Source of the DNA: a virus
Taxonomy: Duplodnaviria > Heunggongvirae > Uroviricota > Caudoviricetes
IMG/VR virus record: IMGVR_UViG_3300042879_005260
Location: 29,514 to 93,513 of that record
DNA length: 64,000 bases
Reading direction: 5' to 3' (one strand)
Made by a program: the position numbers and the translations under genes. This document shows positions 1-64,000 of the stretch, in pieces; within the stretch, counting starts at the first letter, position 1, and each line of letters opens with the position of its first letter. The notes under the pieces are model-generated. The model worked only from the letters and a program-made list of their open reading frames with translations, did no database searches and was not told the origin of the DNA.

Positions 1-31
1 AAAGTCAGAAGATTATTATGAGATTGGTAAA

Positions 32-592
32 ATGTGTATGGATGAAAAAATGCCTAAAAATTCAGAATCTCAAATGTTATCCGCAGTTGTTAAATGGATG
101 AAGAAAAATCTGCCTGAAAAAAAGTTTTTATATACTTGGGCAGATGGTATTGTTGGAAAAGTGGGATATGTTTACCAAGGGTCTAATTTTAATTATGGTG
201 GTTTTATTTGGACTGATATTTACATTTCAGCAACTGGTGAAAAAATACATCCTAGAAGTTCAAAAGCTCTTTTAATTGAAAACGCAGAATTTGTGGGTAA
301 AGATAAATTATTTTGGATGACACCAGATTTTATGGCATTTAAAGGCATTCGAAGAGTTAGAGGCAAACAATTTAGATATATTTACCCTTTAAATAAAGAA
401 GCGAAAAAAATATTAGAAAAAAATTCCACAGTTGATTGGCAACAAAAATACCCAAAAGAAGGTGATTTATTGTGGAAAGAACAAACAGGAAAAGGTGTTT
501 ATGTCAATCTAATTGGAAAACCTGAAATGGATTTAAGTGTTGTTGAATATAACCAGAAAAATGTTAATTCACATAAAAAATTAACGGTATAA
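32..592 (+). CDS. hypothetical protein (may start upstream of window)
   Basis: ORF track 186 aa; no recognisable motif. Confidence 0.4.
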   Translation: MCMDEKMPKNSESQMLSAVVKWMKKNLPEKKFLYTWADGIVGKVGYVYQGSNFNYGGFIWTDIYISATGEKIHPRSSKALLIENAEFVGKDKLFWMTPDFMAFKGIRRVRGKQFRYIYPLNKEAKKILEKNSTVDWQQKYPKEGDLLWKEQTGKGVYVNLIGKPEMDLSVVEYNQKNVNSHKKLTV

Positions 593-1156
593 AGTTACGG
601 TACCTCTTTTATATCCGTTAAAACCTTTAATTGTTTTATATTCAACATAATAAACATAGACACCAGATGGGCAATCATCACCGTTAAGTTTTCCATCCCA
701 AAAGTCATTAAAATTTTCAGTTGCAAAAACCAAACCACCCCATTTATTGTAAACAAAAATTTTTATTTCTGCCATGTAAGAAGATATTGGTTGCCAAATA
801 TCATTGAGATTATTACTATTTGGTGTAAAAGCGTTTGGTATTGTGATAATCGGGATTCTACAATTTATTACTTTAACATCGTAAATTTCAGGTTCAGACC
901 TACAATATAATGTGTTTTCAGAAAAAAGAATTATTTTATAATCACCAACATCCTTAAAGGTATATGTCATTTCTTTACCCGTAAAAGAAAAGATTGGCCA
1001 ATTGTTTAATTTAATTTCCCAATAATATTCACAATCAGGCGAACCAATCGAATTGTATGTAAAAGTATTGTTACTATCTTCACATAATTCTATTGTTTGG
1101 TTTTGTGAATAAAGATTGAAATTTATAAATAAGAAAAGTAATAAAATTAATCGCAT
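581..1156 (-). CDS. secreted protein with T9SS type B C-terminal sorting domain
   Basis: N-terminal signal peptide MRLILLLFLFINFNLYSQ; C-terminal IPNAFTPNSNNLNDIW...GVYVYYVEYK resembles gliding-motility/T9SS type B CTD. Confidence 0.55.
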   Translation of the reverse strand: MRLILLLFLFINFNLYSQNQTIELCEDSNNTFTYNSIGSPDCEYYWEIKLNNWPIFSFTGKEMTYTFKDVGDYKIILFSENTLYCRSEPEIYDVKVINCRIPIITIPNAFTPNSNNLNDIWQPISSYMAEIKIFVYNKWGGLVFATENFNDFWDGKLNGDDCPSGVYVYYVEYKTIKGFNGYKRGTVTLYR

Positions 1157-1157
1157 A

Positions 1158-1718
1158 TTAATTATGGCCTATTGGTGACAATATCGGTAATTGCATAACA
1201 TTTACGTTTATTATTGTTGTAAAGGTACAACCAGCGTTATTATAAGTATAAGTTATATTAAAAGAACCAGCACCACTATTAACAGGACAAAATGTTGTAC
1301 CAAAAACACCAGTTCCCGACCAAGTACCACCTGCTGGATTCGCTATTAAATTTTGGCAAGGAGCGTCTTCACACATGTCATTTAAAGTAACTACTATTGG
1401 GTTTACGTCATAAATAAAAACATCCAAAGTAACTAAAGGGCTTAAACAACCGACAGAATTACTAGCTTGAACTTGGACAGCGTTTGGTATTAAACCAGGG
1501 TTAGCGGTCGACCAATCTACTGTTATTTGATTTGTACCAGGACCTGATGTAATAACGCCAGGACTAACAACAGTCCAATTGTAAGTAAGTCCTGGTGTGT
1601 TTGGTACCTCATAAATTGAAACACCGGTTGACGAGTAACAAACTGTATCTGGGTTTACCGTTGTTAATTGGGCCATAACAGTTTTTGAGAATAATAGTAG
1701 TAATAATAGTTTTTTCAT
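1158..1718 (-). CDS. secreted Ig/PKD-like repeat protein
   Basis: signal peptide MKKLLLLLLFSKTVMA; Thr/Gly/Asn-rich repeats (ITVDWSTANPG); 1-bp gap to downstream T9SS-CTD gene. Confidence 0.45.
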   Translation of the reverse strand: MKKLLLLLLFSKTVMAQLTTVNPDTVCYSSTGVSIYEVPNTPGLTYNWTVVSPGVITSGPGTNQITVDWSTANPGLIPNAVQVQASNSVGCLSPLVTLDVFIYDVNPIVVTLNDMCEDAPCQNLIANPAGGTWSGTGVFGTTFCPVNSGAGSFNITYTYNNAGCTFTTIINVNVMQLPILSPIGHN

Positions 1719-1835
1719 ATTTTAAAATTGTTTATTCCAATATTTAGGCGGTATTAATTTAAGCTGCTTACTCACTTCCGATAAAAGTTTTAAAAGCTTT
1801 CTTTTTATTTTTTTGATTTTTCTTTTTTTAGCCAT

Positions 1836-2366
1836 TTATTTCCATCCTTTCCATTTAAAATATTGATAAGTCATTTGATAAAGTTCCACTGCTTTTGGGT
1901 ATGTTATCTCAAAAGTTTGTATTTCATTGTCTTTTACAATATCAATAAGATTTACGTTATTTAATAAAATAAATTTAAGTTTTTTTCGTGAGGCCTCATA
2001 ATAGGAATAAACAACCACATCATCGTTTTCTAAAAAATTAAAAGTTTTTTCTTCTTTAACTAATTTTAATTGGAATTTACTTTTGTCTGTGGTGAATAGA
2101 ATAAGACGTTTGTTTTGTAACAAATAGTCACCCTCAAAAGTGTTTTTAATTAATTTTGGTTCTAATAAACTTGATTTATTTTTATAGTATTGCTTTACGA
2201 TCAAAAAATCAGAGCTATCTTCATAACATAATGAAAACTCAACTTCTTCAGCATTATCACTAATTAATTTTGTAGAAGTAATTTCATGTACACTGTCACA
2301 TTGCGCATAAATCATATTTAAACACAGAAAAAACATTGTAGTAATTAAAGTTCTAAGTGCTGTCAT
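1836..2366 (-). CDS. secreted hypothetical protein
   Basis: N-terminal hydrophobic signal-like segment; 176 aa. Confidence 0.4.
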   Translation of the reverse strand: MTALRTLITTMFFLCLNMIYAQCDSVHEITSTKLISDNAEEVEFSLCYEDSSDFLIVKQYYKNKSSLLEPKLIKNTFEGDYLLQNKRLILFTTDKSKFQLKLVKEEKTFNFLENDDVVVYSYYEASRKKLKFILLNNVNLIDIVKDNEIQTFEITYPKAVELYQMTYQYFKWKGWK

Positions 2367-2377
2367 TTTTATTTTTT

Positions 2378-3622
2378 TTAATTTATCATAAGAATACGTT
2401 TTGTTATGTTATTACCTATTGTAACTATATAATTACCAGAAACAATGTCACCGACTTCAAAAGTTTGTGTACCAACAAATAAAATATTGTTAAATTTTTT
2501 AACACATTGGCCAGTTATATTGTAAATTTTAATATCACCACTTTTTTCTGTGACATTTTTAAAATTTAAAAAAATAAAATTTCTATCAGTAAAAACATCT
2601 ACAGTTTTATTTGTTTCTGAAAAAAAACCAGATGGATCCGAAATTTCAACAAGTACCGAATCTTCGGAAACACAAATACCATTGCTTGATTTTAATTTAA
2701 CAACATAAGTACCAACTTGGTTATAAACATGTGAAACCGTTGTTGAAATGGTGGAGTCAACCGCTGAACCATCACCAAAATCCCATATCTGACTTACTCC
2801 ATTAATAATTGTTGCATAAAAAATAATCGGGGTATTTATTATTCCAATAATTGGATTTATGTAATTAAATTGTATTTTAACAAAGTTAGTATTTGGGATT
2901 GTAACCCAATCCTCTATTATAAAACCATCTATTTGTAACAACATTTTATAGTTTCCAGATGTCAATAAAAAAAATATCGTATCAGATTCACCACTAAAAT
3001 CGGTAACAGTACCCAAAGTATCGTTTTCTGAGTTAATCAAAGTGATATCAACATCTAAAAAATTACTTAAATATTGAGTGACAATTAAACCACTACCATG
3101 TAAAACAGATTGTACCTGGCAAGGTTCTACGATTCCCGCCACAGTAAGAGGTGGGTGTATATGTATAAAAAACCTATTGTTAAATGTACCTGGAGTTAGT
3201 GAAACAGTAACACTGTTGTTTATTCTTAGGTTTTGTTTTAAACCTGTAATAGAATCTTCAATATAAATCATACTACTGGGTGGAAAACTACTAAAGTCAG
3301 AAACTGTTATTGTGTAATTTGCCAATGTTTGTATATAAAGGCCTAATGGTATTTTAAAATCTTTATTTAATTGACCCATAACGTTGATGGCCAATTTTTC
3401 ATTATCTATTATAGTGTAAATACTTGGGACACCTGGTAATGCCGCTAACATCTTTACACCGTCACTGCTTAGATTGAAACTATCACTTCCTAATGGGTCA
3501 AAATATATTACAGTTTCATCAGCACTATTATTACCTTGTAGTTCAATACACAATAGATTAGGTATTTCATTGGCGAATAAATTGGTTGTTATTAAGCAAA
3601 AAAATAGTAAAAACTTTTTCAT
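2378..3622 (-). CDS. secreted protein with T9SS type A (Por) C-terminal sorting domain
   Basis: signal peptide MKKFLLFFCLITTNLFA; C-terminus IKIYNITGQCV...GNYIVTIGN resembles Por secretion tail. Confidence 0.5.
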   Translation of the reverse strand: MKKFLLFFCLITTNLFANEIPNLLCIELQGNNSADETVIYFDPLGSDSFNLSSDGVKMLAALPGVPSIYTIIDNEKLAINVMGQLNKDFKIPLGLYIQTLANYTITVSDFSSFPPSSMIYIEDSITGLKQNLRINNSVTVSLTPGTFNNRFFIHIHPPLTVAGIVEPCQVQSVLHGSGLIVTQYLSNFLDVDITLINSENDTLGTVTDFSGESDTIFFLLTSGNYKMLLQIDGFIIEDWVTIPNTNFVKIQFNYINPIIGIINTPIIFYATIINGVSQIWDFGDGSAVDSTISTTVSHVYNQVGTYVVKLKSSNGICVSEDSVLVEISDPSGFFSETNKTVDVFTDRNFIFLNFKNVTEKSGDIKIYNITGQCVKKFNNILFVGTQTFEVGDIVSGNYIVTIGNNITKRILMIN

Positions 3623-3625
3623 AAA

Positions 3626-4222
3626 TTAATTGTGACTTATATTTGTTATATTAGGTAATGTAGTGTTTATTACACCATTGTAAATTGGAAAAGGCACTGT
3701 AGGACAAGAGTTATTAATCCAATTCCCCCAAGTACCGTCAGCACCTGCAGTCACTTGAATTAACAAACTTTGTGGTGTACAACTATTTGCAACAGTAACT
3801 TGAAAGCAAAAACTCCAAACACAAGTTGTTCCCTCATCTCCCCAATCATCGGAAGGGATGCCATTAAGTGGGCCATTAATACCAGAATCAAAAAACCAAC
3901 CTGGCCCAACCGCACCATTTGGTGTTAGATTATTAAATACCCATACCCATTGCCCACTACCTCCCCCACAATTTGCTGGTGCTGCCATTTGCTGTAGGTT
4001 CGTCCAACCTGAGCCTAAGTTAATATCGAAACCTTCTAACCAATTTGAACCAACATTTAAACCTGGCCAACCATTCATGGTGTAACACACTGTTACTACA
4101 GTACCTGGGGTATACCCACCAGCTGGAGGAGGTGGATTTAATGTAAATGTTTGGTTACCTACACATTGACCGTAAATAAAATTACTAATTAAGATGAGTA
4201 TAACTACTAAAAATCTTTTCAT
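3626..4222 (-). CDS. secreted Gly/Trp/Asn-rich protein
   Basis: signal peptide; ends ...NISHN like the 1158..1718 product (...PIGHN); paired with downstream T9SS-CTD gene. Confidence 0.4.
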   Translation of the reverse strand: MKRFLVVILILISNFIYGQCVGNQTFTLNPPPPAGGYTPGTVVTVCYTMNGWPGLNVGSNWLEGFDINLGSGWTNLQQMAAPANCGGGSGQWVWVFNNLTPNGAVGPGWFFDSGINGPLNGIPSDDWGDEGTTCVWSFCFQVTVANSCTPQSLLIQVTAGADGTWGNWINNSCPTVPFPIYNGVINTTLPNITNISHN

Positions 4223-4917
4223 ATTTTGGATAATAAATCGTAACCATCAATAACTTCAATATCGTGATCATGTACAAAAGATAAACGCCTTTCTTTATCT
4301 CTATCGTCATCTAAGTTTTTAAAAGTTGATATTAATAATAATTTCTTATTTCTTTGGTTGGCATCCATCTTTTCATAAGTATATTTTGTAGTATCCCAAT
4401 TTAAAGATTCTATGGTAAAAATTTTTGAATCAACTTCTTTATTTGTTAATAAATTTTGGCCAAGTTCATACCAAGAAAATCCTAATTTAAATAATTTTTT
4501 TTGAAGTTTATAGGTTTCCTTAATATCAATACCGTTATAAAATAAAATAATAAAATTACCTTTTAGTACCGGTAAACCTTTACTATCTAAAGAACTTTTT
4601 TGAATATGTAGTTCATTTTTCCAAGAAAAACCTTCTTTAAAAACTTTAACAAGGCCTTTGGAAGCTAAATCTTCAAGATGTGACTTACCAAAAGTACTTG
4701 TTGAGTAACCGTCTTCATCTTTAAAAATGTAAGCTTCATAAGTTTCATTATTATTATTTTGATAAAAATCTAATCTGTGTTCAGGGTCAAACTTCTGAAA
4801 TATTAAAATATCCCAATTATTACCGCTTTTGATTGCATATTTTCTACCCGGAACAAAATCTATTTTTTTAATTTCTTCGGGGTTTAGTACCCAATCGTAA
4901 TCATCAATTATTGACAT
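4219..4917 (-). CDS. hypothetical protein
   Basis: ORF track 232 aa. Confidence 0.4.
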   Translation of the reverse strand: MSIIDDYDWVLNPEEIKKIDFVPGRKYAIKSGNNWDILIFQKFDPEHRLDFYQNNNNETYEAYIFKDEDGYSTSTFGKSHLEDLASKGLVKVFKEGFSWKNELHIQKSSLDSKGLPVLKGNFIILFYNGIDIKETYKLQKKLFKLGFSWYELGQNLLTNKEVDSKIFTIESLNWDTTKYTYEKMDANQRNKKLLLISTFKNLDDDRDKERRLSFVHDHDIEVIDGYDLLSKI

Positions 4918-4975
4918 GTAAAATTATTTACTCTTAATTTTTAAATTCTTATTATTTGCATAAATATACAAAAAA

Positions 4976-5776
4976 ATGAATAAAATTCAAAAAATAATTC
5001 ACGTCGCTGACCTTCACATTCGTCTTTTCAAAAGGCATGACGAATATAAGGAACAATTTCAAAAATTTTTCGATGAATGTCGAAAACAAAAACCTGAACG
5101 TATTGTTGTTGTTGGTGACATTGTACATTCTAAAAATACCGTAACACCAGAATTAATAAGTATGGTAACTAATTTTTTTAATGAATGCACTAAAATAGCA
5201 AAAACAGTTGTTATTTTAGGTAATCATGATTTTTTAGTTAACAATTTAGACAGGATGGACACACTTTCACCTATATTTGAAAGTATGCAAAATCCAGATG
5301 TTATTTTTTATAAACACACTGGTTGTTATGTAGATGAGAATGTTGTTTGGTGTGTTTATGGGCATATGGAAGGATCCCAAAGACCTGAAATTGAAAAAGC
5401 AAGAGCAGAATATGGTGACGATAAAACTTATATTGGACTATATCATGATCCTTTGGTTGGTTTAAAAACGGCCATAGGTTTTGAATTTGAAGATGGCAAA
5501 GATGTTACTATATTTGAAGGTTGTGATGTGGTAATGTGTGGAGATATTCATTTATATGACGTTATGTATAATAGAGAAACACCGATTGTAATGCCTGGAA
5601 GTATGATAATGCAAGACTTCGGAGAAAAAGTTAAAGGACATGGTTACATACTTTGGGATGTTGAAACTAGATCTCATAAACAAATAGATATCCCTTCAGA
5701 TTATGGATTTTATACTTTTAAGATAAAATCTTTTGAGGATATTGAAAATGAATCTGAAAAATTGGTAAATGTCTAA
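4976..5776 (+). CDS. sbcD: Mre11/SbcD-family metallophosphoesterase nuclease subunit
   Basis: calcineurin-like motifs IHVADLHI, VVVGDIVH, GNHDF, GDIHLYD; lies upstream of Rad50/SbcC-like ATPase. Confidence 0.65.
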   Translation: MNKIQKIIHVADLHIRLFKRHDEYKEQFQKFFDECRKQKPERIVVVGDIVHSKNTVTPELISMVTNFFNECTKIAKTVVILGNHDFLVNNLDRMDTLSPIFESMQNPDVIFYKHTGCYVDENVVWCVYGHMEGSQRPEIEKARAEYGDDKTYIGLYHDPLVGLKTAIGFEFEDGKDVTIFEGCDVVMCGDIHLYDVMYNRETPIVMPGSMIMQDFGEKVKGHGYILWDVETRSHKQIDIPSDYGFYTFKIKSFEDIENESEKLVNV

Positions 5777-6362
5777 AGGTGATTTTAAAATAGAAAAAAT
5801 TACTAAAAAAGAGGCTGCAACAATTTTACTACATTATCATTATTTAAAAGATAAATCTAAAAGTTTTAAAAGTGGTTATAATTATGGCCTTTTTAAAGGT
5901 ACAGAATTATTAGGTGTTATTATTTTTACAGGTTTACCAGTCCCAGAATTGAGCAAAGGTATGTTGGGGTTGGAAAGAAATCAACAAGAAGGTTTATTTG
6001 AATTAAGTCGGTTATGCATACATCCCAAAATTCAAGGTCAAGAACATAATATAACCAGTTGGTTTGTTAGTAGAAGTATAAGAAAACTACGAAAAGAAAC
6101 AAATGTACGTTTAATATTAAGTTATGCTGATGCAGAATATCATGAAGGTGTTATTTATAAAGCATGTAATTTTACATATTATGGATTAACGGATTTTAAA
6201 AAAGATTTTTGGATACAACAAGAAGATGGTTCTTACATAAAACATTCCAGAGGCTCAATTAAAAATTTAAAAGGTGAATGGCGACCTAGAAGTCAAAAAC
6301 ATCGTTATATCCTTTTATTTGATAAAAGTTTAAATATTAAATGGAAATCCCATACGAAATAA
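5769..6362 (+). CDS. hypothetical protein
   Basis: ORF track 197 aa. Confidence 0.4.
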   Translation: MSKGDFKIEKITKKEAATILLHYHYLKDKSKSFKSGYNYGLFKGTELLGVIIFTGLPVPELSKGMLGLERNQQEGLFELSRLCIHPKIQGQEHNITSWFVSRSIRKLRKETNVRLILSYADAEYHEGVIYKACNFTYYGLTDFKKDFWIQQEDGSYIKHSRGSIKNLKGEWRPRSQKHRYILLFDKSLNIKWKSHTK

Positions 6363-6865
6363 AAGAAGAAATTTTAGAGTATTGTCGATTAAACAATATT
6401 AAAGAGACTGATAAGTTTATTTTTAAAATGATCCGCCAAGGATATACGGTTGAAAAATACGGCACCTCACCAATTGTGCCACAAGTAATTGAAAAAGAAA
6501 TTATTAAAGAGGTAGAAAAAATAGTTGAGGTTCCAGTTGAAGTTATTGTTGAAAAAGAAATTATTAAAGAAGTAATCAAAGAAGTGGAAAAAATAATTAC
6601 CGACGATAAACAGGTCCAAGAATTATTAGATAAAGTAGCTGATTTAGAGGTAAAATTGGAAGAAGAAAAACAAAAAGTTTCCAATAGTGAAATAAATAAA
6701 TTGTATCAAAAAATAAGTAATTTAGAAGCACTTTTAGAGTTAGAAAAAAACAGAAATAAAGTTGACAATAAAAATACAAACCCTTTTGGGGATAAAATTA
6801 AAAGTGCTATAAATTGGATATCTAAAGAAGATAGAGCAGAGAAAAAAGATTTATATGGTGAATAA
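6341..6865 (+). CDS. coiled-coil protein with internal tandem repeat
   Basis: KEIIKEVEKIVEVPVEVIVEKEIIKEV; underlying DNA repeat gaaaaagaaattattaaaga at 6490 and 6550. Confidence 0.45.
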   Translation: MEIPYEIKEEILEYCRLNNIKETDKFIFKMIRQGYTVEKYGTSPIVPQVIEKEIIKEVEKIVEVPVEVIVEKEIIKEVIKEVEKIITDDKQVQELLDKVADLEVKLEEEKQKVSNSEINKLYQKISNLEALLELEKNRNKVDNKNTNPFGDKIKSAINWISKEDRAEKKDLYGE

Positions 6866-6871
6866 AATTAT

Positions 6872-7264
6872 TTATCTTTCAAAGACATCACCTAAATCAT
6901 CAAATAGTTTTTTATATTCGTTTTTAATCCCTTCACTCAGTCCATCATCACTAAAAATTCTTAGAAAATGATTTAACAAAAATTCTAGATTAAAATTTTC
7001 AGCTTTTTCGTAGAAAAAATGACTATCAGTTTTATCTGGAATAATTTCACCTATAAAGTAATAAAAATTATTATTTCCATTTTCTTCATCTACAATATAA
7101 TCATAACCATTAAAAGATTTTTTACCTTTTAATTTTGTTTGAAATAATTTCATTAAAAATTCAGGATTTTTTGAAGCATCACTTGGTGGTATAATATTAT
7201 AATTTTCGATCCAATCAAAATCATCAAACTCTTCCCTTAATATTTTTCTTATAAGATTTTTCAT
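6872..7264 (-). CDS. array-associated family member (conserved N-terminal module only)
   Basis: N-terminus MKNLIRKILREEFDDFDW identical to family; start abuts distal end of mini-array A. Confidence 0.5.
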   Translation of the reverse strand: MKNLIRKILREEFDDFDWIENYNIIPPSDASKNPEFLMKLFQTKLKGKKSFNGYDYIVDEENGNNNFYYFIGEIIPDKTDSHFFYEKAENFNLEFLLNHFLRIFSDDGLSEGIKNEYKKLFDDLGDVFER

Positions 7265-7277
7265 ATTTTATAAATAT

Positions 7278-7378
7278 CAGGTCAACACCTTTCGTTTATG
7301 GGTCATCTCTAGCGCCGTGAAATTAAATGATGATCTAGGTCTGCTGTCAATACCTTTCGTTTATGGGTCATCTCTAGC
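7278..7378 (-). CRISPR. mini-array A: 2 repeats (36 bp), 1 spacer (29 bp)
   Basis: repeats 7278-7313 (degenerate distal) and 7343-7378 (gene-proximal, gctagagatgacccataaacgaaaggtattgacagc in gene sense); spacer 7314-7342. Confidence 0.6.
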
Positions 7379-7707
7379 ATACGCATACATAAGTCTTTGA
7401 TTTCCTGATTGTTAAGACCAAATTTTTGATTTAATTTTCTCCAAATTTTATCATAATTAACTAATAAAATCGGATTTTTTTCATCCCTATCCGCATCATC
7501 CGCCATTAAATTTAGCCCACTTTTATCCTTATATAACATCCAACCTGGATTTTTTTCCGAAGGAATCATCTTTAAATTTGACATAATTTCATATAAAAAC
7601 TCTTCAGCGGGAGAAAATTGTTTGGTGTTACCAATCAATTCTTCTGCCCAACCAAAATCATCAAATTGTTCTTTTAGAATTTGTTTTACTATTTCACTAA
7701 TTTTCAT
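7309..7707 (-). CDS. array-associated family protein (FDDFGW...LEMTHKRKVLT); 3' end runs into mini-array A
   Basis: homologous over full length to 21508..21873, 39154..39597, 52997..53419; C-terminal LEMTHKRKVLT encoded by first repeat; ORF tail is read-through of spacer. Confidence 0.55.
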   Translation of the reverse strand: MKISEIVKQILKEQFDDFGWAEELIGNTKQFSPAEEFLYEIMSNLKMIPSEKNPGWMLYKDKSGLNLMADDADRDEKNPILLVNYDKIWRKLNQKFGLNNQEIKDLCMRMLEMTHKRKVLTADLDHHLISRR

Positions 7708-7732
7708 TATATTTAGTCAATATCATATAAAT

Positions 7733-10108
7733 ATGTCAGTAAAAGAAAAAACTAAAATTACTATCCCATCAAAAGCAACTGTTAGAGTTCAGTGGGAGGA
7801 TGAACCACAAAACTATACTAAAGATAAAGTTAAAAGAATTGAACATTATTTTGCCGAAAAATATGGTGTTGAAAAAGTTCAGGTCATCTTTAAACCCAAA
7901 AAAGTTGATTCAGTTAATGGTGAGGTTGAAATGTCAATCACTGATAATGTTATGGACAGTAACTACCAAAGACGTTTATTTAAAGAATGGTTGGACAACA
8001 ACCAAATAAATGTTGATTGGGAACGTCTTTTACGTTTAGACGATAAGGTAAATGACAAGTTAAAACAAATTAGAGATGTTGAATATCGTTATCGTAACTG
8101 GTATATAAAGGAATTGGAATGGGATAATTTTTTATCTTATGGTGATGGTAATAAATTAACTTTTGATAATTTAAAAGGTGTCACCGTTATTACATCAAAT
8201 CCTGCAAATATGGGAGGTAAAACCGTTTTATCGGTGGACTTATTGTTGTTTTTATTTTTCAATGAAACCACCAGAACTAAAGTTGCTGCTCAAATTTTTA
8301 ATAAATTCAGAGATGTTAATCATGTTAGAGTTAAAGGGGTGATTACTATTGATGGCGGTGATTATATTATTGAAAGAAGTTTAAGTCGTTCCAAAAAAAG
8401 AAACGAAGAAGGTTATAATGTAAAAACTGATTTAAATTTTCAAAAAATAATGGCCGATGGTTCTATACAAAATCTAGAAGGTGAACAACGTCGAGAAACT
8501 GATGATTTTATTAGAAAATCTATTGGCAGTGTTGATGATTTCTTATTAACTATTATCGCAACCTCTGATAACCTGGAAGAATTAATCCATACTTTACCGA
8601 CACAAAAAGGTAAATTATTGTCAAAATTTATTGGTCTAGAAGTTATTGAACAAAAAGAAGAAATAGTAAAAGAATTAAAAAGTGCTTGGGCAAAAAATTT
8701 AAAATCTGACCAGTATAATACCGCAGATTTAACTGTTGAAATAGAAAATTTAAAAGAAAAAATTAAAACTTTGGGTTTGGACATTGAAACTTGTAAAACT
8801 CAAAAAGAAAATATTGAACAAGAGATTAAAGAAACTAATGATATAAAAGAAATTTTAATATCTCAGAAAATAACAATTGATAACGACGTTCTTAGATTAC
8901 GAATTACCGACATTGAAAGGGATATTAAAGACATCACAGATAAAGGTAAAAAATCAAAAGAAAAATACGATGTTTTAAAAGCCGAGTTTGATGCTTTAAC
9001 CGAGGTTGAGTACGATTCTCAAACACATAAAGAATGGAAACAACAATTAAGTGATTTAAACACAGCAAAATCACATAGAACCATCAAAAGGGATGGTGTT
9101 GTTAGTTTAATTAAAAATTTGGAAGAAGGAGAATTTTGTTCTTTATGTAAACAACCATTAAAAGATGTTGATCACTCTGAAGAAATTGCCGGAAATAAAT
9201 TGGCTTTGGAAGAATTAAACAAAAATATTGTAGATTTGGAAAAAGAAATTTTAACAGCAAAAACTGAAATTGAAAAATTAGATAAAATAAAAGAAAAAGT
9301 AGATGAATATGATAAAAAATCTTTAATGTTGGATAAACTTAATTTAGAGATTGATAATCTTAGGATGCAGTTGAAAGATAAAAAAGAGTTAAAAAAGAAG
9401 TACGAGGACAACATTGAAAACATTGAAAAAAATAAAGAACTAGATACTAAAATATTGGGTTACTCCTCTAAATTAGAAAGGTTAAACCGTGAAAGAGATG
9501 AGGTTTTAAATAGAAGCCAAAGAAACGCTTCTGAGATATTACGAGCAGAAGATACCATAACCAAAAATGTTTCTATCATTGAAGTTATTAAAACAGAAGA
9601 AGAAGTTAAAGTTATATTTGAAATCTATTCTAGAATGGTTGGTAAGAATGGTATTACAAAATTAATTATGAAAAATGTTATACCTTTATTAAATTCCGAA
9701 TTGGAGCGATTGTTAATTGATTCTGCTAATTTTAAATTATTGGTTGACATTAATGCAAAACAAGAAGTTGATTTTATCCTTCAAAGAGAAAATGAAAACG
9801 GACAGGAAATTTCCTATCTTTTGACTGAAGGTTCTGGGTTTGAAAAAACAATCGGTTCTTTGGCTTTAAGAATGGTATTATCAAGGGTTAGTCTACTACC
9901 AAAACCAAATATTGTAGTTTTAGATGAGGTTTTAGGTAAAGTTTCTAATGATAATTTAGAATTAGTGGGTAATTTCTTTCAAAAATGTTCTGAGATGTTT
10001 GAGAATATATTTTTAATTACTCATAACCCAACGGTCAGGGACTGGGCAACAAATATTATTGAAATCGAAAAAATAAATAATGTTTCTCTTTTGAAAATTA
10101 AAAGATAA
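7733..10108 (+). CDS. sbcC: Rad50/SbcC-family SMC-like ATPase
   Basis: Walker A-like NMGGKTV, long coiled coil, CxxC zinc hook CSLCKQPL, Walker B VVLDEV, H-loop LITHN; start moved to MSVKEK (7733) because track start 7622 overlaps the minus-strand gene. Confidence 0.65.
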   Translation: MSVKEKTKITIPSKATVRVQWEDEPQNYTKDKVKRIEHYFAEKYGVEKVQVIFKPKKVDSVNGEVEMSITDNVMDSNYQRRLFKEWLDNNQINVDWERLLRLDDKVNDKLKQIRDVEYRYRNWYIKELEWDNFLSYGDGNKLTFDNLKGVTVITSNPANMGGKTVLSVDLLLFLFFNETTRTKVAAQIFNKFRDVNHVRVKGVITIDGGDYIIERSLSRSKKRNEEGYNVKTDLNFQKIMADGSIQNLEGEQRRETDDFIRKSIGSVDDFLLTIIATSDNLEELIHTLPTQKGKLLSKFIGLEVIEQKEEIVKELKSAWAKNLKSDQYNTADLTVEIENLKEKIKTLGLDIETCKTQKENIEQEIKETNDIKEILISQKITIDNDVLRLRITDIERDIKDITDKGKKSKEKYDVLKAEFDALTEVEYDSQTHKEWKQQLSDLNTAKSHRTIKRDGVVSLIKNLEEGEFCSLCKQPLKDVDHSEEIAGNKLALEELNKNIVDLEKEILTAKTEIEKLDKIKEKVDEYDKKSLMLDKLNLEIDNLRMQLKDKKELKKKYEDNIENIEKNKELDTKILGYSSKLERLNRERDEVLNRSQRNASEILRAEDTITKNVSIIEVIKTEEEVKVIFEIYSRMVGKNGITKLIMKNVIPLLNSELERLLIDSANFKLLVDINAKQEVDFILQRENENGQEISYLLTEGSGFEKTIGSLALRMVLSRVSLLPKPNIVVLDEVLGKVSNDNLELVGNFFQKCSEMFENIFLITHNPTVRDWATNIIEIEKINNVSLLKIKR

Positions 10109-10120
10109 TTCTTATCTTTG
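10091..10120 (+). promoter_or_regulatory. Bacteroidetes-type promoter (TTG..19 nt..TATCTTTG)
   Basis: TTGAAA at 10091, TATCTTTG at 10113-10120, ATG at 10147. Confidence 0.45.
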
Positions 10121-10146
10121 TTGAAGATATTTATAAAAAAAAGACT

Positions 10147-10614
10147 ATGGACAAAAGATATTTACTAATTATTATTGGAGGTTCTGAAGGTATTGAACGT
10201 GACTTAAATTTTATAGCAAACGGTAATACTGGTGTTAATTTTATCGACGGAAAAGGAATGTTTATATGTACTTTTTATAGCCCGTATACAACAGCTGAAA
10301 TCCATGAAAAACTTGTACATAGGCCTGCTATGATGTTATTTGATATTACAAACTCTGAAAATTATGGTATTAATTTACCTTCAAAATACTTTATGGGTAT
10401 TTTTCCAGAAATTGAAAAAACGTTAGAAACAACACAAACAACTTTTGAAGTTAAAACCAAAAGCAGACGTAGTAATCCAAAAAAGAAAACCAGATCTAAA
10501 AAAGTTACGGAAGAATTTGACAATGTTAATGACATTCTAGACAAACTTTCTCGTAATAAATACGATAGGGCGTGTTTAACCGAAAAAGAAATTGAAATCC
10601 TTAATAAAGGATAA
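10147..10614 (+). CDS. hypothetical protein
   Basis: ORF track 155 aa. Confidence 0.45.
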   Translation: MDKRYLLIIIGGSEGIERDLNFIANGNTGVNFIDGKGMFICTFYSPYTTAEIHEKLVHRPAMMLFDITNSENYGINLPSKYFMGIFPEIEKTLETTQTTFEVKTKSRRSNPKKKTRSKKVTEEFDNVNDILDKLSRNKYDRACLTEKEIEILNKG

Positions 10615-10616
10615 AA

Positions 10617-11099
10617 ATGGAATATTATGCGGGTATTGGTTCCAGAGAGACGCCAATAGAATTAAAAGAAAAAATTAAAATTATTGTTGAACATTTAAAT
10701 CAGAAAGGATATATTCTCCGTTCCGGTGGTGCTGAAGGTGCGGATTCTTTTTTTGAAGAGTTTGCTGATAAAAAAGAAATATATTTACCGTGGCGAGGCT
10801 TCAATGGCAACCAATCTTTACTATTTAATCCTAGTACAGAAGCTTTTTTAATGGCCGAAGAATACCACCCAAATTTTAAAATGTTAAGTTATGGTGTTAA
10901 AAAACTGATGGCCAGAAATTGTCACCAAGTTTTAGGGCAAGATTTAAAAACACCTGTTGATTTTATTGTTTGTTGGACAAAAAATGGAAATATTAATGGT
11001 GGCACGGGTCAAGCATTACGTATTGCAAAAAAACTAAATATCCCAGTCTATAATTTATTTTTTGAAGAAAGCTTTCAAAATTTATTAAAAAATGTCTAA
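10617..11099 (+). CDS. SLOG/DprA-LOG-like Rossmann-fold protein
   Basis: GIGSRETP...SGGAEGAD motif typical of DprA/Smf-like SLOG domains. Confidence 0.4.
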   Translation: MEYYAGIGSRETPIELKEKIKIIVEHLNQKGYILRSGGAEGADSFFEEFADKKEIYLPWRGFNGNQSLLFNPSTEAFLMAEEYHPNFKMLSYGVKKLMARNCHQVLGQDLKTPVDFIVCWTKNGNINGGTGQALRIAKKLNIPVYNLFFEESFQNLLKNV

Positions 11100-11335
11100 A
11101 TACTTATATTTATATTTTGAAAAACCCCAAAAAAGGTATTATTTTTGTAAAAAGTTTTTGTGATAAAGAAAAATACAAACTCAAAAGAAGATTCTAAAAA
11201 GTGGGAAAGATTCCATGAATATGAGGACGCGATTGTTATTTGGCGTTATGATTCAAAAATTAGCCAAATAAATCCCTACGAAGTAGAAGTTAAATACAAA
11301 GAAGAAATTAAAAAAAAAACAAATAAAATAAAATT

Positions 11336-12160
11336 ATGAGTATCACAAACACTAAAAGGTTTATCGACAATTCCGAAGAGAGTATTTCAAAATATCTTAA
11401 AGATGTTAGAAAACTTTCCATGCTTAAACCAGAAGAAGAGGTGGAATTAGCGAAAAAAGCACAAGAAGGTGATTCTAAAGCTTTAGAGATATTGGTAAAT
11501 TCTAACCTAAGATTCGTTATTTCAATCGCAAAACAATACCAAAACCAAGGGTTACCATTGTCTGATTTGATCGCTGAAGGTAATTTGGGATTAATTAAAG
11601 CCGCACAACGGTTTGATCACAATAAAGGTTTTAGATTTATTTCATACGCAGTTTGGTGGATTAAACAATCAATTATCCAATCCTTGAATGATAATGCTAG
11701 AACTGTTCGCCTACCTGTTAACATCACCAATAATATTTCAAAAGTAAAAAAAGAAGTTGCCGCTTTTGAACAGGAAAATGGCAGAAAACCCGATACTAAT
11801 GAAATGGATTTGTCAATACTTAATCAACCTTATTGTATGTCTTTGAATGAAACCATTAACGAAGATGGTGATGAGATGTTGGATGTAATTGAAGACAACA
11901 CTTTTGTAAGCCCAGACCAATCCTTCCAAAGTAATTCCGATTTGTTGAAAAATGAGTTGGAGAACATACTTTCCACCCTTTCAACACGTGAGCGTAATAT
12001 TATTGAACTATATTTTGGTTTAAATGGAAGTGCTTTAACTTTGGAAGAAATCGGTGATGAATATGGTTTGACAAAGGAACGTATTCGCCAAGTAAAAGCA
12101 AAAGCTTTAAGAAAATTAAGATATAAATCTTTAAATTTGTTTAAATATTTAAACGACTAA
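11336..12160 (+). CDS. sigma-70 family RNA polymerase sigma factor
   Basis: region 2 DLIAEGNLGLIKAAQRFD...FISYAVWWIKQ; region 4 LTLEEIGDEYGLTKERIRQVKAKALRKLR. Confidence 0.8.
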   Translation: MSITNTKRFIDNSEESISKYLKDVRKLSMLKPEEEVELAKKAQEGDSKALEILVNSNLRFVISIAKQYQNQGLPLSDLIAEGNLGLIKAAQRFDHNKGFRFISYAVWWIKQSIIQSLNDNARTVRLPVNITNNISKVKKEVAAFEQENGRKPDTNEMDLSILNQPYCMSLNETINEDGDEMLDVIEDNTFVSPDQSFQSNSDLLKNELENILSTLSTRERNIIELYFGLNGSALTLEEIGDEYGLTKERIRQVKAKALRKLRYKSLNLFKYLND

Positions 12161-12246
12161 ATATCACCTAGATAAACCTCATAATGTATGGGGTTTTTTT
12201 ATTTTACTTTCTTTTTTTTAATCTTATATTTATTCTAAAATTAAAT

Positions 12247-12546
12247 ATGAAAAATTTTATTACAGATTTTATGGATAAATGGGCAAACAGAATTATGTTT
12301 TTTTTGGTCATTATTATTTTTCTCAAAACTTGTTCTACTAATAACAAAATTCAAAAAACAAATGAAGAATTAACAAAAAAAATAAACAAAATAGATAGTA
12401 TTGTAATAAATACGGCAACAAAAACTGATGTTAAGATAGAAGGTCTAAAATCGGAAAAAAGAATGATCCAATCAACCGATAGAAAAATCTTAGATGTCAA
12501 TAGACAAGCTGAGATTGATAAAGAAATCCAGAATTTAGAAAAATAA
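12247..12546 (+). CDS. small membrane/coiled-coil protein
   Basis: TM segment IMFFLVIIIFL then coiled coil; start chosen at MKNFITDF. Confidence 0.35.
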   Translation: MKNFITDFMDKWANRIMFFLVIIIFLKTCSTNNKIQKTNEELTKKINKIDSIVINTATKTDVKIEGLKSEKRMIQSTDRKILDVNRQAEIDKEIQNLEK

Positions 12547-13242
12547 ATGAATATATTCAGAAGAATAATAAAAGAATCTATAACGGAAACGGAATATAAC
12601 CGTTTAATCGGTGAAGGTTTAATAAAAACCCACAACCCAAACAAAGTTATTAGTATGTTAAATAGATTTCTTCAGAATACATTAGACGTTAGATTACATC
12701 AAGAAGATAGTTCCAACAGTTACGGTATTATTTTAGTGTACCTTAAAGAAGAATTCAAAAAAACAAAAATAAATGAATTACTTTCTTTCATGGATAACAT
12801 GGGTTATTACCCAGCAGGTTTCTTCGATAAACACAATAGGTTTGTTAAAGAATATGAAGAATTAGGTGATAGTTTATACGGTATTAGGTTTGAACCCAAA
12901 TTTGATTTGGAATATATACCAGAAAGTAGATATTTGTACCATGTAACAGACGGTAAACACATATCTAAAATAAAGAAAATAGGTTTAACGCCAAGAACAA
13001 AGTCTAAAGCATTATACCATCCAGAAAGGATATATTTATCAAAAACCTTTGATGATGCGGTAAACATAAGAACAATATTTACTTTAAGTAACTTAGAGTC
13101 CGATAGTGGTTTAGTGATGTTAAAAATTGATTTACAAAATTTATTTATTCATTTACGTGAAGACTCACAATTTAACGGAGGTGTTTATACCACTGATAAT
13201 ATACCACCAAATCACATAGAGATAATTGATTTAAAAAAATAA
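12547..13242 (+). CDS. hypothetical protein
   Basis: ORF track 231 aa. Confidence 0.45.
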   Translation: MNIFRRIIKESITETEYNRLIGEGLIKTHNPNKVISMLNRFLQNTLDVRLHQEDSSNSYGIILVYLKEEFKKTKINELLSFMDNMGYYPAGFFDKHNRFVKEYEELGDSLYGIRFEPKFDLEYIPESRYLYHVTDGKHISKIKKIGLTPRTKSKALYHPERIYLSKTFDDAVNIRTIFTLSNLESDSGLVMLKIDLQNLFIHLREDSQFNGGVYTTDNIPPNHIEIIDLKK

Positions 13243-13246
13243 AAAA

Positions 13247-13825
13247 ATGATTAATTGGTTTAAAAACAATAAAAAAGGCATAATTAGAGGTTCTTTTCTT
13301 GTACCTATTATACTAGTTATGATAATATCAATATCACATGTTGTTAGTTGGTACGATTTATCTAACCCTTTTAGTTGGGCTATACATCTTTCTTTGGCAA
13401 TAGAAATTGCGGCAATGAGTTCAATATCTGCAGCTTCAGTTAAGATTAAAGGGGGTGTTTGGTTTATTTTTGTTATTGTAACTCTAGTACAGTTTATTGG
13501 TAACATATTTTTTTGTTATAAAGACACCAATATCCAATCACAGGACTTTAAAGATTGGGTGGAATTAACTGCACCCATTTTTGATTTGATCGGTTCAGAC
13601 GTTACTGACATGGTAACTCAAAGAAGATGGTTAGCTTTATTACAAGGTGGGTTACTACCTATTATTTCTTTAGCTTCTTTACATTTTTTCATTAAATACG
13701 GTGATATGAGTGAAGATAAAAAAGAAGAAAAAATAGAATCACTAGAAAGTGGAAAAGAAGAAATAAAAAAACCGTTAACTATCGATATCACCACGAATAA
13801 TGAAGATCCTAATAGATTTTTTTAA
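13247..13825 (+). CDS. integral membrane protein
   Basis: at least four hydrophobic helices. Confidence 0.45.
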   Translation: MINWFKNNKKGIIRGSFLVPIILVMIISISHVVSWYDLSNPFSWAIHLSLAIEIAAMSSISAASVKIKGGVWFIFVIVTLVQFIGNIFFCYKDTNIQSQDFKDWVELTAPIFDLIGSDVTDMVTQRRWLALLQGGLLPIISLASLHFFIKYGDMSEDKKEEKIESLESGKEEIKKPLTIDITTNNEDPNRFF

Positions 13826-14422
13826 TTGATTGATTTTGAATCTTATATTTTACCAGAAAACAATTATTATAAAGAGACCCACCAAAAAACACAAATAATA
13901 ATTGGAAATACGAATAATGTCGCAATGCAACATTATGCAGGTTGGATTTATAGAATTAATGGTAAAAATAAAAAAACATCACATTTTACAATAAACAAGG
14001 AAGGTAAAATCTACCAACATTTTGATCCAATTTATTATTCTGATTTCTTAGGTAATGAACAAGATAAATTTTCTATTTCTATCGTATTAGAAAACTTAGG
14101 TTGGTTTAAAAAAGATTCTTTAAATAATAAATACGTAGATTGGCTTGGTAGGGTTTATGTTAAAAATGAAAAAGAAGTTTTAGTAAAACGTTGGCGAAAT
14201 CATATTTATTGGGATATTTATACTGAGGAACAAATGCTTTCTTTAAAAAAGTTAGTTTCTGAATTATGTAGTAAGTACGGTATTGAAAAAAAATCAGTAA
14301 ATACTAACGTCCATAATGAAGATATTGATTTATTTAATGGTATAACTTTCCGAAGCAATTACTACCAAGAATTAACAGATGTTAATCCTTCTTTTAATTT
14401 TGAGGTATTACAAGAAATTTAA
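13826..14422 (+). CDS. PGRP/amidase_2-like protein (possible T7-lysozyme-type N-acetylmuramoyl-L-alanine amidase, zinc ligands not all evident)
   Basis: SHFTINKEGKIYQHF and SISIVLENLGW segments resemble amidase_2 core. Confidence 0.4.
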   Translation: MIDFESYILPENNYYKETHQKTQIIIGNTNNVAMQHYAGWIYRINGKNKKTSHFTINKEGKIYQHFDPIYYSDFLGNEQDKFSISIVLENLGWFKKDSLNNKYVDWLGRVYVKNEKEVLVKRWRNHIYWDIYTEEQMLSLKKLVSELCSKYGIEKKSVNTNVHNEDIDLFNGITFRSNYYQELTDVNPSFNFEVLQEI

Positions 14423-14431
14423 AAAATTAAA

Positions 14432-14974
14432 ATGAAAAAACAACAAGACGACATTAGAAACATTCTTAGTAAGATTCGTAAACTACAAAAAGAAAACACT
14501 AAAATAGATGTCACAGGTACTGATGATGTTAGATCTTTTTTAGAGAATAAAAAAAGAGAAAAAATTTTAAAAAATTATCCAAATAAAAGTTTATTAACGG
14601 AAGAAGAAAACTATCAAGATTTAACAACAGAAGAACAACGAGAAGAAGAAAACAAGTTTAAAGAAGTAGTTTCTAAATTGGTAAAATTTGAAAAATTAAA
14701 AGTTTATCGGCAAAACGTTGAATGGTCTGGAGAATTGCTTCGTGAAAAAATTAAATGGGTTTTTTCTTTAAACGAAAACGACGGTTGTTATATCTCCATC
14801 GAAACCGAAGATATGTTACAATTAACAGACCAGGTTATTGAAACTTTAAAAAAATTAAAAGGTTATTATAGTGTCTGGGGTGATGATTGGGGTTCTAGAT
14901 TAACCGGGACACCTGAAAAAGGTGGTGAAACGGGTACTGCAGCACCAGAAGCTGGGGGTGAATTTGGTCTTTAA
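14432..14974 (+). CDS. hypothetical protein with Gly-rich C-terminus
   Basis: ORF track 180 aa. Confidence 0.4.
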   Translation: MKKQQDDIRNILSKIRKLQKENTKIDVTGTDDVRSFLENKKREKILKNYPNKSLLTEEENYQDLTTEEQREEENKFKEVVSKLVKFEKLKVYRQNVEWSGELLREKIKWVFSLNENDGCYISIETEDMLQLTDQVIETLKKLKGYYSVWGDDWGSRLTGTPEKGGETGTAAPEAGGEFGL

Positions 14975-14997
14975 TAAAAAAATTAATATAAATAAAA

Positions 14998-15426
14998 ATG
15001 GTTAAAAAATTTTTCACAGAATTAGACCTTAAAGGTTGGACAATTATTATTTTGGGTGGTATTCTTATTGTTATGTTTTTATATTTGATGTTAAAGCCTT
15101 CTGGCTGGCGAAAAAAAATTAAATATTACGAAAAAATTAACAAAGAATTACAAGATAAAAGAGATTCTTTAGATAAAGTTAATGCTGAACTTAAAAAATT
15201 AGCAATAAAAGATTCTTTGGAAATTGTTAAATATCAAAACCGGATTGATTCCGTTGCAAAGTTAATCGTCGTTAAAAACGCAGAAATATCAAAACTAAAA
15301 AAAGATGTTAAGGATACGGAACAAAAAATGAAAAAAACAAAAGAGGAAATTCAAAAATTAACTGACAACCCGATTAAAAGAACTGGTGACAGTTTGTTAG
15401 AATCTATTAAACAAAAAACTAAATAA
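14998..15426 (+). CDS. membrane-anchored coiled-coil protein
   Basis: N-terminal TM then K/E-rich coiled coil. Confidence 0.4.
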   Translation: MVKKFFTELDLKGWTIIILGGILIVMFLYLMLKPSGWRKKIKYYEKINKELQDKRDSLDKVNAELKKLAIKDSLEIVKYQNRIDSVAKLIVVKNAEISKLKKDVKDTEQKMKKTKEEIQKLTDNPIKRTGDSLLESIKQKTK

Positions 15427-15427
15427 C

Positions 15428-15928
15428 ATGAAAAACTTTTTATTTACTATTGTATTATTTTTATTCACCTTTACTATAAAGGCACAAGTTTCAGATTTAC
15501 CAAAATACTACATAGTTAATAATGATACTTTAGGTATTATTTTAACAGTAGAGCAGGTTCAAAAACTTGATAACGATGTTGAGTTATTAAATCTTTTTGA
15601 AAAACTACAAATAGATTGTGAAAATTTAACAACACATTATATTAAAATCATAAATTCTCTGGAAGAAAAAAATATTCTTATGGAAGTTTCAGTCAAAGAA
15701 TTAAAAAATAAAAGCAAAGAACAAGATGATTTAATAACAAATTTAAAATCACAATTAAAAAATTGTGAGATTAATAAAAATTTGTGTGATAGTATTTCAA
15801 AAAATAAAGACAAAGAAATTACTGTTTTAAAAGGTGAAATGGTAAAACAAAATATTAAAAAAGGTGCAAGTATTGTTGGTAACGTTATTTTGTTTGTGGT
15901 TTTAGTTACCTTAATTATAAAAATGTAA
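15428..15928 (+). CDS. signal-peptide coiled-coil protein with C-terminal TM
   Basis: MKNFLFTIVLFLFTFTIKA signal; C-terminal hydrophobic segment. Confidence 0.4.
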   Translation: MKNFLFTIVLFLFTFTIKAQVSDLPKYYIVNNDTLGIILTVEQVQKLDNDVELLNLFEKLQIDCENLTTHYIKIINSLEEKNILMEVSVKELKNKSKEQDDLITNLKSQLKNCEINKNLCDSISKNKDKEITVLKGEMVKQNIKKGASIVGNVILFVVLVTLIIKM

Positions 15929-15941
15929 AATTAAATAAAAA

Positions 15942-16256
15942 ATGAACCAGCAAATCCAAAGGTTATTAGAGGACATTAAAAATAATGGCAACAAAAAAGT
16001 TGTTTTATATACAATGACACATTGTCCCGCATGTAAAGAATTAAAAAATAAATTAAATCATTTGAACATAACGTATGAAAATGTAGAAATGGAAGGTAAT
16101 GATGATGTTTGGAAAATTTTAAAAGAAGAAGGTGGTAAAGATTATGTCCCACAAGTTAGAATTGAAAAAAAATTGATTAACGATTTTGATACCGTAAACG
16201 ATTTAATTGGGTTGGTTATTTCTGAAATGATTAATCGTAAAGTTATTATTAAATAA
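15942..16256 (+). CDS. glutaredoxin-like thioredoxin-fold protein
   Basis: VVLYTMTHCPACKELKNKL CxxC active site. Confidence 0.6.
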   Translation: MNQQIQRLLEDIKNNGNKKVVLYTMTHCPACKELKNKLNHLNITYENVEMEGNDDVWKILKEEGGKDYVPQVRIEKKLINDFDTVNDLIGLVISEMINRKVIIK

Positions 16257-16278
16257 TTTTTTAAAAAAAATAAAAATT

Positions 16279-16309
16279 AACCGTCTTAAAAAAAAAAGAC
16301 GGTTTTTTT
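16279..16309 (+). terminator. rho-independent terminator
   Basis: hairpin accgtctt...aagacggt followed by T-run. Confidence 0.55.
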
Positions 16310-16506
16310 GTGCTTTGCTGATATTTATATAAAAATAACAGAAAATAAAAAAAAATAAAAATGGCAAAAAAAGTATTACGCTACACAGAAGAACAATTTA
16401 TTACTCTTTTGGAAAATATCGTTAAAAAAGTAAAACAAGAAGAAAGACTTAACGAAAACAGAAACATTAACAGACCTACAAATCTAAGAAATAGACGTTT
16501 ACGTTA

Positions 16507-16791
16507 ATGAATCGAAATTTAGTAAAACAAATCCTTAAAGAAGAACTTAACAAATCAGATGAGGCTAAAATTAAAAAATTAGCTCGTGATGAATTTGATA
16601 AGATGATTAAGAAACACCTTAAAAGTGATGCACTAGAAAAGGTGATTTCGGATTTGGTTATTAAAAACATTAAAAAAGACAAACCAACCCAAAAAGAAGT
16701 TGCGAAAATAACAAAAGAAGTTTTAACAAAACTTTATAAAGTACTTTGGACCAAGAATAACTTTTGGTCTAACGATTTGGAAAATATTTAA
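16507..16791 (+). CDS. hypothetical K/E-rich protein
   Basis: ORF track 94 aa. Confidence 0.35.
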   Translation: MNRNLVKQILKEELNKSDEAKIKKLARDEFDKMIKKHLKSDALEKVISDLVIKNIKKDKPTQKEVAKITKEVLTKLYKVLWTKNNFWSNDLENI

Positions 16792-17951
16792 TGAAAACAG
16801 AAAAAGACCCAAGAGCAAAAGAAGGCATGCGAATTAAAATTATATCCATGTACGATGATCCAAATCCCGTTCAATCAGGAACCGAGGGTACCATAAAATT
16901 TATTGACGGTATGGGTAATATTCATGTTAAGTGGGATAACGGCAGAGTTTTGGGTGTTATTCCAGGTGTTGATGAATATCAGTTGTTAGAATCTAATATG
17001 GTGCCTAAAGCAGCTCCAGTACCTAAAGTTAAAATAACAGGTCCTAAAGGGAAACCTTCTAAAACCCCTGAAATAAAAGTTAAAGAAGGTAAAAAAGAAG
17101 TTAAAACAAATAAAAACCCAAAGGATAAAAAAGTTAAAACCGAAACTACTGCAGCTGCCGGTGGGGCTTCTACCGGTGCTTATGTCGGCCCAATGGGAGC
17201 TACAAAACCAATGTGGGGAAAAGGGCCGTTAACAACAAAAAAAGGTATTAAAGAAACCACTCTTTCAAGAGAGTCTAATATTGATGACACAACAGAAGAG
17301 GCTTGGGCAGATAAAAACAATGATGGATGGTGGTGGAATGATAATCCTGTTATTGATGGTGGTAAAATTGTCGACCCGTTGGCTAAAATGAAAACAACCT
17401 GGGATGATGATAATTTAGATATATCAAAAGAGTGGGACAAAGTTCAAACACTTAAAAAAGAAGACCTTTTTAGACTGGTAAAAAATCGTATTAATGAGGC
17501 AAAAAAAGATAAAAAACCCAATAAAAAAAAGGAAAAAGAAGACATTGAAGAAACAACAACTTTTGGTTCTGCTTTAGGTAGTGGTTCCCCAGTTGTACCA
17601 GCTTTTGCAGCAAAACAAGGTCAATGGAGAGCTTCTAAAAAAACTATGTATCCTGGTGGTAAAATTGTACAAAAAATAGACAACAGTGGCATTTTAAACC
17701 CAGTTAATGAGGCTAATACAGTAAAATACAACCCAGGTGGTAAATTTGTAAAAGTAAAAAAGAAATGTACCAAATTCCCTTATTGCAATCAAGGAGCTAT
17801 TGATAATCCGTTAGATGTATCGGATAAAATTAAAGGTGACGGTAACTATGTAGAAGAACAACTAATGAGAAATATTCATGAAGTTGCAATGGAAACAGGA
17901 AAAACTTTTGATGAGGTTTATAAAATTGTTAAAAATAACCTGGATAAATAG
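16791..17951 (+). CDS. Lys-rich protein with Cys-containing basic C-terminal tail
   Basis: KKKCTKFPYCNQGAIDNP tail shared in style with 26732, 41379, 43056 products. Confidence 0.45.
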   Translation: MKTEKDPRAKEGMRIKIISMYDDPNPVQSGTEGTIKFIDGMGNIHVKWDNGRVLGVIPGVDEYQLLESNMVPKAAPVPKVKITGPKGKPSKTPEIKVKEGKKEVKTNKNPKDKKVKTETTAAAGGASTGAYVGPMGATKPMWGKGPLTTKKGIKETTLSRESNIDDTTEEAWADKNNDGWWWNDNPVIDGGKIVDPLAKMKTTWDDDNLDISKEWDKVQTLKKEDLFRLVKNRINEAKKDKKPNKKKEKEDIEETTTFGSALGSGSPVVPAFAAKQGQWRASKKTMYPGGKIVQKIDNSGILNPVNEANTVKYNPGGKFVKVKKKCTKFPYCNQGAIDNPLDVSDKIKGDGNYVEEQLMRNIHEVAMETGKTFDEVYKIVKNNLDK

Positions 17952-17974
17952 ATATTTATTATAAAAACAAAAAC

Positions 17975-18958
17975 ATGTCAAAACTAAATAAATTAATTAA
18001 AGAAAACATTAACAACCTTTTAGAAGGCTCTGAGATGTTTGATGATATGACAGTTGCTTTTGGTGTAAAACACAAAAGTAATAATTTATCTGATGCCGAA
18101 AAAAATCAATTTGGACCAATGGGTCAACTAAAAACCGATAAAGGAGGTAGTTTTGAAAACCCAAATTTTCCTGGAAAAACAATTACCGATAAATCCAAAA
18201 AAGAGGCTGGTAAAGAAGCACAAGCTTACTACAAAGAAGTACTTAAAAAAGTTCAGGATTATCAAAATCCAAATGACGAAGAAGAATTTGATGCACCAAA
18301 AATACCAACAAACACTTCAGATAGTGAAACTGAAAATGAAAGGTTAAAACTAACTGGATATGATACTGGTGTTAGTGGTATGGAAGTAGTTATGGATAGA
18401 GCTGCTAAAAGTGGGGGTTCTGAGGCTACTAAGAAAAAATACAAAGAAAGAATGGACAAACTTCAAGGTGATAAAATGAATTACGATTACATGAAGAAAA
18501 GTGCCAGAAAAACAAATGATTTAAAATATACAAAAGATGCACAAAATGGCAGACCAATAAAATCACAAACATCAAAACAACCAGAGAATTTGGATGAGAA
18601 TAATGTTTATTATAATACCCTAGAAGAAAATACTTTTAAAGTAAAAGGTAAATTGGTTTCTGAAGAACAAGTTATTAAATTAGCAAATAAAGTTCCTTCA
18701 AGAATTAAAATTGATGAAACCACATTTGCAATTACTGACGGTGAAAACACATATAAAATGATTTGGGAAGGTGATTCAGAAACAGGGGAACCAGTAATTA
18801 CTAATTTTAAAAATAACCAAATGGTTAACGAAGATATTCAAAAAATGAAACACCTTTGGGGGTTCAAAACTAAAGATAATTATGAAACTAAAAAGAACAT
18901 AACCGAAAATGGTGATGAAGCTTTTAGGAGAATCTTTAAGATGGTAAAAAATAAATAA
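17975..18958 (+). CDS. Lys-rich hypothetical protein
   Basis: ORF track 327 aa. Confidence 0.45.
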   Translation: MSKLNKLIKENINNLLEGSEMFDDMTVAFGVKHKSNNLSDAEKNQFGPMGQLKTDKGGSFENPNFPGKTITDKSKKEAGKEAQAYYKEVLKKVQDYQNPNDEEEFDAPKIPTNTSDSETENERLKLTGYDTGVSGMEVVMDRAAKSGGSEATKKKYKERMDKLQGDKMNYDYMKKSARKTNDLKYTKDAQNGRPIKSQTSKQPENLDENNVYYNTLEENTFKVKGKLVSEEQVIKLANKVPSRIKIDETTFAITDGENTYKMIWEGDSETGEPVITNFKNNQMVNEDIQKMKHLWGFKTKDNYETKKNITENGDEAFRRIFKMVKNK

Positions 18959-18961
18959 TAA

Positions 18962-18987
18962 AAACCCCCGCCAAAGGGGGTTTTTTA
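18962..18987 (+). terminator. rho-independent terminator
   Basis: cccccgccaaaggggg hairpin plus T6. Confidence 0.7.
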
Positions 18988-19046
18988 TGCAATGCAATAT
19001 TTATAATAAAAAATAGTATTTTATATTATAATAAAAAATAAATATT

Positions 19047-19496
19047 ATGGATTTTATTGATTATGTTTCAAAACCAATGAATAAAGAAGACGTTATCTTA
19101 ATGTATAAGATTAATAACGTGATACCTGAAAGAAGTGGCTTATATCTTGATTTTTCAGAAACACTATTTGATTTAATAGTTTCTACTTATTTGGGTGATA
19201 ATATAATGAATGAAAAAACGGTAAAAGAACATTTTGATTGGTGTTGGTCTAAAACTATTAATATTTTTAAAAAAGAAAAAATACTTTTTGAAAACCAGGA
19301 ACTTTATGATTATTTTTTTATCTTATTTCAAGAAACATTTTATAACGAAAAAGATAAATCGGAAGTTAATTTCTTATTAAATTTTTGGCGAGACATTTTT
19401 AATTATTCAAGGGTAAAAACAAATTCAGAACTTGAATCTTTTTTGGAATTATATAAAATTTTTGATAAATCTTTAGTTAATTTACTTGATTTTTAA
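19047..19496 (+). CDS. hypothetical protein
   Basis: ORF track 149 aa. Confidence 0.4.
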   Translation: MDFIDYVSKPMNKEDVILMYKINNVIPERSGLYLDFSETLFDLIVSTYLGDNIMNEKTVKEHFDWCWSKTINIFKKEKILFENQELYDYFFILFQETFYNEKDKSEVNFLLNFWRDIFNYSRVKTNSELESFLELYKIFDKSLVNLLDF

Positions 19497-19509
19497 ATAT
19501 TAAATCTTA

Positions 19510-19764
19510 ATGTTAAATAAAAATGTTATGGAAAGAAAAGTTTTAGATTTGATTACAACAAAATATGTTGTCGAAAGAGCGAAAGCTGAAGTTGAAATTG
19601 AAAAAGCTGTTACCGCTAAAGCTTTTGAAAATAACATGGACATTGATAATTTCACTAATTCCATAATGACCAAAATTAGTAAATTACGTGAAATAAATTC
19701 AGATGCCCAATTATGGGAAAACATTGTCACTCAAATAGTAACACAAGTGCCTGAAAAGGAATAA
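19510..19764 (+). CDS. hypothetical protein
   Basis: ORF track 84 aa. Confidence 0.35.
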   Translation: MLNKNVMERKVLDLITTKYVVERAKAEVEIEKAVTAKAFENNMDIDNFTNSIMTKISKLREINSDAQLWENIVTQIVTQVPEKE

Positions 19765-19788
19765 TAACAAATAAATAAATGATTAAAA

Positions 19789-19974
19789 ATGGAACAAAAC
19801 AATTTAAACAGATTTAAAGAATTGGTTTCAGAGTTTGAAACAGACTATCTAAAGTTTACTGAAAAAGGTAACAAAGCGGCAGGAACACGTGCACGTAAAG
19901 CGTTACAAGAAATCAGAAATCTTTCAAAAGATATCAGAACTGAAATTAGTTCAGCCAAAAAAACAACAGCTTAA
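19789..19974 (+). CDS. hypothetical small protein
   Basis: ORF track 61 aa. Confidence 0.3.
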   Translation: MEQNNLNRFKELVSEFETDYLKFTEKGNKAAGTRARKALQEIRNLSKDIRTEISSAKKTTA

Positions 19975-20180
19975 TGTTAACAACTCTCTTAAATAAAATT
20001 TTATTTTTATTTTTCTTTTTGGCTTGTTTTAATATCTTAAAACACATCTGGAAAGTTTTTATAAAATTAAGAGAGGAAGATGTACCTAACAAATATGAGC
20101 TCCCTAAAAACGAGCTCATATTATTGGGTATTTCCATAGCTTATTTATTAACCACAATATTTACAGGAATTACAATATGA
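19974..20180 (+). CDS. small membrane protein
   Basis: two hydrophobic segments. Confidence 0.3.
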   Translation: MLTTLLNKILFLFFFLACFNILKHIWKVFIKLREEDVPNKYELPKNELILLGISIAYLLTTIFTGITI

Positions 20181-20587
20181 TACAAAACATATTTAAAGAA
20201 CTAGACCCATATCTTAGAGGTTTAAAAATAGCAGAAAATTACAATATAGTTGAAGTTTTACTTAAAAAAAGTTGGACTTATAAAGATTTTCTGCCTGAAG
20301 ACATCCAATTCAGTCAAACCAAAGAACATAGTAACAAAAATTACTATCACGGGGCTTTGTATTCGGAAAATAAAAATTTTGACCAAATGATTGAAATTCT
20401 AAAAGATATTGTTGAAAAAAATTTAGAAGAGGAAGAAAAAGAAAGGCTTTTATCATCTAAAGTAGAAGAACTTAAAAAAATGTTTCAAGAAACTTCTTTG
20501 GATAAATTAAAAGATTTGTCTTTTAATTATAACACAAAATTTGATGGCTCTACCCAAGAACTTCAACTCCAAGAAGAATCTAAGTAA
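20177..20587 (+). CDS. hypothetical protein
   Basis: ORF track 136 aa. Confidence 0.4.
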   Translation: MIQNIFKELDPYLRGLKIAENYNIVEVLLKKSWTYKDFLPEDIQFSQTKEHSNKNYYHGALYSENKNFDQMIEILKDIVEKNLEEEEKERLLSSKVEELKKMFQETSLDKLKDLSFNYNTKFDGSTQELQLQEESK

Positions 20588-20852
20588 TAGAATTGATTCT
20601 TTAAATAATTTAATTTATTGTACGGTTAAATATGATTTTACTTTAACTGATCAAAAAATAGATGAATTTGATGTTGAAAATGAAGTTACCGGAGTTAAAG
20701 AAGTTTATGCCTTAAACCAAGAACAAGCTAAAGCCAAAATAGAAAATTGGTTTACAGTTTTAAAAGAAAAAAATATCATAGAAAATTATAAAATTAATTC
20801 TATAGAGAACAAAAGTTTTTACGAAACTTTAAAAGATAAAAACATAATTTAA
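20541..20852 (+). CDS. hypothetical protein
   Basis: ORF track 103 aa. Confidence 0.35.
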   Translation: MMALPKNFNSKKNLSNRIDSLNNLIYCTVKYDFTLTDQKIDEFDVENEVTGVKEVYALNQEQAKAKIENWFTVLKEKNIIENYKINSIENKSFYETLKDKNII

Positions 20853-20853
20853 A

Positions 20854-21474
20854 ATGGTTCTTAATCAAAACATAAAAGGTTACAAATGTTTTATAAGATT
20901 AAGTCATTTCACTAAAAAAATCGAAGACCAAGACACTTTTCATGAAGGTTATGCTTTTGGGATTCAATCAGTAAATTCTAAAATACTTACTTTCCATGTT
21001 ATGACAGATTATGGGATGTTGCGTAGTAGGGTACCATTAAGTGAAATTTTTTTAAAAAAACCTACTAAAGATATTCCTTATCATTTTAAACAATTGTGGG
21101 ATTGTTTTTCAGAAAATGTATCAGTCATTGAATATGATTTTTTAAAAGAAAAACGTTGTCAAGTTATTTTAAGAGATTCAACAAAAATATGGGCAACTTA
21201 TTTATTCACGGTAGATTGGTTTAACAACGGATTTTCTGATGAACCATCAGATTATAAATGTGGCCATATTTTGGTTGCTGACGATGGTTATTTATTATGC
21301 CAACCAAACAATAGAATATTTTGGAAAGATTCAAACCTGGTCGTTAAAAAATTCCCAATTAATCCAAAAGAAATTAAAGTTGATACCCAATTGCTTTCGG
21401 TTGAAAACATTTCAGATAGATGGGTGTCAGAAGATTCAGATTCTTTTTATTACGATATTAATTTACAGGCTTAA
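20854..21474 (+). CDS. hypothetical protein
   Basis: ORF track 206 aa. Confidence 0.45.
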   Translation: MVLNQNIKGYKCFIRLSHFTKKIEDQDTFHEGYAFGIQSVNSKILTFHVMTDYGMLRSRVPLSEIFLKKPTKDIPYHFKQLWDCFSENVSVIEYDFLKEKRCQVILRDSTKIWATYLFTVDWFNNGFSDEPSDYKCGHILVADDGYLLCQPNNRIFWKDSNLVVKKFPINPKEIKVDTQLLSVENISDRWVSEDSDSFYYDINLQA

Positions 21475-21507
21475 AATTTTTATAAGTCATAAAGATATTT
21501 ATATCAT

Positions 21508-21873
21508 ATGAAAAACCTTATAAGAAAAATATTAAGGGAAGAATTTGATGATTTTGATTGGGTGGGGGAAATTAAACAATTTTCACCCGCTGAAGAGTTC
21601 TTATATGAAATCATGTCCAATTTAAAGGCGGTTACTTCGGAAAAAAATCCAGGTTGGATGTTTTATAAGGATATAAGTGGACTAAATTTAATGGCGGATA
21701 ATGTGGATAGAGATGAAAAAAATCCTTATTTATTAGTTGATTATCGTCAAATTTGGAGAAAATTACGTCAAGAATTTGGCCTTAATGAACAAGAAATCAG
21801 TAATTTATGCGTGCGTATGCTGGAAATGACCCATAAACGAAAGGTATTGATAGCTGCATCTCCCGGATTTTGA
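21508..21873 (+). CDS. array-associated family protein; 3' end is first repeat of mini-array B
   Basis: MKNLIRKILREEFDDFDWVGEIKQFSPAEEF...CVRMLEMTHKRKVL; stop lies inside spacer 1. Confidence 0.55.
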   Translation: MKNLIRKILREEFDDFDWVGEIKQFSPAEEFLYEIMSNLKAVTSEKNPGWMFYKDISGLNLMADNVDRDEKNPYLLVDYRQIWRKLRQEFGLNEQEISNLCVRMLEMTHKRKVLIAASPGF

Positions 21874-22115
21874 AACGGTGCAGAGCTGGAAATGACCCAT
21901 AAACGAAAGGTGTTTACAGCAAAAACTTGACGAACTTTTTTCGGAGTCGCTGGAAATGACCCATAAACGAAAGGTGTTTACAGCGCCAATTCATAATTCC
22001 TGGCAAATCCCTCTGCTGGAAATGACCCATAAACGAAAGGTGTTTACAGCTGTTACTGATGGTGGTATTGTGGCATACAGCTGGAAATGACCCATAAACG
22101 AAAGGTATTACTCCA
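21819..22115 (+). CRISPR. mini-array B: 5 repeats (36 bp), 4 spacers (30, 28, 30, 29 bp)
   Basis: repeats at 21819, 21885, 21949, 22015, 22080 (consensus gctggaaatgacccataaacgaaaggtgtttacagc; first and last degenerate at 3' end); spacers 21855-21884, 21921-21948, 21985-22014, 22051-22079. Confidence 0.7.
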
Positions 22116-22641
22116 CAAAATTAGTCCATTGGTCAGATTGTATTTCATTTAAATAAAAAGAATCAATACGACCAGTAGATTTCATTTCTTGACCCCAATT
22201 TTTAAAAGTACCAAAGTGTTTTGGGCGATCGTCCCATAATTCAATATCACGAATAGTTGGATATCTATATAATATTAAATCAAGATATTTTATTTTTTCG
22301 TTTAACGTACTACCACCTTTATTAAAAAAATAAAAATCAAAGTACAATTCGTTATCATCTAATATTTCTTTAACTAGACCCGCTAAAGATTCTAACCTAC
22401 CAGTGGACATAATCATCAAACAGTTAGGGTCTTCACTATATTTCAAATAATCGTTATAAACCTCTTTAATCGGTTCCATAGTCCAAACATTTCTATCTAA
22501 AGATTCTGGTCTACCCCACCAACCTTTATAAGCCCATGGTTTTCCGTAATAAGAGGCCCATTTTTCTTTATTCTCAGGTGAAGCAACAGGTGTGTCTATC
22601 AAAGTTCCGTCAAAGTCGAAATAACATAATTTAGTTTTCAT
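22108..22641 (-). CDS. HAD-superfamily phosphatase
   Basis: motif I FDFDGTL at N-terminus; 177 aa. Confidence 0.55.
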   Translation of the reverse strand: MKTKLCYFDFDGTLIDTPVASPENKEKWASYYGKPWAYKGWWGRPESLDRNVWTMEPIKEVYNDYLKYSEDPNCLMIMSTGRLESLAGLVKEILDDNELYFDFYFFNKGGSTLNEKIKYLDLILYRYPTIRDIELWDDRPKHFGTFKNWGQEMKSTGRIDSFYLNEIQSDQWTNFVE

Positions 22642-22706
22642 ATTTATTTTTCAATCTTATTACTTATAATTATCTAACAAATATAACAAATATAAACTTA
22701 TAAACA

Positions 22707-23102
22707 ATGAAACTTTTTTTATTTATTTTAATCGCCTATGGAATGTCAAACATAATTGTTTTTAGTTCCATTTTTAAAGGTTGGCGAACATTTTGGTCGA
22801 CTTTAAGTCCTAATTTTTTTGGTACCTTATTCAATTGCATGATCTGCTGGCCTTACTGGGAAGGGGTTTTAGGTTCCACAATTGTTTGGTCACCAACACT
22901 TTATTATGGATTAATTACAGAACCTGTAACATTTTTTGGTCTTTTTGAAATACCAAATGTGTTGACCGCAGCATTTTTGGATGGTTGTTTTACATCGGGA
23001 ATTGTTTGGTTAATTCATTCATTCCAAGAAGCGCTCGAAAGACATTTTAATGTTAACAATCATAATGACGATACCGAAGTAATTAATGTTGATTTTCCGT
23101 AA
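22707..23102 (+). CDS. membrane protein
   Basis: multiple hydrophobic helices. Confidence 0.4.
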   Translation: MKLFLFILIAYGMSNIIVFSSIFKGWRTFWSTLSPNFFGTLFNCMICWPYWEGVLGSTIVWSPTLYYGLITEPVTFFGLFEIPNVLTAAFLDGCFTSGIVWLIHSFQEALERHFNVNNHNDDTEVINVDFP

Positions 23103-23128
23103 ATAGAAAAAATAAAAACTAAAATTGA

Positions 23129-23156
23129 ACCCCACTTTATTATGTGGGGGTTTTTG
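23129..23156 (+). terminator. rho-independent terminator
   Basis: ccccac-loop-gtgggg hairpin plus T-run. Confidence 0.6.
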
Positions 23157-23597
23157 TTGATATTTATAAGTATGAGAGAATCAGTAGGTATTGTTATAAT
23201 AGCAAAAGAAACAAAAAATTTTTTATTACTACATAGAGTTAATAAACCAGTTGTCTGGTCAACCTTAACAGGTAAAATGGATAAAAAAGGTGAAACACCT
23301 TTGGAAACGGTTAAAAGAGAAATCTGGGAAGAAATTGGTGTTAACCCATCAAACATAAAAAACATCCAAGAAGTTGGGGTTACAAATAACGGACATCACA
23401 TTATGGTTGGTTTTGTTAATACCGAGTTTAAAATACCAAACCTTAAAAAAGATGAGAATGATGATTATGGTTGGTTTAATGAAAATAACCTACCATCACC
23501 AATGCATCAAAAATGGCCAGAAACTTTTCAATATGTAAAAAATTTCTTAAATTTAAAAGAAGAGATTAGAAAAATTAAAAAATTAATTAATGTATAA
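23142..23597 (+). CDS. Nudix hydrolase
   Basis: Nudix box GKMDKKGETPLETVKREIWEEIGV. Confidence 0.65.
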   Translation: MWGFLLIFISMRESVGIVIIAKETKNFLLLHRVNKPVVWSTLTGKMDKKGETPLETVKREIWEEIGVNPSNIKNIQEVGVTNNGHHIMVGFVNTEFKIPNLKKDENDDYGWFNENNLPSPMHQKWPETFQYVKNFLNLKEEIRKIKKLINV

Positions 23598-23784
23598 AAA
23601 AGACACATTTAAAAGTGAGGAATTAAAAATGCGACAAGATATTGTTGCAACAGAAATTAAAAAAGAAATTTTTATCCAAGAAATTAAAAACGGCTTAGGA
23701 GATGAAATACTAAAAGAACCGAATAAAAAACAAAAAAAGTTAACTATTTGGCAAAAAATTAAAAAAATCTTTTCACATGGGTAA
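23590..23784 (+). CDS. hypothetical small protein
   Basis: ORF track 64 aa. Confidence 0.3.
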   Translation: MYKKDTFKSEELKMRQDIVATEIKKEIFIQEIKNGLGDEILKEPNKKQKKLTIWQKIKKIFSHG

Positions 23785-24025
23785 TGTCATATTAAAAACA
23801 ACAACTTTAAAAGAATTTGTTGATTTTGCGTTTTCTTTAAAAGAAATGGAAGAAGTTAAAAAAAACGGATTTCCGATACCACATTCATTAACCTTTAAAT
23901 TAGATGATAGAAATCACCAAGCTTTACAAAAAGAAATTTTAAAGCAAAAAGAAATACCTTCACAAGAATTGGTAGATGTTTTTGAAATGGAACTGTATGG
24001 TATTACTTTTATTTTTGTTAAATGA
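23777..24025 (+). CDS. hypothetical small protein
   Basis: ORF track 82 aa. Confidence 0.3.
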   Translation: MGNVILKTTTLKEFVDFAFSLKEMEEVKKNGFPIPHSLTFKLDDRNHQALQKEILKQKEIPSQELVDVFEMELYGITFIFVK

Positions 24026-24603
24026 AATCAGATATTGATATTACGATTGAAAATGTTGCTTCATTAGATGAAGTGGGTAGAGGTTGCCTTTCTGGGCCCG
24101 TGGTCGCTGCAGCTGTAATTCTGCCTAAAGATTTTAGTTCACCTTTAATAAAAGATTCTAAAAAGTTAACTGAAAAACAAAGAGAAAAAGCTTTTGAGTT
24201 AATAAAAGAAGTTGCTATCGATTATGCTATTTCTTTTATCTCACCACAAGAAATTGACAGGGTTAATATATTACAAGCAACAATGACAGCTATGCACATT
24301 TGTTTAAAAGAACTAGAAAAACCTTTTCAACATATATTGGTTGATGGTAACTATTTTAAAAAATATAAAGAAACGGAACATACATGTGTTATAAAGGGTG
24401 ACAATACTTATTATTCTATTGCTGCCGCTTCTATTTTAGCTAAAGTCACCAGAGACGAACATATGAAAATGTTACATCAGGAATTCCCAATCTATAATTG
24501 GGTAAATAATAAAGGTTACGGTTCTAAAGAACATATAGAAAAAATTAAAAGTTTTGGTATTACCGAACATCACCGTAAAAGTTTTTTAAAAAACATTCTC
24601 TGA
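24022..24603 (+). CDS. rnhB: ribonuclease HII
   Basis: DEVGRGCLSGPVVAAAV catalytic motif; VDGNYF; 193 aa. Confidence 0.8.
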   Translation: MKSDIDITIENVASLDEVGRGCLSGPVVAAAVILPKDFSSPLIKDSKKLTEKQREKAFELIKEVAIDYAISFISPQEIDRVNILQATMTAMHICLKELEKPFQHILVDGNYFKKYKETEHTCVIKGDNTYYSIAAASILAKVTRDEHMKMLHQEFPIYNWVNNKGYGSKEHIEKIKSFGITEHHRKSFLKNIL

Positions 24604-24604
24604 A

Positions 24605-25084
24605 ATGCCGATTCCAAATGATATTTTAAAACTTATCACAGAAAATTGTGAAGAAAAAATAAATAATCATAAAAGAGTTGATGGTTTTTTTACTGAAAAG
24701 GCCATTATAGAAAATAAAGTTCGAGAATTATTTAAAACAGAAGGTATTAAAGTTGACGATATTGTTTGGATAAAAGATGTTTTTGTTTTACGGGAAAAAA
24801 TCAAAAACTTAAAAAATCCTTGGGTTTATCACTATAAAACTAATATGCCTTGGGTTTTGTTTTATAAAAGTTTTTATGAATCTTGTTTAAAAATAAAAAA
24901 CAAATCTTGTAAAAAATTTATTAATGAAGGCAAAGAAACTTATAATAAAATAGTTTTACTCAAAGACATATTAGATAATGTTGATGGTATTGTGGAAGCA
25001 ACGGAAAACAATACAACGGTTTATTTAGTGAAAATAGATGTTAATCTTATAAATTGTGATATTAAAAATTTTACCTTGAATTAG
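24605..25084 (+). CDS. hypothetical protein
   Basis: ORF track 159 aa. Confidence 0.4.
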   Translation: MPIPNDILKLITENCEEKINNHKRVDGFFTEKAIIENKVRELFKTEGIKVDDIVWIKDVFVLREKIKNLKNPWVYHYKTNMPWVLFYKSFYESCLKIKNKSCKKFINEGKETYNKIVLLKDILDNVDGIVEATENNTTVYLVKIDVNLINCDIKNFTLN

Positions 25085-25712
25085 TTCGATACAGGCGGTT
25101 ATATCCAATTCCCAATCTTTTATGGAGTCTTTTATACCAAACCTTACTACTTATCTTATCAACAATACCAAAAAACAAAATATCATTTATTTTATTTTCA
25201 TAACAATAAGTTCTAATCCTATTATATAACTTTAAAGCTTGTTCTGAATTTTTACAAGTCACCAAAAAAAGTTCCAAACTTTCAATAATTAATTTATTTT
25301 TTAAAACCAATAATTGTTTTGGATTCTTTTTTTCTTTTCTAACAAGAACTAAATTATCAAGAATTTCTTTTGCAGTTAATTTTCGATTAACATTGGTTAC
25401 ATTAAAAGTTTCTTCAACCCCATAAGGTGAAAAATCAATAATTATCCATTCAGGATCATTAGATTTCATCTCCACAAATTTACCAATCTCATTTTTCATT
25501 ACTTTATCTTTATCATTTTCATCTCTTTTTTTTAAAAGAAGAATTTCATAAGTAACATGTTCTAATTTTTTATTTTTATAAATTTTAGTTTTTGGAAAGA
25601 AAAAAGCTTGAGATTTTAGTTCCCGAAATTTATTATTAGCATCGTTTTTCCTGTTATATCGGTGTAAAATACTTATTTTACGTTTATTCTCTGTTAAAAC
25701 AATTTGAAACAT
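25071..25712 (-). CDS. hypothetical protein
   Basis: ORF track 213 aa. Confidence 0.4.
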   Translation of the reverse strand: MFQIVLTENKRKISILHRYNRKNDANNKFRELKSQAFFFPKTKIYKNKKLEHVTYEILLLKKRDENDKDKVMKNEIGKFVEMKSNDPEWIIIDFSPYGVEETFNVTNVNRKLTAKEILDNLVLVRKEKKNPKQLLVLKNKLIIESLELFLVTCKNSEQALKLYNRIRTYCYENKINDILFFGIVDKISSKVWYKRLHKRLGIGYNRLYRTNSR

Positions 25713-25753
25713 ATTTTTTATAATAAATATAAGAATACTAAAAATAAACTTTA

Positions 25754-26719
25754 ATGGCTGAAACTTTATACGATGTTTTAGGTCTTAACAAGACAGCAAC
25801 AAAAGAAGAAATAAAAAAAGCTTATCGTAATTTAAGTAAACAACACCATCCAGATGTTGGCGGTGATGAGGAGGTTTTTAAAAAAATATCCCATGCCTAT
25901 AACATTTTGTCTGATGATGACAAAAGAAAAAATTATGATAACCATGGTAGTGAAAAAAACCAAAGATTTAACCCATTTGCCGGTAATCCCTTTACCAATA
26001 TTAGAATGCGACCAAGACCTATAAACATTGAATTACGTTTAACGGTGGAGGAAGTTTATAACGGTTCTTTAAAAAAAATCCATTTTAAAGTTGAAAAACC
26101 CTGTAGCACATGTAACGGTGTCGGTGCAACGGAAACTAAACGCTGTGATGTTTGTGAAGGTAAGGGTGCGATTATTCATCAAATACAAAATATGCAACAC
26201 ATTACAATGTGTACTACATGTAACGGTAGTGGTATAATACCTATTAAAAAATGTAATACATGCAACGGTATCGGCAGACAATTAGTGTCAGAAAATCATG
26301 ATATCGACATACCTAAAGGGGTTACAGAAGGTAACACTTTAATCTTAGAAGGTTTTGGTAATCAAAATACAGCTGGTTATCGTGGTGATGTTTTTTTATT
26401 AATAAAAGTAGAACCACATCCTGTTTACACAATAGAAGGCCTTGATATTAGCAAAAAAGAAGAATTACCTTTTATTGATATGGTTTTAGGTTGTAATTAT
26501 GAATTAGAAACTTTAGGTGGTAAATTTAAAATTACAATACCAGAAAGTTGCGAATCAAACAAAATTTTTCGGTTAAAAGGCCAAGGTATTAAGGATGAAA
26601 ATTCTGGACGTGTTGGTGATTTATATGTGAAAGTAATACCTAAAATACCAAAAGAATTAACAACAGAAGAAAAAAATACTCTTTTAAGTCTTAAAAACTT
26701 TAGTAATAAATTTTCCTGA
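25754..26719 (+). CDS. dnaJ: DnaJ-like chaperone
   Basis: J domain with HPD (YRNLSKQHHPDVGGD); four CxxCxGxG zinc-finger repeats. Confidence 0.8.
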   Translation: MAETLYDVLGLNKTATKEEIKKAYRNLSKQHHPDVGGDEEVFKKISHAYNILSDDDKRKNYDNHGSEKNQRFNPFAGNPFTNIRMRPRPINIELRLTVEEVYNGSLKKIHFKVEKPCSTCNGVGATETKRCDVCEGKGAIIHQIQNMQHITMCTTCNGSGIIPIKKCNTCNGIGRQLVSENHDIDIPKGVTEGNTLILEGFGNQNTAGYRGDVFLLIKVEPHPVYTIEGLDISKKEELPFIDMVLGCNYELETLGGKFKITIPESCESNKIFRLKGQGIKDENSGRVGDLYVKVIPKIPKELTTEEKNTLLSLKNFSNKFS

Positions 26720-26731
26720 TATTTATTATTA

Positions 26732-28150
26732 ATGAACAAAAAAGAATTATTAACAGAAATTACAGGTGTACCAAAAGCTATAAATTTTTGGATTGAACAA
26801 TTATCAACCATAATAGCTGATTTAACTGAAGAATTGGTTGAAGAAAATAGTTTTAATGAAGTTAACGTTGAATATTTAACCTTAACTGAACCTAAAGAAA
26901 TAAAAAAAGGTATCGCACTAATGGATGGTTATAACGTTAGTGGTGAGTATATAAATAAAAAAGTTATTAAAAATTCTGGTGTCGGTAATGAAAAGGGGTT
27001 ATTACAAGATCCAAGATTCCAAAGTTATCCTCTTTATGCTCCTAAAATTTCTTTAGATGTTAAATTCATACCAGATGAATTTTATGATATAGAATTTAAA
27101 AGGCCTTATGACGGCATAGAAGGTGAACATGGATTCGATAGTGGAAGTAAAATGATTTCTAATATTGAAGGCGTTAAAATTTTTATCTTACAAGAGTTTG
27201 AGTTTGTTTTATATTTGCCAATGCGATATTTAAAAAATTTTAACAAAAACACAATTAAATCAATAATAAAACCAACAATAAACCACGAATTGGTTCACGC
27301 ATACGAACTTTACCGTAAATTAGAAACCAAAGAAGACCCGTTTCAGGGACAAGAAACTTTTTTAAACGTTATAAAAAAAGTTTTACCTGATACAAATTTA
27401 AAAATGGTTAATAAATTTATGCACTTAATTTATTTACATTTATATTTTGAAATAAATGCAAGAGTAAGTCAATTGTATCAGGAAATGGTTGAGGATGGTG
27501 TAACCAGAAAAGAAGAATTTTTTGAAGCAGTTAAAAAATCTAGTATCTGGGGAGAATTTAAAAAATTAGAATCTTTTAACGCGGATGAATATTTATCATA
27601 TTTAGTTACTAATTTTGGTGATCAAAAAGTTAAAAATTTCATTAAAAAATGGGATTCCAGTTTACAAACAATAAATACCATTTTTAAAGAACAAGGCATT
27701 TATAAAGGTAAATTTATGGATTTAGTACCAAAAGAAGCTAAAGAAAATCCAAAAGTCTTTTTTAAATTTTTTGAAAAAAGATTCCATAATAAAGCCGCAG
27801 AATTTAAAAGAAAAATATTACGTTTATATAATCTTGTTGTTAATAAGCCATTTGTTAATGAAAACAAACAAGTAGTTTGCCCCTCTTGCTCCCATGATTG
27901 GACAACGGAAGTAAATGATGAAAACCCTTATTTATGTCATATGTGTGGTTATGATGTAAAAGATAAAAAATATAAACAAAAAGAAATGAATCAGTTTTGG
28001 GATAAAGAATTACAAGAAAAATGGAGTAAAAAATATAAAAAATCCATAAATTGCAGTAACCCCAAAGGATTTAGTCAAAAAGCACATTGTGCCGCTAGAA
28101 GAAAAAGAAAAGCAGGTCAAAAAACAAAATCAAAATCACCTTTTAATTAA
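26732..28150 (+). CDS. HExxH motif protein with C-terminal zinc ribbon and basic tail
   Basis: INHELVHAYELY; CPSCSHDW...CHMCGYD; tail CSNPKGFSQKAHCAARRKRKAG. Confidence 0.45.
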   Translation: MNKKELLTEITGVPKAINFWIEQLSTIIADLTEELVEENSFNEVNVEYLTLTEPKEIKKGIALMDGYNVSGEYINKKVIKNSGVGNEKGLLQDPRFQSYPLYAPKISLDVKFIPDEFYDIEFKRPYDGIEGEHGFDSGSKMISNIEGVKIFILQEFEFVLYLPMRYLKNFNKNTIKSIIKPTINHELVHAYELYRKLETKEDPFQGQETFLNVIKKVLPDTNLKMVNKFMHLIYLHLYFEINARVSQLYQEMVEDGVTRKEEFFEAVKKSSIWGEFKKLESFNADEYLSYLVTNFGDQKVKNFIKKWDSSLQTINTIFKEQGIYKGKFMDLVPKEAKENPKVFFKFFEKRFHNKAAEFKRKILRLYNLVVNKPFVNENKQVVCPSCSHDWTTEVNDENPYLCHMCGYDVKDKKYKQKEMNQFWDKELQEKWSKKYKKSINCSNPKGFSQKAHCAARRKRKAGQKTKSKSPFN

Positions 28151-28151
28151 T

Positions 28152-28439
28152 TTATTCGTTTTCAGTAGGTATTTCTTTATCTTTGGTAAACCTTCTAATA
28201 GCTAATAAAGCAGAACCAATAGTAAATAATGCAACACTTTGCATGGTTATTGTTGTTAGTATAGCGTTTGTTTGATCATTTACATTACGTGTGAAAACAG
28301 CTTCTATTGAGGCAACACCAAAAACTAAAACTGAAACTATACAAGCAAAAAAGCCAACGATTTTACCTGGACTTGTACGACCTTTGGAGTCGTTAAAAAT
28401 TTCCCGCCATTCAAATTTATGTAAATTAGGTTTTTCCAT
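28152..28439 (-). CDS. small two-TM membrane protein
   Basis: hydrophobic helices; lone minus-strand gene between plus-strand genes. Confidence 0.35.
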   Translation of the reverse strand: MEKPNLHKFEWREIFNDSKGRTSPGKIVGFFACIVSVLVFGVASIEAVFTRNVNDQTNAILTTITMQSVALFTIGSALLAIRRFTKDKEIPTENE

Positions 28440-28487
28440 GATTTTCTTTTTTTATATAAATACTTATATTACATAAAAGAGATTATT

Positions 28488-28742
28488 ATGATTAAGAAAA
28501 AATTAAAAAAATTTCATTTTCAAACCCCAGAGAAAGACACAAGTTTAGCAGATTATTGGGGACCGATTGTTGAGGGTCTTATAAATAGACAACAGACTCA
28601 AGAGGTGTTATTAAATTTTGTACCCACAAATGTAAATATAACTTATACTGTTTTAGAAGATGGCTGGTATACTGATGGTTATTATGATACCACTTTTGTG
28701 AAAAGTGATATTATACCTTTTAATTTTAAAATTAAAAAATAA
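28488..28742 (+). CDS. hypothetical small protein
   Basis: ORF track 84 aa. Confidence 0.3.
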   Translation: MIKKKLKKFHFQTPEKDTSLADYWGPIVEGLINRQQTQEVLLNFVPTNVNITYTVLEDGWYTDGYYDTTFVKSDIIPFNFKIKK

Positions 28743-28748
28743 ATATTT

Positions 28749-28777
28749 TTGATAATTAAAAATATTTCGTATCTTTG
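28749..28777 (+). promoter_or_regulatory. Bacteroidetes-type promoter
   Basis: TTG at 28749, 18-nt gap, TATCTTTG at 28770-28777, ATG at 28793. Confidence 0.5.
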
Positions 28778-28792
28778 TAAAAAATAAAAAAC

Positions 28793-29002
28793 ATGGCAAC
28801 AGAAGATTTGATTAATAAACTTGAAAAAAAAGTAATTGGTTTAATGGGTAAAATTAAAAATAACGAAATTACACCCGCAGAATCTAAAATCGGTAAACCT
28901 TTAAATCTTTTAAAAGACTTAGATCTTCCACTTTATGAAAAACTTTTAGCAGAATATAAAATAGTTTTAGAAAATTATAAAAAAAATATTGACAATAAAT
29001 AA
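28793..29002 (+). CDS. hypothetical small protein
   Basis: ORF track 69 aa, preceded by promoter motif. Confidence 0.35.
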   Translation: MATEDLINKLEKKVIGLMGKIKNNEITPAESKIGKPLNLLKDLDLPLYEKLLAEYKIVLENYKKNIDNK

Positions 29003-29154
29003 CTTTTTACGATCTTTGTGTATATTTATTAATCAAATGAAAAATTTAACAAACATATTACCTTTTATGCCGACGGTGGAATTTCAGCTTAAAATAGCTA
29101 GGCTCGGGTTTTTGTTTAATTGTTAAATTTTAAATTTAATCAATATATAGAAAA

Positions 29155-29181
29155 AACCTGAGAATCTCTCAGGTTTTTTTG
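29155..29181 (+). terminator. rho-independent terminator
   Basis: cctgagaatctctcagg hairpin plus T7. Confidence 0.6.
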
Positions 29182-29208
29182 TTTTATGACTCTTTGAAAT
29201 ATTTTAAT

Positions 29209-29279
29209 GTCCGATGGTGTAACGGCTAACATTTCTGAATTTGACTCAGAAGATTTCAGGTTCGAATCCTGATCGGACA
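29209..29279 (+). tRNA. tRNA-Gln(UUG)
   Basis: acceptor GTCCGAT/ATCGGAC, anticodon arm TCTGA-ATTTGAC-TCAGA, T-arm TCAGGTTCGAATCCTGA. Confidence 0.7.
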
Positions 29280-29288
29280 ACCATAACC

Positions 29289-29361
29289 GGAGCTTTCGTA
29301 TAGCTGGTGCGTACGTTGGACTGAAAATCCAAAGGACTAGGCTCGATTCCTAGAGGCTCCA
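29289..29361 (+). tRNA. tRNA-Phe(GAA)
   Basis: anticodon arm TTGGA-CTGAAAA-TCCAA; T-loop CTCGATT. Confidence 0.7.
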
Positions 29362-29367
29362 CTGAAC

Positions 29368-29441
29368 GGCGTCGTAGTCAAGTGGTTTAAGACAGGACTC
29401 TCATAAGGTCCCATTCGGGGGTTCGAATCCCTTCGACGCTA
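29368..29441 (+). tRNA. tRNA-Met/Ile2(CAU)
   Basis: anticodon arm GGACT-CTCATAA-GGTCC; T-arm GGGGGTTCGAATCCCTT. Confidence 0.65.
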
Positions 29442-29446
29442 CAAAT

Positions 29447-29519
29447 TCTCCTGAAGCATTGCTGGCGATGCACCTGACTTGTAATCAGGATACAATCGGT
29501 TCGATTCCGGTCGGGAGAT
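29447..29519 (+). tRNA. tRNA-Thr(UGU)
   Basis: anticodon arm CCTGA-CTTGTAA-TCAGG; T-loop TTCGATT. Confidence 0.65.
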
Positions 29520-29525
29520 CCAAAT

Positions 29526-29597
29526 AGTTCTGTAACTCAATGGAAGAGTACCAAGCTTACATCTTGGCTGTCGTTAGTTCGATTCTAACCAGAACTA
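29526..29597 (+). tRNA. tRNA-Val(UAC)
   Basis: acceptor AGTTCTG/CAGAACT; anticodon arm CCAAG-CTTACAT-CTTGG. Confidence 0.65.
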
Positions 29598-29604
29598 CTT
29601 AAAT

Positions 29605-29679
29605 GCCTCCATGGCGGAATTGGTAGACGCGTCACTCTTAGAAAGTGAATTTTTGTAGGTTCGAATCCTACTGGGGGCA
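29605..29679 (+). tRNA. tRNA-Leu(UAG), short variable arm
   Basis: Leu-type D-arm GCGGAATTGGTAGACGC; anticodon arm TCACT-CTTAGAA-AGTGA; discriminator A; only 75 nt. Confidence 0.55.
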
Positions 29680-29690
29680 CAAAAAAATAT

Positions 29691-29721
29691 TTGGTAAATT
29701 AAAAAATTTTATCTATATTTG
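29691..29721 (+). promoter_or_regulatory. Bacteroidetes-type promoter inside the tRNA cluster
   Basis: TTG at 29691, 20-nt gap, TATATTTG at 29714-29721, directly upstream of tRNA-Glu. Confidence 0.45.
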
Positions 29722-29733
29722 TACAACAATAAC

Positions 29734-29805
29734 GGTCGGTTCATCTAAGGGTTAGGATACAAGATTTTCATTCTTGTCATAGGGGTCCGAATCCCCTACC
29801 GACTA
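29734..29805 (+). tRNA. tRNA-Glu(UUC)
   Basis: anticodon arm CAAGA-TTTTCAT-TCTTG; T-arm AGGGGTCCGAATCCCCT. Confidence 0.65.
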
Positions 29806-29876
29806 CAAAAGGTTGATTGGGAATTCGGTGAACCGATGAGGTGAGTGAAACTAATCATAAAGTTCTTTGATATTAT

Positions 29877-29964
29877 GGCTGGGTGGCGAAATTTGGTTAT
29901 ACGCGAAAGACTTAAAATCTTTTGGACCGTGAGGTCCGTGCGGGTTCGAGTCCCGCCCCGGCTA
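29877..29964 (+). tRNA. tRNA-Leu(UAA), class II
   Basis: anticodon arm AAAGA-CTTAAAA-TCTTT; long variable arm TGGACCGTGAGGTCCGT; T-arm GCGGGTTCGAGTCCCGC. Confidence 0.7.
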
Positions 29965-29970
29965 CTAAAC

Positions 29971-30047
29971 ATGGTGATAGAGGAGTCAGGTTTATCTCGC
30001 TTGGTTTGGGACCAAGAATTACGTGGGTTCGAATCCCACTCACCATA
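29971..30047 (+). tRNA. tRNA-Pro(UGG)
   Basis: acceptor ATGGTGA/TCACCAT; anticodon arm CTTGG-TTTGGGA-CCAAG. Confidence 0.6.
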
Positions 30048-30055
30048 CTAAACAA

Positions 30056-30128
30056 GCCCTCGTGGCGCAACGGTGAGCGCAGGATGCTTATATCATCAAG
30101 GCTGTTGGTTCGAGTCCAACCGAGGGTA
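30056..30128 (+). tRNA. tRNA-Ile(UAU) candidate
   Basis: anticodon arm GGATG-CTTATAT-CATCA gives anticodon TAT; T-arm GTTGGTTCGAGTCCAAC. Confidence 0.5.
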
Positions 30129-30227
30129 CTAAAAAAAATATTAATCCTAGATTAAAATGAAAATAAAATATAAATATAAACAGTAAGGTTAGTCCACTAC
30201 GAATGGGCTAACCTTATAAAATGTTAA

Positions 30228-30299
30228 CCGCTCGTAGCAAACTGGTGTAGGCAATAGACTTTTAATCTATGGGGCTGGGTTCGACTCCCAGCGGGCGGA
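30228..30299 (+). tRNA. tRNA-Lys(UUU)
   Basis: anticodon arm ATAGA-CTTTTAA-TCTAT; T-arm CTGGGTTCGACTCCCAG. Confidence 0.65.
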
Positions 30300-30324
30300 C
30301 AAAAACCAAATTAAATAAGATTAC

Positions 30325-30840
30325 ATGAAAAATGATATGATATTAGTTTTAAACTCTGATTACACACCACTGACGGTTGCAAGTGTTAACAGGGCTTTTA
30401 AATTAATTTATAAAGAAAAAGCTGAAATTATAATATCTAAAGGTTATATTAAAACTGAAAAAAAAGATTACGAAAAACCTTTAATAATTAGATTATATAA
30501 TCATATAACTTATCCGTATAAAAAAGCAACGTTATCCAGGTACAATTTATATAAAAGAGACAGTTATAAATGCCAATATTGTGGTTCCGATAAAAACCTA
30601 ACCATGGATCATATTTTACCAAGAAGCAGGGGCGGTAAAAATACCTGGGACAACCTGGTTACTTGTTGTAACAGATGTAACGTTTATAAAGGTGATAGAA
30701 CGCCAGAAGAGGCAAATATGTTTTTAATTAAAAAACCTTTTGCACCAAATCATTTATTTTTTATAAATAAAATGTATAAAACACACGAAGAATGGAAACC
30801 ATATTTAAAGGAAACTAAAAATGAACAAATTGATTTTTAA
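30325..30840 (+). CDS. HNH homing endonuclease
   Basis: CQYCGSDKNLTMDHILPRSRGGKNTWDNLVTCCNRCNVYKG HNH motif. Confidence 0.75.
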   Translation: MKNDMILVLNSDYTPLTVASVNRAFKLIYKEKAEIIISKGYIKTEKKDYEKPLIIRLYNHITYPYKKATLSRYNLYKRDSYKCQYCGSDKNLTMDHILPRSRGGKNTWDNLVTCCNRCNVYKGDRTPEEANMFLIKKPFAPNHLFFINKMYKTHEEWKPYLKETKNEQIDF

Positions 30841-30914
30841 ATATCTGGGTTGGTTACTTTACCCAGATGGTAAACAAGGAAAAGAACATAGGCATAAAAA
30901 TTTAAAAAATATTT

Positions 30915-31106
30915 ATGGAAAATAATAAAGCCATATTTGAAGAAGGTCGGGATTATTACTTAAAAGATGGTAAAGTCATTATGACCGAATATTATTTAAT
31001 TAAAAAAGGTCGTTGTTGTGGTTCGGGTTGTTTATTTTGCCCTTATGAACCTTTTCATACTAAGGGAACCACTAAATTGAGAAATATACCTAAAGATAGT
31101 TATTAA
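30915..31106 (+). CDS. small Cys-rich protein
   Basis: GRCCGSGCLFCPYEP cysteine cluster. Confidence 0.35.
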   Translation: MENNKAIFEEGRDYYLKDGKVIMTEYYLIKKGRCCGSGCLFCPYEPFHTKGTTKLRNIPKDSY

Positions 31107-31109
31107 AAA

Positions 31110-31141
31110 TTTTTTTTAATGAAAAAAAATACTTATATTTG
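31110..31141 (+). promoter_or_regulatory. Bacteroidetes-type -7 box (TTATATTTG)
   Basis: TATATTTG at 31134-31141 overlaps the track ATG at 31139, so the real start is probably ATG 31163. Confidence 0.4.
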
Positions 31142-31162
31142 TACCACAAAAAAAATAAAAAA

Positions 31163-31417
31163 ATGAACTGGATAAAAAAATTAATTCCCGCCTATGTTGA
31201 AGTTAGGTCTTTGTACTGGGTAAACTATTCTAAAAAAATGGACGCAGAACTAAATAGAATTTTTGAATCTATTGACAACGATGATTATGTAACAGCAGAA
31301 AAACTTATTGCTGAATTTGAATCAAAACATAGTCAAGGTGAAGTTCCTTTGTGGGTTGCTGTTGAAATGGCGGCAATACACAGAGCAAAATCAATGTTGA
31401 ATTTTTTAAATTCTTAA
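31163..31417 (+). CDS. hypothetical protein (start adjusted to MNWIKK)
   Basis: track ORF 31139..31417 trimmed because the promoter -7 box overlaps its first ATG. Confidence 0.35.
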   Translation: MNWIKKLIPAYVEVRSLYWVNYSKKMDAELNRIFESIDNDDYVTAEKLIAEFESKHSQGEVPLWVAVEMAAIHRAKSMLNFLNS

Positions 31418-31603
31418 TATAAAAACCAAAATAACTATGATAAAAAACAAGTACATTTTAATGGCGGCAGCTGCATTATCAGTTCCCTTCATTCTAGCAT
31501 GGACATTTAACCATGTCAATCCATGGCTCGCATTCGGAGCCGCACTATTTTTAGTATTATTAATCAATAACTATTTCACAACAAACAAAAACAACAATCA
31601 AAA

Positions 31604-32434
31604 ATGAAAACAAAAATGAAAACAAAAATGAAATCAATCCTTTTTAGCTTAATCGTAGTAGTAACCCTTAGCTCATGTGAGCGTGTCGCACCCAATTATT
31701 ATGGAGTTCTCATGGAAAACTACGGTAAAAATGGCAAAGAAGACTACTCGAAACAACAAGGGAGAGTAAACACAACTGCTCCAGGTACAGAACTGTTTCA
31801 AGTACCAGCTTTTGAACAAAGAGCCGCATTTACTAATGAAGACGGTACCGATCGTGTATTGAAGCTCAAAGCAGCAGATAACACTGAGTTTAATGCCAAA
31901 CCACTTTATTCCTATAAGGCAATGCCTAATCGAGTAGTTGATTTGGTATTTCAAAATGCTCGACTTGGTAGTGGTGATAGCTTTATGAAATCCCTAGAAG
32001 ATAATGTGTTAGAACCTCATATTTACGATTTAATCAAAGAAGAAAGTAGAAAATACATTACTGACTCTCTTATGGCTAATGGTGGTTCATTAAAGTTTGA
32101 AGAGCGAGTACAAGCTCTAGTTAAGAAATCTTTCGAAGACAAAGGTTTAGAGTTAATTACCTTCAGTGCAAACCTTGACTTCAGTGATAAAGTAAAAGCT
32201 AAAATTGATTCTCGTAATGAAGTAAATACAAACATATCAGTGTTAGATCAACAAATTGCTGAGCAGAAAAAGAGAAACGAATTGGCTGAATTACAAGCAC
32301 AGGAAAACATAATCAAATCAAGAGGTATTACTCAAGAGTTGTTGCAACAACAAGCACTTGAAAAATGGAATGGTGTGTTACCAAGTACTTGGGCTGGGAA
32401 TGGTAGTTTACCTTTTGTAAAAGCAGTTAAGTAA
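31604..32434 (+). CDS. SPFH/band-7 domain lipoprotein
   Basis: lipoprotein signal ...TLSSC; prohibitin-like core with C-terminal coiled coil AEQKKRNELAELQAQE. Confidence 0.55.
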   Translation: MKTKMKTKMKSILFSLIVVVTLSSCERVAPNYYGVLMENYGKNGKEDYSKQQGRVNTTAPGTELFQVPAFEQRAAFTNEDGTDRVLKLKAADNTEFNAKPLYSYKAMPNRVVDLVFQNARLGSGDSFMKSLEDNVLEPHIYDLIKEESRKYITDSLMANGGSLKFEERVQALVKKSFEDKGLELITFSANLDFSDKVKAKIDSRNEVNTNISVLDQQIAEQKKRNELAELQAQENIIKSRGITQELLQQQALEKWNGVLPSTWAGNGSLPFVKAVK

Positions 32435-32443
32435 TAAAGGTTT

Positions 32444-32520
32444 AGTCAGGTGGCTGAATTGGCGACAGAGGCACTCCATTAGACAATGGGTGGATGCAGG
32501 TTCGAGTCCTGTCCTGACTA
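32444..32520 (+). tRNA. tRNA-like element with aberrant anticodon region
   Basis: acceptor AGTCAGG/CCTGACT and T-arm GCAGGTTCGAGTCCTGT are canonical, but the central region forms an extended CCATT-AGAC-AATGG hairpin instead of a 7-nt anticodon loop. Confidence 0.4.
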
Positions 32521-32540
32521 CTAAAAAATTAAAAAATAAA

Positions 32541-32570
32541 TTTGACTTTAAATAAAAAACACTTATATTT
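32541..32570 (+). promoter_or_regulatory. Bacteroidetes-type promoter (TTGACT..19..TATATTTG)
   Basis: TTGACT at 32541, TATATTTG at 32563-32570, ATG at 32596. Confidence 0.5.
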
Positions 32571-32595
32571 GTATTAAAATCAAACATTTAGACTT

Positions 32596-33510
32596 ATGAA
32601 AAAGAACTCACTCTCAACTGCCGGACTTTCGTTATCTCAAGCACAATCAATTAGTAATCTTTGTAATCAAAGAGCTAAAGATATTGAGGCGGATTTAAAA
32701 AATGTTAATAATGTTGAGAAGGTTTTAAAAATAAACAATGAAGTTTATGTTGAAACGACCGCAAAAAAACTGCCTGAAAATACCATAGAGATTTTATCAG
32801 AGAAAGCAAAATTACATGCTTGTCAGGCATTTTTAATGGAAAACATAAAAGCCAAAGATCAGTTGATAACTGAATTACAACGTAAAGTTTTTGTTTCTAA
32901 TTTAGAAGAACCTAAAATACCAGAATATAAAACATACGATGAATTACCTTTGGTGAATGAAGTTTGGGGTTGGGGCCAGCTTTCGGTTTCTGAATATAAT
33001 GAATATTTGGAGGCAGAGGCTTACGCATCCCATATTGGACAGTTTATCCATAAAGACGGTAAATTGGACACTCTTCGTAGAGAACTACCAAATATTAAAA
33101 CTTTGGAGTGGATTACGATTAAAGATGGTGAAAAAACACCTTTAAAGGTTACTATTCACCACACTCAGAGCCAATTATTGGAATTACATGAAAATTTGGC
33201 CGCAATGCACCGTAAATACGAACAACGTGTTAATTACTTTAAAGCAAAAGTAAAAAACATGGTAACCGAAGAAAATGCTCGTATTTCTAAGGAAAATGCA
33301 TTTAAGTTGGCGGAAGTAATAAAAGAAAACGAAATTCTTGAAAAAGAATTCACCAACCTGTATAAAAATTACCAATCTGAAAACCTAAAATTGAAACAAG
33401 ATTTTGAGGTGAGTCGTCAAGAACAAATTAAAGAAGTTTCTTCTTTAAGAATTCAGGTGGACCCAAGATTTCAAGAGGTTGTTAATTTTTTTTTAAGTAA
33501 AATGGCATAA
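32596..33510 (+). CDS. coiled-coil hypothetical protein
   Basis: ORF track 304 aa. Confidence 0.4.
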   Translation: MKKNSLSTAGLSLSQAQSISNLCNQRAKDIEADLKNVNNVEKVLKINNEVYVETTAKKLPENTIEILSEKAKLHACQAFLMENIKAKDQLITELQRKVFVSNLEEPKIPEYKTYDELPLVNEVWGWGQLSVSEYNEYLEAEAYASHIGQFIHKDGKLDTLRRELPNIKTLEWITIKDGEKTPLKVTIHHTQSQLLELHENLAAMHRKYEQRVNYFKAKVKNMVTEENARISKENAFKLAEVIKENEILEKEFTNLYKNYQSENLKLKQDFEVSRQEQIKEVSSLRIQVDPRFQEVVNFFLSKMA

Positions 33511-33849
33511 TGAAGGTGGTTCAAAAGTAAGCATAAGCCGATATTTTGAACTTTTGTATTTGGTGGTTTGGTTCTTAATGTAATGAATATTACTCAATAA
33601 TTAATTTACATTTTTTTATCATCTAGGTGATAAAAATACCAAACCGCTTCCTTACAAACTTTAAAAACTGAGATAGAACTCACGGTTAGACAGGTTATCC
33701 TATAGTGGAAGAATTGGCTAACAAATTGAGACTTGGTTTTTGGCTTTGTCTTTGATGTGAGGAAGGTCTTTGATTTAGTTTTTGATTTAGACGTTATCTA
33801 CACACCAAATCACTAAATAACTTCATAAAACATTAGTTCTTTAAATTTT

Positions 33850-34121
33850 GCACCTGTAGCTCAGTTGGATTAGAGCAACTGCCTCAAATCGGGGGTGTTA
33901 TGTCAGAAATGACATAATAGAATTCATCAAATTCGGGGAATCCTGTAAAATGGTAATCCCGAGCGAAGCCTGAAAAGGAACGTGTAGAGACTTGACGGTG
34001 AACACCTAAGTTAGAATCTAATAAGGTGATGGGAAAGTCCAGACCACAAACGTAAATGGTAGTGAAAACTATAGTGGTATGTCTAAGCAGTAGGTCCCAG
34101 GTTCGAATCCTGGCAGGTGTA
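33850..34121 (+). tRNA. tRNA-Arg(UCU) interrupted by a group I intron
   Basis: 5' exon GCACCTGTAGCTCAGTTGGATTAGAGCAACTGCCT (33850-33884); 3' exon TCTAAGCAGTAGGTCCCAGGTTCGAATCCTGGCAGGTGTA (34082-34121). Spliced product closely matches bacterial tRNA-Arg(UCU). Exon ends in U, intron ends in G. Confidence 0.6.
33885..34081 (+). ncRNA. group I intron (trnL-intron-like core), ~197 nt
   Basis: GGTAATCCCGAGCGAAGCC resembles the trnL intron GGGCAATCCTGAGCCAA element; GTGTAGAGACTTGACGG resembles the catalytic-core GCAGAGACTCAATGG; P7 pairing GACUU/AAGUC present. Confidence 0.55.
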
Positions 34122-34341
34122 CAATGAGTAAGAGATACTCAGCAGTCTTTGGTTCAAGACTCATTTAACAATGAACCCGTTCAAACTGGACAGCGGAATG
34201 CCAGTTCTTAGGGTCAAAGGCGCCAATCACAGCTCCTCCTTCGTAGTGTGACTTTTTTAATAGGGGATGCCCTGTAGGTTTCATCAATAGGAAAAAAACC
34301 GGAATGACTACTCACCTGGAATCTCAAGGTGGGGAAATTTA

Positions 34342-34433
34342 GTCGGGTGGCGGAATTGGTAGACGCTGGCTTGAGAAGAATGTAGAGAGAGCCTTAAAGG
34401 ACATTCAATACAGGTTCGAATCCTGTCCTGACA
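34342..34433 (+). tRNA. tRNA-like element (Leu-type D-arm), anticodon arm unresolved
   Basis: GGCGGAATTGGTAGACGC D-arm and AGGTTCGAATCCT T-arm; 3' half nearly identical to the 32444 element; middle forms a GAATGT...ACATTC hairpin with a 17-nt loop. Confidence 0.35.
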
Positions 34434-34455
34434 ACTAAAAAAAATACAAAAATAC

Positions 34456-34486
34456 TTGATAGATTAAAAAATATTTAGTATCTTTG
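34456..34486 (+). promoter_or_regulatory. Bacteroidetes-type promoter P1 in RNA island
   Basis: TTGATA..20 nt..TATCTTTG (34479-34486). Confidence 0.5.
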
Positions 34487-34597
34487 TTATGTTCTTTGGA
34501 AAGGAGGTCTGGTGTGAACCTGAGATATTTGAGATTCCCGATAAGGGAACGATTTTAAGCGACTCAGTAGCACATTCCAAACAACAAAAAAAATATT

Positions 34598-34628
34598 ACA
34601 AAAGTACTTGACAAATTAAAAAATGTTT
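34598..34628 (+). promoter_or_regulatory. Bacteroidetes-type promoter P2 (near-duplicate of P1)
   Basis: TTGACA..20 nt..TATCTTTG (34621-34628); ~50-bp block nearly identical to P1. Confidence 0.5.
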
Positions 34629-34634
34629 AGTATC

Positions 34635-35810
34635 TTTGTAAGACAAAATCGGGAAACCGAATCGTTCTTTGAAAAAATAGATTATCCGTTCAGGTGAAAG
34701 TAAGTTCTTCGGAACTATGATAACTTGATAAAGATATTGGGCCGTGTATAGTCCTTAAATAAACTACGAAAGTAGGATAAAGTGAAATCATCTGTGTTAG
34801 TGGTTTTGCGTCTTGGGAAACCGAGGTCGAGTACACAAGTGGGATATCATCTAACCTTTAGTACTGAGGGCAACGCTTTAGGGAAAATGGTTAGATGACT
34901 AAGCAATGTGGATTGTTTAGTTGAGGTGGGAACACCGATAAGAATAACCCATAGGAATCTTACAAAAAATGTGATTATCCAGTTACATTATTGTGGGTTC
35001 CAATACAAGAGAGGACTTAAAACCGAAAGGTAAGATGGAGAACGAGTGGTGTCGCTACCATCCCTATCAAAGATTTACCAAAATCTTGATATGAAGTAAT
35101 CTTAAAATATGGAAATGGGGACATTTCACTGAGTAGTTTGGTATTCTTTTCTTCAAAAGAGAACGGAGCCTACGACGGACCACTACTTGGACACATCCAC
35201 AACACAAAAACTTTATTATGAAAATTAAAGTCCATTTAATAAATAATTCTAAAGCAAAAGTGTTCGTCAGGTGTTGATGAAAGGTGATTACATAGTCATG
35301 AGTTGTTCATGGCACACTGAGACCGCAAGTTGATGTGTATTCTTGTGAAAAACCTCTAGTCCCGCAAGGATCAACTGGGGAGGCATCCTCGGAGAGAGTT
35401 GAGTAGAAAGAGAGTAGTTGGCACCTCTAGGAGTTGTATACCTAAAAAACCATCACTGAGAAATACTTCTCAAAAGGAAGTGGAAATAAAGGGAAACAAT
35501 AATCCTTTTAAAGGTTCTCACAAAAAACGTGTATTCTCAGCGTAAGTTTTAAAAAATATTTTAAAAGTAAAAAATCAAAACCACTGGTTAAACCCACTGG
35601 GGATTAGGCTCTAATGATGTCCACCCTTTGGTAAGTACTCACAATAGGCCGGCTTCTTTAATGGCTGATACGTGTATAAGTCCGAGCATAAAACACGAAC
35701 TCTACTTACTTTGTGAAATTACTGCCAATTGCAGACTACTATGTGGAATAAATAGATGACCTTCTGAACATAAAGATAAGTGCTCTTGGTTTGATTTTGT
35801 TATAATATAA
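34635..35810 (+). ncRNA. candidate large structured non-coding RNA (~1.2 kb, unknown family)
   Basis: downstream of promoter P2; no ORF above 60 aa on either strand; locally GC-richer than genome; many local hairpins; T-arm-like GGTTCGATTCC near 35855. Confidence 0.3.
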
Positions 35811-35959
35811 GGCGGGCGGACAGGTTGGTATCTGAGGAAGTCTCATAAGCTTCAAAAATCTGGTTCGATTCCAGAGCGTCGCAACTAATGTGTCACCAAT
35901 CCCTGGTTCAAATTGGTGGTCTCGGTGAAAGGTACTAGTCCTATTTCACCCAAACATAA

Positions 35960-36030
35960 GCGAGTATAGCATAAAATTAATGCGCCGGTTTTCCAAACCG
36001 AAGAAGGTGGAGAGTTACCATCTACTCGCT
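35960..36030 (+). tRNA. tRNA-Gly(UCC) candidate with atypical D/T loops
   Basis: acceptor GCGAGTA/TACTCGC; anticodon arm CCGGT-TTTCCAA-ACCGA; T-stem GGTGG/CCATC with non-canonical loop AGAGTTA; D-loop lacks GG. Confidence 0.4.
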
Positions 36031-36039
36031 CAAAAATAA

Positions 36040-36110
36040 GCGGTATTTGTGTAGTGGTAAGACATGACATTGCCAATGTTAAGACGTAAGTTCGATTCTT
36101 GCATACCGCT
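36040..36110 (+). tRNA. tRNA-Gly(GCC)
   Basis: acceptor GCGGTAT/ATACCGC; anticodon arm TGACA-TTGCCAA-TGTTA; T-arm GTAAGTTCGATTCTTGC. Confidence 0.6.
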
Positions 36111-36156
36111 CTATTGATTTTTTTACATTGTAAACATATATTTATATTAAAAAAAT

Positions 36157-36708
36157 ATGAAAGATAAATTTGATGATTTTGGTGACGACTTTTTTGGTCG
36201 TTGGGAAGAGTTTAATAGATTAATGGTTAACTCACCTTTGATAAGAGATGAAATGGAAAAATTTCTTCGAATGCTAATGGATTCCAATGATTTAAATAAC
36301 GAAATTTCAAATATTAGAATCATACCTTTGAATGCTTATAAGCCAAATGATATTGATTCTTTTGATATTCCAGAAAACGAATTGGATGTTGAAAAAGGTG
36401 AAAATGAAAACGGTAAATGGGAAACTAAAAGTTGGACATCTCCAGATGGTTCTATGAGTTTTAAATCTTTTAGTATGTCATCAACACCCGAAGAATTTTT
36501 TTATAAAAATTTAATGTCAGATCTTTTTCAAACTGGTGACAATAGAAATTCAAAAAAATATACTACAGAAGATTTGAAAAATTTTAAAATAGAAAAACTC
36601 CAAAAATCTTTAAATGCCGCAGTTGAAGTTGAAGATTATGAAAAAGCTGCGGAACTTAAAAAAATGATTGAAAAAATAAAAGAAGAAAATTTTGATAATA
36701 AAAAATAA
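36157..36708 (+). CDS. acidic protein with UVR-like motif
   Basis: C-terminal LQKSLNAAVEVEDYEKAAELKKMIEKIK resembles UvrB/UvrC (UVR) domain. Confidence 0.4.
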   Translation: MKDKFDDFGDDFFGRWEEFNRLMVNSPLIRDEMEKFLRMLMDSNDLNNEISNIRIIPLNAYKPNDIDSFDIPENELDVEKGENENGKWETKSWTSPDGSMSFKSFSMSSTPEEFFYKNLMSDLFQTGDNRNSKKYTTEDLKNFKIEKLQKSLNAAVEVEDYEKAAELKKMIEKIKEENFDNKK

Positions 36709-36727
36709 TTTTATATATTTGTGATAT

Positions 36728-36890
36728 ATTTATAAAACAGAAAATGAAAAATTGGCAAAACATATCGATTAACCATAGTAACCGAATTAGTTCGGAATGT
36801 ATGAGGTGTGTCTTGTCCAGATTTAAGGTATAATTATTTTTATAAAAAATTGGATAACCCACCTCAAGAAATTTGATGGTGGGTTTTTTG
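36728..36890 (+). ncRNA. candidate small RNA (~160 nt) between promoter and terminator
   Basis: TTGATA..TATATTTG promoter at 36692-36721; terminator hairpin 36856-36885 plus T-run; only a 29-aa ORF inside. Confidence 0.3.
36855..36890 (+). terminator. rho-independent terminator
   Basis: aacccacc...ggtgggtt hairpin plus T6. Confidence 0.6.
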
Positions 36891-37006
36891 TTATTTGACA
36901 TATTGGAAATAAATTGGAGAGTTAAGCAGATGCATTGGAGCGTCGACCAGCTTTGAAACCTGGGTCTCGTTAAATTGAGTGGGGGTCGGGTCCTCAGCTC
37001 TCCGCT

Positions 37007-37081
37007 GTGTCTGTAGCTTAGATGGTTTAAAGCGTCTGATTGTGGTTCAGAAGACCGTGGGTTCGAATCCCACCAGACACC
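37007..37081 (+). tRNA. tRNA-His(GUG)
   Basis: acceptor GTGTCTG/CAGACAC; anticodon arm TCTGA-TTGTGGT-TCAGA; T-arm GTGGGTTCGAATCCCAC. Confidence 0.65.
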
Positions 37082-37087
37082 TTATAG

Positions 37088-37159
37088 GGGGGTGTAGCTC
37101 AGAGGCAGAGCAAACTACTGTTAATAGTTAGGCCGAGATTTCAAAATTCTCCATCCCCG
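37088..37159 (+). tRNA. tRNA-Asn(GUU)
   Basis: acceptor GGGGGTG/CATCCCC; anticodon arm AACTA-CTGTTAA-TAGTT; T-loop TTCAAAA. Confidence 0.55.
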
Positions 37160-37165
37160 CAAAAT

Positions 37166-37238
37166 AGTACCGTGTCTGAACGGTTTAGGAACTATCCTGA
37201 TAAGATAGGAAAAGTGGGTTCGACTCCCACCGGTACTA
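37166..37238 (+). tRNA. tRNA-Ile(GAU)
   Basis: acceptor AGTACCG/CGGTACT; anticodon arm CTATC-CTGATAA-GATAG; T-arm GTGGGTTCGACTCCCAC. Confidence 0.65.
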
Positions 37239-37244
37239 CAACAT

Positions 37245-37326
37245 GCATCTGCTCATTGGTGTGACCAACCGGCTCCAACCCGGTAATGCGTAAGCGTGGT
37301 TAAGAGTTCGAATCTCTTCGGATGCG
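37245..37326 (+). tRNA. tRNA with anticodon CCA (Trp?) and long extra arm, atypical
   Basis: acceptor GCATCTG/CGGATGC; anticodon arm ACCGG-CTCCAAC-CCGGT; T-arm AAGAGTTCGAATCTCTT; 82 nt. Confidence 0.4.
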
Positions 37327-37331
37327 CAAAA

Positions 37332-37418
37332 GGAAGATAGGTAAATATTGGTTTGTTACAACATCCTGCTAAGATGTCCCAGGTAAAACTGGTGAGGGTT
37401 CAATTCCCTTGTCTTCCG
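37332..37418 (+). tRNA. tRNA-Ser(GCU), class II
   Basis: anticodon arm ACATC-CTGCTAA-GATGT; long variable arm CCCAGGTAAAACTGGT; CCA encoded. Confidence 0.65.
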
Positions 37419-37424
37419 CCAAAT

Positions 37425-37499
37425 AGTCCCATAGCTCAACGGATTTAGAGTACAGTGCTACGAACACTGCGGTTGAAGGTTCAAATCCTTCTGGGACTA
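37425..37499 (+). tRNA. tRNA-Arg(ACG)
   Basis: acceptor AGTCCCA/TGGGACT; anticodon arm CAGTG-CTACGAA-CACTG; T-arm GAAGGTTCAAATCCTTC. Confidence 0.65.
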
Positions 37500-37540
37500 C
37501 AAACATTTACTAAAAAAAGAAAATTTCATATTATTCAAAT

Positions 37541-38041
37541 ATGATTAAGAAAAATATTAAAAAACATTTTCTTCTTGAAAATAATGTTAATTCTTTAACT
37601 ATAAGTGGTCCTGGTCTTACTCTTGGTCAAAGTCTTAATATTGTTATGAATAATGGGATTGTGTTAACACAACCAATACGTTATTGTTTATCAATACAAC
37701 GTAACCAAGGGGTCAAAAGATTTTATGTTAACCTTTTAAACCCTATATCTTATGTATATAATAACAATTTTAATCGAGAATGGTTACCACTGCATTTAAA
37801 AATTACAGATTCTATTAATTGTGACTCACCCCAAGAATGGTTTCAGGATTGGTTCTTCGATGATCAACAACAAGGTACTTTTTTAACCTTAGAAAAAATT
37901 AACCCTACAGGTGAAATTACTGGTTGTTATAATTTTCACAATTCTTTTTTACAAGAACTCAACAATGAAGTTGTTTTTGATAGATTGGTAAATCCTATAG
38001 AAATTAAGATTAAATACGCTAATATGAATGTTTTGTTTTAA
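37541..38041 (+). CDS. hypothetical protein
   Basis: ORF track 166 aa. Confidence 0.4.
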   Translation: MIKKNIKKHFLLENNVNSLTISGPGLTLGQSLNIVMNNGIVLTQPIRYCLSIQRNQGVKRFYVNLLNPISYVYNNNFNREWLPLHLKITDSINCDSPQEWFQDWFFDDQQQGTFLTLEKINPTGEITGCYNFHNSFLQELNNEVVFDRLVNPIEIKIKYANMNVLF

Positions 38042-39105
38042 ATTCTATCATAAACATCTTCTTCAAAGTAAGGTAGAACTTCTTTTCTACTAGGATATTC
38101 ATCAAACCTTGGAGACCAAAGTTGCCCATTTTCCGTTAACATATTTTCAAATAAACTTTTAAATAGATAAGAGTCAAAATCATGACAATCATCACAATAT
38201 TCTTCAGGATTTTCAACTTTACGGTTATTTAAACAATGTTCAAAACAACCATAAAAATAATCATTAATCACCCCTTCAAATAAGTCAGTAATATCAAATT
38301 TTAAAAAATATTTGGTTCTACCTTTTTCGTTAGTTGTGGTACCCTCAATAGGTTGACCAAATACATCTGTTATGGCTTCTTTTATAGATTTATAAATATT
38401 GTCAGTTGTGGCAACATTATAAGCACTATCATAAGCCCAACCAAACTCTCTTTTTAATTCTAAAAAAGTATCGTCATCATCTATTAAACGACCTAAAGAT
38501 TCTGGGTTTTCTGTTAACCAATTAAAATATTCGTTATCCAATAGACGTTCTTTTCCTCCGGACATTAAATCTTCAACATAATAGATTTCTCTTTTCTCTG
38601 GTAAATTACCAAAAATATCTAATTGTTTTGGGTTGTAATTATCAGGGATAACATATTCTTTTTTAATATGTTTTAAAATATATTCATAAAGTTTATTATT
38701 ACCTACAACACCTTCTAACCAAACATCATTAAACCAACTGCCGTAGGTATCGTTATAAGGTTCCCACCAATTGTTTTCATCACAAAATATTTTTTCAACC
38801 AACCAAGAATTAACTATACCGTATTGGGTTAAATTATCATCATTTTTGAAAAAACCAGTAAAGTCACAAAAACCATCTACCGTCATCATAATTCTATCAC
38901 CTTCTAAATTTATATCACTAAATTCGGAGGCTAGTATTGGCATGATTCTTTTTTTAAGGTTTACACTTTTTGATTTGCCGTAATTTGCACGATACCAAAG
39001 TATGCCAGCCGGAATTTCAACTGTTTCAACATTATCAATTAAATCTCCCACCCAATCAAAATCATCAAATTCTTCTCTCAATATTTTTCTTATAAGGTTT
39101 TTCAT
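38038..39105 (-). CDS. array-associated family member (conserved N-terminal module fused to an unrelated 330-aa body)
   Basis: MKNLIRKILREEFDDFDWVG then unrelated sequence; start abuts distal repeat of mini-array C. Confidence 0.5.
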   Translation of the reverse strand: MKNLIRKILREEFDDFDWVGDLIDNVETVEIPAGILWYRANYGKSKSVNLKKRIMPILASEFSDINLEGDRIMMTVDGFCDFTGFFKNDDNLTQYGIVNSWLVEKIFCDENNWWEPYNDTYGSWFNDVWLEGVVGNNKLYEYILKHIKKEYVIPDNYNPKQLDIFGNLPEKREIYYVEDLMSGGKERLLDNEYFNWLTENPESLGRLIDDDDTFLELKREFGWAYDSAYNVATTDNIYKSIKEAITDVFGQPIEGTTTNEKGRTKYFLKFDITDLFEGVINDYFYGCFEHCLNNRKVENPEEYCDDCHDFDSYLFKSLFENMLTENGQLWSPRFDEYPSRKEVLPYFEEDVYDRI

Positions 39106-39118
39106 ATTTTATAAATAT

Positions 39119-39286
39119 CAGGTTAACATTTTTCGTTTATGGGTCATCTCCAGCTATGCCATTGGTAGCAGAGTGGTCTCTAACGCTGTCAATACCTTTC
39201 GTTTATGGGTCATCTCCAGCCAAAGTTCCCACGTTTTAAAAAGACATGCAGCTGTCAATACCTTTCGTTTATGGGTCATCTCCAGC
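39119..39286 (-). CRISPR. mini-array C: 3 repeats (36 bp), 2 spacers (30 bp each)
   Basis: repeats 39119-39154 (degenerate distal), 39185-39220, 39251-39286 (gene-proximal); spacers 39155-39184 and 39221-39250. Confidence 0.65.
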
Positions 39287-39597
39287 ATACGCACGCATAA
39301 GTCTTTGGTTTCCTGATAGTTAAGACCAAATTTTTGACTTAATTTTGACCAAATTTCATCATAATCAACCCATAAACAAGGGTTTTTTTCATTTCTATCC
39401 ACATTATCCGCCATTAAATTTAGCCCACTTTTATCCTTATATAACATCCAACCTGGATGTTTTTCCGAAGGAACCGCCTTTAAATTGGACATAATTTCAT
39501 AAAGAAATTCTTCAGCGGGGGAAAATTCTTTAATTTCCCCCACCCAATCAAAATCATCAAACTCTTCCCTTAATATTTTTCTTATAAGATTTTTCAT
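39154..39597 (-). CDS. array-associated family protein; 3' end runs through mini-array C
   Basis: MKNLIRKILREEFDDFDWVGEIKEFSPAEEF...CVRMLEMTHKRKVLT; ORF tail is in-frame read-through of repeat-spacer units (each 66 bp). Confidence 0.55.
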   Translation of the reverse strand: MKNLIRKILREEFDDFDWVGEIKEFSPAEEFLYEIMSNLKAVPSEKHPGWMLYKDKSGLNLMADNVDRNEKNPCLWVDYDEIWSKLSQKFGLNYQETKDLCVRMLEMTHKRKVLTAACLFKTWELWLEMTHKRKVLTALETTLLPMA

Positions 39598-39610
39598 ATT
39601 TTATAAATAT

Positions 39611-39844
39611 CAGGTCAACACCTTTCGTTTATGGGTCATCTCCAGCTCAAATCAACTTCAATCAAAGTCCGATTCAGCTGTCAATACCTTTCGTTTATGG
39701 GTCATTTCCAGCACCCTCGCCCGGATTGTTGGAGGTGAAAAGGCTGTCAATACCTTTCGTTTATGGGTCATTTCCAGCCAGCGAATGTGAAGCGTGACAC
39801 CTCCGGTTGCTGTCAATACCTTTCGTTTATGGGTCATTTCCAGC
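39611..39844 (-). CRISPR. mini-array D: 4 repeats (36 bp), 3 spacers (30 bp each)
   Basis: repeats 39611-39646 (degenerate distal), 39677-39712, 39743-39778, 39809-39844; spacers 39647-39676, 39713-39742, 39779-39808; spacers about 50% GC in a roughly 30% GC genome. Confidence 0.7.
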
Positions 39845-41346
39845 ATACGCACGCATAAGTCTTTGATTTCTTGTTCATTAAGACGAAATTCTTGATTTAA
39901 TTTTAACCAAATTTCATCATAATCAACCCATAAATAAGGATTTTCTTTATCTCTATCCGCATCATCCGCCATTAAAGTAACCCCGCTTTTATCCTTATAT
40001 AACATTAAACCTGGATTATTTTCCGAAGGAACCACCTTTAAATTGGACATGATTTCATACAAAAATTCTTCAGCGGGTGAAAATTGTTTGGTGTTACCAA
40101 CTAATTCTTCTGCCCAACCAAAATCATCGGATTCAAATAAATTATTTATAATATCTTGAACTTCTTTTTGGTAGATACCAATTTTTTTAAACTTAATTCT
40201 ACCCGATTCAAGATGTTTTAAAAAATCAATAACATAATAACCAATTTTATGTTTTATACCATTAACTGAGTCTTCCCAGGAAATTATAAAATCATCATAC
40301 CCATCTTCCACTCTTAACTCTTCTATTTTATATTCTTCATTTGGTTTGTTGGTATAATAAAAAATAGAACCTATATAATCTTTTGGGTTTTGAAACTTAT
40401 TTTCTTTATTTTCATATAAACTACTTATTATATCATAAGCGTTTGGTAAATCACCTAAATTTTTTAAAACAAAAAAACCATTATTTAAATATTCAATAAG
40501 GATACTTATTGTCATTGTAGAATATTCTGTCATTGGTTCACCATCTTCATTTAGATCATCAGGGTCTTCCCATTCAATGTCAATTAAGTCAACAGAACTA
40601 TCTTGATCCCAAATACGATATACCACAAATTCTTCAGGGCTATAAAACTCAAATCCAATTAGATTTTCATCTTTTAAAAAATCAAATTTACCTTCCAATA
40701 ATAAAGAATTATTTTTTTCTTTATTTTCTTGAATTTTATTTTTGTTAAATAAATTTTTTAAACCATGGGTACCAACAGCCATAATAATACCACTCAAAAG
40801 TTCTTGAACATTATTAATAGTAAAACCTTTTTCTGTGGTTAAATTTTTAATAAAATCTAAAACCGGAACTGATAAAAATGTAAAACTTAAAATATCTAAT
40901 AAATCGTTAATCATGTAACCAAATTTTTTACCAAATATTTTAAATAAATTGATTGTTTTGGAAATAAAATTTAAAACTGGTGATATTTCTTTTTCAAGGC
41001 CTCTTTCTTTAATCTTATCAACAACCTCATCAATTTCTTCTTTTGGTTTTGATAGGATAATATAAATCGCAACAATTGTTAAAAGTGCAACATCATAATC
41101 CGTAACATTTAAATTTTTATTTTCTAACAAAGATTTAACTGGGCCAATAAAAGCGGAAATACCAACTCCATAAGTCATTATAAAGTTGAAATTACTTTTT
41201 AGCTGTGAAATGATTTCTTTTAACACTGGATTAGTTTTTACATCGAAACCTTTATTAATTATATTTTCATTTAAAGAATTAAGTTTACCTTTAAGATAAA
41301 CCTCTTCTAGTAGTAAATTTAAAGAGATATTAGAAATGTTACCCAT
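39658..41346 (-). CDS. large protein (562 aa) whose C-terminal ~130 aa is the array-associated family domain; 3' end runs through mini-array D
   Basis: ...FESDDFGWAEELVGNTKQFSPAEEFLYEIMSNLK...CVRMLEMTHKRKVLT; N-terminal ~430 aa unrelated. Confidence 0.55.
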   Translation of the reverse strand: MGNISNISLNLLLEEVYLKGKLNSLNENIINKGFDVKTNPVLKEIISQLKSNFNFIMTYGVGISAFIGPVKSLLENKNLNVTDYDVALLTIVAIYIILSKPKEEIDEVVDKIKERGLEKEISPVLNFISKTINLFKIFGKKFGYMINDLLDILSFTFLSVPVLDFIKNLTTEKGFTINNVQELLSGIIMAVGTHGLKNLFNKNKIQENKEKNNSLLLEGKFDFLKDENLIGFEFYSPEEFVVYRIWDQDSSVDLIDIEWEDPDDLNEDGEPMTEYSTMTISILIEYLNNGFFVLKNLGDLPNAYDIISSLYENKENKFQNPKDYIGSIFYYTNKPNEEYKIEELRVEDGYDDFIISWEDSVNGIKHKIGYYVIDFLKHLESGRIKFKKIGIYQKEVQDIINNLFESDDFGWAEELVGNTKQFSPAEEFLYEIMSNLKVVPSENNPGLMLYKDKSGVTLMADDADRDKENPYLWVDYDEIWLKLNQEFRLNEQEIKDLCVRMLEMTHKRKVLTATGGVTLHIRWLEMTHKRKVLTAFSPPTIRARVLEMTHKRKVLTAESDFD

Positions 41347-41378
41347 ATGATATAAATATATGGAATATTGTAGTTTGT

Positions 41379-42092
41379 GTGATATTTATTTATAAATCAA
41401 ATTTAATTATGAAAAATATAATTACACTTAATGAAAATCAACTTGAAAAATTGGTTAAAAAAATTATCCAAGAAAATGATGAAAAAGAAAGCAATCGTTA
41501 TATGTTTTTTTCCAATCTAGAACAAATGCATAGGCAAACAGCAATGTTGTTGGAAATGGATGAAGAAACAATAACAAATATATTGGAAAACGGTCATGAT
41601 TGGGCACAAGACCATATCGCAGAAGCAAAAAATAATATGGACCAAGTTTTCGATTTTTTAATGAACGAAACTAAAGGTGGTGACCACGAGTATGATGACT
41701 ATGATGATGACTATGATGATGACTATGATGATAATGAGATGATGGTTATGGAACCGCAACTAGAATCTTATTTAAGAGAAAATTCTGATAGAATTATAGA
41801 TTTTGATGAATTTGGTTTTACTGAATTACTTCCTATAAATGAAGCTAAAGGTAAGGGTGCTTGTGCTAATAGAGGTTTAAGTAAACCATGGTTAACACCT
41901 GGTGGTCCTAAAAAACGTTCTGTTTGTGTTAAAAACGCAAGTGGTAATGTGGTTAAAGTAAACTTTGGTGACCCAAATATGAGAATAAAAAAGTCTAACC
42001 CAAAAAGACGTAAATCTTTTAGAGCTCGTCATAAATGTAGTAACCCAGGTCCTAAATGGAAGGCAAAATATTGGAGTTGCCGCGCGTGGTGA
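41379..42092 (+). CDS. protein with acidic DDYDDDYDDDYDD repeat and basic Cys-containing C-terminal tail
   Basis: codon-level tandem repeat at 41694-41740; tail ...HKCSNPGPKWKAKYWSCRAW. Confidence 0.4.
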   Translation: MIFIYKSNLIMKNIITLNENQLEKLVKKIIQENDEKESNRYMFFSNLEQMHRQTAMLLEMDEETITNILENGHDWAQDHIAEAKNNMDQVFDFLMNETKGGDHEYDDYDDDYDDDYDDNEMMVMEPQLESYLRENSDRIIDFDEFGFTELLPINEAKGKGACANRGLSKPWLTPGGPKKRSVCVKNASGNVVKVNFGDPNMRIKKSNPKRRKSFRARHKCSNPGPKWKAKYWSCRAW

Positions 42093-42978
42093 TCATCAAC
42101 TCAATACCTTTATAAGATTTTAACTTACCTTTAATAACTTTAGTTATATTTGACCTATCTAAATTATTTTCTTTACAAAATTTAGATAGGTCATTTTTTA
42201 ATATTTCCATAATTAAATTTTTGTTTCTATCGTAAAAATTTACCACTTCAAGATTTAAATTATCATATTCTTGACATTTTGTTAAAATTTTATTGTCAGT
42301 TTGTTGAGTATCTAAAAAACAATAGTAACCTTTATTTCTTTTAATATTTTTTATATGACCCCTTAATGTATTAGTAAAAAAATGTATTTTTAAATTATTT
42401 TTTTCACAAAAATCTTCTAAACTTTTAATTCTTAAAATATTGTTTTGGGCATCAACTAAAACCCAATTCTTTGCTTTATTTTTATTTTGTTCTACTAATC
42501 TAGATGTGTTTTTTTGGCTTATTTTATTTTTATGTTCCTGACTAAATTTTTTACCCTTATTAGACATAATGAATTTTTTAACTTTTTCTTGATATTCCAC
42601 ACTATTTAAAGTTTTTTGCCATTTTTCCGATTTTTTTAAACCGTCAGAAATTATTTTAGATAAACATTCAGACACCATTCGCATCCTGTTTTTTTGACCA
42701 CCACCTAAAATATTGTACCCATTGGGTGTTATAGAGCTTAATTGTTTTATCCAGTAAATTTCTTTTTCATCTAATTCTTCTAAAGTTGAAGCCTTATCTA
42801 TTATTTCCCATTCAAAATTTTCTATACCATATTTTTTTATGGCATTTAAAAACGGCCTATTACTTTTATCAAGTTTTGATTCTTTTAAATGACCTTTAAT
42901 TCTTTTATCTAAATTTCTAATTGTTTGACCAATATAGATTTTGTTATTTATTTTATTTTTAACTCTGTAAATTATCAT
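42052..42978 (-). CDS. GIY-YIG homing endonuclease
   Basis: MIIYRVKNKINNKIYIGQT...R..KGH GIY-YIG motif; 308 aa with extended C-terminal region. Confidence 0.7.
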   Translation of the reverse strand: MIIYRVKNKINNKIYIGQTIRNLDKRIKGHLKESKLDKSNRPFLNAIKKYGIENFEWEIIDKASTLEELDEKEIYWIKQLSSITPNGYNILGGGQKNRMRMVSECLSKIISDGLKKSEKWQKTLNSVEYQEKVKKFIMSNKGKKFSQEHKNKISQKNTSRLVEQNKNKAKNWVLVDAQNNILRIKSLEDFCEKNNLKIHFFTNTLRGHIKNIKRNKGYYCFLDTQQTDNKILTKCQEYDNLNLEVVNFYDRNKNLIMEILKNDLSKFCKENNLDRSNITKVIKGKLKSYKGIELMITTRGNSNILPSI

Positions 42979-43055
42979 GCTTATTGTATATTTATAATAT
43001 AAATATGCATAATTTTTAATGGAGTTATGAATTATGGTAAAAAATTTAAAAATAC

Positions 43056-43517
43056 ATGAAACATATAATTAAAGAAATATTATTACAAGAAGCAAAGAAA
43101 AAAGATGACCGTTGTACCAGGATTGCTAAACGTAAATACGATGTTTGGCCTTCTGCTTACGCATCAGGTGCAGTAGTTAAATGTCGCCAAGGTAAAATTT
43201 GGAAAAATGAAAATTTAGAATATGATGATTTTTTATTGTTTGAAAACGATGAATATGAAAATATTTTAATTGAGGAATCTAAAAAAGATTTTAGTAAAGA
43301 AAAAGAAGAAGGTTTACATGGTTGGTTTGCAAGACAAGGCGGTAGTGGTAAAGGAAAAGGCTGGGTAGATTGTAACACCTGTAGAACCGATAAAAAAACA
43401 GGTAGAAAAAAGTGTAAAACTTGTGGCCGTCAAGAAGGTGAAAAAAGAGCTAAATACCCAAGATGCAGACCAACACCATCACAATGTAAAGGATATAAAA
43501 GACCGGACGAAAGATAA
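43056..43517 (+). CDS. basic Cys-rich protein
   Basis: C-terminal CNTCRTDKKTGRKKCKTCGRQ...CRPTPSQCKGYKRP. Confidence 0.4.
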   Translation: MKHIIKEILLQEAKKKDDRCTRIAKRKYDVWPSAYASGAVVKCRQGKIWKNENLEYDDFLLFENDEYENILIEESKKDFSKEKEEGLHGWFARQGGSGKGKGWVDCNTCRTDKKTGRKKCKTCGRQEGEKRAKYPRCRPTPSQCKGYKRPDER

Positions 43518-43518
43518 A

Positions 43519-45789
43519 ATGCCTTATAGAGTAGATCCTAAAAATAAAAAATGTGTGCAAGTTAAAAAATCGGGCAAATGGCAACGTAAAGGTTGTACAG
43601 ATGGCCCTGTTAAAAAATATCTTGCGGCATTATACGCAAATACCGAAGATATTACTGAATCAACCGAAAATCAATTTGATTGGGTAGAAAATATCATTGG
43701 TAAGATTTCTTTTGGATCTTTTAAAAAACATCTTAAAGAGGGTGATAAAGTTATTTTAAGTGGTGAAATAACTGATGATATGGGTGAAACTTGGTGCTCT
43801 GTAGAAGAAGAACCTTTTTCTGTTGAAGAAATTACAGCCAATAATTCTATATATTTAAAATGGGTCAGAGATGTGAGTGAAAGACCTGCTGATTGGGAAT
43901 CTATAACAAATGATTTTGATGTTATTTATTTTACGAAAGATACCGAAGAATATGATAATAACTTAATAGTTACCATTTTTAAAGACATAAATTTAAACGA
44001 AAATACTGAAAATTCTGAATGGTGGGAAGATGTTATGGAAAATAGATTAAAATTTGGTAACATAAGAAAACATTTGCAAGAAGGTGATATCATAAATTTA
44101 ACCGGTGATTTAAAGGATAGTGACGGCAATATTGAATTGACTTTAAATGAGGAACCTTTTATTGTGGTACGTAATGTAAATGAAGGTAAAATGGTTATAT
44201 TAAGATTTTTAAACTTTTCAAAACCAGATGATTTACCTAAAGGTTGGGATGTTGTTGCAAATCTTGGTAACGGTGATGTTTATTTTAGAAATTTCACCAA
44301 AAAATATGATGATGAACTTATTGTTACATTTAACGATGATAATAGATTAAATGAAAATTTTGAAGATTCTGAATGGTACATGGATATTATAAATGACCCT
44401 GGTAGTGTTTTAAACTTTAAAGGGAAAGAGATTATGATAGATGTTAGAGGGTTATCTTTTGAAGAAAAATTAAGGTTATTAAAAATTATAACACCATATG
44501 TTAATGAAAGTAATATTGAAAGAAACCAAAATAGTTCAGAACAAGATGATTGGGCACCTGAATGTTTATTAAGAAGTACTAGGGTTATGAGTATAAGTTT
44601 ACATTGTGGTACTGAAGAAACTGATTACATACCCGAATCAGGGAACTTTTGTTGTCTTACATATAGTTACGAACATGAAGAAAATACACCAAAAGAACTT
44701 ATTTTACCACTAAATGCTAGAGATATTTTAAATTCATATCATCTAAATGAATCTGATTTTGATTGGATTAATGATCTTTTAGAAAAAAAACCACCTTTTC
44801 CACCACCAAATACTCCGGTAACAATGGATAATTGGGATCAATATAAAACGGTTAAAGTCATTAGGGGTAAAGATTGGGATTGGGGTGATCAAGATAATAA
44901 TGGTTTTGGTAAAATAGTTGGTGAACCTTTTAATGAAACCGAGGGCAATGAATGGTGGATAGAAGTTAAATGGGATAATGGTCACAAAAATAATTATAGA
45001 GTTGGTGAGGTGTATTATGACCTTTATTTTTACACACCAGAAATTTGGATAAAAAATCCTTATGAAAAAAAATTAAATGAATCAAATCGGCATAAAGGTT
45101 TTGTTAATTTAATAAAAGAAGGAAAATATGATAAAATAACTGGTCTTGCTGTTAAAGATATCATGCGTATTTTAAATACCATCACGGAAAAAGATAAAAA
45201 AAAATCTAAATACAGTTTCTCACTACCAAATGATTTAAAACTTAAAAATCAAAATGAATATTACCAAGAAGGCCTGCAATTTGGTATTAATTTGGAAATT
45301 TATTACGTTGATAATTTAAATTCTGGGGAAGATTTCGAAGTTGTTTCGGTTATTACAAAAGATAGATATGTTAGGGATTACGAACAAGAAAATAATATAT
45401 TAATAAAAATCAAAATAAAAAAAGGCACAGATAAAACAATCTTTAATAGAATATACTATAAATTAAATGAAGATATTAGGCATGAAATAGAACATTTTAA
45501 ACAATCAGGGCCTAATTTAATTCCAGGTAGACCAAAGCCAAAAGATTCTAAGTATTTTAAAACAACATTTGGCCATCATAAAAATTTGGCAGAAATACCT
45601 GCTTTAGTTCACGGTTTTTATCGTCGAGCAAAAAAAGAAAAAAAACCTTTAGATGTTGTCATGATAGAAGATTTGGATAAAGAAGTAACAAGAGGTGATA
45701 TAAATTTAAAACAAAAAGAAAAATTATTACAGATTTGGATTGATTACGCGAAACAAAATATCCCAACTGCCATTTACAAAAACTTTTAA
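43519..45789 (+). CDS. large hypothetical protein with C-terminal HExxH module
   Basis: start moved to MPYRVDPKNKK (track ORF overlaps upstream gene); C-terminal RHEIEHFKQ...KKPLDVVMIEDLD homologous to 62195..63178 product. Confidence 0.5.
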   Translation: MPYRVDPKNKKCVQVKKSGKWQRKGCTDGPVKKYLAALYANTEDITESTENQFDWVENIIGKISFGSFKKHLKEGDKVILSGEITDDMGETWCSVEEEPFSVEEITANNSIYLKWVRDVSERPADWESITNDFDVIYFTKDTEEYDNNLIVTIFKDINLNENTENSEWWEDVMENRLKFGNIRKHLQEGDIINLTGDLKDSDGNIELTLNEEPFIVVRNVNEGKMVILRFLNFSKPDDLPKGWDVVANLGNGDVYFRNFTKKYDDELIVTFNDDNRLNENFEDSEWYMDIINDPGSVLNFKGKEIMIDVRGLSFEEKLRLLKIITPYVNESNIERNQNSSEQDDWAPECLLRSTRVMSISLHCGTEETDYIPESGNFCCLTYSYEHEENTPKELILPLNARDILNSYHLNESDFDWINDLLEKKPPFPPPNTPVTMDNWDQYKTVKVIRGKDWDWGDQDNNGFGKIVGEPFNETEGNEWWIEVKWDNGHKNNYRVGEVYYDLYFYTPEIWIKNPYEKKLNESNRHKGFVNLIKEGKYDKITGLAVKDIMRILNTITEKDKKKSKYSFSLPNDLKLKNQNEYYQEGLQFGINLEIYYVDNLNSGEDFEVVSVITKDRYVRDYEQENNILIKIKIKKGTDKTIFNRIYYKLNEDIRHEIEHFKQSGPNLIPGRPKPKDSKYFKTTFGHHKNLAEIPALVHGFYRRAKKEKKPLDVVMIEDLDKEVTRGDINLKQKEKLLQIWIDYAKQNIPTAIYKNF

Positions 45790-45829
45790 AATTTTTATTA
45801 TTATCCTATAATTTTTAATTTTTAAAATC

Positions 45830-46033
45830 ATGGGAAAAAACGCGAAAGAACATCGTAAACGTGTAGAAGCACGTAACCGTAGAATTGAAACTACAAGAAA
45901 TAATTTTAGAAAAAAGTTTCAAGAAGAACTTTTAAAACAAATCGAACACCAAAAAACCCTTCAAAATGAAGAAGGTACCGTTGTTTCTGAAATAAAAAGG
46001 GTTAATCCTGAAATTGAAAATGATGCTGAGTAA
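45830..46033 (+). CDS. small basic protein
   Basis: ORF track 67 aa, Arg/Lys-rich. Confidence 0.35.
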   Translation: MGKNAKEHRKRVEARNRRIETTRNNFRKKFQEELLKQIEHQKTLQNEEGTVVSEIKRVNPEIENDAE

Positions 46034-46048
46034 AAAAAAATTATTATT

Positions 46049-46678
46049 ATGGAAAATATAGTGGAAGAGTATAAAATTGTTGATCGTGAAATTAAATACG
46101 AGGGTAGTAACAATTTTAAAATAGAAGAAATAACTTTACAAAAAGGTGATAAAAAAATTAAAAGACAGATTTTTGACAGGGGTAATGCAATTGCCGCACT
46201 TGTTTATAACACCGAAACCAAAAAATTTCTTTTTGTAGATCAATACCGTGCAGGAACAAACGGTAATATGTTAGAAATTGTTGCAGGTGGTATTGAAAAA
46301 AGTGAAAAACCAGAAGATGCTGTTAGACGTGAAATTGCGGAGGAATTAGGTTATAAAGTAGATAAGATAACTCACATTAAAGATTTTTATGTTTCACCTG
46401 GAGCTAACACAGAAATTACTGCACTTTTTTATGTTGAGGTTAGTGAAAAAATTTCTGAGGGTGGTGGTGTCGATGATGAAGATATTAAAATTGTTGAAGT
46501 TGAAGATTTAGGTTTGAGTGGTAATGTTTTTTTCGAAAACATAGATAATGGCGTATTAAAACCACCATATCAAATGATAGACGCAAAAAGTATTATTGCA
46601 ATAAATTGGTGGGTTTCAAATAGTATGATGAAATCTCTTTGGACAACAATTTCTGATTTTAAACTCAAATCTATTTAA
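46049..46678 (+). CDS. Nudix hydrolase (ADP-ribose pyrophosphatase-like)
   Basis: Nudix box GGIEKSEKPEDAVRREIAEELG. Confidence 0.6.
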   Translation: MENIVEEYKIVDREIKYEGSNNFKIEEITLQKGDKKIKRQIFDRGNAIAALVYNTETKKFLFVDQYRAGTNGNMLEIVAGGIEKSEKPEDAVRREIAEELGYKVDKITHIKDFYVSPGANTEITALFYVEVSEKISEGGGVDDEDIKIVEVEDLGLSGNVFFENIDNGVLKPPYQMIDAKSIIAINWWVSNSMMKSLWTTISDFKLKSI

Positions 46679-47292
46679 TGAAAACAATATTTTGGTGTGT
46701 TAACGCACAAGAGGATTTTTTTGAGGGTGGCGTAATCAACATAAAAGGTTCTAACGAAATTAAACCTAAAATAAGCCAATTAACCAATTTCGCTAAGGAA
46801 AATAAAATAAAAACAATTACTGTTGTTTCTTGGAATAAAACAGATGAGGAATGGTTTTCTAAGGATCCAGATTATGTTAAAACTTTTCCACCACATTGTA
46901 TTGAAAACACAAAAGGAACTAATATTATTTCAGAAGCTTTGCCAGACAATAATTATTTTTTAATAAAAAATGATATCCCATATATAATATTTCCTGAAAT
47001 ACATAAACATAGAAATATTATTATTTTTAAAAATAATATTAATTTGATTGAAGGTAATAAATTTGCTGATAGTATTTTAAATAATCTAGGTACCGTAATA
47101 ATGGAAAGACCAAAATATATTGTTTACGGTGTTGGAGCTAATTTGGTAGCTAAAGATTTAACTAAACGTGGTTATGAGGTTAAAGTTGTAAAGGACGCGT
47201 CAGTTGATTTTCCTGGTTTTGAAATTAATTTAGAAGAAAATAATATTGTAACTACAACAACAGAAGATTTACTAACAACACAAGTAGTTTAA
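46678..47292 (+). CDS. isochorismatase/nicotinamidase-family hydrolase
   Basis: IFWCVNAQEDFFEGG...TITVVSWNK...FPPHCIENTKGTN matches isochorismatase-like (PncA-type) signature ...DxQxDF...PPHCv.GT.G. Confidence 0.5.
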   Translation: MKTIFWCVNAQEDFFEGGVINIKGSNEIKPKISQLTNFAKENKIKTITVVSWNKTDEEWFSKDPDYVKTFPPHCIENTKGTNIISEALPDNNYFLIKNDIPYIIFPEIHKHRNIIIFKNNINLIEGNKFADSILNNLGTVIMERPKYIVYGVGANLVAKDLTKRGYEVKVVKDASVDFPGFEINLEENNIVTTTTEDLLTTQVV

Positions 47293-47307
47293 TATAATAA
47301 AAAAAAT

Positions 47308-47913
47308 ATGGAATACACAGAAGAAGAACTTATAGAAGTTGTTCAGAGATGGGAACACACTGGACTTTTATCTAATTTACCACTTTACGAAAAACAAGAG
47401 TTAGCACCACTTTTTGATAACGCTACAAGAGTATTTTTATCTAAAAATTTAGACGAAATAACAAATGATTTAGTGGAAACAGTTTTATACCCCATCTGTA
47501 GACGCCTATATAGACGTGTTGGTTTAGATTTTAATATCGAAAACATGGTTGATTCATTGATTAAAAAAGTTAAAGAAGACAAAGAAATTTTATTAAAAAA
47601 CAATATTGATAGTAGGGTAAATTCTGTTGTTGTATTTTCGGTCAATTTTGCGGATATTTATGAAGATGAAACTACTAATAAAAAACAATTTGATGATGAT
47701 GAATACCTCGATAGAGTTAATAAACTTTTAAATACAATGAAAGAAATTCTTATAAATAAAGAAATGGTTTCTTTTGTGGATAGAACCCAGGATAATTGGG
47801 AGGTTATAACTTCTGATGGTAAAAAATCTGATAAACAAATAAGACATTGGAATCAAAAAATAGCTAGGGAAGTTTTTGAAACCATTTTAAAAGATACAAA
47901 CAAAGGCATATGA
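47308..47913 (+). CDS. hypothetical protein
   Basis: ORF track 201 aa. Confidence 0.4.
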   Translation: MEYTEEELIEVVQRWEHTGLLSNLPLYEKQELAPLFDNATRVFLSKNLDEITNDLVETVLYPICRRLYRRVGLDFNIENMVDSLIKKVKEDKEILLKNNIDSRVNSVVVFSVNFADIYEDETTNKKQFDDDEYLDRVNKLLNTMKEILINKEMVSFVDRTQDNWEVITSDGKKSDKQIRHWNQKIAREVFETILKDTNKGI

Positions 47914-48653
47914 ATGAATGGATACGTAAAGGTGCGGTAGTATTTTCACTTGCAACAAGTAAGGTGGAAAAGGATTTATTGGCACAAAATGAAAGTGAAG
48001 ATATCTTACGTAATAATCATGCTATTATAAATCCTTATAGTAGCAATAAATTAATGAATGATCTTAAGCAAGGTAATGTAACTCGTGAAGTAAAAGAGTT
48101 TCGTAGGAGACATTATCAAATTTTAAAAGAATCCGCTAAATATAAATTTAAAAATGGACAACTTTTATCGGAAGAAGAAGCAAAACATATGAAAATTACA
48201 CAAGGTGATCCCCATGATACTTACCCTGTGGAAGTTGTTTTCAATAATAAACCAATCGGGGCGGCTTTATATGGAACACAAGAAATAAGACCACTAAAGG
48301 TTAAAAGAGGTGTTATTCCAAGGTATAAAATAGAAAATCATACTTCAGTAGTACATATTAGAAATGTTGATGGAGAATATAAACTTTTAGATTTTTACAT
48401 ACCAAAATCTACTGATAATCATTTATTATTGAATGAATTAGAAAATTTAAAATTAAACAAAAAAATAAACGATTTAGTTAACATCACTGAATGTAGTTTT
48501 ACGACTCAAGATTCTGAGATGTTAAATTTTTCATATAAAGTAGTTGCTTTCCATAAAGTTGTTGAATACAATAACAATTATATTGTTAAATTATTTGCAG
48601 AAGTTGTTGAAGACGGTCGATGGATTGCGGATTGGACCCAGATAATTGACTAA
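47910..48653 (+). CDS. hypothetical protein
   Basis: ORF track 247 aa. Confidence 0.4.
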   Translation: MNEWIRKGAVVFSLATSKVEKDLLAQNESEDILRNNHAIINPYSSNKLMNDLKQGNVTREVKEFRRRHYQILKESAKYKFKNGQLLSEEEAKHMKITQGDPHDTYPVEVVFNNKPIGAALYGTQEIRPLKVKRGVIPRYKIENHTSVVHIRNVDGEYKLLDFYIPKSTDNHLLLNELENLKLNKKINDLVNITECSFTTQDSEMLNFSYKVVAFHKVVEYNNNYIVKLFAEVVEDGRWIADWTQIID

Positions 48654-48691
48654 AAAAAAATAACTTTATTTATATTTATATTAAAAATATT

Positions 48692-48997
48692 ATGAACTTT
48701 AAATTACCAAATTTTAAAAAAAGAACACCTACACAAATTAATAAAAGTGTTGCAGAAGGTGATTACACCGGTGGATACCAATTCTTACCTTGGTTATTTT
48801 ATTATCAAAAATTGGTTCTTGTTGCTTTTTTTCTTAATATCTTTTTCGGTGTCAAAGCTTTTGGAATTTATATAAATGCCGGTAACGAAACTTTTACAGC
48901 AATTGTTTCCGTATATTTTGGTTTATTAATCCCTTCTCTTATTGTTTTTTTACTTGTTCGTGAGTATAAACAAAAAAAGAAAGGCATATCAAAATGA
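48692..48997 (+). CDS. small membrane protein
   Basis: two hydrophobic helices. Confidence 0.35.
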   Translation: MNFKLPNFKKRTPTQINKSVAEGDYTGGYQFLPWLFYYQKLVLVAFFLNIFFGVKAFGIYINAGNETFTAIVSVYFGLLIPSLIVFLLVREYKQKKKGISK

Positions 48998-49497
48998 CAT
49001 TTAAAATTAAAAAAGGTAAACATTATTGTGATCAATTTTTATATAAACTATTAAACCTTTTTAATTTTAATAAAAAAATAGAGTATATTGTTAAATTTGA
49101 CAGTTCTTGCATTTACGAATTAAATAAAGAAGACCAATTGGATATTAATAAACTTTTTGGATTTTCTTCTGGATTTTCACACCACCAAAACTCAGTTCGC
49201 TTTGGTTGGAACTATATAGAAGGTAAAATAGTTTTATATGCTTACTGTTACGATGATGGTAAAAGAATTAAATCATATATTTGTCGTGTAGATGTTGAAG
49301 ATGAAATTAAATTGACTATATTTGTGGAAAATGATGCTTACGTTTTTGAAGTTCAAAAATTAAAATTAGGTTCCAGGTCAAAAGTTAAAATGTACAAAAC
49401 AAAAAAGTTTTTATTTGGTTACAATTTGTGGCCATATTTTGGTGGCAATAATGTTGCACCACACGAAATGTCAATTCAAATGACTAAAGTTAATTAA
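48994..49497 (+). CDS. hypothetical protein
   Basis: ORF track 167 aa. Confidence 0.4.
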   Translation: MTFKIKKGKHYCDQFLYKLLNLFNFNKKIEYIVKFDSSCIYELNKEDQLDINKLFGFSSGFSHHQNSVRFGWNYIEGKIVLYAYCYDDGKRIKSYICRVDVEDEIKLTIFVENDAYVFEVQKLKLGSRSKVKMYKTKKFLFGYNLWPYFGGNNVAPHEMSIQMTKVN

Positions 49498-49505
49498 TTA
49501 TATTT

Positions 49506-50030
49506 ATGAGAGAAAAAAAAGTTTCACATCGTTTGAATGCGGAAATTAAACATCGCCAAATTAGGATTATTGGTGACGGTATTGAATCAAAAGTTTGTTC
49601 AGTTTTTGAAGGTATTAAAATTGCAGAAAGTTTGGGTGCGGATTTGGTGGAAATAAACTCAACAAATAACCCACCGATTTGTAAAATCATAAAATATGAT
49701 AAGTTTTTATATGAAGAGAAAAGAAAACAAAAAGAAATTGAAAGACGTAATCGTGAATTACGGGTCGATATTAAAGAAATTAGGCTAACACCTAACATAG
49801 ACACCCATGATATTCAATTTAAAAGCAAACATGCTGCAAATTTTTTATCTCAAGGTGATAAAGTTAAAATTGTAATGCAATTTAAAGGTCGTGAGATTGC
49901 TTATACTGAAAAGGCGGAAAAAACAATCTTAGAATTTGTTCAAAACTTAACTGACTATGGTGCGGCTGAAAGTCTACCTAAAATGGAAGGTAAAAAAATG
50001 TTCATTATAGTTTCACCACGTAAAAAATGA
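49506..50030 (+). CDS. infC: translation initiation factor IF-3
   Basis: HRLNAEIKHRQIRIIGDGIESKVCSV...DLVEINSTNNPPICKIIKY...ELRVDIKEIRLTPNIDTHD...QGDKVKIVMQFKGRE matches IF3 N- and C-domains. Confidence 0.75.
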   Translation: MREKKVSHRLNAEIKHRQIRIIGDGIESKVCSVFEGIKIAESLGADLVEINSTNNPPICKIIKYDKFLYEEKRKQKEIERRNRELRVDIKEIRLTPNIDTHDIQFKSKHAANFLSQGDKVKIVMQFKGREIAYTEKAEKTILEFVQNLTDYGAAESLPKMEGKKMFIIVSPRKK

Positions 50031-50100
50031 ATCGAATAGCAGTTTCAACTAGAATTTCAGTTGTTATCCTTATTTTTTTAATTGTTTACTTGTTGAGTCT

Positions 50101-51573
50101 TTAAACAATACGTTTTCGTACCCATCTCGTTTCATTTGTTTGTGTTTTTTTAACCACTTTATACCCTTCTGTAGACACTTTTTCTATGCGATTATAAGTT
50201 TCTCTATTAATTCTTTTACCGTTACTTAATTGAATACTTTTTTCTGCAACCCTAGTAACTTTTAATTTTTCCCCACTACCCCATCGTCGAAATCCAGATC
50301 TATAAATAACCGTATCACCAACTTTTAACTCACTAGGTCTTATAAATTTATTTACTTTTATTTTTAAATCATTAAAAACATCAACCATATTGTTAAAAAC
50401 AACCTCAACTTCTTGAAGTGTAAAATTTCTTAACACATTAAAAAATGTAAGATTAGATACATTTAAATCGTCAAAAAAGTCAACCTTTATACTATTATAA
50501 TCGATAATATTGTCCGAATCACTAAAATTTTTGAAATAATCCCATTTATAAATTACTGTAGCTGATTTTACGGGTAAACCAATTCCTTTTTCTAAAATCA
50601 AAATAGGATATCCTATTATTTCATCATATTCAAGTTTAAATTTATCTTTAAAATAATTTTCCTGATTTTTATTACGTGTGTCAATAATTATATAGTACTC
50701 AATTGTAGAATTTTCATCTAATTTTTTTTCAGCAAAGAAAAGACTATTCTTTTTTATATCTTCTAAATCTAAAGTATTTCTTTTTTCTAAAATTTTATAA
50801 AATTCATCTATGTAATTTTTGATTTTTTGTTTAATTGTCTCACCCATTAAATTTAAACCTAAGTTAACTGAAAATTTGGCATCTTCCATGTCGTAAAACT
50901 CCCATTCCATTTCATTTTTTAAATCCTTAAAATATATATAAATCGCAAATTTATAGGAATTTGCATCGGGTTTTAACAAATTCACACCTTTTTTATCTAT
51001 TACAAAAATTAAAATACCATCTTCGACATAGTTTTGAAAATAATTAGTATTCGAGGTTGAAACACACCAATTGGAATGTGCTCCATACTGACAAGAGGCT
51101 TCGTGTGTTAAAGGTGTTACCACTAAGTATCTATCATCTTCATATATTTTTATCCTAGATGCGTTTTTAGGGATTATTTTTTCAAAATATTGACATAAAA
51201 TATCTATTGATTCTACTGAATAAACATTGATATCTTTTGGTGATTTTAAAATTCTTTGTACAGTGGAAATAGGGCCACCATCTTTAAAAGCTTCAGTAAC
51301 ATTTTTTTCATTTAAACGATTATAATTGTCATGAAAACATTTAGTTGCGTTAACAGTTTTTTCAATAGACGCTTCAATATCGTCAATTTCCTGTTGTAAT
51401 CTAATAACCTCTTTAACCATCCATTCCAAATATTTGTTATTACCAGAGGGATCATTTATTGAAAGGTCTTTTATCCAGATTTCAGATAATTTTTCAGAAT
51501 ATTTTTTTACCATATCTTCTAAACGACCTTCATTTAGTAATGTTTCTAAAATAATATAGTTAATTGACTTCAT
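50101..51573 (-). CDS. paralogous-family protein A (PL-T-EAS..YGA..WC motif)
   Basis: DDRYLVVTPLTHEASCQYGAHSNWCVSTSN shared with 52115..52975 and 61286..62179. Confidence 0.45.
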   Translation of the reverse strand: MKSINYIILETLLNEGRLEDMVKKYSEKLSEIWIKDLSINDPSGNNKYLEWMVKEVIRLQQEIDDIEASIEKTVNATKCFHDNYNRLNEKNVTEAFKDGGPISTVQRILKSPKDINVYSVESIDILCQYFEKIIPKNASRIKIYEDDRYLVVTPLTHEASCQYGAHSNWCVSTSNTNYFQNYVEDGILIFVIDKKGVNLLKPDANSYKFAIYIYFKDLKNEMEWEFYDMEDAKFSVNLGLNLMGETIKQKIKNYIDEFYKILEKRNTLDLEDIKKNSLFFAEKKLDENSTIEYYIIIDTRNKNQENYFKDKFKLEYDEIIGYPILILEKGIGLPVKSATVIYKWDYFKNFSDSDNIIDYNSIKVDFFDDLNVSNLTFFNVLRNFTLQEVEVVFNNMVDVFNDLKIKVNKFIRPSELKVGDTVIYRSGFRRWGSGEKLKVTRVAEKSIQLSNGKRINRETYNRIEKVSTEGYKVVKKTQTNETRWVRKRIV

Positions 51574-51687
51574 TTTGATATCTTTTTAATTTCTTTTTAA
51601 TAAATAAATATCTAAAGTTTTGTTTGACTTAATATTTTTATTTCTTTATTTTTAAAAGCATATTCTATATTACTCAAAAAAATAAAA

Positions 51688-52113
51688 ATGAAAACAATAA
51701 TTGATGAAACCCTGATTATTAATTTAAAACCAGAAATCATTAAAGACGAAACTAGAGGTCTCATAGGTGCAAAGTTTAAATGGGGTATTTTGGCTAAACC
51801 TGAAATTATCTCAAAAGATGAAAATGGAGTAAAAGTTTTCTGTCCAAACAATATCGATCCTAAAATTGGTATCAGAGACGTACAATCTATGCGTTTATTT
51901 TCTATACACATTGTTAAGCAAATGATTGAAAACAAAGAACAAATAGATCAAACAGAAGTATATTCAAAAATAAATTTTGAGTTACCTGATGATATTAAAA
52001 ATTTTATTGTTAAAGTTCTAGAGGAGTTGGAAATTAAAGTCCTGGATGAAATCTTTTATCACAATAATCCAATAAAACCTATAAAAGAAGAAATTAAAAA
52101 AATATCAATTTAA
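51688..52113 (+). CDS. hypothetical protein
   Basis: ORF track 141 aa; co-directional with downstream genes. Confidence 0.35.
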   Translation: MKTIIDETLIINLKPEIIKDETRGLIGAKFKWGILAKPEIISKDENGVKVFCPNNIDPKIGIRDVQSMRLFSIHIVKQMIENKEQIDQTEVYSKINFELPDDIKNFIVKVLEELEIKVLDEIFYHNNPIKPIKEEIKKISI

Positions 52114-52114
52114 A

Positions 52115-52975
52115 ATGGGAAAAAAAGAACTTAAAGAACAAAATCCAGATTTAATATTGGATTTAGTTGAGGTCATAAATAAATTTGATCCAACAAAAAC
52201 AGGGAAACTTACTGCTTTTTTAATAAAAATGTTTCGAAAAGGTATAACTAAACATTTTGTTTTTGAAAATACTCAAAAAATAGTAGGTAATAACGACCTT
52301 GAAAATGTTTGGATTAATTTTTTATTTGACTGTTATGGTGATGAAAATTTAAAACATTTAAAAGAATATTCTGAACATTTAGAAGCAGACAGAATTCCTT
52401 TGGGAAAAAGAGATATTAATAAAATAGAAAATTGGGATGAATTGATTAATATTGTCTCAAACGCTAAAATTAAATTGGCAGAAAAAAAATTAAAAAAAGA
52501 GATAATGGTAGTTTTCGAAGATGAGGATTATTTGGTTGTTAGACCTTTAAGTTTTGAGGCTTCTACGACTTATGGTTCTGGTACTAAATGGTGTACGGCT
52601 TCAATAAATAATCCAGATTATTTTTATCGTTATTCAAAAAAAGGCGTCCTATCTTATCTTTTTGATAAAAAAAATAATAAAAAATTTGGTATCATCTATG
52701 AAAAAGAAAATAATTCTATTTCTTTTTGGAACGAAAAAGATGATCGTCTAGATAGTATTGAAACAAATTTACCAGATTTTTTACTTAAATTTGTTTACGA
52801 ATATTCAAAAAAAGAAGAAAGTAATTATTATTATTTCACAACAATAATTAAAGAAATTTGTGATAAAAATTTATTTGGAATGGATGAAGGTGTGTTGGTT
52901 GCAATGCCAACGGAACAAGAGTATGTTCATAGAGAGGAAGAATTTATTTATGATAACAACAATCTAAATTTTTAA
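52115..52975 (+). CDS. paralogous-family protein A member
   Basis: DEDYLVVRPLSFEASTTYGSGTKWCTASIN. Confidence 0.45.
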   Translation: MGKKELKEQNPDLILDLVEVINKFDPTKTGKLTAFLIKMFRKGITKHFVFENTQKIVGNNDLENVWINFLFDCYGDENLKHLKEYSEHLEADRIPLGKRDINKIENWDELINIVSNAKIKLAEKKLKKEIMVVFEDEDYLVVRPLSFEASTTYGSGTKWCTASINNPDYFYRYSKKGVLSYLFDKKNNKKFGIIYEKENNSISFWNEKDDRLDSIETNLPDFLLKFVYEYSKKEESNYYYFTTIIKEICDKNLFGMDEGVLVAMPTEQEYVHREEEFIYDNNNLNF

Positions 52976-52996
52976 ACAGACGGATATTTATATTAT

Positions 52997-53419
52997 GTGA
53001 AAAACCTTATAAAAAAAATATTAAGAGAAGAGTTTGATGATTTTGATTGGGTGGGGGAAATTAAAGAATTTTCCCCCGCTGAAGAATTTCTTTATGAAAT
53101 TATGTCCAATTTAAAGGCGGTTCCTTCGGAAAAAAATCCAGGTTGGATGTTATATAAGGATAAAAGTGGGCTAAATTTAATGGCGGATAATGTGGATAGA
53201 AATGAAAAAAACCCTTGTTTATGGGTTGATTATGATGAAATTTGGTCAAAATTAAGTCAAAAATTTGGTCTTAACTATCAGGAAACCAAAGACTTATGCG
53301 TGCGTATGCTGGAGATGACCCATAAACGAAAGGTATTGACATCTGATGGCCTGCCTGCACGGTTTCTTGTTTTGCTGGAGATGACCCATAAACGAAAGGT
53401 ATTAACCTCATATTTATAA
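52997..53419 (+). CDS. array-associated family protein (apparent GTG start); 3' end runs through mini-array E
   Basis: VKNLIKKILREEFDDFDWVGEIKEFSPAEEF...CVRMLEMTHKRKVLT; ATG at 52994 is followed by TGA, GTG in frame. Confidence 0.5.
   Translation: MKNLIKKILREEFDDFDWVGEIKEFSPAEEFLYEIMSNLKAVPSEKNPGWMLYKDKSGLNLMADNVDRNEKNPCLWVDYDEIWSKLSQKFGLNYQETKDLCVRMLEMTHKRKVLTSDGLPARFLVLLEMTHKRKVLTSYL
53308..53409 (+). CRISPR. mini-array E: 2 repeats (36 bp), 1 spacer (30 bp)
   Basis: repeats 53308-53343 and 53374-53409 (degenerate distal); spacer 53344-53373 tgatggcctgcctgcacggtttcttgtttt. Confidence 0.6.
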
Positions 53420-53422
53420 AAT

Positions 53423-53806
53423 ATGAAAAATTTTATAAGAAAAATATTAAGAGAAGAGTTTGATGATTTTGATTGGGTGGGGGAAATTAAAGAATTTTCC
53501 CCCGCTGAAGAATTTCTTTATGAAATCATGTCCAATTTAACAATGATTCCTTCTGAAAATTATCCAGGTTGGATGTTGTATAAAGATGAAATCGGAAGAA
53601 TATTAATGGCTGATGATATTGACCTTAATGACGGGGCTCCAAGTTTATTAATATCTTATCATGGAATATTTCAAATTTTAAGAAATAAGTTCAAACTTGA
53701 ATATGGTGAGATGGTGAAATCATCTAAAAAAATATTTAATTTGGTACACAAACGCCAAGTTGATGCTGTCGGAGCACTTTATAACTTACATTTATCACAA
53801 TTTTAA
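53423..53806 (+). CDS. array-associated family member with diverged C-terminus (no array)
   Basis: MKNFIRKILREEFDDFDWVGEIKEFSPAEEF... ends LVHKRQVDAV instead of LEMTHKRKVLT. Confidence 0.5.
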   Translation: MKNFIRKILREEFDDFDWVGEIKEFSPAEEFLYEIMSNLTMIPSENYPGWMLYKDEIGRILMADDIDLNDGAPSLLISYHGIFQILRNKFKLEYGEMVKSSKKIFNLVHKRQVDAVGALYNLHLSQF

Positions 53807-53815
53807 CGGTAAAAT

Positions 53816-54043
53816 TTAAGCTTTTTTTACCACATCTTTAACAAAAGAACGTAGTTTACCATCTTCCATTATGATTTCAAAAATAGGTACCATGTCTGGA
53901 TACATACTTTTTAAAGTTTCATCAGGAATCATGTAACTTTCAACTTCATACATATCTGCGACACGTCCTTTTAAAGGTGGGTTAAAACTGGTAATTAAAA
54001 CGTTATCGTTAATTTTCATATTGTTTATTATGGTTTTTTTCAT
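53816..54043 (-). CDS. hypothetical small protein
   Basis: ORF track 75 aa. Confidence 0.3.
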   Translation of the reverse strand: MKKTIINNMKINDNVLITSFNPPLKGRVADMYEVESYMIPDETLKSMYPDMVPIFEIIMEDGKLRSFVKDVVKKA

Positions 54044-54615
54044 TTTTTAGAATTTTTTTCAATATTATCAAAAAGAACTTTAGACATTCTTAATTCTGTT
54101 TTCATCCCACTAAAATTAAGTAAAATACCATCATAGTAAACTTCACTAATTAATTTATCTAAAATAATATTTTCTTTTTTATCGTGAATTGTTTTTTGGA
54201 TAAATTTAAACTTATTAAAATCAAAAGATTCTTCAGTTACAAAAATAACATCCATAAAAACACCTTCTAAGGTTTGTAAAGAAGTCATAACAACGTCACT
54301 AGTAACTGGGTAGTTATAACCTTCTTCCTCAATTAAAGAAAATTTATTAAAAACACAATCTTCTAAAACATTTATTGGCATATTAACTATTTCTTCATTA
54401 TTTACTTGTATTATTATATCACCTTTTTTAATACCAAAATCGTGAAATTCCTTTTTAATCTCCCAATTTTTTTTTAAAATTTTATTTAGATTTTTATTCC
54501 AAACATTATTAAGGGTTTCTGAGTTTTCTATCTCTTGATAAACATTTTTTGTGATGACGCCCCTCACGACATCGTAGCCTTCAGTTCCTTTAAGAATTAT
54601 TCTTACGATATCCAT
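54040..54615 (-). CDS. hypothetical protein
   Basis: ORF track 191 aa. Confidence 0.4.
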   Translation of the reverse strand: MDIVRIILKGTEGYDVVRGVITKNVYQEIENSETLNNVWNKNLNKILKKNWEIKKEFHDFGIKKGDIIIQVNNEEIVNMPINVLEDCVFNKFSLIEEEGYNYPVTSDVVMTSLQTLEGVFMDVIFVTEESFDFNKFKFIQKTIHDKKENIILDKLISEVYYDGILLNFSGMKTELRMSKVLFDNIEKNSKK

Positions 54616-54734
54616 AGTATATTAAATTTAAGATTGTTATTGTTAACCTTAACTTTTAATAAATATCTTCTCGGTCAGACTCTTAAATTATTTAAAGTTT
54701 AATTTTTAATTAAAACCTATATATTTATTTTTAT

Positions 54735-54920
54735 ATGTTAATAGTTAAAGTCACAGGAAAAATAGATTCAGCAATTAAAGCTTTACGTTCAAAAGTTATT
54801 AAAACCCGCCAAATGCGAGAACTTAATGATAGAAGAGAATATAAAAAAGATTCAGAAAAGCGTAGAGAGATGGTAAAGAAGGCAATTCACGTTCAAAAAA
54901 AATATAAAAACAAAGATTGA
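54735..54920 (+). CDS. rpsU: ribosomal protein bS21
   Basis: 61-aa basic protein MLIVKVTGKIDSAIKALRSKV...RREYKKDSEKRREMVKKA follows the S21 pattern (IKV..AL+.F+....+....RRRE.YEKP). Confidence 0.55.
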   Translation: MLIVKVTGKIDSAIKALRSKVIKTRQMRELNDRREYKKDSEKRREMVKKAIHVQKKYKNKD

Positions 54921-54923
54921 TTT

Positions 54924-55826
54924 TTATATTTTTTGCATCCAAACCCTTTTATCTGGTTGATTATTCATTAAATCAACAAAGGTTGCATTTTGTATAACAC
55001 CATCAGATATGAATGTCGCTTGAATTTGACCACTCCAATCACCGTTAAAAGTAGTGAAATTATAGAGAGAAAGGCTTTTCATATTATTACCAACTATACC
55101 CGATAAACTATAATTTTTAGGGGTCGAATTATTCCAGATATATTCTGTTTCTGAAATAAATGTAATTGTATCATTCACTGTTATGTTAGTTAAATTATCT
55201 AAATAATTAGTTAAAACCCAAGTAGTACCTGCTAATGTCTGTACTGGTGAACCAAGGTTGATAAGCCCACCATATTCATAACCATATGGTACAGATGGTA
55301 TAATTGGTGTTATTCCCGGGTTAGAAGTAAAAGTTAAGATTGTGTAAAATTTAAAATTACTGTTGTTACTATTTCCATAACTTTCATAAATTTTAAAAGA
55401 TATAAAATCATTATATCCCGAAATTATTTCCATGATTCTGGAACTTCCATTTTCCAACCCAATAACTTTATAAACACCAGGAAGTACTTCAAAATCATAA
55501 ACTAAAACGTTGTTTAATGTAAATTTTTTATTATTTTCAGAAAATTGCCAGGTTGTTACGTTTTTAATTATGTTATCAATTGGTAAAAAAGTGGTACTAA
55601 AAACATCTAAATTACTTTCTGTTTGGTTTACACCAAAATGGTCATAATATGTAAATGTATTTCCGTCTAAATCTTCGATAAAAACTTTTGCATCGTACAA
55701 AGTCCAAACTTTATTTAACGGACTTTGTGAGGCTGTTGGATATTTCTCATAAAAAGTGCTAGGTTTAATTTCTTCTTTGTTACAACATATAAGAAAAAAA
55801 TAAACTAAAAATATTAAATATCGCAT
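54924..55826 (-). CDS. lipoprotein, hypothetical
   Basis: MRYLIFLVYFFLICC signal with lipobox-like Cys. Confidence 0.4.
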   Translation of the reverse strand: MRYLIFLVYFFLICCNKEEIKPSTFYEKYPTASQSPLNKVWTLYDAKVFIEDLDGNTFTYYDHFGVNQTESNLDVFSTTFLPIDNIIKNVTTWQFSENNKKFTLNNVLVYDFEVLPGVYKVIGLENGSSRIMEIISGYNDFISFKIYESYGNSNNSNFKFYTILTFTSNPGITPIIPSVPYGYEYGGLINLGSPVQTLAGTTWVLTNYLDNLTNITVNDTITFISETEYIWNNSTPKNYSLSGIVGNNMKSLSLYNFTTFNGDWSGQIQATFISDGVIQNATFVDLMNNQPDKRVWMQKI

Positions 55827-55832
55827 TTTATT

Positions 55833-57674
55833 TTAAATTTTGATTTTGTAATTATTGGGTAGATGATTTTTATTTAAAAAATTAATTAATTCTTCTGCAA
55901 TTTTATCGTTTTCATCGATTGGTTTTTGGTTTCCTTTTGTTGGGTAATTACCACTATGTTGAGCCTTTCTAAAAATCAATGATTCTTTATAAATTTTATC
56001 TAAAGTATTATCTTCATAAATAACTATGCACTTCTCTTCAAAAGAAGTTGGTTCGTAAACTTCTTTAATGTTAATCGTTGTATTTTCTTTATTTATTTTT
56101 TTTGTTATCGGCAAATACACCTCAAGAGTGGAACCAGAATTTTCTGTTTGTATATGGAAAATACGTGAATACCCATTTTTTACCTTATTACCGTAACCAC
56201 CAACACAATGACCCATCATTTGGCCTTCAGATTTAAGATCAATAACGGTTGTTAACTCTTTAACATTTTTTGCCCATTTAAAATCTTTAAGGTCAATTTT
56301 ATCAACCAATTCTTTGGTGTTTGTTTCTTTTTCTTTTTTAAAAATTTCTAAAATAACATCATTAGTAATAGTATTACCTATTAAATCTTTATATTCTGAC
56401 CAATTCAAGGTTTCCAAAGAACCAATAAACCATTGGCCTTCTTTGTTTGTTAGATTTTTTATAAATTTAATAATTTGATAAGTTTCTTCTAACGTATTAG
56501 TGTGTTTTAAAAAATTACGCAATCTACCGTGTTCATGACAAAATTCATCGACATAATCAACATGTTTAACATTAAAATTACATTTATAATAATCTTTTTT
56601 TGACATCAACATCTCAAAAGTAAACCTATAGGAATTATAAGTAGGTTTTATTTCTGATTTATTCTTATCATCATCATTTCGAACCACTCTTTCCCAAACA
56701 TCTTCAACAGACTTTTTATCCAAAAAAACATTTTTATAAAATATTTTATTTATTTTATTTTGTTCACTTTTGTTACGATAATTATACATCAAATCCCAAA
56801 TCTTTTTTAATTTCGACATATTGTCAACAGATTCAAAGATGTCAAAATTTAACACAGGATCATAAGACCACAAGTTTTCTTTAATTTCGACATCATTGTG
56901 ATATTGTAAATCACTTGGTTTTAAAGGCCTTAAAATAAAATATTTTTCTATTTCATTTTTAAATTTATCATATTTTATTTTTGTTTCAGGGCCAATAATT
57001 TTGTTGATAGTTCTGTTGTTAAGGTTTTTTGCTGCAGCGGTTAAAAATCGCATTTCGTGTTTTATATCACAATAAGCGTTTAATTCTTTTATTTTTTTAA
57101 ATAACCTGATACTGCTCTGGATAGGTGAACAAGGGTTTATAACTCTGATTTGTTTGGTTTTTAAAAAATCCACAAATTCTGGTGTGTATATGATTTTTTC
57201 AGATTCTAAATCCAAACCGGCTTTACAACAATTTAAATCAAAACCGTCGATAACAACGTATTTTTCATTTTTATCACCATTACCCTTTTTATAAATATAA
57301 TTAATATTGTTGATTAAACCATTACGTGAATGGTTCACTACCCTCATCATAGAACCAGTTTCTGTTATGAAAATACGACCATAATGATCATCAACAATCT
57401 GTAAACCACTTTCAGTGATAAATGTTGTTGGGTACCAATTATCTTTAATCGATTTTACACCATTAATATTTGATTTTTTTTCTTCCTCGACACGGTGATA
57501 AACATCAATATCATTAATTACAGGTTGGCCACCGTGAACCATGGATGTTAGAATATTGGATACGGAGCCACCTGCGATAAAATCTTCGTTATTAATTTTA
57601 TCAATGTTAACGTATCTTTTTAAAATTTCTAAAACTTTATAGTAAGTTTCTTTTGAATCTAAAAACTGTTTCAT
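55833..57674 (-). CDS. hypothetical protein (613 aa, start adjusted)
   Basis: track start 57755 lies inside a terminator hairpin; the ATG at 57674 (MKQFLDSK) is preceded by TTATATTTG -7 box. Confidence 0.45.
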   Translation of the reverse strand: MKQFLDSKETYYKVLEILKRYVNIDKINNEDFIAGGSVSNILTSMVHGGQPVINDIDVYHRVEEEKKSNINGVKSIKDNWYPTTFITESGLQIVDDHYGRIFITETGSMMRVVNHSRNGLINNINYIYKKGNGDKNEKYVVIDGFDLNCCKAGLDLESEKIIYTPEFVDFLKTKQIRVINPCSPIQSSIRLFKKIKELNAYCDIKHEMRFLTAAAKNLNNRTINKIIGPETKIKYDKFKNEIEKYFILRPLKPSDLQYHNDVEIKENLWSYDPVLNFDIFESVDNMSKLKKIWDLMYNYRNKSEQNKINKIFYKNVFLDKKSVEDVWERVVRNDDDKNKSEIKPTYNSYRFTFEMLMSKKDYYKCNFNVKHVDYVDEFCHEHGRLRNFLKHTNTLEETYQIIKFIKNLTNKEGQWFIGSLETLNWSEYKDLIGNTITNDVILEIFKKEKETNTKELVDKIDLKDFKWAKNVKELTTVIDLKSEGQMMGHCVGGYGNKVKNGYSRIFHIQTENSGSTLEVYLPITKKINKENTTINIKEVYEPTSFEEKCIVIYEDNTLDKIYKESLIFRKAQHSGNYPTKGNQKPIDENDKIAEELINFLNKNHLPNNYKIKI

Positions 57675-57722
57675 AAAAATTATTTTCTGATTACAAATAT
57701 AAAAAATTTTATTGATATTATC

Positions 57723-57749
57723 AATAAAAAAACCCCTGAATTCAGGGGT
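57723..57749 (-). terminator. rho-independent terminator for minus-strand ncRNA
   Basis: cccctgaattcagggg hairpin followed on the minus strand by T7. Confidence 0.55.
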
Positions 57750-57756
57750 TTTCAAA

Positions 57757-58236
57757 AGGCCAAGGATTTATCCCCTGACTCCACCACCTAATTTTTACTG
57801 ACAAAAACAAGGAAAAAGATTTAAAGTGGAGATGTTGGGTGCCGCCCCCAAGTCTTGTTCTAACTCAAAAATGTCTTCTACATACTTAGGATAAAGTTTT
57901 CTAACTTTCCAAAAATATTCAGTTCCCTTATTGTACAGTTCGGTTTACTAACAACTTTACCTCTGCCATCTTATCTTTTCCAAGGTTAAGATGTTACCTG
58001 ATTCGGACTTCTGTTCCTAGGTTATCTGTCTACCGACCCGACGTTGTGTTAATCTTAGATTACGCTACAACTTCTGCCCCTTCAGTAGCAAAGCTACCTA
58101 CAGTTGCGTTTGCGAATACATCGCCATTTGGAATTTTGAGAGTTGGTTTTTAAGAGCCACCCTAACAAGTCTCTGTATGCTTACACATAATCGATTATTA
58201 GCCAATCAATTCTATTTCATCCCCATATTTTCAAAG
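57757..58236 (-). ncRNA. candidate ~480-nt structured ncRNA (unknown family)
   Basis: minus-strand promoter TTGACC..17..TTATATTTG at 58243-58274; terminator at 57723-57749; no ORF; visibly GC-richer than flanks; transcript would start near GGGGAUGAAAUAGAAUUGAUUGG. Confidence 0.35.
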
Positions 58237-58242
58237 AACAAT

Positions 58243-58274
58243 ACAAATATAAGAAACTTTTTTTAAATGGTCAA
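58243..58274 (-). promoter_or_regulatory. Bacteroidetes-type promoter (minus strand)
   Basis: reverse complement reads TTGACC, 17 nt, TTATATTTG. Confidence 0.45.
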
Positions 58275-58275
58275 A

Positions 58276-58467
58276 TTAAAGACTACCTAATGCGGCCGCT
58301 AATCTTTGTAGTTTTATCATTTCTTCTTTTAATTCTTTGATTCTTTTATGATCTTCAGGTGTTAAATTAAAATTAGATTCGATTAAACTTACTTCTCTTG
58401 TTAATTTATCGTGTTCTAACAATAAACTATTAAATTGTTTTGCCTTTTGTTCTACATTTGTATTCAT
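58276..58467 (-). CDS. hypothetical small coiled-coil protein
   Basis: ORF track 63 aa. Confidence 0.3.
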   Translation of the reverse strand: MNTNVEQKAKQFNSLLLEHDKLTREVSLIESNFNLTPEDHKRIKELKEEMIKLQRLAAALGSL

Positions 58468-58604
58468 AATATATTTTTAAATAAATATACCTAATATTTA
58501 TATATTATAAATGTTGTTTTATATGAAAAATTTAATTCGTAAAATAATAAAAGGTGAAAGGGATTATTTACTAAAATGACATAAAACTTAAAAGAAGAAT
58601 TTAA

Positions 58605-59210
58605 TTATTCACCATGATGGTCAACGTTAGAAATTTCTCTTTTTACCATTATTTCTTTAATTTCCTGGTAAGAAATCGGTTTATAATCAATACAGTTACA
58701 ACCAACATCGAGTACTTTTCGTCGATAATAATCTTGGTTTGATTTTATTAAACTGCCGTGGCAGTGCCCATGGATCATCCAACTGCCGTGATGTGCCCTA
58801 TTCCAACTAAGGATTGGATAATGACTCATTACTATTTGTTGATACCCATTTGCACCTCTTGCTTTTTTGTTGTCATCATCTTTAACCCAAATTTCGGTTC
58901 CATATTCGTGAATAGATTCCCAACGGTCAAGTTTAACAATATCTTTCATGTTGTCATGGTTTCCCATAATAAAATGTATTTTACCGTTAACAGAGTGTAC
59001 AAACCATTTTGCAACATCGCTACGACCAAAGCTTAAATCACCTAAATAATAAACAATATCTTCAGGTTGAACCACTTGGTTCCAGTTTTTAACTAATTCA
59101 GCGTGCATCTCCTCAACGGTCGCAAAAGGCCTGGAATCGTATTTTAAAACGTTTTTGTGACTTAAATGTAAATCACTTATAAAATATATGTTTTGAGTTT
59201 CGTACCTCAT
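58605..59210 (-). CDS. metallophosphoesterase (Ser/Thr phosphatase-like)
   Basis: ISDLHLSH, GDLSFG, GNHD, MSHYP, GHCHG motifs. Confidence 0.65.
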   Translation of the reverse strand: MRYETQNIYFISDLHLSHKNVLKYDSRPFATVEEMHAELVKNWNQVVQPEDIVYYLGDLSFGRSDVAKWFVHSVNGKIHFIMGNHDNMKDIVKLDRWESIHEYGTEIWVKDDDNKKARGANGYQQIVMSHYPILSWNRAHHGSWMIHGHCHGSLIKSNQDYYRRKVLDVGCNCIDYKPISYQEIKEIMVKREISNVDHHGE

Positions 59211-59398
59211 ATGGAATAATCAACTTTGTGTTTTGATTTTCTAGAATAATCCTTTACGGATTTGTGTGTTTGGTTTTTTGGACGATTGTGGAAACCAGAT
59301 TCAATCATCTCATTCCTGCGATTTGCTTTGTTTGCCTTAACCAAAGTACTTTTGGTGATATGTATTGTCATTGTTTTCATACCACAAAGATAAATCAA
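59207..59398 (-). CDS. hypothetical small basic protein
   Basis: ORF track 63 aa. Confidence 0.3.
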   Translation of the reverse strand: MIYLCGMKTMTIHITKSTLVKANKANRRNEMIESGFHNRPKNQTHKSVKDYSRKSKHKVDYSI

Positions 59399-59425
59399 AA
59401 AAACATATTGGCAAAATATTTTATC

Positions 59426-59932
59426 TTATTTTATATCATAAGAAATATCCTTTTCTTTCAAAACATCTTCAATAACCGGATTTGGTTTTGTTAATATAAC
59501 TTTAATAATATATTTATTCAAATTTGTAACATCCCCAAAGACCCTTTCTTCCATTTCATCGTATTCCCTACCACCAAATTGTGAATAAGGTGTTATTTTA
59601 TAATTTTGTGAAATTTTATCGCCATCTAAAACAAATTGTACATTATCATCTGTTCTTATATAATTTTTGTTCCTAGTAAAAGAAATAAATTCTTTCATTT
59701 TTATTTTATCTTTCGGTATCAAATTACCAAAAATAAAATAAAAATCTTCGGGTTTATTTCTAAAATCTGTTACAATATTGTTTGTGTATGATTGTGCAAC
59801 TAACTTATTGTCTTTTAAAATATTTATCGCATTTATTGGTGATGTGTTATGATATAAAATACCAACTTTTTTCCCTTCAGTAAGATTTACATTTTTAAAC
59901 TTTTCAATAAGTAACCTCATCTCTTTACTCAT
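59426..59932 (-). CDS. hypothetical protein
   Basis: ORF track 168 aa. Confidence 0.4.
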   Translation of the reverse strand: MSKEMRLLIEKFKNVNLTEGKKVGILYHNTSPINAINILKDNKLVAQSYTNNIVTDFRNKPEDFYFIFGNLIPKDKIKMKEFISFTRNKNYIRTDDNVQFVLDGDKISQNYKITPYSQFGGREYDEMEERVFGDVTNLNKYIIKVILTKPNPVIEDVLKEKDISYDIK

Positions 59933-59960
59933 AATTTTGTTTTATAAATAAATATATAAG

Positions 59961-60347
59961 TTAGAAGTTTTGTTTTTTAAAATTCTCCAGGTAAGAAACA
60001 ATATTGACCTTTCCAACGGGATTGGCGGAATGTACTTTATATTTTGGTAATTTTAAATTGTTATCAAGACAGTACTCACACAACCATTTTGCGGCATCAT
60101 ATCCTGTTTTTTCTTTAAAATTAGCTTCCATTGGGTCAGGTGGACTTTCATGGCCACCGTTGTTATAAAACCATCTTGTATGTTCAAAACCAAGGTCATG
60201 GTCAAAACTAATAAAATCTGGAAGGCCAAACTTTTGGATAAAATTAACAAATTCGTGGTAATTTCTGGCTATGGCCCAATCTTTGGGTTTATAATTTGGG
60301 TATATCATGTTGATATCCCTAACGTCATCTAAAAAAAGATTTTTCAT
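59961..60347 (-). CDS. hypothetical protein
   Basis: ORF track 128 aa, adjacent to DHFR. Confidence 0.4.
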   Translation of the reverse strand: MKNLFLDDVRDINMIYPNYKPKDWAIARNYHEFVNFIQKFGLPDFISFDHDLGFEHTRWFYNNGGHESPPDPMEANFKEKTGYDAAKWLCEYCLDNNLKLPKYKVHSANPVGKVNIVSYLENFKKQNF

Positions 60348-60363
60348 TTTACAAATATAAGTA

Positions 60364-60831
60364 TTATTTTTTTCTTATCCAAGTCTGATATTTAAAGTTT
60401 TCTTTTTGTTCTTTAAAATAAGAACGCCAATCTTTTTCACTATATTCGGGAAAATAAGTATCACCATGGTATTCACCATCAACAACGGTGGCATATATCC
60501 TATCTATCATTGGGAAAAACTCTTTATAAATCTGGCCACCACCAATAACAAAAACTTCTGCGTCTTTTGAAACTTCTTTAATAACTTCTTTAATGTCGTG
60601 AAAGACCAAACAATTTTCAGCTTTAAAACTTTTATCTTTGGTTAAAATAATGTTAAGTCTATTGGGTAAAGGTTTCCCTATGGACTCAAAAGTTTTTCGA
60701 CCCATAATAACGGCATGGCCCTGGGTTAACTTTTTAAAACGTTTTAAATCTTCAGGAAGGTACCACAATAATTTGTTGTCACCGCCAATTAAAAAATTTT
60801 TATCGTGAGCAACAATAGCAGAAAGTATCAT
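60364..60831 (-). CDS. folA: dihydrofolate reductase
   Basis: MILSAIVAHDKNFLIGGDNKLLWYLPEDLKRFKKLTQGHAVIMGRKTFESIG...VIGGGQIY matches DHFR. Confidence 0.8.
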   Translation of the reverse strand: MILSAIVAHDKNFLIGGDNKLLWYLPEDLKRFKKLTQGHAVIMGRKTFESIGKPLPNRLNIILTKDKSFKAENCLVFHDIKEVIKEVSKDAEVFVIGGGQIYKEFFPMIDRIYATVVDGEYHGDTYFPEYSEKDWRSYFKEQKENFKYQTWIRKK

Positions 60832-61013
60832 TTTATTAATTCTACCTTATAAATTTCTAAAAGTTTTTTGGGTTCTAGGTTTTTAATATCAGCAAAAAAT
60901 CGAATTGCGATTTCTAAACTTTCGGTTTGAACCTTTTTAAGGGTTTCACCAGATTTGTTTACTAGTTTATATTCTTTCATACGTGAAGTTTTTTTTATGT
61001 AAAAATAAATCAA
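60828..61013 (-). CDS. hypothetical small protein
   Basis: ORF track 61 aa. Confidence 0.3.
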   Translation of the reverse strand: MIYFYIKKTSRMKEYKLVNKSGETLKKVQTESLEIAIRFFADIKNLEPKKLLEIYKVELIK

Positions 61014-61285
61014 AAAATATAAAAAGTAAAAATATTTTTGTTTTTTTTTAGAGTGAGGAGGGGATTTTCACCCCTCGATGTCTCTTTTCGTGTTAAATCT
61101 AAAGGTACCTGATTTAGACCTTATAATTTGAGGCCAAACTTTCCGTCAAAAGTTCGCGTATGTCCTCCGCCACTCACTACTAAGAACAAATATAAGAAAT
61201 AAAAATTAATTTATCAACAGCTGACACCATTTTTTATTTCACCCCATTCTGGCATCTTATTTTATTTTGATGATATTTATTTAGT

Positions 61286-62179
61286 ATGACAAATATAGTA
61301 AAGAATATTATATTAGAACAACTTTTATTTGAAAATAGAAAACAAAAAATTACTGATTACTGGATATCTGCTTTAGAAAAATCAGGTCTTAATTTAAGAT
61401 ATCACTATACTGATACCACTATTAAAACTGTTATCGATTATTTATCAACCCAGGATCCTTCCAATGCAAACAAATATCTTGATTGGCTAACAAAACAAGT
61501 TTTTGGAAACCAGGTTTCTATGTTTAGTGCTAAAATGCACGCTGAACTTGATTATTACCATAAAAATTTACATAGAATAACACCAGATTTTTTAAATTAT
61601 TTAAGAAATTTAGAAAATGTTGGTTTAAGTTATGCAACGGATGAAAAAAAAATATTAAAAAACCCAAAAGATATTAACTCATTTTCAAATACTGATTCAT
61701 TAAAGTTTTTTAATGAAAATCTAAAAAATTTTAAAACCAAAGGCCAACTTTCAAAAGAAGAAATTGAATCAAAAAAAGTAATTAAATTATACGAAAGCCC
61801 ACACGTCTCGGTTGTTGTACCTTTAACAATGGAAGCTTCTTGTCGATATGGTGCAGGAACCAAATGGTGCACTGCGGCAAGACAAGAAAACGCTTTTGAA
61901 CATTATAATAAATTTAATGTATTAATTTATGTAATCCCCAAAAATCCAATAACGCCAGGTGTAAAATTGGCAATTCAAATACCACTCAAACAAACCGCAC
62001 CAGCAGGTTACCATTTCACGGCTTATGATGAAAAAGATCATCTGATACCGAATAAATTTGATATGTATGAAATTTTAATGATCTATATTAGAGATAAAGA
62101 CAACAACCCATTACCTATGGAGGCCCAAGACGTTGAAAAAGAAATTTGGCATTATTTTTTTCAACAAAGTGAAAATTAA
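61286..62179 (+). CDS. paralogous-family protein A member
   Basis: SPHVSVVVPLTMEASCRYGAGTKWCTAARQ. Confidence 0.45.
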   Translation: MTNIVKNIILEQLLFENRKQKITDYWISALEKSGLNLRYHYTDTTIKTVIDYLSTQDPSNANKYLDWLTKQVFGNQVSMFSAKMHAELDYYHKNLHRITPDFLNYLRNLENVGLSYATDEKKILKNPKDINSFSNTDSLKFFNENLKNFKTKGQLSKEEIESKKVIKLYESPHVSVVVPLTMEASCRYGAGTKWCTAARQENAFEHYNKFNVLIYVIPKNPITPGVKLAIQIPLKQTAPAGYHFTAYDEKDHLIPNKFDMYEILMIYIRDKDNNPLPMEAQDVEKEIWHYFFQQSEN

Positions 62180-62194
62180 AGATAATTATTATAA

Positions 62195-63178
62195 ATGAAA
62201 AATTTAATTACCGAGGGTAGATATGATAAAGTAACCACTGATGTTTCCAGAGAAATTGTGGAAACGGTTAAAAAAGGCCGTAAAAGTTTACAAACTAGAA
62301 TTAAACTCTTTGAAAGAACTTTTGTTGACATTAGTGTTTACATGCATTATGATGATAAAAAATTCATTAATGTTTATGGTGCGGCATATATAAACCCTAA
62401 AAGCATTAGAAAGTACTATAAAAACAAAAGAATTGTTTTACATATAGACCTCCCAATGTCATTAAAATTAAGAATGAAAACATTATCAGGTTTAATACCT
62501 GAAATTAAAAATATTGTTCGCCACGAAATTGAACATATAACGCAAAGTAAGTTTACCGATAGAGAACGTAAAAACTTTTTTTCACAAAGCAGAAATTATC
62601 CTGGAGATATAGAATATTGGGAATACCTAACGGAACCATATGAGGTTGAAGCACATGTTAGAGGTTTATATAAAAAAGCAAAAACAGTTAAAAAACCTTT
62701 AAATGATATGCTTCAAGATTATTTTAACTATTTAGGGGAACCTGAAGTTAATATGGATTCTGATGAAATTGACGCAGTTAAAAAAGCTTGGATTGCGTAT
62801 GCGAAGAAAAATCTTCCACAAAACGAAATGCGAAAATATGGTTATTTTGATGAAGAAGGCGTTGAAGAAGTAAATTATATCCGGGAAAATCATCGAGTTA
62901 TGGGTTTTAGGTATAAAAACCCCGATGTTAATGTTAGAATTAGCTTTAATACAACACCAGAAACAGGGAATATAAGATTTAAATTGATGGATATGATGGA
63001 TGAATTAGCTGTTAAAGTTAATTCGGTTATGGGGGGTGGTGGTAACTTGAATACTTATGTTATCGATATTAACGTATATGACGAAGTTGAAGCTCAAAAA
63101 ATTATCAATGATATGCGGTTGAAATTGTTATTAAATGGTATTATTGTTGATGATATCACTTACACGATAAAAAAATAA
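62195..63178 (+). CDS. HExxH-module protein (paralog of C-terminus of 43519..45789)
   Basis: RHEIEHITQ...KKPLNDMLQDYFNYLGE...AWIAYAKKNLPQ. Confidence 0.45.
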   Translation: MKNLITEGRYDKVTTDVSREIVETVKKGRKSLQTRIKLFERTFVDISVYMHYDDKKFINVYGAAYINPKSIRKYYKNKRIVLHIDLPMSLKLRMKTLSGLIPEIKNIVRHEIEHITQSKFTDRERKNFFSQSRNYPGDIEYWEYLTEPYEVEAHVRGLYKKAKTVKKPLNDMLQDYFNYLGEPEVNMDSDEIDAVKKAWIAYAKKNLPQNEMRKYGYFDEEGVEEVNYIRENHRVMGFRYKNPDVNVRISFNTTPETGNIRFKLMDMMDELAVKVNSVMGGGGNLNTYVIDINVYDEVEAQKIINDMRLKLLLNGIIVDDITYTIKK

Positions 63179-63186
63179 ATTTAATT

Positions 63187-63384
63187 ATGTTATTTTTAGA
63201 TAAAAACGGTAAAGAAATCAAACTTAAAGATTGTTTAGATGTTCCGTTAGATATTTTCTCTAACGGTGTTGTAACTAAAGACGAAAACAATAATCTCGCT
63301 TTGGAACTAAGATATGAATCTAAAAAAATACCATTACATAGTCTTAGTGAAAATATTTTTAAGTATATAAAAATATTAAATTAA
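63187..63384 (+). CDS. hypothetical small protein
   Basis: ORF track 65 aa. Confidence 0.3.
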   Translation: MLFLDKNGKEIKLKDCLDVPLDIFSNGVVTKDENNNLALELRYESKKIPLHSLSENIFKYIKILN

Positions 63385-63398
63385 AATTTATATAATCG

Positions 63399-63470
63399 AG
63401 GCCAGAGCAGAAATCGAATCTGCCTAAGGGTTTTTGCAGAACCCCACCTAAACCACTCGGTCATCCGGCC
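63399..63470 (-). tRNA. tRNA-Cys(GCA)
   Basis: reverse complement: acceptor GGCCGGA/TCTGGCC, anticodon arm GGGTT-CTGCAAA-AACCC, T-arm GCAGATTCGATTTCTGC. Confidence 0.55.
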
Positions 63471-63477
63471 ATTATTG

Positions 63478-63550
63478 TGGACCACAACGGAATCGAACCG
63501 TTAATTTCACTTGAATGCAAATCAAGTGCCCTACCTTCGGGATGTAGCCC
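63478..63550 (-). tRNA. tRNA-Ala(UGC)
   Basis: reverse complement: acceptor GGGCTAC/GTGGTCC with G3:U70; anticodon arm CTTGA-TTTGCAT-TCAAG; T-loop TTCGATT. Confidence 0.55.
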
Positions 63551-63564
63551 ATTTAATATTTTTG

Positions 63565-63637
63565 CGGTCCACACGGGAGTTGAACCCGTTCCATACTCCG
63601 TGACAGGGAGATATCTTAACCGTTTGACCTGTGGACC
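63565..63637 (-). tRNA. tRNA-Asp(GUC)
   Basis: reverse complement: acceptor GGTCCAC/GTGGACC, anticodon loop CTGTCAC, T-arm ACGGGTTCAACTCCCGT. Confidence 0.55.
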
Positions 63638-63641
63638 AGGG

Positions 63642-63729
63642 TGGGTGTGGTAGGACTCGAACCTACGATGTTTAGTCTAAAGACCTTTGATTTACAGTCA
63701 AAGCCAATCGCCACTATGGTGACACACCC
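63642..63729 (-). tRNA. tRNA-Tyr(GUA), class II
   Basis: reverse complement: acceptor GGGTGTG/CACACCC, anticodon arm TTTGA-CTGTAAA-TCAAA, long variable arm, T-arm GTAGGTTCGAGTCCTAC. Confidence 0.6.
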
Positions 63730-63748
63730 GAATATTTTAAAAACAAAA

Positions 63749-63786
63749 ACCCCACAACTTTTTAGGATTACCTGTAAGTTGTGGGG
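63749..63786. terminator. bidirectional hairpin (11-bp stem) flanked by A-run and T-run
   Basis: ccccacaactt...aagttgtgggg. Confidence 0.45.
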
Positions 63787-64000
63787 TTTAAAATTTTTAG
63801 TTTTTATCTTGTTATGAGAAAAGATTAAACACACCACAACCAATAACGTCACAATACGCTTTACAATCGGCTTTTGTTTTATATGTGTAATTCTTTTTCA
63901 TTTTCTTTTTTTTTATTTAAGGGTTTTAGTTGTTGACAAACCCCGTTCTGTATTTGCCTTTTATGGGGTGATTCTATTAAACCCGTTTAGAATCACAACT

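Follow-up and report, generated by a model that had tools for sequence, protein, structure and literature searches.

Viral mini-arrays of CRISPR repeats and solitary repeats that act as decoys are both established (PMC11656645, PMC10651486, PMC7162821). The viral mini-arrays described so far carry repeats identical to those of the host, and most of their spacers match related viruses (PMC11656645). Phage promoters drive the expression of the decoys, known as RNA anti-CRISPRs (Racr), which often show linkage to anti-defence genes, and a systematic survey of solitary repeat units found every CRISPR type represented except type VI (PMC10651486). Type VI-B arrays have 36-nt repeats with GUUG/CAAC ends and 30-nt spacers, and in their mature RNA the 36-nt repeat comes after the 30-nt spacer (Smargon et al., 10.1101/092577). 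Here we analyzed a 64,000-nt stretch of DNA (hereafter the window), which is phage DNA, as an initial annotation had supposed. That annotation drew attention to a mini-array with a Cas13b-like repeat, possibly serving a host Cas13b-type effector.

Mini-arrays that begin inside a phage gene

The array in question, at 21819-22115 on the plus strand, is the largest in the window, with five repeats and four spacers as annotated, the other four arrays having one to three spacers. The description of its units also held: the repeat is 36 nt long with complementary GCUG/CAGC termini, and the spacers, annotated as 28-30 nt, measure 30, 28, 30, and 29 nt and are all different. Repeat 1 (21819-21854, GCTGGAAATGACCCATAAACGAAAGGTATTGATAGC) differs from the consensus at three positions and lies inside an open reading frame (ORF) on the same strand, 21508-21873, which encodes a 121-aa protein reading MKNLIRKILREEFDDFDWV...LCVRMLEMTHKRKVLIA followed by ASPGF; the final 12 conserved codons of this gene are repeat 1, and its stop codon falls within spacer 1 (21855-21884, 30 nt, 50% GC). 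Repeats 2 (21885-21920), 3 (21949-21984), and 4 (22015-22050) are identical and equal the consensus, GCTGGAAATGACCCATAAACGAAAGGTGTTTACAGC. They alternate with spacer 2 (21921-21948, 28 nt), spacer 3 (21985-22014, 30 nt), and spacer 4 (22051-22079, 29 nt), and the array closes with a degenerate terminal repeat (22080-22115, ending in GGTATTACTCCA) that has seven mismatches, mostly at its 3' end, and overlaps the 3' end of a convergent ORF, 22108-22641 on the minus strand, by 8 nt. The ORF at 21508-21873 acts as the leader of this array and is probably also its transcription unit.

Searching the 64-kb window for the repeat with up to three mismatches returned nine copies, compared with none in 100 shuffles, and a looser search returned 16 copies, making up five arrays with 11 spacers: 7278-7378(-), 21819-22115(+), 39119-39286(-), 39611-39844(-), and 53308-53409(+). 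We found that each begins, in frame, within the 3'-terminal part of one of a set of paralogous phage genes of ~120 codons, an arrangement that the initial annotation had missed. As protein, the repeat reads ...LEMTHKRKVLTA, or (M)LEMTHKRKVL(T/I)A in frame, and what lies upstream of repeat 1 is coding sequence in place of the non-coding, AT-rich leader of a CRISPR array.

The second module (7278-7707, minus strand) comprises a family gene at 7309-7707 and two repeats (7343-7378 and 7278-7313) around a single spacer (7314-7342); its terminal repeat reads ...MLEMTHKRKVLT-TGA, after which the next gene, MKNLIRK..., begins. In the third (39611-41346, minus strand), the family member is the C-terminal domain of a 562-aa protein encoded by ORF 39658-41346, which reads in frame through two repeat-spacer units of a four-repeat array with three 30-nt spacers (39611-39844). 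The fourth, also on the minus strand (39119-39597), pairs a family gene at 39154-39597 with three repeats and two 30-nt spacers at 39119-39286, and the fifth (52997-53419, plus strand) has a GTG-initiated family gene with two repeats and one 30-nt spacer at 53308-53409. A diverged paralog at 53423-53806 on the plus strand, whose C terminus reads ...IFNLVHKRQVDAV... (VHKRQVDAV), has no array and no repeat-like DNA. All five window arrays have a degenerate repeat at the gene-distal end; in three, this repeat reads ...ATGCTGGAGATGACCCATAAACGAAAGGTGTTGACC-TGA, which leaves ...MLEMTHKRKVLT-stop intact, and the ATG of the next gene follows 12 nt on. It looks as if the repeat-spacer units had been inserted between the body of the gene and its original end.

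The codons used in the repeat are rare for this genome of 29.4% GC: CTG makes up 1.3% of its leucine codons, CGA 8.9% of arginine, AAG 7.5% of lysine, and GAG 14% of glutamate codons, a choice with a joint probability of 8e-9. Moreover, the core CATAAACGAAAGGT is invariant across loci with THKRK-type repeats, even between genes whose proteins are only ~60% identical. The rare codons and the unchanged core together indicate that the repeat is constrained as nucleic acid and not merely as protein. No terminator was predicted between gene and array A, nor between the genes and arrays at 38800-41500, where two more modules lie and where the sole candidate falls within a family gene but on the other strand; transcription is accordingly expected to run on from the gene into its array, the array forming the tail of the mRNA. 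A sigma-70 promoter scan, whose coverage does not extend to Bacteroidota promoters, performed no better than on shuffled sequence. The family protein (116 aa, alpha/beta) contains no recognizable nuclease or RNA-binding motif, and we consider it a candidate anti-defence or accessory factor.

A widespread gene-array superfamily and the growth of its arrays

We also collected relatives of the gene and of its arrays. At 90% identity the family forms 148 clusters, all metagenomic and none with a Pfam domain. The C-terminal motif was found in 116 clusters, in 19 of them twice or more, and 114 of the 116 run past ...KVLT into variable tails, meaning that they contain at least one spacer. A profile search of 1.84 billion representative proteins found 163 clusters from metagenomic phages, some on contigs of more than 300 kb; the contigs available for these phages measure 108-380 kb. 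The distant clusters have other C-terminal motifs, also with a 22-residue period (for example, LEEDYKLKGFTP, VDEAYKLRGFTT, and MWETLKLKDITP), and at the DNA level their members carry mini-arrays of 36-nt repeats and 29-31-nt spacers with different repeat variants, on contigs of up to 318 kb (L030, L031, L032, L044, L045, L046, L048, L049, L051, and L062). Relatives from IMG/VR and metagenomes have the same gene-array architecture with other spacers, and it is kept by superfamily members that are only 25-30% identical in protein, always with a 36-nt repeat and spacers of 28-31 nt.

In total, we collected 31 distinct arrays with one to four spacers each, and the first repeat is without exception in frame in the family gene. 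Their 54 distinct spacers are mostly 30 nt long (n = 42), the rest being 28 (n = 1), 29 (n = 6), or 31 nt (n = 5). The repeat variants of L002 and L029 have GUUG/CAAC ends through a compensatory change of the C2-G35 pair to U2-A35; across the variants this pair is mismatched in six and compensated in two. In a covariation test of the hairpin, 94% of cells were paired, no better than in shuffles. The ten diverged variants amount to a natural mutational series of Cas13b-like repeats.

The arrays have general features of CRISPR arrays, with near-identical repeats in the 23-50-nt range and unique spacers of uniform size, and they show polarized growth, the degenerate repeat marking the old end and new units lying at the opposite one. 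Locus L005(+) has one more gene-proximal unit than L001, L004, and L011, and window array C has two more than L012 and L007; some shared spacers adjoin different terminal repeats, pointing to recombination between arrays. GC content averages 44% in the spacers of the window arrays, compared with 29.4% for the whole window (z = 4.7), and 39% across all 54 spacers, compared with 29-33% for the phages. The spacers, richer in GC than the phages, look foreign in origin. Selection of spacers as protein tails was considered and rejected: the first spacer is read through in 62 of 116 tails, and a rough calculation puts the expectation for random sequence of that composition at ~52%, so the read-through rate is that of random sequence. 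Altogether, these are very probably real CRISPR-type arrays, built by an integrase acting inside the gene at the junction between CGTAT and G.

Resemblance to type VI-B repeats and the search for partners

We scanned metagenomes for five consecutive GYTGG-N15-GAAAGGT-N4-ACARC units with a 66-nt period, a pattern derived from the phage repeat. The scan returned eight metagenomic loci with long arrays, and both of the arrays checked adjoin Cas13b: the neighbor of the L021 array is a Cas13b scoring 805 bits to NF038190, and that of the L023 array is a divergent Cas13b (E = 9e-13), whose contig encodes a protein with a type IX secretion (T9SS) domain as well. The window repeat matches the cas13b-linked repeats (L017, L021, and L023) at 22-24 of 36 positions in register, although the pattern used for retrieval had itself fixed 17 of these positions. 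The remaining nine phage variants contributed nothing to that pattern and match the cas13b-linked repeats at 19-22 of 36 in register, and for all ten variants the shuffle mean is ~10.6 of 36 (p <= 0.0024). Nine positions, G1, T3, G4, A23, G25, G26, A32, C33, and A34, are invariant in both the phage and the cas13b-linked sets. Reverse complements of the phage variants also match VI-B repeats, at 17-22 of 36, and the preferred orientation is numerically clear only for the window's own variant (22-24 of 36 forward versus 18-19 of 36 for the reverse complement). The sense orientation of the phage gene is the cas13b-sense orientation of the cas13b-linked repeats.

The predicted folds have in common a 4-bp terminal stem, a 2-nt internal loop, and an inner helix. 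Within this frame, the phage repeat is predicted to form an 11-nt, A-rich loop (CAUAAACGAAA) on an inner stem of 2-3 bp, and the L017 and L023 repeats a U-rich loop on an inner stem of 5 bp. The Cas13b-like architecture proposed by the initial annotation thus stands as to repeat length, ~30-nt spacers, complementary ends, and in-register identity; it does not extend to the poly-U loop or the inner stem. The two comparisons which that annotation had suggested came out accordingly, alignment to VI-B repeats giving 22-24 of 36 identities to the cas13b-linked repeats retrieved here, and folding showing a similar outer stem with the A-rich loop and the 2-3-bp inner stem as departures. It had also held that its proposal would fail if no similar repeat existed in a host CRISPR system; VI-B repeats at 61-67% identity do exist, although the cognate one was not found.

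Set beside Bacteroidota VI-B arrays as a whole, the phage arrays are alike in their 36-nt repeats, ~30-nt spacers, and 66-nt period, in the complementary 5'-GYUG/CARC-3' ends, in the 3' half of the repeat (AAAGG-N-A-N-N-N-ACA-N-C), and in the link to Bacteroidota, the host group indicated for the phage by proteins that carry type IX secretion sorting domains. By contrast, they have no cas13b, csx27, or csx28 nearby, contain just one to four spacers, and begin with a first repeat and "leader" that are protein coding; their repeat loop is A-rich rather than poly-U, on a shortened inner stem, and no bacterial array with the phage repeat was found.

Besides the arrays, the window encodes Mom-like and SbcCD-like proteins, HNH and GIY-YIG homing endonucleases, a sigma factor, DnaJ, IF3, and 21 tRNAs, and its relatives additionally encode a family-B DNA polymerase and a tail sheath. 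When the 6 kb surrounding the array was compared by megablast with 50,697 phage records, no isolated phage matched, and Rfam returned only chance matches on the array, with no CRISPR direct-repeat family. None of the 74 ORFs in the window that span 90 aa or more is a cas gene. PADLOC matches to Cas9 models were rejected as real Cas9, no window ORF being large enough; they are most likely small HNH homing endonucleases, as Pfam and PHROGs indicate there. Likewise, we found no cas genes, including Cas13b, within 10 kb of the family genes in 35 related loci from partial phage genomes, no Cas13b in a search of viral contigs, and no tracrRNA-like anti-repeat in a fuzzy search of both window strands, which matched only the arrays.

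We also looked for a cognate host array and for spacer targets. In an exact-pattern scan, the repeat core was absent from 185,579 species-representative bacterial genomes barring one match, in bacterium UASB270, which was rejected as chance, being single copy and outside any array; a scan of JGI metagenomes for the exact core in arrays of at least six repeats found none. The 11 window spacers had no protospacer in the window itself or in plasmids, a concatenation of 29 spacers had none in INPHARED phage records, and four spacer cores searched against IMG/VR were negative or at chance level. The full set of 54 spacers had no protospacer in 807 kb of related phage loci; these negative results are bounded by the databases and by the partial genomes. 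The retrieved cas13b-linked arrays had no targets in these phages. For the suggestion that the phage arrays are substrates of a host Cas13b, the VI-B-like repeat speaks in favor, and against it stand the lack of a cognate bacterial array, of a nearby cas13b, and of a spacer target.

A proposed mechanism, its rivals, and known viral systems

On this evidence, the reading we prefer, and to which we give about an even chance, is that a large Bacteroidota phage carries actively growing type VI-B-like mini-arrays that are co-transcribed with their gene and serve an effector from elsewhere. Whether the repeats belong functionally to the VI-B family, being processed and loaded by a Cas13b-type effector in trans, we likewise judge to be evenly poised. 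According to this model, a Cas1-Cas2-type integrase supplied in trans would insert new units at the gene/repeat junction, much as VI-B loci lacking cas1/cas2 borrow the type II-C machinery in Flavobacterium columnare (PMC8092290). The array would be transcribed as the tail of the gene's mRNA, and a Cas13b-family effector, from the host or from an unseen part of the phage, would cut the transcript after each repeat to give RNAs of the form 5'-spacer(30)-repeat(36)-3'. The first of these cuts would fall ahead of the stop codon of the gene and so truncate its mRNA, which would couple protein output to effector activity. The resulting RNAs may then direct the effector to transcripts of the host or to other elements, or may occupy it unproductively. 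We lean slightly toward guides rather than decoys, given that spacers turn over and are retained, one or more each, in 114 of 116 family members, although the imperfect hairpin and the failure to find a target favor decoys, and the collateral RNase activity of Cas13b makes guidance programmed by a phage biologically awkward.

A decoy role could also be the whole function. In that case the 3' end of the gene would mimic a repeat, as in Racr, and soak up a host Cas13b-type effector, the spacers being non-targeting by-products of a host integrase that takes the mimic for a leader-repeat junction, an explanation that we consider rather unlikely. It has in its favor that the phage repeat is an imperfect VI-B copy with a weak apical stem and no poly-U loop, which suits a role like that shown for RacrIF1, whose binding gives rise to aberrant complexes (PMC10651486), and that five copies occur in 64 kb, each on an mRNA; the very short arrays of one to four spacers, the neutral look of the spacer-encoded protein tails, and the lack of any spacer target in the databases searched also fit. 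Solitary repeats, however, are not what is found, with at least one spacer in 114 of 116 family clusters and spacer content turning over between close relatives, and the Racr candidates so far are solitary repeats that include none for type VI; nor was a host repeat found that could be mimicked. The failure to find either a cognate host array or a cas gene would suit a module that works on its own, with the ~120-aa protein or another phage protein, encoded outside the window, binding or processing its own mRNA tail and the resemblance to Cas13b repeats reflecting ancestry only. The persistence of the gene-array fusion down to 25-30% protein identity, while the repeat diverges, agrees with such autonomy, but the fusion is explained trivially if the integration site is inside the gene. 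A protein without recognizable nuclease or RNA-binding motif is a poor fit, an array-less paralog exists, and the precise insertion of 30-nt spacers would still require an integrase, which was not found, so that we regard autonomy as distinctly doubtful.

The type of effector is a separate matter. Some Bacteroidota type II-C systems have 36-bp repeats and 30-bp spacers, and the arrays might serve Cas9 in place of a VI-B effector: in Flavobacterium columnare the II-C and VI-B repeats are both 36 bp with a GTTGT end in common, and the II-C Cas1/2 loads both arrays (PMC8092290). Yet the window contains no anti-repeat or tracrRNA candidate, the in-register identity is to cas13b-linked repeats (in a comparison set of VI-B repeats alone), and the arrays retrieved by the pattern scan are cas13b-linked wherever their flanks could be checked; service to Cas9 is accordingly very improbable in our estimate. 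That the arrays are not CRISPR-derived at all, and arose by tandem duplication or slippage of the gene's 3' end or as a repetitive protein C terminus, borders on the implausible. The repeat is indeed coding, its 66-nt unit corresponds to 22 codons, and some ORFs read through several units. Nonetheless, the spacers are unrelated to one another and to the genome, the reading frame is lost across spacers of 28, 29, or 31 nt, stop codons are as frequent in the spacers as chance predicts (read-through in 62 of 116 tails, ~52% being expected), and tandem duplication cannot yield unique 30-nt inserts.

If the arrays do feed a Cas13b-type effector, as in the reading we prefer, they would show phages manipulating RNA-targeting CRISPR immunity with RNA, would provide a natural case of spacer integration into coding sequence, and could help explain how VI-B arrays without cas1/cas2 acquire spacers. 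At its boldest, the idea is of a jumbo-phage superfamily in which the 3' coding end of a gene is the CRISPR leader and first repeat, so that an integrase builds private libraries of Cas13b-type guides on mRNA tails, or else of a protein and RNA tail that form a self-contained, new RNA-guided phage module; we rate this as unlikely. The literature that we found describes no virus with a type VI-like repeat and no array in which the first repeat forms an in-frame part of a conserved protein. Nor did it contain several modules per genome, the lack of a detectable cognate host array, or the fusion of arrays, in frame, to a conserved gene throughout a large superfamily of jumbo phages.

Among described systems, the virus-borne mini-arrays of the Saccharolobus portogloboviruses SPV1 and SPV2 (PMC11656645) and the compact arrays of huge phages (PMC7162821) are likewise short, cas-less, and viral, with an effector presumed to act in trans. 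The arrays described here differ from them in that neither a host-identical repeat nor a related-virus target was found in the databases and partial genomes searched, including 807 kb of related phage DNA, and in that each is joined in frame to a member of a conserved family of multi-copy genes. With Racr (PMC10651486) they share the character of phage-borne repeat mimics that could titrate Cas proteins, whereas Racr candidates are single, non-coding repeats without a spacer and the repeats here are coding and accompanied by at least one spacer in 114 of 116 clusters. A third comparison concerns the way the arrays may have arisen. In spontaneous ("neo-") CRISPR array formation, a spacer is integrated off target at a repeat-like genomic site, and that site is duplicated in the process. 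Such an event would yield exactly the gene-embedded architecture seen here; in contrast to it, however, the present arrangement is conserved across a phage superfamily with several copies per genome, which argues for selection over accident.

A shared gene-start module and fusions of the family domain

The genes of the array-linked family, whose last 12 codons form the first 36-nt repeat of a mini-array, begin with a 54-nt module encoding MKNLIRKILREEFDDFDW, which is conserved at the DNA level, with 0–4 mismatches between the copies in the window (7211–7264(-), 21508–21561(+), 39052–39105(-), 39544–39597(-), 52997–53050(+) and 53423–53476(+)). In most cases, TGATATTTATAAAAT lies upstream of the module. 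Two further ORFs in the window, 7264–6872 and 39105–38038 (355 aa), start with the same module, and beyond it neither matched the array-linked family by tblastn. The module could serve these genes as a common signal for expression or targeting, or recombination could use it as a handle for shuffling modules. The family domain itself also occurs in fusions: in a 562-aa ORF at 39658–41346(-), it makes up the C-terminal ~115 residues behind another N-terminal part, and similar fusions of 246–571 aa are found among the distant protein relatives (P0122, P0125, P0128–P0130 and P0147).

Gene neighborhood and phage tRNAs

In L030, a 262-kb contig of a phage relative, NUDIX, RNase HII and DnaJ genes lie upstream of the family gene and array, with a tRNA cluster directly downstream (5297–5516 and 5829–6560). 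Because the same neighborhood is present in the window at 23142–28150, gene order around the family module appears to be conserved within this jumbo-phage group. The window also carries IF3, sigma-70 factor, DnaJ and DHFR genes, an auxiliary set typical for large phages, and the ORF at 2378–3622(-), along with other ORFs, encodes phage proteins with PKD domains and with the C-terminal sorting domains of type IX secretion (Por_Secre_tail, CHU_C). Among its 21 phage tRNA genes, which cluster at 29208–30300, 36040–37500 and 63398–63729, are tRNA-Leu(TAG) and tRNA-Arg(ACG), which would decode the rare repeat codons CTG and CGA/CGT. The same set includes a tRNA with anticodon TTA, a UAA suppressor, predicted by ARAGORN at 32444–32521(+).

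Spacer composition, other tandem repeats and cas13b-linked arrays

In the minus-strand array of L014, another phage relative (2642–2807 of the reverse strand), the spacer AAGGGGCGATGAGCCCCCTGGCCTTGTGC has a GC content of 69%, far from both the phage composition (about 30%) and that typical of Bacteroidota. Our array detector also flagged perfect tandem repeats with periods of 60–63 nt, at L014 7748–7904, at 8332–8526 of the phage relative L029 and at 15082–15201 of the additional locus L055; these are unrelated to the 36-nt repeat.

In the cas13b-linked arrays of the metagenomic loci L019, L021 and L022 (for example, L021 2959–6738), the repeats are unusually heterogeneous: many variants of GTTGGAACTACC...GAAAGGTAATCACAAC occur only once, and the gaps between pattern-matching repeats are often 97–492 nt rather than 30 nt. 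Degeneration of repeats may account for this heterogeneity and wide spacing, as may the "long direct repeat" phenomenon described for type VI-B.

Follow-up and report, generated by a model that had tools for sequence, protein, structure and literature searches.

The window, that is, the whole 64,000-nt stretch of viral DNA analysed here, contains two tRNA-like elements on the forward strand, whose parts are listed in Table 1. Element 1 spans 77 nt (32444-32520), where the original prediction had placed it, and is adjoined by a conserved C at 32521. An element also lies at the second predicted place, but its real start is one base before the one given; element 2 spans 94 nt (34341-34434) plus a C at 34435. 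The near-identity of their 3' halves was confirmed, as the window contains exactly two occurrences of the 22-mer CAGGTTCGA[G/A]TCCTGTCCTGAC, where 100 shuffles lead one to expect 0. A tRNA-Gln gives a third match, at 3 mismatches.

Element 1 starts 9 nt past the stop codon of the ORF 31604-32434, while element 2 directly adjoins a conserved 215-nt RNA located upstream. Candidate Bacteroidota-type promoters were found directly 3' of both elements. If the motif scan is correct, the first of these would mean that the preceding transcription unit ends with element 1. The real tRNAs of the window have 'aaat' leaders and 'N73-C-(a/t)aa' trailers, as do both elements, and one of them (33852-34122), near the elements, gave an intron-model match of 61.3 bits. 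The gene neighbours within the window include DnaJ, HNH and SPFH genes, plus unknowns.

Table 1. Parts of the two tRNA-like elements and the candidate promoters that follow them (window coordinates).
Feature	Position	Strand	Basis
Element 1, whole: tRNA-Leu-type chassis RNA with an insert region of 27 nt	32444..32521	+	
Element 1, acceptor stem 5' strand AGUCAGG	32444..32450	+	sequence; identical to family consensus
Element 1, D arm GCUGAAUUGGCGACAG(A), 3-bp stem CUG/CAG	32453..32468	+	sequence
Element 1, insert in place of anticodon and variable arms	32469..32495	+	MFE fold
Element 1, T arm GCAGG UUCGAGU CCUGU	32496..32512	+	sequence; T stem covaries family-wide
Element 1, 3' end: acceptor strand CCUGACU, discriminator A73, C74	32513..32521	+	sequence
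Candidate Bacteroidota-type promoter directly 3' of element 1: TTG, 19 nt, TATATTTG	32542..32571	+	motif scan
Element 2, whole: chassis common with element 1, insert of 43 nt	34341..34435	+	
Element 2, 5' frame: acceptor AGUCGGG, U8 G9, D arm GCGGAAUUGGUAGACGC	34341..34366	+	sequence
Element 2, insert UGGCUUGAGAAGAAUGUAGAGAGAGCCUUAAAGGACAUUCAAU	34367..34409	+	MFE fold
Element 2, 3' frame: T arm ACAGG UUCGAAU CCUGU, acceptor strand CCUGACA, A73, C74	34410..34435	+	
Candidate Bacteroidota-type promoter directly 3' of element 2: TTG ... TATCTTTG	34456..34486	+	motif scan

The acceptor stem of element 1 forms 7/7 pairs (32444-32450 with 32513-32519) and that of element 2 forms 6/7, with an A1.A72 mismatch and a G5.U68 wobble. 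CCA is not encoded at the 3' end of element 1. The D arm of element 1 retains A14, A15, G18 and G19, in a stem register that is our own reading and differs slightly from the Rfam alignment. The D arm of element 2 is identical to that of the tRNA-Leu(UAG) of the window (29605-29680), which supports the earlier suggestion that the elements are tRNA-derived.

Between the D and T arms, the MFE fold of element 1 consists of the hairpin CAC-U-CCAUU AGAC AAUGG-GUG followed by GAU (U48). The CCAUU-AGAC-AAUGG hairpin that had been proposed therefore lies in the MFE fold, lengthened to 8 pairs with one bulge. The insert of element 2 contains two helices; the proposed GAAUGU/ACAUUC helix, closing a 17-nt loop, does occur, but GGCUU/GAGCC is favoured by RNAfold, and the two could be mutually compatible as a pseudoknot. 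Taken alone, the hairpins are near chance, with p values from shuffling of about 0.09 (element 1) and 0.06 (element 2) that are barely better than random expectation, whereas the tRNA frame and its recurrence elsewhere are far beyond chance.

Both elements exceed the gathering threshold of the Rfam tRNA model (RF00005; 29 bits), with scores of 36.9 bits for element 1 and 30.3 bits for element 2, but only with the middle skipped, in agreement with the claim that neither forms a standard anticodon loop. In element 2 the alignment omits a 38-nt block (17 model positions) inside the 43-nt insert, at the anticodon-arm site. With a covariance model of the family described below (R1), elements 1 and 2 scored 52.0 and 55.1 bits, respectively, the latter being the highest score in the window, while the best real tRNA there reached 38.9 bits.

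A canonical decoding tRNA was rejected for both elements, which lack an anticodon arm of the standard kind (5-bp stem and 7-nt loop with U33 and purine 37); no anticodon stem-loop is conserved across the family either. A standard-tRNA call by a search tool had been named beforehand as grounds for discarding the unusual folding, and ARAGORN did return 'tRNA-Stop (tta)' for element 1, but the call fails on inspection: its anticodon stem, CACUC/CAAUG, has 3/5 pairs and position 33 is A, not U, so it is a forced fit. Element 2 received no ARAGORN call, and other family members were either missed or given arbitrary, scattered anticodons. An ochre suppressor was rejected on the poor fold of element 1 and because TAA ends 47 of the 58 window ORFs of at least 150 codons; when TAA was dropped as a stop, ORF coverage reached 160% of the window, with overlapping nonsense ORFs. 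"tRNA-Stop" calls in phages are possibly artefacts of this family, which would make them unfit as evidence of stop-codon recoding.

The proposal of an intron-containing tRNA was abandoned, since the inserts measure just 26-43 nt, show no conserved exon-like anticodon stem-loop and gave no intron match at either element (E<=1); for a group I intron in particular, the conserved exon halves of the anticodon stem-loop are missing. The halves occur in normal order, which disposes of a permuted tRNA. Elements 1 and 2 are thus non-decoding, as expected of the mimic RNAs that were among the original suggestions.

Both elements belong to a large phage small-RNA family. At least 120 uncultured viral contigs carry the 3' 22-mer, frequently in several copies each, and the 5' 26-mer of the frame likewise occurs in at least 120 viral contigs. 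The family tally is 373 unique copies at about 250 loci, with total lengths from 48 to 333 nt; 67 of 196 loci carry 2-6 copies, and some genomes have up to about 9, amid real tRNAs. The original prediction did not anticipate such a family, in which the frame is constant and the inserts vary. A scan of 185,579 species genomes gave 27 matches to the 22-mer, every one in a MAG contig, mostly of Bacteroidota, and none in isolate genomes. These MAG copies belong to the same family as the viral ones, and mimicry of a host tRNA gene was rejected on this basis. Cultured-phage representatives were sought in 50,697 GenBank phage records, none of which contained either frame half intact. The family probably resides in uncultured phages of freshwater Bacteroidota. 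A literature search of incomplete coverage found no published description, so the family is apparently undescribed so far.

A fixed location beside the ORF 32596-33510 was considered and rejected, as a strong member occurs in just 4-5 of 80 related loci and the spot differs, although a diverged member does lie beside the counterpart of this ORF in the two closest relatives. An attachment site within a tRNA gene was also rejected: both tRNA halves are present, there are several copies per genome, no integrase was found linked to the family loci, and no ORF family recurs beyond 21 of 245 loci (<=9%). The att-like sites of the original prediction fall with it.

The frame common to the family is of the tRNA-Leu type, with an AGUCAGG acceptor, the GCGGAAUUGGUAGACGC D arm (that of tRNA-Leu), the T arm, U48, A73 and C74; its near-invariance is in part an artefact of exact-match searching. 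A73 is found in 90% of copies, C74 in 98%, C75 in 5% and U48 in 86%, and a U precedes the first position (-1) in 82%. Leaders and trailers resemble those of the phage's real tRNAs, and a TAnnTTTG box was found 3-16 nt before the start of 23 of 305 copies. Pairing holds in 98.4% of the cells of the chassis alignment, and double changes occur at 3/3 pairs of the D stem and 4/5 of the T stem; these values were matched by 0 of 500 shuffles. In an insert-anchored sample the acceptor stem also covaries (AGUCAGG/CCUGACU, AGUGAGG/CCUCACU, AGUAGAG/CUCUAUU and UUUAGGG/CCCUGAA). The chassis fold is therefore under selection.

Elements 1 and 2 both have U8, A14, G18G19 and the T54-A58 loop of the D/T arms. 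The determinants of E. coli LeuRS are A73, A15-U48, G18G19, U8:A14 and the D/T-loop tertiary pairs, and charging persists when tRNA-Leu is truncated by removal of both the anticodon arm and the variable arm (PMC9976931). This set is complete in both elements, judged by identity rules that come from E. coli and Aquifex and do not cover Bacteroidota.

The inserts occupy the site of the anticodon and variable arms and range from 16 to 146 nt (median 52). The 255 inserts analysed fall into 208 sequence clusters, and an insert is never shared between copies of one locus or phage. They fold better than shuffled sequences (mean z -0.73, p about 1e-21), and compensatory changes were seen in several clusters, most clusters being too small for a formal covariation test. 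One insert type, present in 47 contigs, is conserved to a degree equal to or above that of the frame; in its most diverged pair, the insert is 79% identical and the frame 56%. This insert is under constraint, and it is too invariant for covariation to be visible inside it. The inserts of elements 1 and 2 had no exact matches in IMG/VR or the JGI metagenomes, and since they have no detectable relatives, the constraint proposed for them is extrapolated from other members.

No target of the inserts was found. No known RNA family was detected in the inserts of 8-20 loci at the Rfam gathering threshold or E<=0.5, and a motif search returned weak k-mer enrichment alone (AGUCC, GGUG/CCAC). T-loop-like hairpins were not clearly enriched (7 observed, 3.8 expected), and antisense targets of the two inserts inside the window were at chance level, being equalled by 283/300 and 184/300 shuffles.

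On balance, we lean towards the view that the elements are small RNAs that do not decode and whose chassis derives from tRNA-Leu; they would be processed like tRNAs, and the insert would be the working part. The chassis is composed of a 7-bp acceptor stem, a D arm with a 3-bp stem, a T arm, A15-U48, A73 and C74. Transcription could start at an own promoter or reach the element as the tail of a longer unit. RNase P would then cleave the 5' end, past the conserved U at -1, and a host enzyme would complete the trimmed 3' end to CCA. The U at -1, C74 and flanks like those of real tRNAs form a sequence context favouring RNase P/Z cleavage and CCA addition. The L-shaped top half would provide exact ends and stability, and may also grant access to tRNA-binding proteins such as LeuRS or EF-Tu; leucylation is possible. 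The insert would jut out at the position of the anticodon arm and carry the specific activity. At element 1, the RNase P cut would also set the 3' end of the upstream mRNA, and at element 2 that of the upstream 215-nt RNA.

A bolder reading, which we advance tentatively, is that of a natural modular RNA display in phages of freshwater Bacteroidota, in which one tRNA-Leu chassis presents hundreds of distinct heads of structured RNA, several per genome. The heads might conceivably be swapped by recombination at the constant halves, on a chassis that host enzymes mature and perhaps leucylate. It is also possible, if speculative, that the heads act as effectors, for instance aptamers, protein sponges, or cargo or docking modules for the GOLLD-type RNA cages of the same tRNA islands.

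The strongest rival to an insert with a role of its own is that the elements are processing punctuation, like t-elements and mascRNA, so that only the top half recognised by RNase P/Z would count and the insert would be tolerated filler. The surroundings make the processing signals of the original prediction plausible for both copies, element 1 coming just after a stop codon and element 2 beside the 215-nt RNA, each with a candidate promoter following. In two other loci (L087 and L063) real tRNAs, and not an element, come after this 215-nt RNA, which suggests that tRNA and element are interchangeable at this site. The tRNA-type leaders and trailers on both elements are in line with this role, and t-elements offer a precedent of tRNA-likes that are cut and CCA-tailed yet uncharged (PMC11658184). 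As a full explanation, however, it is rather unlikely. The inserts often exceed the arms they replace, reaching 146 nt, fold better than chance, contain compensatory changes and, in one subfamily, are conserved like the frame. Furthermore, some copies are preceded within a few nt by a candidate promoter of their own, as many as about 9 copies lie amid real tRNAs already able to punctuate, and the elements retain the complete leucine identity set, which neither RNase P nor RNase Z requires.

The roles could also be reversed, with the chassis as the working part, either as a decoy or sponge for acceptor-end enzymes or defence nucleases or as a non-ribosomal leucine carrier, and with the sole job of the insert being to keep the RNA off the ribosome. 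The conserved leucine determinants and acceptor end would fit such a function, multiple copies per genome could provide dosage, and the absence of a linked phage protein is consistent with a host partner. Simple dosage amplification, though, would not be expected to yield inserts that are never shared within a genome, at least one insert type is under purifying selection across phages with diverged chassis, and no acceptor-targeting defence system is known here. We consider this explanation improbable.

A role at the DNA level appears very unlikely, namely that phages shuffle cassettes among themselves through the constant halves, acting as sites of recombination or attachment, the RNA fold being a relic. 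It draws on a same-site comparison of two related phages, in which the D loop and insert were replaced between a flanking RNA 88% identical and a 3' frame 92% identical; the insert at this site in the second phage (L011) is unrelated to that of element 2 (33% identity). Foreign pieces within the 3' acceptor strand of some copies point the same way. The compensatory changes, seen in all three stems (acceptor, D and T), indicate, however, that selection acts on RNA pairing, not on DNA sequence; the tertiary-interaction positions (U8, A14, A15-U48, G18G19 and the T loop) are retained, no integrase or recombinase is linked, and recombination in the frame may be a by-product.

Decaying tRNA-Leu pseudogenes would account for the tRNA-Leu ancestry, the weak Rfam scores and the A1.A72 mismatch of element 2, but decay is expected everywhere, whereas hundreds of copies preserve a covarying frame and differ in the middle alone, with inserts often bigger than the original arms; we give this explanation hardly any credence. 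Least credible of all are functional decoders, whether ochre suppressors or tRNAs having an enlarged anticodon loop or a small intron, for which the 'tRNA-Stop' call on element 1 speaks and against which stand its defective stem and A33, the use of TAA as a stop, the arbitrary anticodons called in other members and the lack of both a family-wide anticodon stem-loop and an intron match.

Among known RNAs, tmRNA resembles the elements in that its acceptor/T domain is tRNA-like and a large structured insertion stands at the place of the anticodon arm. It is characterised by alanine identity (G3:U70), a tag reading frame, pseudoknots, a length of 260-400 nt and a reduced D arm. The elements show neither G3:U70, a tag reading frame, such a length nor a reduced D arm; with a U3:A70 pair, lengths of 77 and 94 nt and no tag reading frame, they were rejected as tmRNAs, and neither ARAGORN nor Rfam gave a tmRNA call for either one. 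Phages of this data set also encode tmRNA. Phage T4 produces two small stable RNAs, 'species 1 and 2' (rnaC, rnaD), from its tRNA cluster, co-matured with the tRNAs. They are not known to form a family of many copies on one constant chassis, and the likeness is one of general description.

The closest design is man-made. The engineered 'tRNA scaffold' (Ponchon & Dardel 2007, via PMC4402540) replaces the anticodon arm by an RNA of interest, as here, and keeps the acceptor, D and T arms for cellular processing and stabilisation of the chimera, on a tRNA-Lys/Met chassis in E. coli. The phage family is instead natural and phage-encoded, with a tRNA-Leu chassis and hundreds of inserts.

The TMERs of MHV68 likewise join several viral tRNA-like handles (vtRNA), non-decoding, to variable pre-miRNA hairpins, and are processed by the tRNA enzyme tRNase Z; they differ in belonging to a eukaryotic virus, in their Pol III transcription and miRNA cargo, and in having the hairpins downstream of the tRNA-like part (PMC4838037). 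Plant mitochondrial t-elements and human mascRNA are non-decoding tRNA-likes that RNase P and RNase Z cleave and that receive a CCA tail, and their cleavage sets the ends of neighbouring RNAs, as may be the case at elements 1 and 2. In contrast to the phage family, they occur in single or few copies, form no variable-insert family, are reported not to be aminoacylated and have a diverged D stem (PMC11658184), while the phage family keeps the D arm and the leucine identity set. The aminoacylatable tRNA-like structures of plant RNA viruses are another case of viral mimicry of the tRNA top half recognised by host tRNA enzymes; they form the 3' terminus of an RNA genome, contain a pseudoknotted acceptor and take valine, histidine or tyrosine (PMC11658184, PMC7749636). 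The phage elements, by comparison, are free-standing genes of DNA phages with a true acceptor stem.

If the preferred reading, of a tRNA-Leu-derived chassis carrying a working insert, is true, the laboratory "tRNA scaffold" was preceded in nature by large-scale use in phages. The family would then be a large new class of phage small RNAs, now missed or mislabelled as odd tRNAs, suppressors or pseudogenes, and its inserts a catalogue of natural structured RNAs tolerant of a common chassis. Whether the tRNA islands of large phages have a role beyond codon supply would become a testable question. These islands show a recurrent association with GOLLD and other unexplained RNAs.

Both elements were located from the sequence at the positions collected in the table; the span originally proposed for the first was correct, whereas the second begins one base earlier than had been claimed. 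The window contains exactly two occurrences of the nearly identical 3' half that they were said to share, CAGGTTCGA[G/A]TCCTGTCCTGAC (0 expected by chance). Each element has a 7-nt acceptor 5' strand (AGUCAGG in element 1 and AGUCGGG in element 2), U8 G9, a D arm, a T arm, an acceptor 3' strand and A73. Element 2 and the window's tRNA-Leu(UAG) (29605-29680, + strand) have an identical D arm, GCGGAAUUGGUAGACGC. With 76 nt and a short variable loop, this tRNA is a type-I-like tRNA-Leu; similar tRNAs were found in the viral contigs L059 and L073.

Features of the RNA-rich region, in window coordinates
Feature	Position	Strand	Basis
Element 1	32444-32520, then C	+	sequence
Element 2	34341-34434, then C	+	sequence
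tRNA split by group I intron	33852-34122, intron 33875-34062	+	Rfam, 61.3 bits
Bacteroidota-type promoter of GOLLD's own (predicted)	34608-34638		motif
GOLLD RNA	core 35129-35543, whole about 34640-35543		Rfam, 306 bits

The anticodon region is non-standard, as predicted, the anticodon arm being absent from both elements. The Rfam tRNA model exceeds its threshold of 29 bits (36.9 for element 1 and 30.3 for element 2) only with the middle skipped, which in element 2 amounts to 38 nt. ARAGORN, which had been suggested as a check, gave a divided answer, leaving element 2 uncalled and calling element 1 "tRNA-Stop (tta)", with an anticodon stem (CACUC/CAAUG) that has three of five pairs and an A at position 33. 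An ochre suppressor is not credible here, since TAA terminates 47 of the 58 long ORFs in the window. The two hairpins described in the original prediction are present and, taken alone, are only marginally above chance (p about 0.09 and 0.06). For the inserts of these two elements, no relatives turned up in the family sample and no exact matches in IMG/VR or JGI metagenomes, and no antisense targets above chance were detected for either within the window.

The two elements belong to a family of phage RNAs in which all copies have a common 5' part and 3' part, here called the chassis, with a copy-specific insert between them; whole elements are 48-333 nt long, with a median near 100. In IMG/VR, the 22-mer of the 3' half was found in at least 120 loci, many with 2-8 matches, and the 5' half, AGTCAGGTGGCGGAATTGGTAGACGC, likewise in at least 120. 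Among 185,579 species genomes the 22-mer was present in only 27 places, all of them in MAG contigs, most assigned to Bacteroidota bins (Chitinophagia, Flavobacterium, Saprospirales and Sediminibacterium), and all but about two of these matches were the same kind of element, indicating that it is not a host tRNA gene. The frame was found in none of 50,697 GenBank phage records. Widespread among contigs of uncultured viruses, the family is missing from cultured material; judging from the MAG bins and promoter motifs, its hosts are probably Bacteroidota.

Family copies lie within or adjoining phage tRNA arrays. ARAGORN misses them or gives scattered identities (Pro-agg, Glu-ctc, Ser-aga, Tyr-ata and "???"), and Rfam returns weak tRNA matches only (90-150 nt). 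No protein family was near more than 9% of the loci. Literature searches found no published description of the family, which is no proof of novelty, and the five tRNA-overlapping candidates in a structured-RNA survey of IMG/VR (PMC10690425) are unrelated to it. Contig L011 (1-3800, - strand) has a dense RNA-only island of about 3.8 kb, with about nine family members interleaved with six tRNAs and no convincing ORF.

In 373 unique copies, A73 was present in 90%, C74 in 98% and C75 in 5%, and the base preceding the T stem (U48) was U in 86%. Family leaders have U at position -1 in 82% and A at position -2 in 74%, and the flanks of the window's real tRNAs agree with those of the family ("aaat" leaders, "N73-C-(a/t)aa" trailers). 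When 76 distinct frames, gathered through exact frame matches, were aligned, 98.4% of cells paired, with double (compensatory) changes in all three D-stem pairs and four of the five T-stem pairs; none of 500 shuffles reached the observed values. The acceptor stem was seemingly invariant in this sample because of the exact matching. It covaries in a second sample, gathered by insert motif (AGUCAGG/CCUGACU, AGUGAGG/CCUCACU in six contigs, AGUAGAG/CUCUAUU and UUUAGGG/CCCUGAA), and the window phage's two nearest relatives carry, at the position of element 1, a diverged member with the acceptor GGCCAGG/UCUGGUC and a hairpin insertion in the D loop, so that the apparent sequence invariance is partly ascertainment. 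It is the pairing of the chassis that is under selection, the chassis being an RNA fold that derives from tRNA-Leu. In the true tRNA-Leu genes of these phages, the acceptor stems are quite unlike that of the chassis, and the anticodon and variable arms are normal.

An extra hairpin in the D loop, a second permissive site of the chassis, was seen in L252/L253 (about 3800-3990), L064, L146, L347 and L354. In L148 (1912+), L150 (5114+), L153, L154, L158 and L338, the 3' acceptor strand is split by a piece of 50-90 nt; this piece, which includes a GC-rich hairpin with a (U)AGAAAU loop, may be a small mobile insert targeting the frame.

The positions conserved in the chassis (A73, A15-U48, G18G19, U8:A14 and the D/T-loop pairs) are the same as the leucine identity determinants of E. 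coli, where neither the anticodon nor the long variable arm is required in tRNA-Leu and a truncated form without both is still charged (PMC9976931). What is kept corresponds, as read from the sequences, to the part of tRNA-Leu required by LeuRS, RNase P, 3' processing enzymes and the CCA-adding enzyme, and the dispensable part varies. As the identity set is intact, leucylation of the elements is possible.

The 255 inserts analyzed (16-146 nt, median 52) formed 208 clusters, the largest with five members. Two to six copies were present in 67 of 196 loci, where no pair shared an insert and within-locus pairs were as dissimilar as random ones. Inserts are rich in purines, and their folds are better than those of dinucleotide shuffles (mean z -0.73, p about 1e-21). 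Most insert clusters are too small for a formal covariation test, and compensatory changes were found in small ones; for example, one helix reads GUGU/ACAC, GCGU/ACGC or ACGU/ACGU, and another GUUGAA/UUCAAC versus GAGCAA/UUGCUC. A search with a 21-nt motif found one insert type in 47 viral contigs; its mean identity outside the motif was 85% versus 88% for the frame, and, in the member with the most diverged frame, the insert had 79% versus 56% for the frame. This insert, at least, is under purifying selection. No Rfam family matched the inserts of other loci (8-20 loci), and no strong motif common to inserts was found. The L011 copy at the element 2 position has 88% identity in the flanking RNA and 92% in the 3' frame, with a different D loop and an unrelated insert (33% identity), indicating that one insert is exchanged for another, probably by recombination at the constant halves.

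The best-supported reading is that the elements are a natural equivalent of the tRNA scaffold used in the laboratory (PMC4402540), in which the tRNA-Leu chassis would recruit the tRNA maturation machinery to yield a stable RNA with exact ends, and the insert would do a specific job. The closest precedent among viruses is the MHV68 TMER family (PMC4838037), whose members join a tRNA-like handle to variable hairpins.

Among the rivals, a role as punctuation only, of the kind seen in plant mitochondrial t-elements and mascRNA (PMC11658184), ranks first, and the local context of both elements fits it. Element 1, which starts 9 nt past the stop codon ending ORF 31604-32434 (encoding an SPFH-domain protein), is followed by a predicted promoter for ORF 32596-33510. 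Element 2 lies directly 3' of a 215-nt non-coding stretch (34122-34340, + strand), and is followed by two successive predicted promoters and then GOLLD. Conservation of this stretch, an RNA candidate with no Rfam match, extends over six phage contigs (identity to L011, 88%), with compensatory changes in 17 of 44 predicted pairs and a tRNA or family member on both sides in every contig; in two of them a real tRNA occupies the place of element 2. No intrinsic terminators were predicted, and RNase P, by cutting each element at its 5' end, would also make the 3' end of the upstream RNA. However, punctuation alone does not fit with how large, diverse and conserved the inserts are. A chassis-only decoy or leucine carrier, ranked second, would leave the never-shared inserts among copies unexplained, and a DNA-level cassette or attachment role, third, is contradicted as a primary function by the stem covariation. 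Pseudogenes and real decoders rank fourth and fifth.

The surroundings are an RNA-rich island of what seems to be a large phage genome. ARAGORN called 21 tRNAs in the window; an HNH endonuclease ORF lies among the tRNAs, and there is a PHROG match to an SbcC-like protein. Long ORFs in the standard code cover 73% of the window, and a motif scan repeatedly found promoter-like sites of Bacteroidota type (TTG, about 19 nt, TAnnTTTG) ahead of genes. The intron-split tRNA, not called by ARAGORN, would be a tRNA-Arg(UCU) by reading of its exons, its positions 33 and 34 being separated by the intron. Two further Rfam tRNA matches were likewise uncalled (35960-36030, + strand, 45.4 bits; 63565-63637, - strand, 51.8 bits). 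Two other non-coding stretches (33644-33791 and 35582-35788, + strand), without annotation or Rfam match, are shared with other viral contigs (85-93% with L045 and 78% with L011/L041). Just upstream of GOLLD, a short stretch (34487-34590, + strand) flanked by two near-identical predicted promoters may be a separate small transcript. A family element is found upstream of GOLLD in L048 and L033 too. Phage-encoded tmRNA genes occur in the same kind of tRNA islands in L063 (4977-5349), L048 (2717-3112) and L010 (7832-8193), the last also with a group I intron, and the tRNA island of L018 contains a freshwater-1 RNA match (RF02979, 4124-4186; 70.1 bits versus a gathering score of 72).

What the first reader, a model, noticed from the sequence alone, without database searches (positions are those of the whole stretch)
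33530..36130. 2.6-kb ORF-free RNA island with duplicated promoters, tRNAs, tRNA-like elements and a ~1.2-kb candidate structured RNA
No ORF above 60 aa on either strand. Two near-identical Bacteroidetes-type promoters (34456-34486 and 34598-34628) each precede a non-coding stretch. The second drives ~1.2 kb (34635-35810) that is GC-richer and full of local helices, followed by two tRNA-Gly genes. Large ornate ncRNAs such as GOLLD, ROOL and HEARO are known to sit beside tRNA clusters in phages, so this could be a member of such a class or a new one.
Basis: inference. Interest (0 to 1): 0.75.

Follow-up and report, generated by a model that had tools for sequence, protein, structure and literature searches.

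The report
GOLLD RNA gene in phage RNA island
The long non-coding stretch is a full-length copy of GOLLD, a known giant phage RNA that assembles into RNA-only cages; around it sit tRNAs, a self-splicing intron and several small structured RNAs that no RNA database lists.

Summary
33511-36156 is the longest stretch of the window free of ORFs of 100 aa or more. It is richer in G+C (38% against 29%) and packed with RNA genes.

The "~1.2 kb candidate RNA" is two separable modules:
- A complete GOLLD RNA (about 34643-35545). Rfam RF02032 scores 306 bits against a threshold of 150, over model positions 1-416 of 416. Its roughly 480-nt 5' domain aligns with other GOLLD loci, and 69 of 118 predicted pairs show compensatory changes.
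- An unrelated structured RNA of about 225 nt, "element C" (35573-35797). It occurs with or without GOLLD in other phages.

GOLLD is driven by promoter P2 (34608-38, Bacteroidota type). The closest relatives of this phage (about 77% nucleotide identity) keep the same promoter and element C but lack GOLLD, so it is an accessory cassette.

The rest of the island is less ordinary:
- a tRNA-Arg(UCU) split by a group I intron;
- a ~190-nt RNA with strong covariation, found in every sampled locus that has enough sequence after a 304-aa protein of unknown function (83 loci);
- an ~87-nt promoter-proximal leader RNA;
- tRNA-Leu-framed RNAs with variable inserts.

None of these matches an Rfam family other than tRNA.

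The parts
33636..33829 (+). Element A: conserved structured RNA of about 190 nt, directly 3' of the 304-aa ORF (32596-33510). The core hairpin, closed by P1, spans 33647-33765. A 3' tail of tandem nnnUUG hexamers follows.
   Evidence: Covariance model R1 finds one copy in each of 83 loci carrying the 304-aa gene, always about 100-150 nt after it on the same strand. 26 of 30 pairs have compensatory changes against 16.7 in shuffles and 11-15 in slid controls. On the unfitted MAFFT alignment the figure is 15 of 30 against 7.7 in shuffles and 3-7 slid. No Rfam match at E <= 1.
33850..34122 (+). tRNA-Arg(UCU) gene interrupted in the anticodon loop. Exon 1 is 33850-33884, the group I intron is 33885-34081, exon 2 is 34082-34122.
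   Evidence: ARAGORN with introns allowed reports tRNA-Arg(tct) with a 197-nt intron. Rfam RF00028 scores 61.3 bits against a threshold of 50 at 33875-34062. The joined exons fold into a perfect 76-nt cloverleaf. The 5' exon ends in U and the intron ends in G.
34123..34339 (+). Element E: 217-nt non-coding stretch conserved together with the tRNA-like element that follows it.
   Evidence: About 81% identity over 34100-34439 to L101 and L105, and 72% to L007:7705-7922. Structure not tested.
34340..34437 (+). tRNA-Leu-framed RNA: a constant acceptor stem, D arm and T arm around a variable 45-nt centre that replaces a normal anticodon arm.
   Evidence: Rfam tRNA scores only 30.3 bits against a threshold of 29. 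ARAGORN gives inconsistent anticodons. It belongs to a family of 30 distinct elements, 76-147 nt long, sharing the frame AGUCAGG-UGGCGGAAUUGGUAGACGC...ACAGGUUCGAAUCCUGU-CCUGACU.
34456..34486 (+). Promoter P1 (TTGATA-N17-TATCTTTG), Bacteroidota -33/-7 type.
   Evidence: Conserved in relatives L093-L098, and upstream of GOLLD in L083/L088.
34495..34581 (+). Element B: structured leader RNA of about 87 nt, made from P1 (closing stem UUUGGAA/UUCCAAA).
   Evidence: The same element follows the promoter and precedes GOLLD in L083, L088, L110 and L111, and precedes the tRNA-like(CAU) element in L113. 5 of 16 pairs are compensatory among 5 sequences.
34608..34638 (+). Promoter P2 (TTGACA-N17-TATCTTTG), a near-copy of P1, driving GOLLD.
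   Evidence: The same promoter plus the 5' hairpin TCGG-GAAA-CCGA precedes GOLLD in L085, L086, L091 and L092.
34643..35128 (+). GOLLD 5' hairpin and 5' domain. The start is predicted from the promoter, +/- 5 nt.
   Evidence: It aligns with the region upstream of the Rfam-positive 3' domain in L001, L002 and L083-L092. 96.5% of cells are paired. 69 of 118 pairs are compensatory against 37.9 +/- 3.6 in shuffles and 13-24 slid.
35129..35543 (+). GOLLD conserved 3' domain.
   Evidence: Rfam RF02032: 306.4 bits, gathering score 150, E = 9e-87, model 1-416 of 416. All helices, including the 10-pair long-range helix, are present in the printed alignment.
35573..35797 (+). Element C: separate structured RNA of about 225 nt (closing stem AAUCAAAACCA/UGGUUUGAUU).
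   Evidence: It directly follows GOLLD in L107 and L108. It occurs without GOLLD in L093-L098, L101-L106 and L109. 19 of 58 pairs are compensatory against 11 +/- 2 in shuffles and 1-6 slid. No Rfam match.
35811..35888 (+). tRNA-like(CAU) element: invariant CUCAUAA anticodon loop and good D, anticodon and T arms, but an irregular acceptor stem.
   Evidence: Neither ARAGORN nor Rfam calls it. It is conserved in L083/L088 (directly after GOLLD), L113, L027, L013, L015, L017 and L060, with compensatory changes in three stems.
35889..35959 (+). Element D: two-hairpin spacer (CACCAAU/AUUGGUG and GGUGAAA/UUUCACC).
   Evidence: By eye, about 93% identical to relatives whose flanking coding DNA is about 77% identical. 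A 25-mer from it has no exact match in IMG/VR. Not analysed further.
35960..36031 (+). tRNA-Gly(UCC).
   Evidence: Rfam tRNA 45.4 bits. ARAGORN calls it only with lowered thresholds.
36040..36111 (+). tRNA-Gly(GCC).
   Evidence: ARAGORN; Rfam 54.6 bits.

Best explanation
The long RNA is a complete gene for GOLLD RNA, about 900 nt at 34643-35545, carried by an uncultivated large phage that probably infects a Bacteroidota host.

Shown:
- It has the universally conserved GOLLD 3' domain.
- It has a structured 5' domain shared with other GOLLD loci.
- It sits directly behind a strong Bacteroidota-type promoter (P2), one of three near-identical promoters that head RNA-gene clusters in this window.
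- It is an accessory cassette. Sister phages keep the promoter and the downstream RNAs but lack GOLLD. Other phages combine the same modules (promoter, leader B, GOLLD, element C, tRNA-like CAU) in different ways.

Inferred:
- GOLLD is transcribed together with element C, the tRNA-like(CAU) element and the two tRNA-Gly genes. No intrinsic terminator lies between them.
- It is released by cleavage in the A/U-rich spacer and by the tRNA-processing nucleases RNase P and RNase Z.
- Like the one GOLLD solved by cryo-EM (env-38), it then self-assembles through its two domains into an RNA-only 14-mer cage during lytic growth.
- Its role most likely concerns the tRNA and translation economy of the infected cell, holding or organising tRNAs, tRNA-like RNAs or ribosomes.

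The identity is near certain. Cage formation for this member is plausible but untested. The cellular role is a guess.
For: Identity:
- Rfam GOLLD scores 306.4 bits against a threshold of 150, with the full model matched.
- The 5' domain is homologous to that of 11 other Rfam- or nhmmer-positive GOLLD loci. 69 of 118 predicted pairs are compensatory and 96.5% of cells are paired.
- The MFE z-score is -4.8.

Promoter:
- P2 is TTGACA-N17-TATCTTTG.
- The same promoter and 5' hairpin are conserved in front of GOLLD in L085, L086, L091 and L092.
- The terminator scan finds no terminator on the + strand between 34640 and 36025.

Accessory cassette:
- Relatives L093-L098 align on both sides but lack 34652-35570, and nhmmer finds no GOLLD in them.
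- Element C occurs with GOLLD (L107, L108) and without it (L101-L106, L109).
- Element B lies in front of GOLLD in L083, L110 and L111, and in front of the tRNA-like(CAU) element in L113.

Host: promoter pattern enrichment, and a protein with a T9SS sorting domain, Por_Secre_tail.

Cage formation and expression in lysis are taken from the literature. PMC12286853 reports the env-38 14-mer with D7 symmetry, 5' domains forming the caps and 3' domains forming the ring, and tRNAs sometimes present in the linker.
Against: - There are no expression data for this phage, so the transcript ends are predictions.
- The intermolecular contacts seen in env-38 were not mapped onto this sequence. GOLLD 5' domains are known to vary, so 14-mer assembly of this subclass is an extrapolation.
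- GOLLD is absent from the closest relatives, so it is dispensable for this phage type.
- Among the GOLLD loci fetched, only some have canonical tRNAs close by. The tRNA link is a tendency, not a rule.
Confidence: 0.9

Rival explanations
1. The whole 34635-35810 stretch is one giant RNA of about 1.2 kb: GOLLD with an extra 3' domain (element C) that works as part of the same molecule.
For: Element C follows GOLLD directly, in the same order and orientation, in three independent loci: the window, L107 and L108. No terminator lies between them.
Against: Element C closes on itself with its own covarying terminal stem. It occurs without GOLLD in at least 7 distinct loci (L093-L098, L101-L106, L109). 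Most GOLLD loci (L001, L002, L083-L092) lack it. A ~30-nt A/U-rich spacer separates the two.
Confidence: 0.1
2. The long RNA is a new class of large non-coding RNA that only resembles GOLLD.
For: The Rfam model covers only the 3' half. No curated model matches the 5' half.
Against: The 3' half matches the complete model at twice the gathering score. The 5' half is homologous, with compensatory changes, to the 5' half of other loci that also carry the Rfam 3' domain. A variable 5' region is a stated property of the family (PMC12286853).
Confidence: 0.01
3. GOLLD here is a selfish or neutral RNA cassette that spreads among phage RNA islands by recombination and does nothing for the phage.
For: Presence or absence varies between phages that are 77% identical, with clean junctions at A-rich repeats and a retained 13-nt piece (AATCGTTCTTTGA) in the GOLLD-less relatives. 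The modules around it are shuffled between phages.
Against: Structure is maintained by many compensatory changes across distant phages. The gene keeps a strong dedicated promoter. Published work reports induction during lysis and an elaborate conserved quaternary structure.
Confidence: 0.1
4. The island is protein-coding under a non-standard genetic code. This was suggested by an ARAGORN call of a 'tRNA-Stop(tta)' at 32444-32521.
For: ARAGORN reports a UUA anticodon. Treating TAA as sense gives ORFs of up to 144 aa in the island.
Against: TAA ends 45 of 56 long ORFs in the window. The 304-aa ORF ends at TAA, with the same length as its homologues. The supposed suppressor is a member of the tRNA-Leu-framed family, with a 4-nt hairpin loop in place of an anticodon loop. 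The region is explained by RNA models with covariation.
Confidence: 0.01

Closest known systems
GOLLD RNA (Rfam RF02032; Weinberg et al. 2009; cryo-EM of env-38, PMC12286853)
   Same: The conserved 3' domain matches in full. There is a structured ~480-nt 5' domain and a total length of about 900 nt. The linker is A/U-rich. The gene is phage-encoded and sits among tRNA genes, next to a tRNA(CAU)-type element; env-38 lies next to tRNA-Met.
   Different: The host is probably Bacteroidota (freshwater or other environmental phage) rather than Lactobacillales or marine. There is no tRNA inside the linker. It belongs to a 5' domain subclass shared with huge phages LR756502 and LR745206 and about 12 IMG/VR contigs. 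It is embedded in a shuffled set of unannotated RNA modules (B, C, tRNA-like CAU). Assembly into a cage was not tested for this subclass.
ROOL RNA (RF03087) and HEARO/omega RNA (RF02033)
   Same: ROOL is also a large phage RNA near tRNA islands that forms a cage. HEARO is also a large ornate RNA.
   Different: Neither family matches anywhere in the window, even at E <= 1 within the island. No IscB-type gene lies beside the island.
Group I introns in bacterial tRNA genes (cyanobacterial tRNA-Leu(UAA), Agrobacterium tRNA-Arg(CCU), Azoarcus tRNA-Ile(CAU); from own knowledge)
   Same: The intron sits in the anticodon loop, follows a U, ends in G, and its removal restores a canonical tRNA.
   Different: Here the gene is a phage tRNA-Arg(UCU). 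The nearest intron cores found interrupt protein-coding regions of other phages: between the two annotated capsid-protein CDSs of Pelagibacter phage HTVC120P, and between a GIY-YIG intron-endonuclease gene and the replicative helicase gene of crAss-like cr111_1.
Phage T4 stable RNAs species 1 and 2 in the tRNA cluster, and engineered 'tRNA scaffold' RNAs (from own knowledge)
   Same: These are small stable RNAs with tRNA-like ends, encoded among phage tRNA genes. An RNA of interest is held in place of the anticodon arm.
   Different: No sequence relationship was tested. The family here shares one fixed tRNA-Leu-like frame and occurs in up to 7 distinct copies per locus, with different inserts.

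Membership tests
GOLLD RNA (RF02032) | Match to the curated covariance model at or above its gathering score | tested here: met
   306.4 bits against 150, E = 9e-87, model 1-416 of 416, not truncated.
GOLLD RNA (RF02032) | Conserved 3' domain helices, including the long-range helix drawn as a pseudoknot in the Rfam consensus | tested here: met
   In the cmscan alignment all hairpins are present. The 10 bracketed pairs AGGUGUUGAU/GUUGGCACCU all form standard or G-U pairs.
GOLLD RNA (RF02032) | A large, less conserved but structured 5' region, giving a total length above about 800 nt | tested here: met
   There are about 486 nt between the predicted start and the 3' domain. This region aligns with 8 other GOLLD loci, with 69 of 118 pairs compensatory. 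The total length is about 903 nt.
GOLLD RNA (RF02032) | Phage or prophage location, often beside tRNA genes | tested here: met
   The window carries 21 or more tRNA genes and phage-type content. Homologous loci are IMG/VR viral contigs and huge-phage genomes.
GOLLD RNA (RF02032) | Self-assembly into a 14-mer cage with D7 symmetry, through conserved kissing loops and A-minor bridges | not testable with these tools
   Known for env-38 only (PMC12286853).
GOLLD RNA (RF02032) | Expression rising during phage-induced lysis | not testable with these tools
   There are no transcript data. A consensus promoter lies directly upstream.
ROOL (RF03087) / HEARO (RF02033) / RNase P / tmRNA / group II intron | Match to the curated covariance model | tested here: not met
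   No match at gathering score in the window, nor at E <= 1 in 33400-36250. ARAGORN finds no tmRNA.
Group I intron (RF00028), for 33885-34081 | Match to the model, a 5' splice site after U, a terminal G, and exons that join into a functional product | tested here: met
   61.3 bits against 50. The exon ends in ...CCU and the intron ends in ...UAUG. The spliced product is a perfect tRNA-Arg(UCU) cloverleaf. Self-splicing itself was not tested.
Canonical tRNA (RF00005), for 34340-34437 and 35811-35888 | Cloverleaf with a 7-nt anticodon loop and a regular 7-bp acceptor stem | tested here: not met
   34340-34437 scores 30.3 bits and has no credible anticodon arm. 35811-35888 is not detected at E <= 1 and its acceptor stem needs a bulge.

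The most novel reading that the evidence does not exclude
GOLLD may be one piece of a shuffled kit of phage RNA genes, several of which are structured RNA classes that Rfam does not list:
- Element A, a ~190-nt RNA with tandem UUG hexamers. It is paired with a widespread 304-aa protein of unknown fold and may form a new phage ribonucleoprotein.
- Element B, a promoter-proximal leader found in front of GOLLD in several phages.
- Element C, a 225-nt RNA found behind GOLLD in several phages.
- A family of RNAs built on one fixed tRNA-Leu frame with interchangeable inserts, which would be natural 'tRNA scaffolds'.

If B, C or the tRNA-like RNAs are partners or cargo of the GOLLD cage, these recurrent neighbours give the first concrete candidates for what GOLLD acts on.
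Probability: 0.35. Interest if true: 0.7.

Novelty: new member of a known kind. Interest (0 to 1): 0.42.

Why it matters
GOLLD is one of the largest bacterial or phage non-coding RNAs. It forms an RNA-only cage, and its function is still unknown.

This locus adds three things:
- a well-delimited member with a predicted promoter in a probable Bacteroidota phage;
- a natural presence/absence contrast with sister phages that share the same promoter and downstream RNAs;
- a short list of RNAs that recur beside GOLLD in unrelated phages: leader B, element C and the tRNA-like(CAU) element.

These are candidates for partners or cargo. They give testable material for pull-downs or co-folding experiments once a cultivable carrier is found.

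Independently, element A with its 304-aa protein (about 2,600 metagenomic homologues, none in GenBank phages) and the tRNA-Leu-framed RNAs are candidates for new RNA families.

Tried and rejected
- **304-aa protein beside element A.** No Pfam or PHROG family. No PDB sequence hit. The AlphaFold2 model is confident (pLDDT 88, a long helix plus two small beta units), but Foldseek against PDB and BFVD gives only an uncharacterised phage homologue. tblastn against 50,697 GenBank phages finds nothing. The genome collection returns only MAG contigs, so it gives no host.
- **Element C as a miniature RNase P RNA.** I considered this because of AAGUCCG and CGGCUU motifs. I rejected it because the order is reversed relative to CR-I/CR-V, and CGGCUU is CUGCUU in most homologues, which breaks a P4-like pairing.
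- **Element A as a 6S-like RNA or a promoter cluster.** I considered this because of its rod shape and TTTG repeats. It was not testable here. No spacing fits a -33/-7 promoter, and the covariation favours an RNA.
- **Alternative genetic code.** Rejected.
- **Looking for GOLLD next to the 304-aa gene in 80 related loci.** None found. GOLLD is not linked to that gene.
- **Second flanking protein (183 aa, UVR motif).** It gave no relatives in IMG/VR.
- **Element D.** A 25-mer from it has no exact match in IMG/VR.
- **Literature search** for group I introns in phage tRNA genes: no relevant report in the library. This is not evidence of novelty.
- **Mapping the env-38 intermolecular bridges** onto this RNA. 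Not possible, because the env-38 sequence was not in the text available.
Full report
**Observation**

- The stretch 33511-36156 lies between a 304-aa ORF (32596-33510) and a 183-aa ORF (36157-36708). It is the longest part of the window without an ORF of 100 aa or more. The second longest is the large tRNA cluster at 28151-30324.
- The only ORF of 60 aa or more inside it is a mechanical 63-aa TTG ORF on the minus strand, lying over the tRNA genes.
- The island has 37.9% G+C against 29.4% for the window.
- TAA ends 45 of 56 long ORFs, so the standard code is in use.
- The two promoters are real matches to the Bacteroidota -33/-7 pattern. P1 is TTGATA-N17-TATCTTTG at 34456-34486.
- P1 and P2 match at about 49 of 54 aligned positions, including the upstream A-run. 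A third near-copy (28749-28777) heads the big tRNA cluster.
- The pattern TTG-N18-21-TAnnTTTG occurs 23 times in the window against 7.3 +/- 2.8 in shuffles.
- A protein with a T9SS sorting domain (2378-3622) also points to a Bacteroidota host.

**The long RNA is GOLLD**

- cmscan of the whole window against Rfam 15 gives GOLLD (RF02032) at 35129-35543: 306.4 bits against a gathering score of 150, E = 9e-87, covering model positions 1-416 of 416.
- In the printed alignment every hairpin is present, and all 10 pairs of the long-range helix form.
- ROOL, HEARO, RNase P, tmRNA and group II introns give nothing, even at E <= 1 in 33400-36250.
- The Rfam model covers only the conserved 3' half of GOLLD. 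According to the cryo-EM paper, the 5' half is less conserved and forms a separate domain (PMC12286853).
- In this window the 5' half is 34643-35128. It aligns with the sequence upstream of the Rfam-positive 3' domain in the huge phages LR756502 and LR745206.
- It also aligns with IMG/VR contigs L083-L092, found with a 36-nt pattern from the 5' domain, and with L107, L110 and L111.
- On nine of these sequences RNAalifold predicts 118 pairs, and 96.5% of cells are paired. 69 pairs carry compensatory changes against 37.9 +/- 3.6 in column shuffles and 13-24 when partners are slid.
- The 903-nt RNA folds with z = -4.8.
- The promoter, a small 5' hairpin (UCGG-GAAA-CCGA, 34649-34660) and the motif GUUCUUUGAAA are conserved in front of GOLLD in L085, L086, L091 and L092. 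From this I place the start near 34643.
- The end is near 35545, after the last model hairpin, where an A/U-rich spacer begins.

- The closest relatives of this phage (L093-L098) are about 77% identical in nucleotides and were found through the 304-aa protein. They align with window 32497-33828, 34437-34651 and 35571-37080, but lack 33829-34436 and 34652-35570.
- nhmmer finds no GOLLD in them.
- At the junction they keep AATCGTTCTTTGA and then run straight into element C.
- So GOLLD is present or absent as a block of about 919 nt, between the P2 promoter and element C.
- The retained 13-mer, and A-rich repeats at both ends, are consistent with loss by deletion in the relatives. Gain cannot be excluded, because GTTCTTTR also occurs after P1 and in front of tRNA genes.
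- Element C (35573-35797) closes on itself with a covarying stem. It has 19 of 58 compensatory pairs, against 11 +/- 2 in shuffles and 1-6 slid.
- Element C follows GOLLD in L107 and L108. It stands without GOLLD in L101-L106 and L109.
- Most GOLLD loci have no element C.

**Other modules around GOLLD**

- *Element B (34495-34581).* This ~87-nt RNA, made from P1, has covarying closing stems: UUUGGAA/UUCCAAA, AUUCGAAA/UUUCGAAU, AUUAGAA/UUCUAAU and UUCAGAA/UUCUGAA.
  - In L083, L088, L110 and L111 it sits between the promoter and GOLLD.
  - In L113 it sits between the promoter and the tRNA-like(CAU) element.
  - In the window and its relatives it is followed by the second promoter.
- *tRNA-like(CAU) element (35811-35888).* It has an invariant CUCAUAA loop and covarying D, anticodon and T stems.
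  - Its acceptor stem pairs only if one 3' nucleotide is bulged. Neither ARAGORN nor Rfam calls it.
  - It directly follows GOLLD in L083 and L088.
  - The window's sister phages carry an ordinary tRNA-Met(CAU) at that place instead.

**The rest of the island**

- *Element A (33636-33829)* follows the 304-aa gene.
  - A covariance model built from 37 sequences finds exactly one copy in each of 83 loci that carry that gene, always about 100-150 nt downstream on the same strand. It finds none in GOLLD-only loci.
  - On the model-fitted alignment, 26 of 30 pairs are compensatory, against 16.7 in shuffles and 11-15 slid. On the unfitted MAFFT alignment, 15 of 30 are, against 7.7 in shuffles and 3-7 slid.
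  - Its most conserved part is a run of nnnUUG hexamers on either side of the 3' strand of the closing stem.
  - The protein has about 2,570 metagenomic homologues, all unnamed, and no informative family or fold match. It has no homologue in GenBank phages.
- *tRNA-Arg(UCU) (33850-34122)* is split after U33 by a 197-nt group I intron (Rfam 61.3 bits).
  - The joined exons give a perfect cloverleaf.
  - Related intron cores lie between the two annotated capsid-protein CDSs of Pelagibacter phage HTVC120P, and between a GIY-YIG intron-endonuclease gene and the replicative helicase gene of a crAss-like phage.
- *34340-34437* is not a normal tRNA. It belongs to a family with one fixed tRNA-Leu-like acceptor stem, D arm and T arm and a variable centre.
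  - 30 distinct members, 76-147 nt long, were counted in the loci at hand, with up to 7 distinct copies in one locus.
  - Some inserts are conserved between phages, with compensatory changes.
  - The 'tRNA-Stop(tta)' that ARAGORN calls at 32444-32521 is another member, not a suppressor.
- Two tRNA-Gly genes close the island.

**How it most likely works**

Shown: gene identity, domain structure, promoter consensus, and the modular, accessory nature of GOLLD.

Inferred:
- P2, and read-through from P1, produce a polycistronic RNA containing GOLLD, C, tRNA-like(CAU), D and the two tRNA-Gly. The scan finds no terminator in between.
- The tRNA-shaped units recruit RNase P and RNase Z, and the A/U-rich spacers are cut, releasing GOLLD.
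- By analogy with env-38, GOLLD then forms a 14-mer cage whose caps are the 5' domains.
- The published ideas for its role (holding tRNAs, ribosomes or other molecules during lysis) fit the neighbourhood seen here. Nothing in the sequence decides among them.

**Comparison and novelty**

- The long RNA meets every sequence-testable criterion of GOLLD, so it is a new member of a known family.
- What is not in Rfam, and may be new, are elements A, B and C and the tRNA-Leu-framed RNAs. Their structures rest on covariation counts from modest samples. For B and C the structures were derived from the same alignments on which pairs were counted, so they remain candidates.

**Dead ends**

These are listed under 'tried and rejected': the partner protein's fold, an RNase P reading of element C, alternative codes, host assignment from genomes, and mapping of the env-38 bridges.

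Noticed in passing
window 33636-33829 (with ORF 32596-33510): Element A is a ~190-nt RNA with strong covariation and tandem nnnUUG hexamers. It was found after the 304-aa protein of unknown function in 83 of the sampled loci. It is not in Rfam. The protein is absent from GenBank phages. The pair may be a new phage protein-RNA partnership.
   Followed up: yes
window 34340-34437 and 32443-32522; L101, L102, L104, L105, L108, L093, L078 and others: A family of RNAs, 76-147 nt long, built on one fixed tRNA-Leu-like acceptor/D/T frame with very different central inserts. 30 distinct members were counted, up to 7 per locus. ARAGORN miscalls them as odd tRNAs, including the 'tRNA-Stop(tta)' at 32444-32521 and a 4-base anticodon in L101.
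   Followed up: partly
window 35573-35797: Element C is a ~225-nt structured RNA with an invariant core, CGUGUAUAAGUCCGAGCAUAAAACACG. It occurs in tRNA islands of at least 15 loci, with or without GOLLD. No Rfam match.
   Followed up: partly
window 34495-34581; L083:684-784, L110:3541-3641(-), L113:8477-8577(-): Element B is an ~87-nt promoter-proximal RNA containing AAGGAGGUCUGGUGUGAACC, with covarying stems. It serves as the leader of GOLLD in four loci and of the tRNA-like(CAU) element in one.
   Followed up: partly
window 33850-34122: A phage tRNA-Arg(UCU) gene is split in the anticodon loop by a 197-nt group I intron. The nearest intron cores lie in protein-coding regions of other phages: capsid in HTVC120P, and beside the replicative helicase in crAss-like cr111_1.
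   Followed up: yes
window 35811-35888; L083:1670-1749, L013:4552-4631, L027:5645-5722: A conserved tRNA(CAU)-like element whose acceptor stem pairs only with a bulged nucleotide. The 6-66 pair covaries, C-G to U-A. tRNA finders miss it. It sits directly after GOLLD in L083 and L088.
   Followed up: partly
window 34123-34339: A 217-nt non-coding stretch conserved at about 81% together with the following tRNA-Leu-framed RNA in L101 and L105, and at 72% in L007. Structure not examined.
   Followed up: no
window 35889-35959: A two-hairpin spacer between the tRNA-like(CAU) element and tRNA-Gly. By eye it is about 93% identical to sister phages whose coding DNA is about 77% identical. A 25-mer from it has no exact match in IMG/VR.
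   Followed up: partly
window 29862, 33836, 34491, 34664 (+ strand): The octamer GTTCTTTR lies a few nucleotides upstream of RNA modules: tRNA-Leu(taa), tRNA-Arg, element B and GOLLD. It also lies at module junctions in L083, L111 and L113. There are 19 copies in the window against 8.9 +/- 2.9 expected. It could be a processing or recombination site.
   Followed up: partly
window 28749-28777, 34456-34486, 34608-34638: Three near-identical promoters, TTGAyAnATTAAAAA(A)TnTTTnGTATCTTTG, each head a cluster of RNA genes.
   Followed up: partly
window 2378-3622 (- strand): A phage ORF with PKD domains and a Por_Secre_tail (T9SS) sorting signal, which suggests a Bacteroidota host.
   Followed up: no
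window 63565-63637 (- strand): A tRNA found by Rfam (51.8 bits) but not by ARAGORN, inside the Cys-Ala-Tyr tRNA cluster.
   Followed up: no
L012:4348-4479: A hatchet ribozyme (RF02678, 60.6 bits against a threshold of 51) upstream of the 304-aa gene homologue in a related viral contig.
   Followed up: no
L095-L098: from 12656/12657 to the locus end at 12915 (- strand): Sister phages carry a TnpB/Cas12f-like gene (OrfB_IS605, RuvC) about 5.7 kb beyond the end of the 304-aa gene. Its presence in the window was not checked.
   Followed up: no
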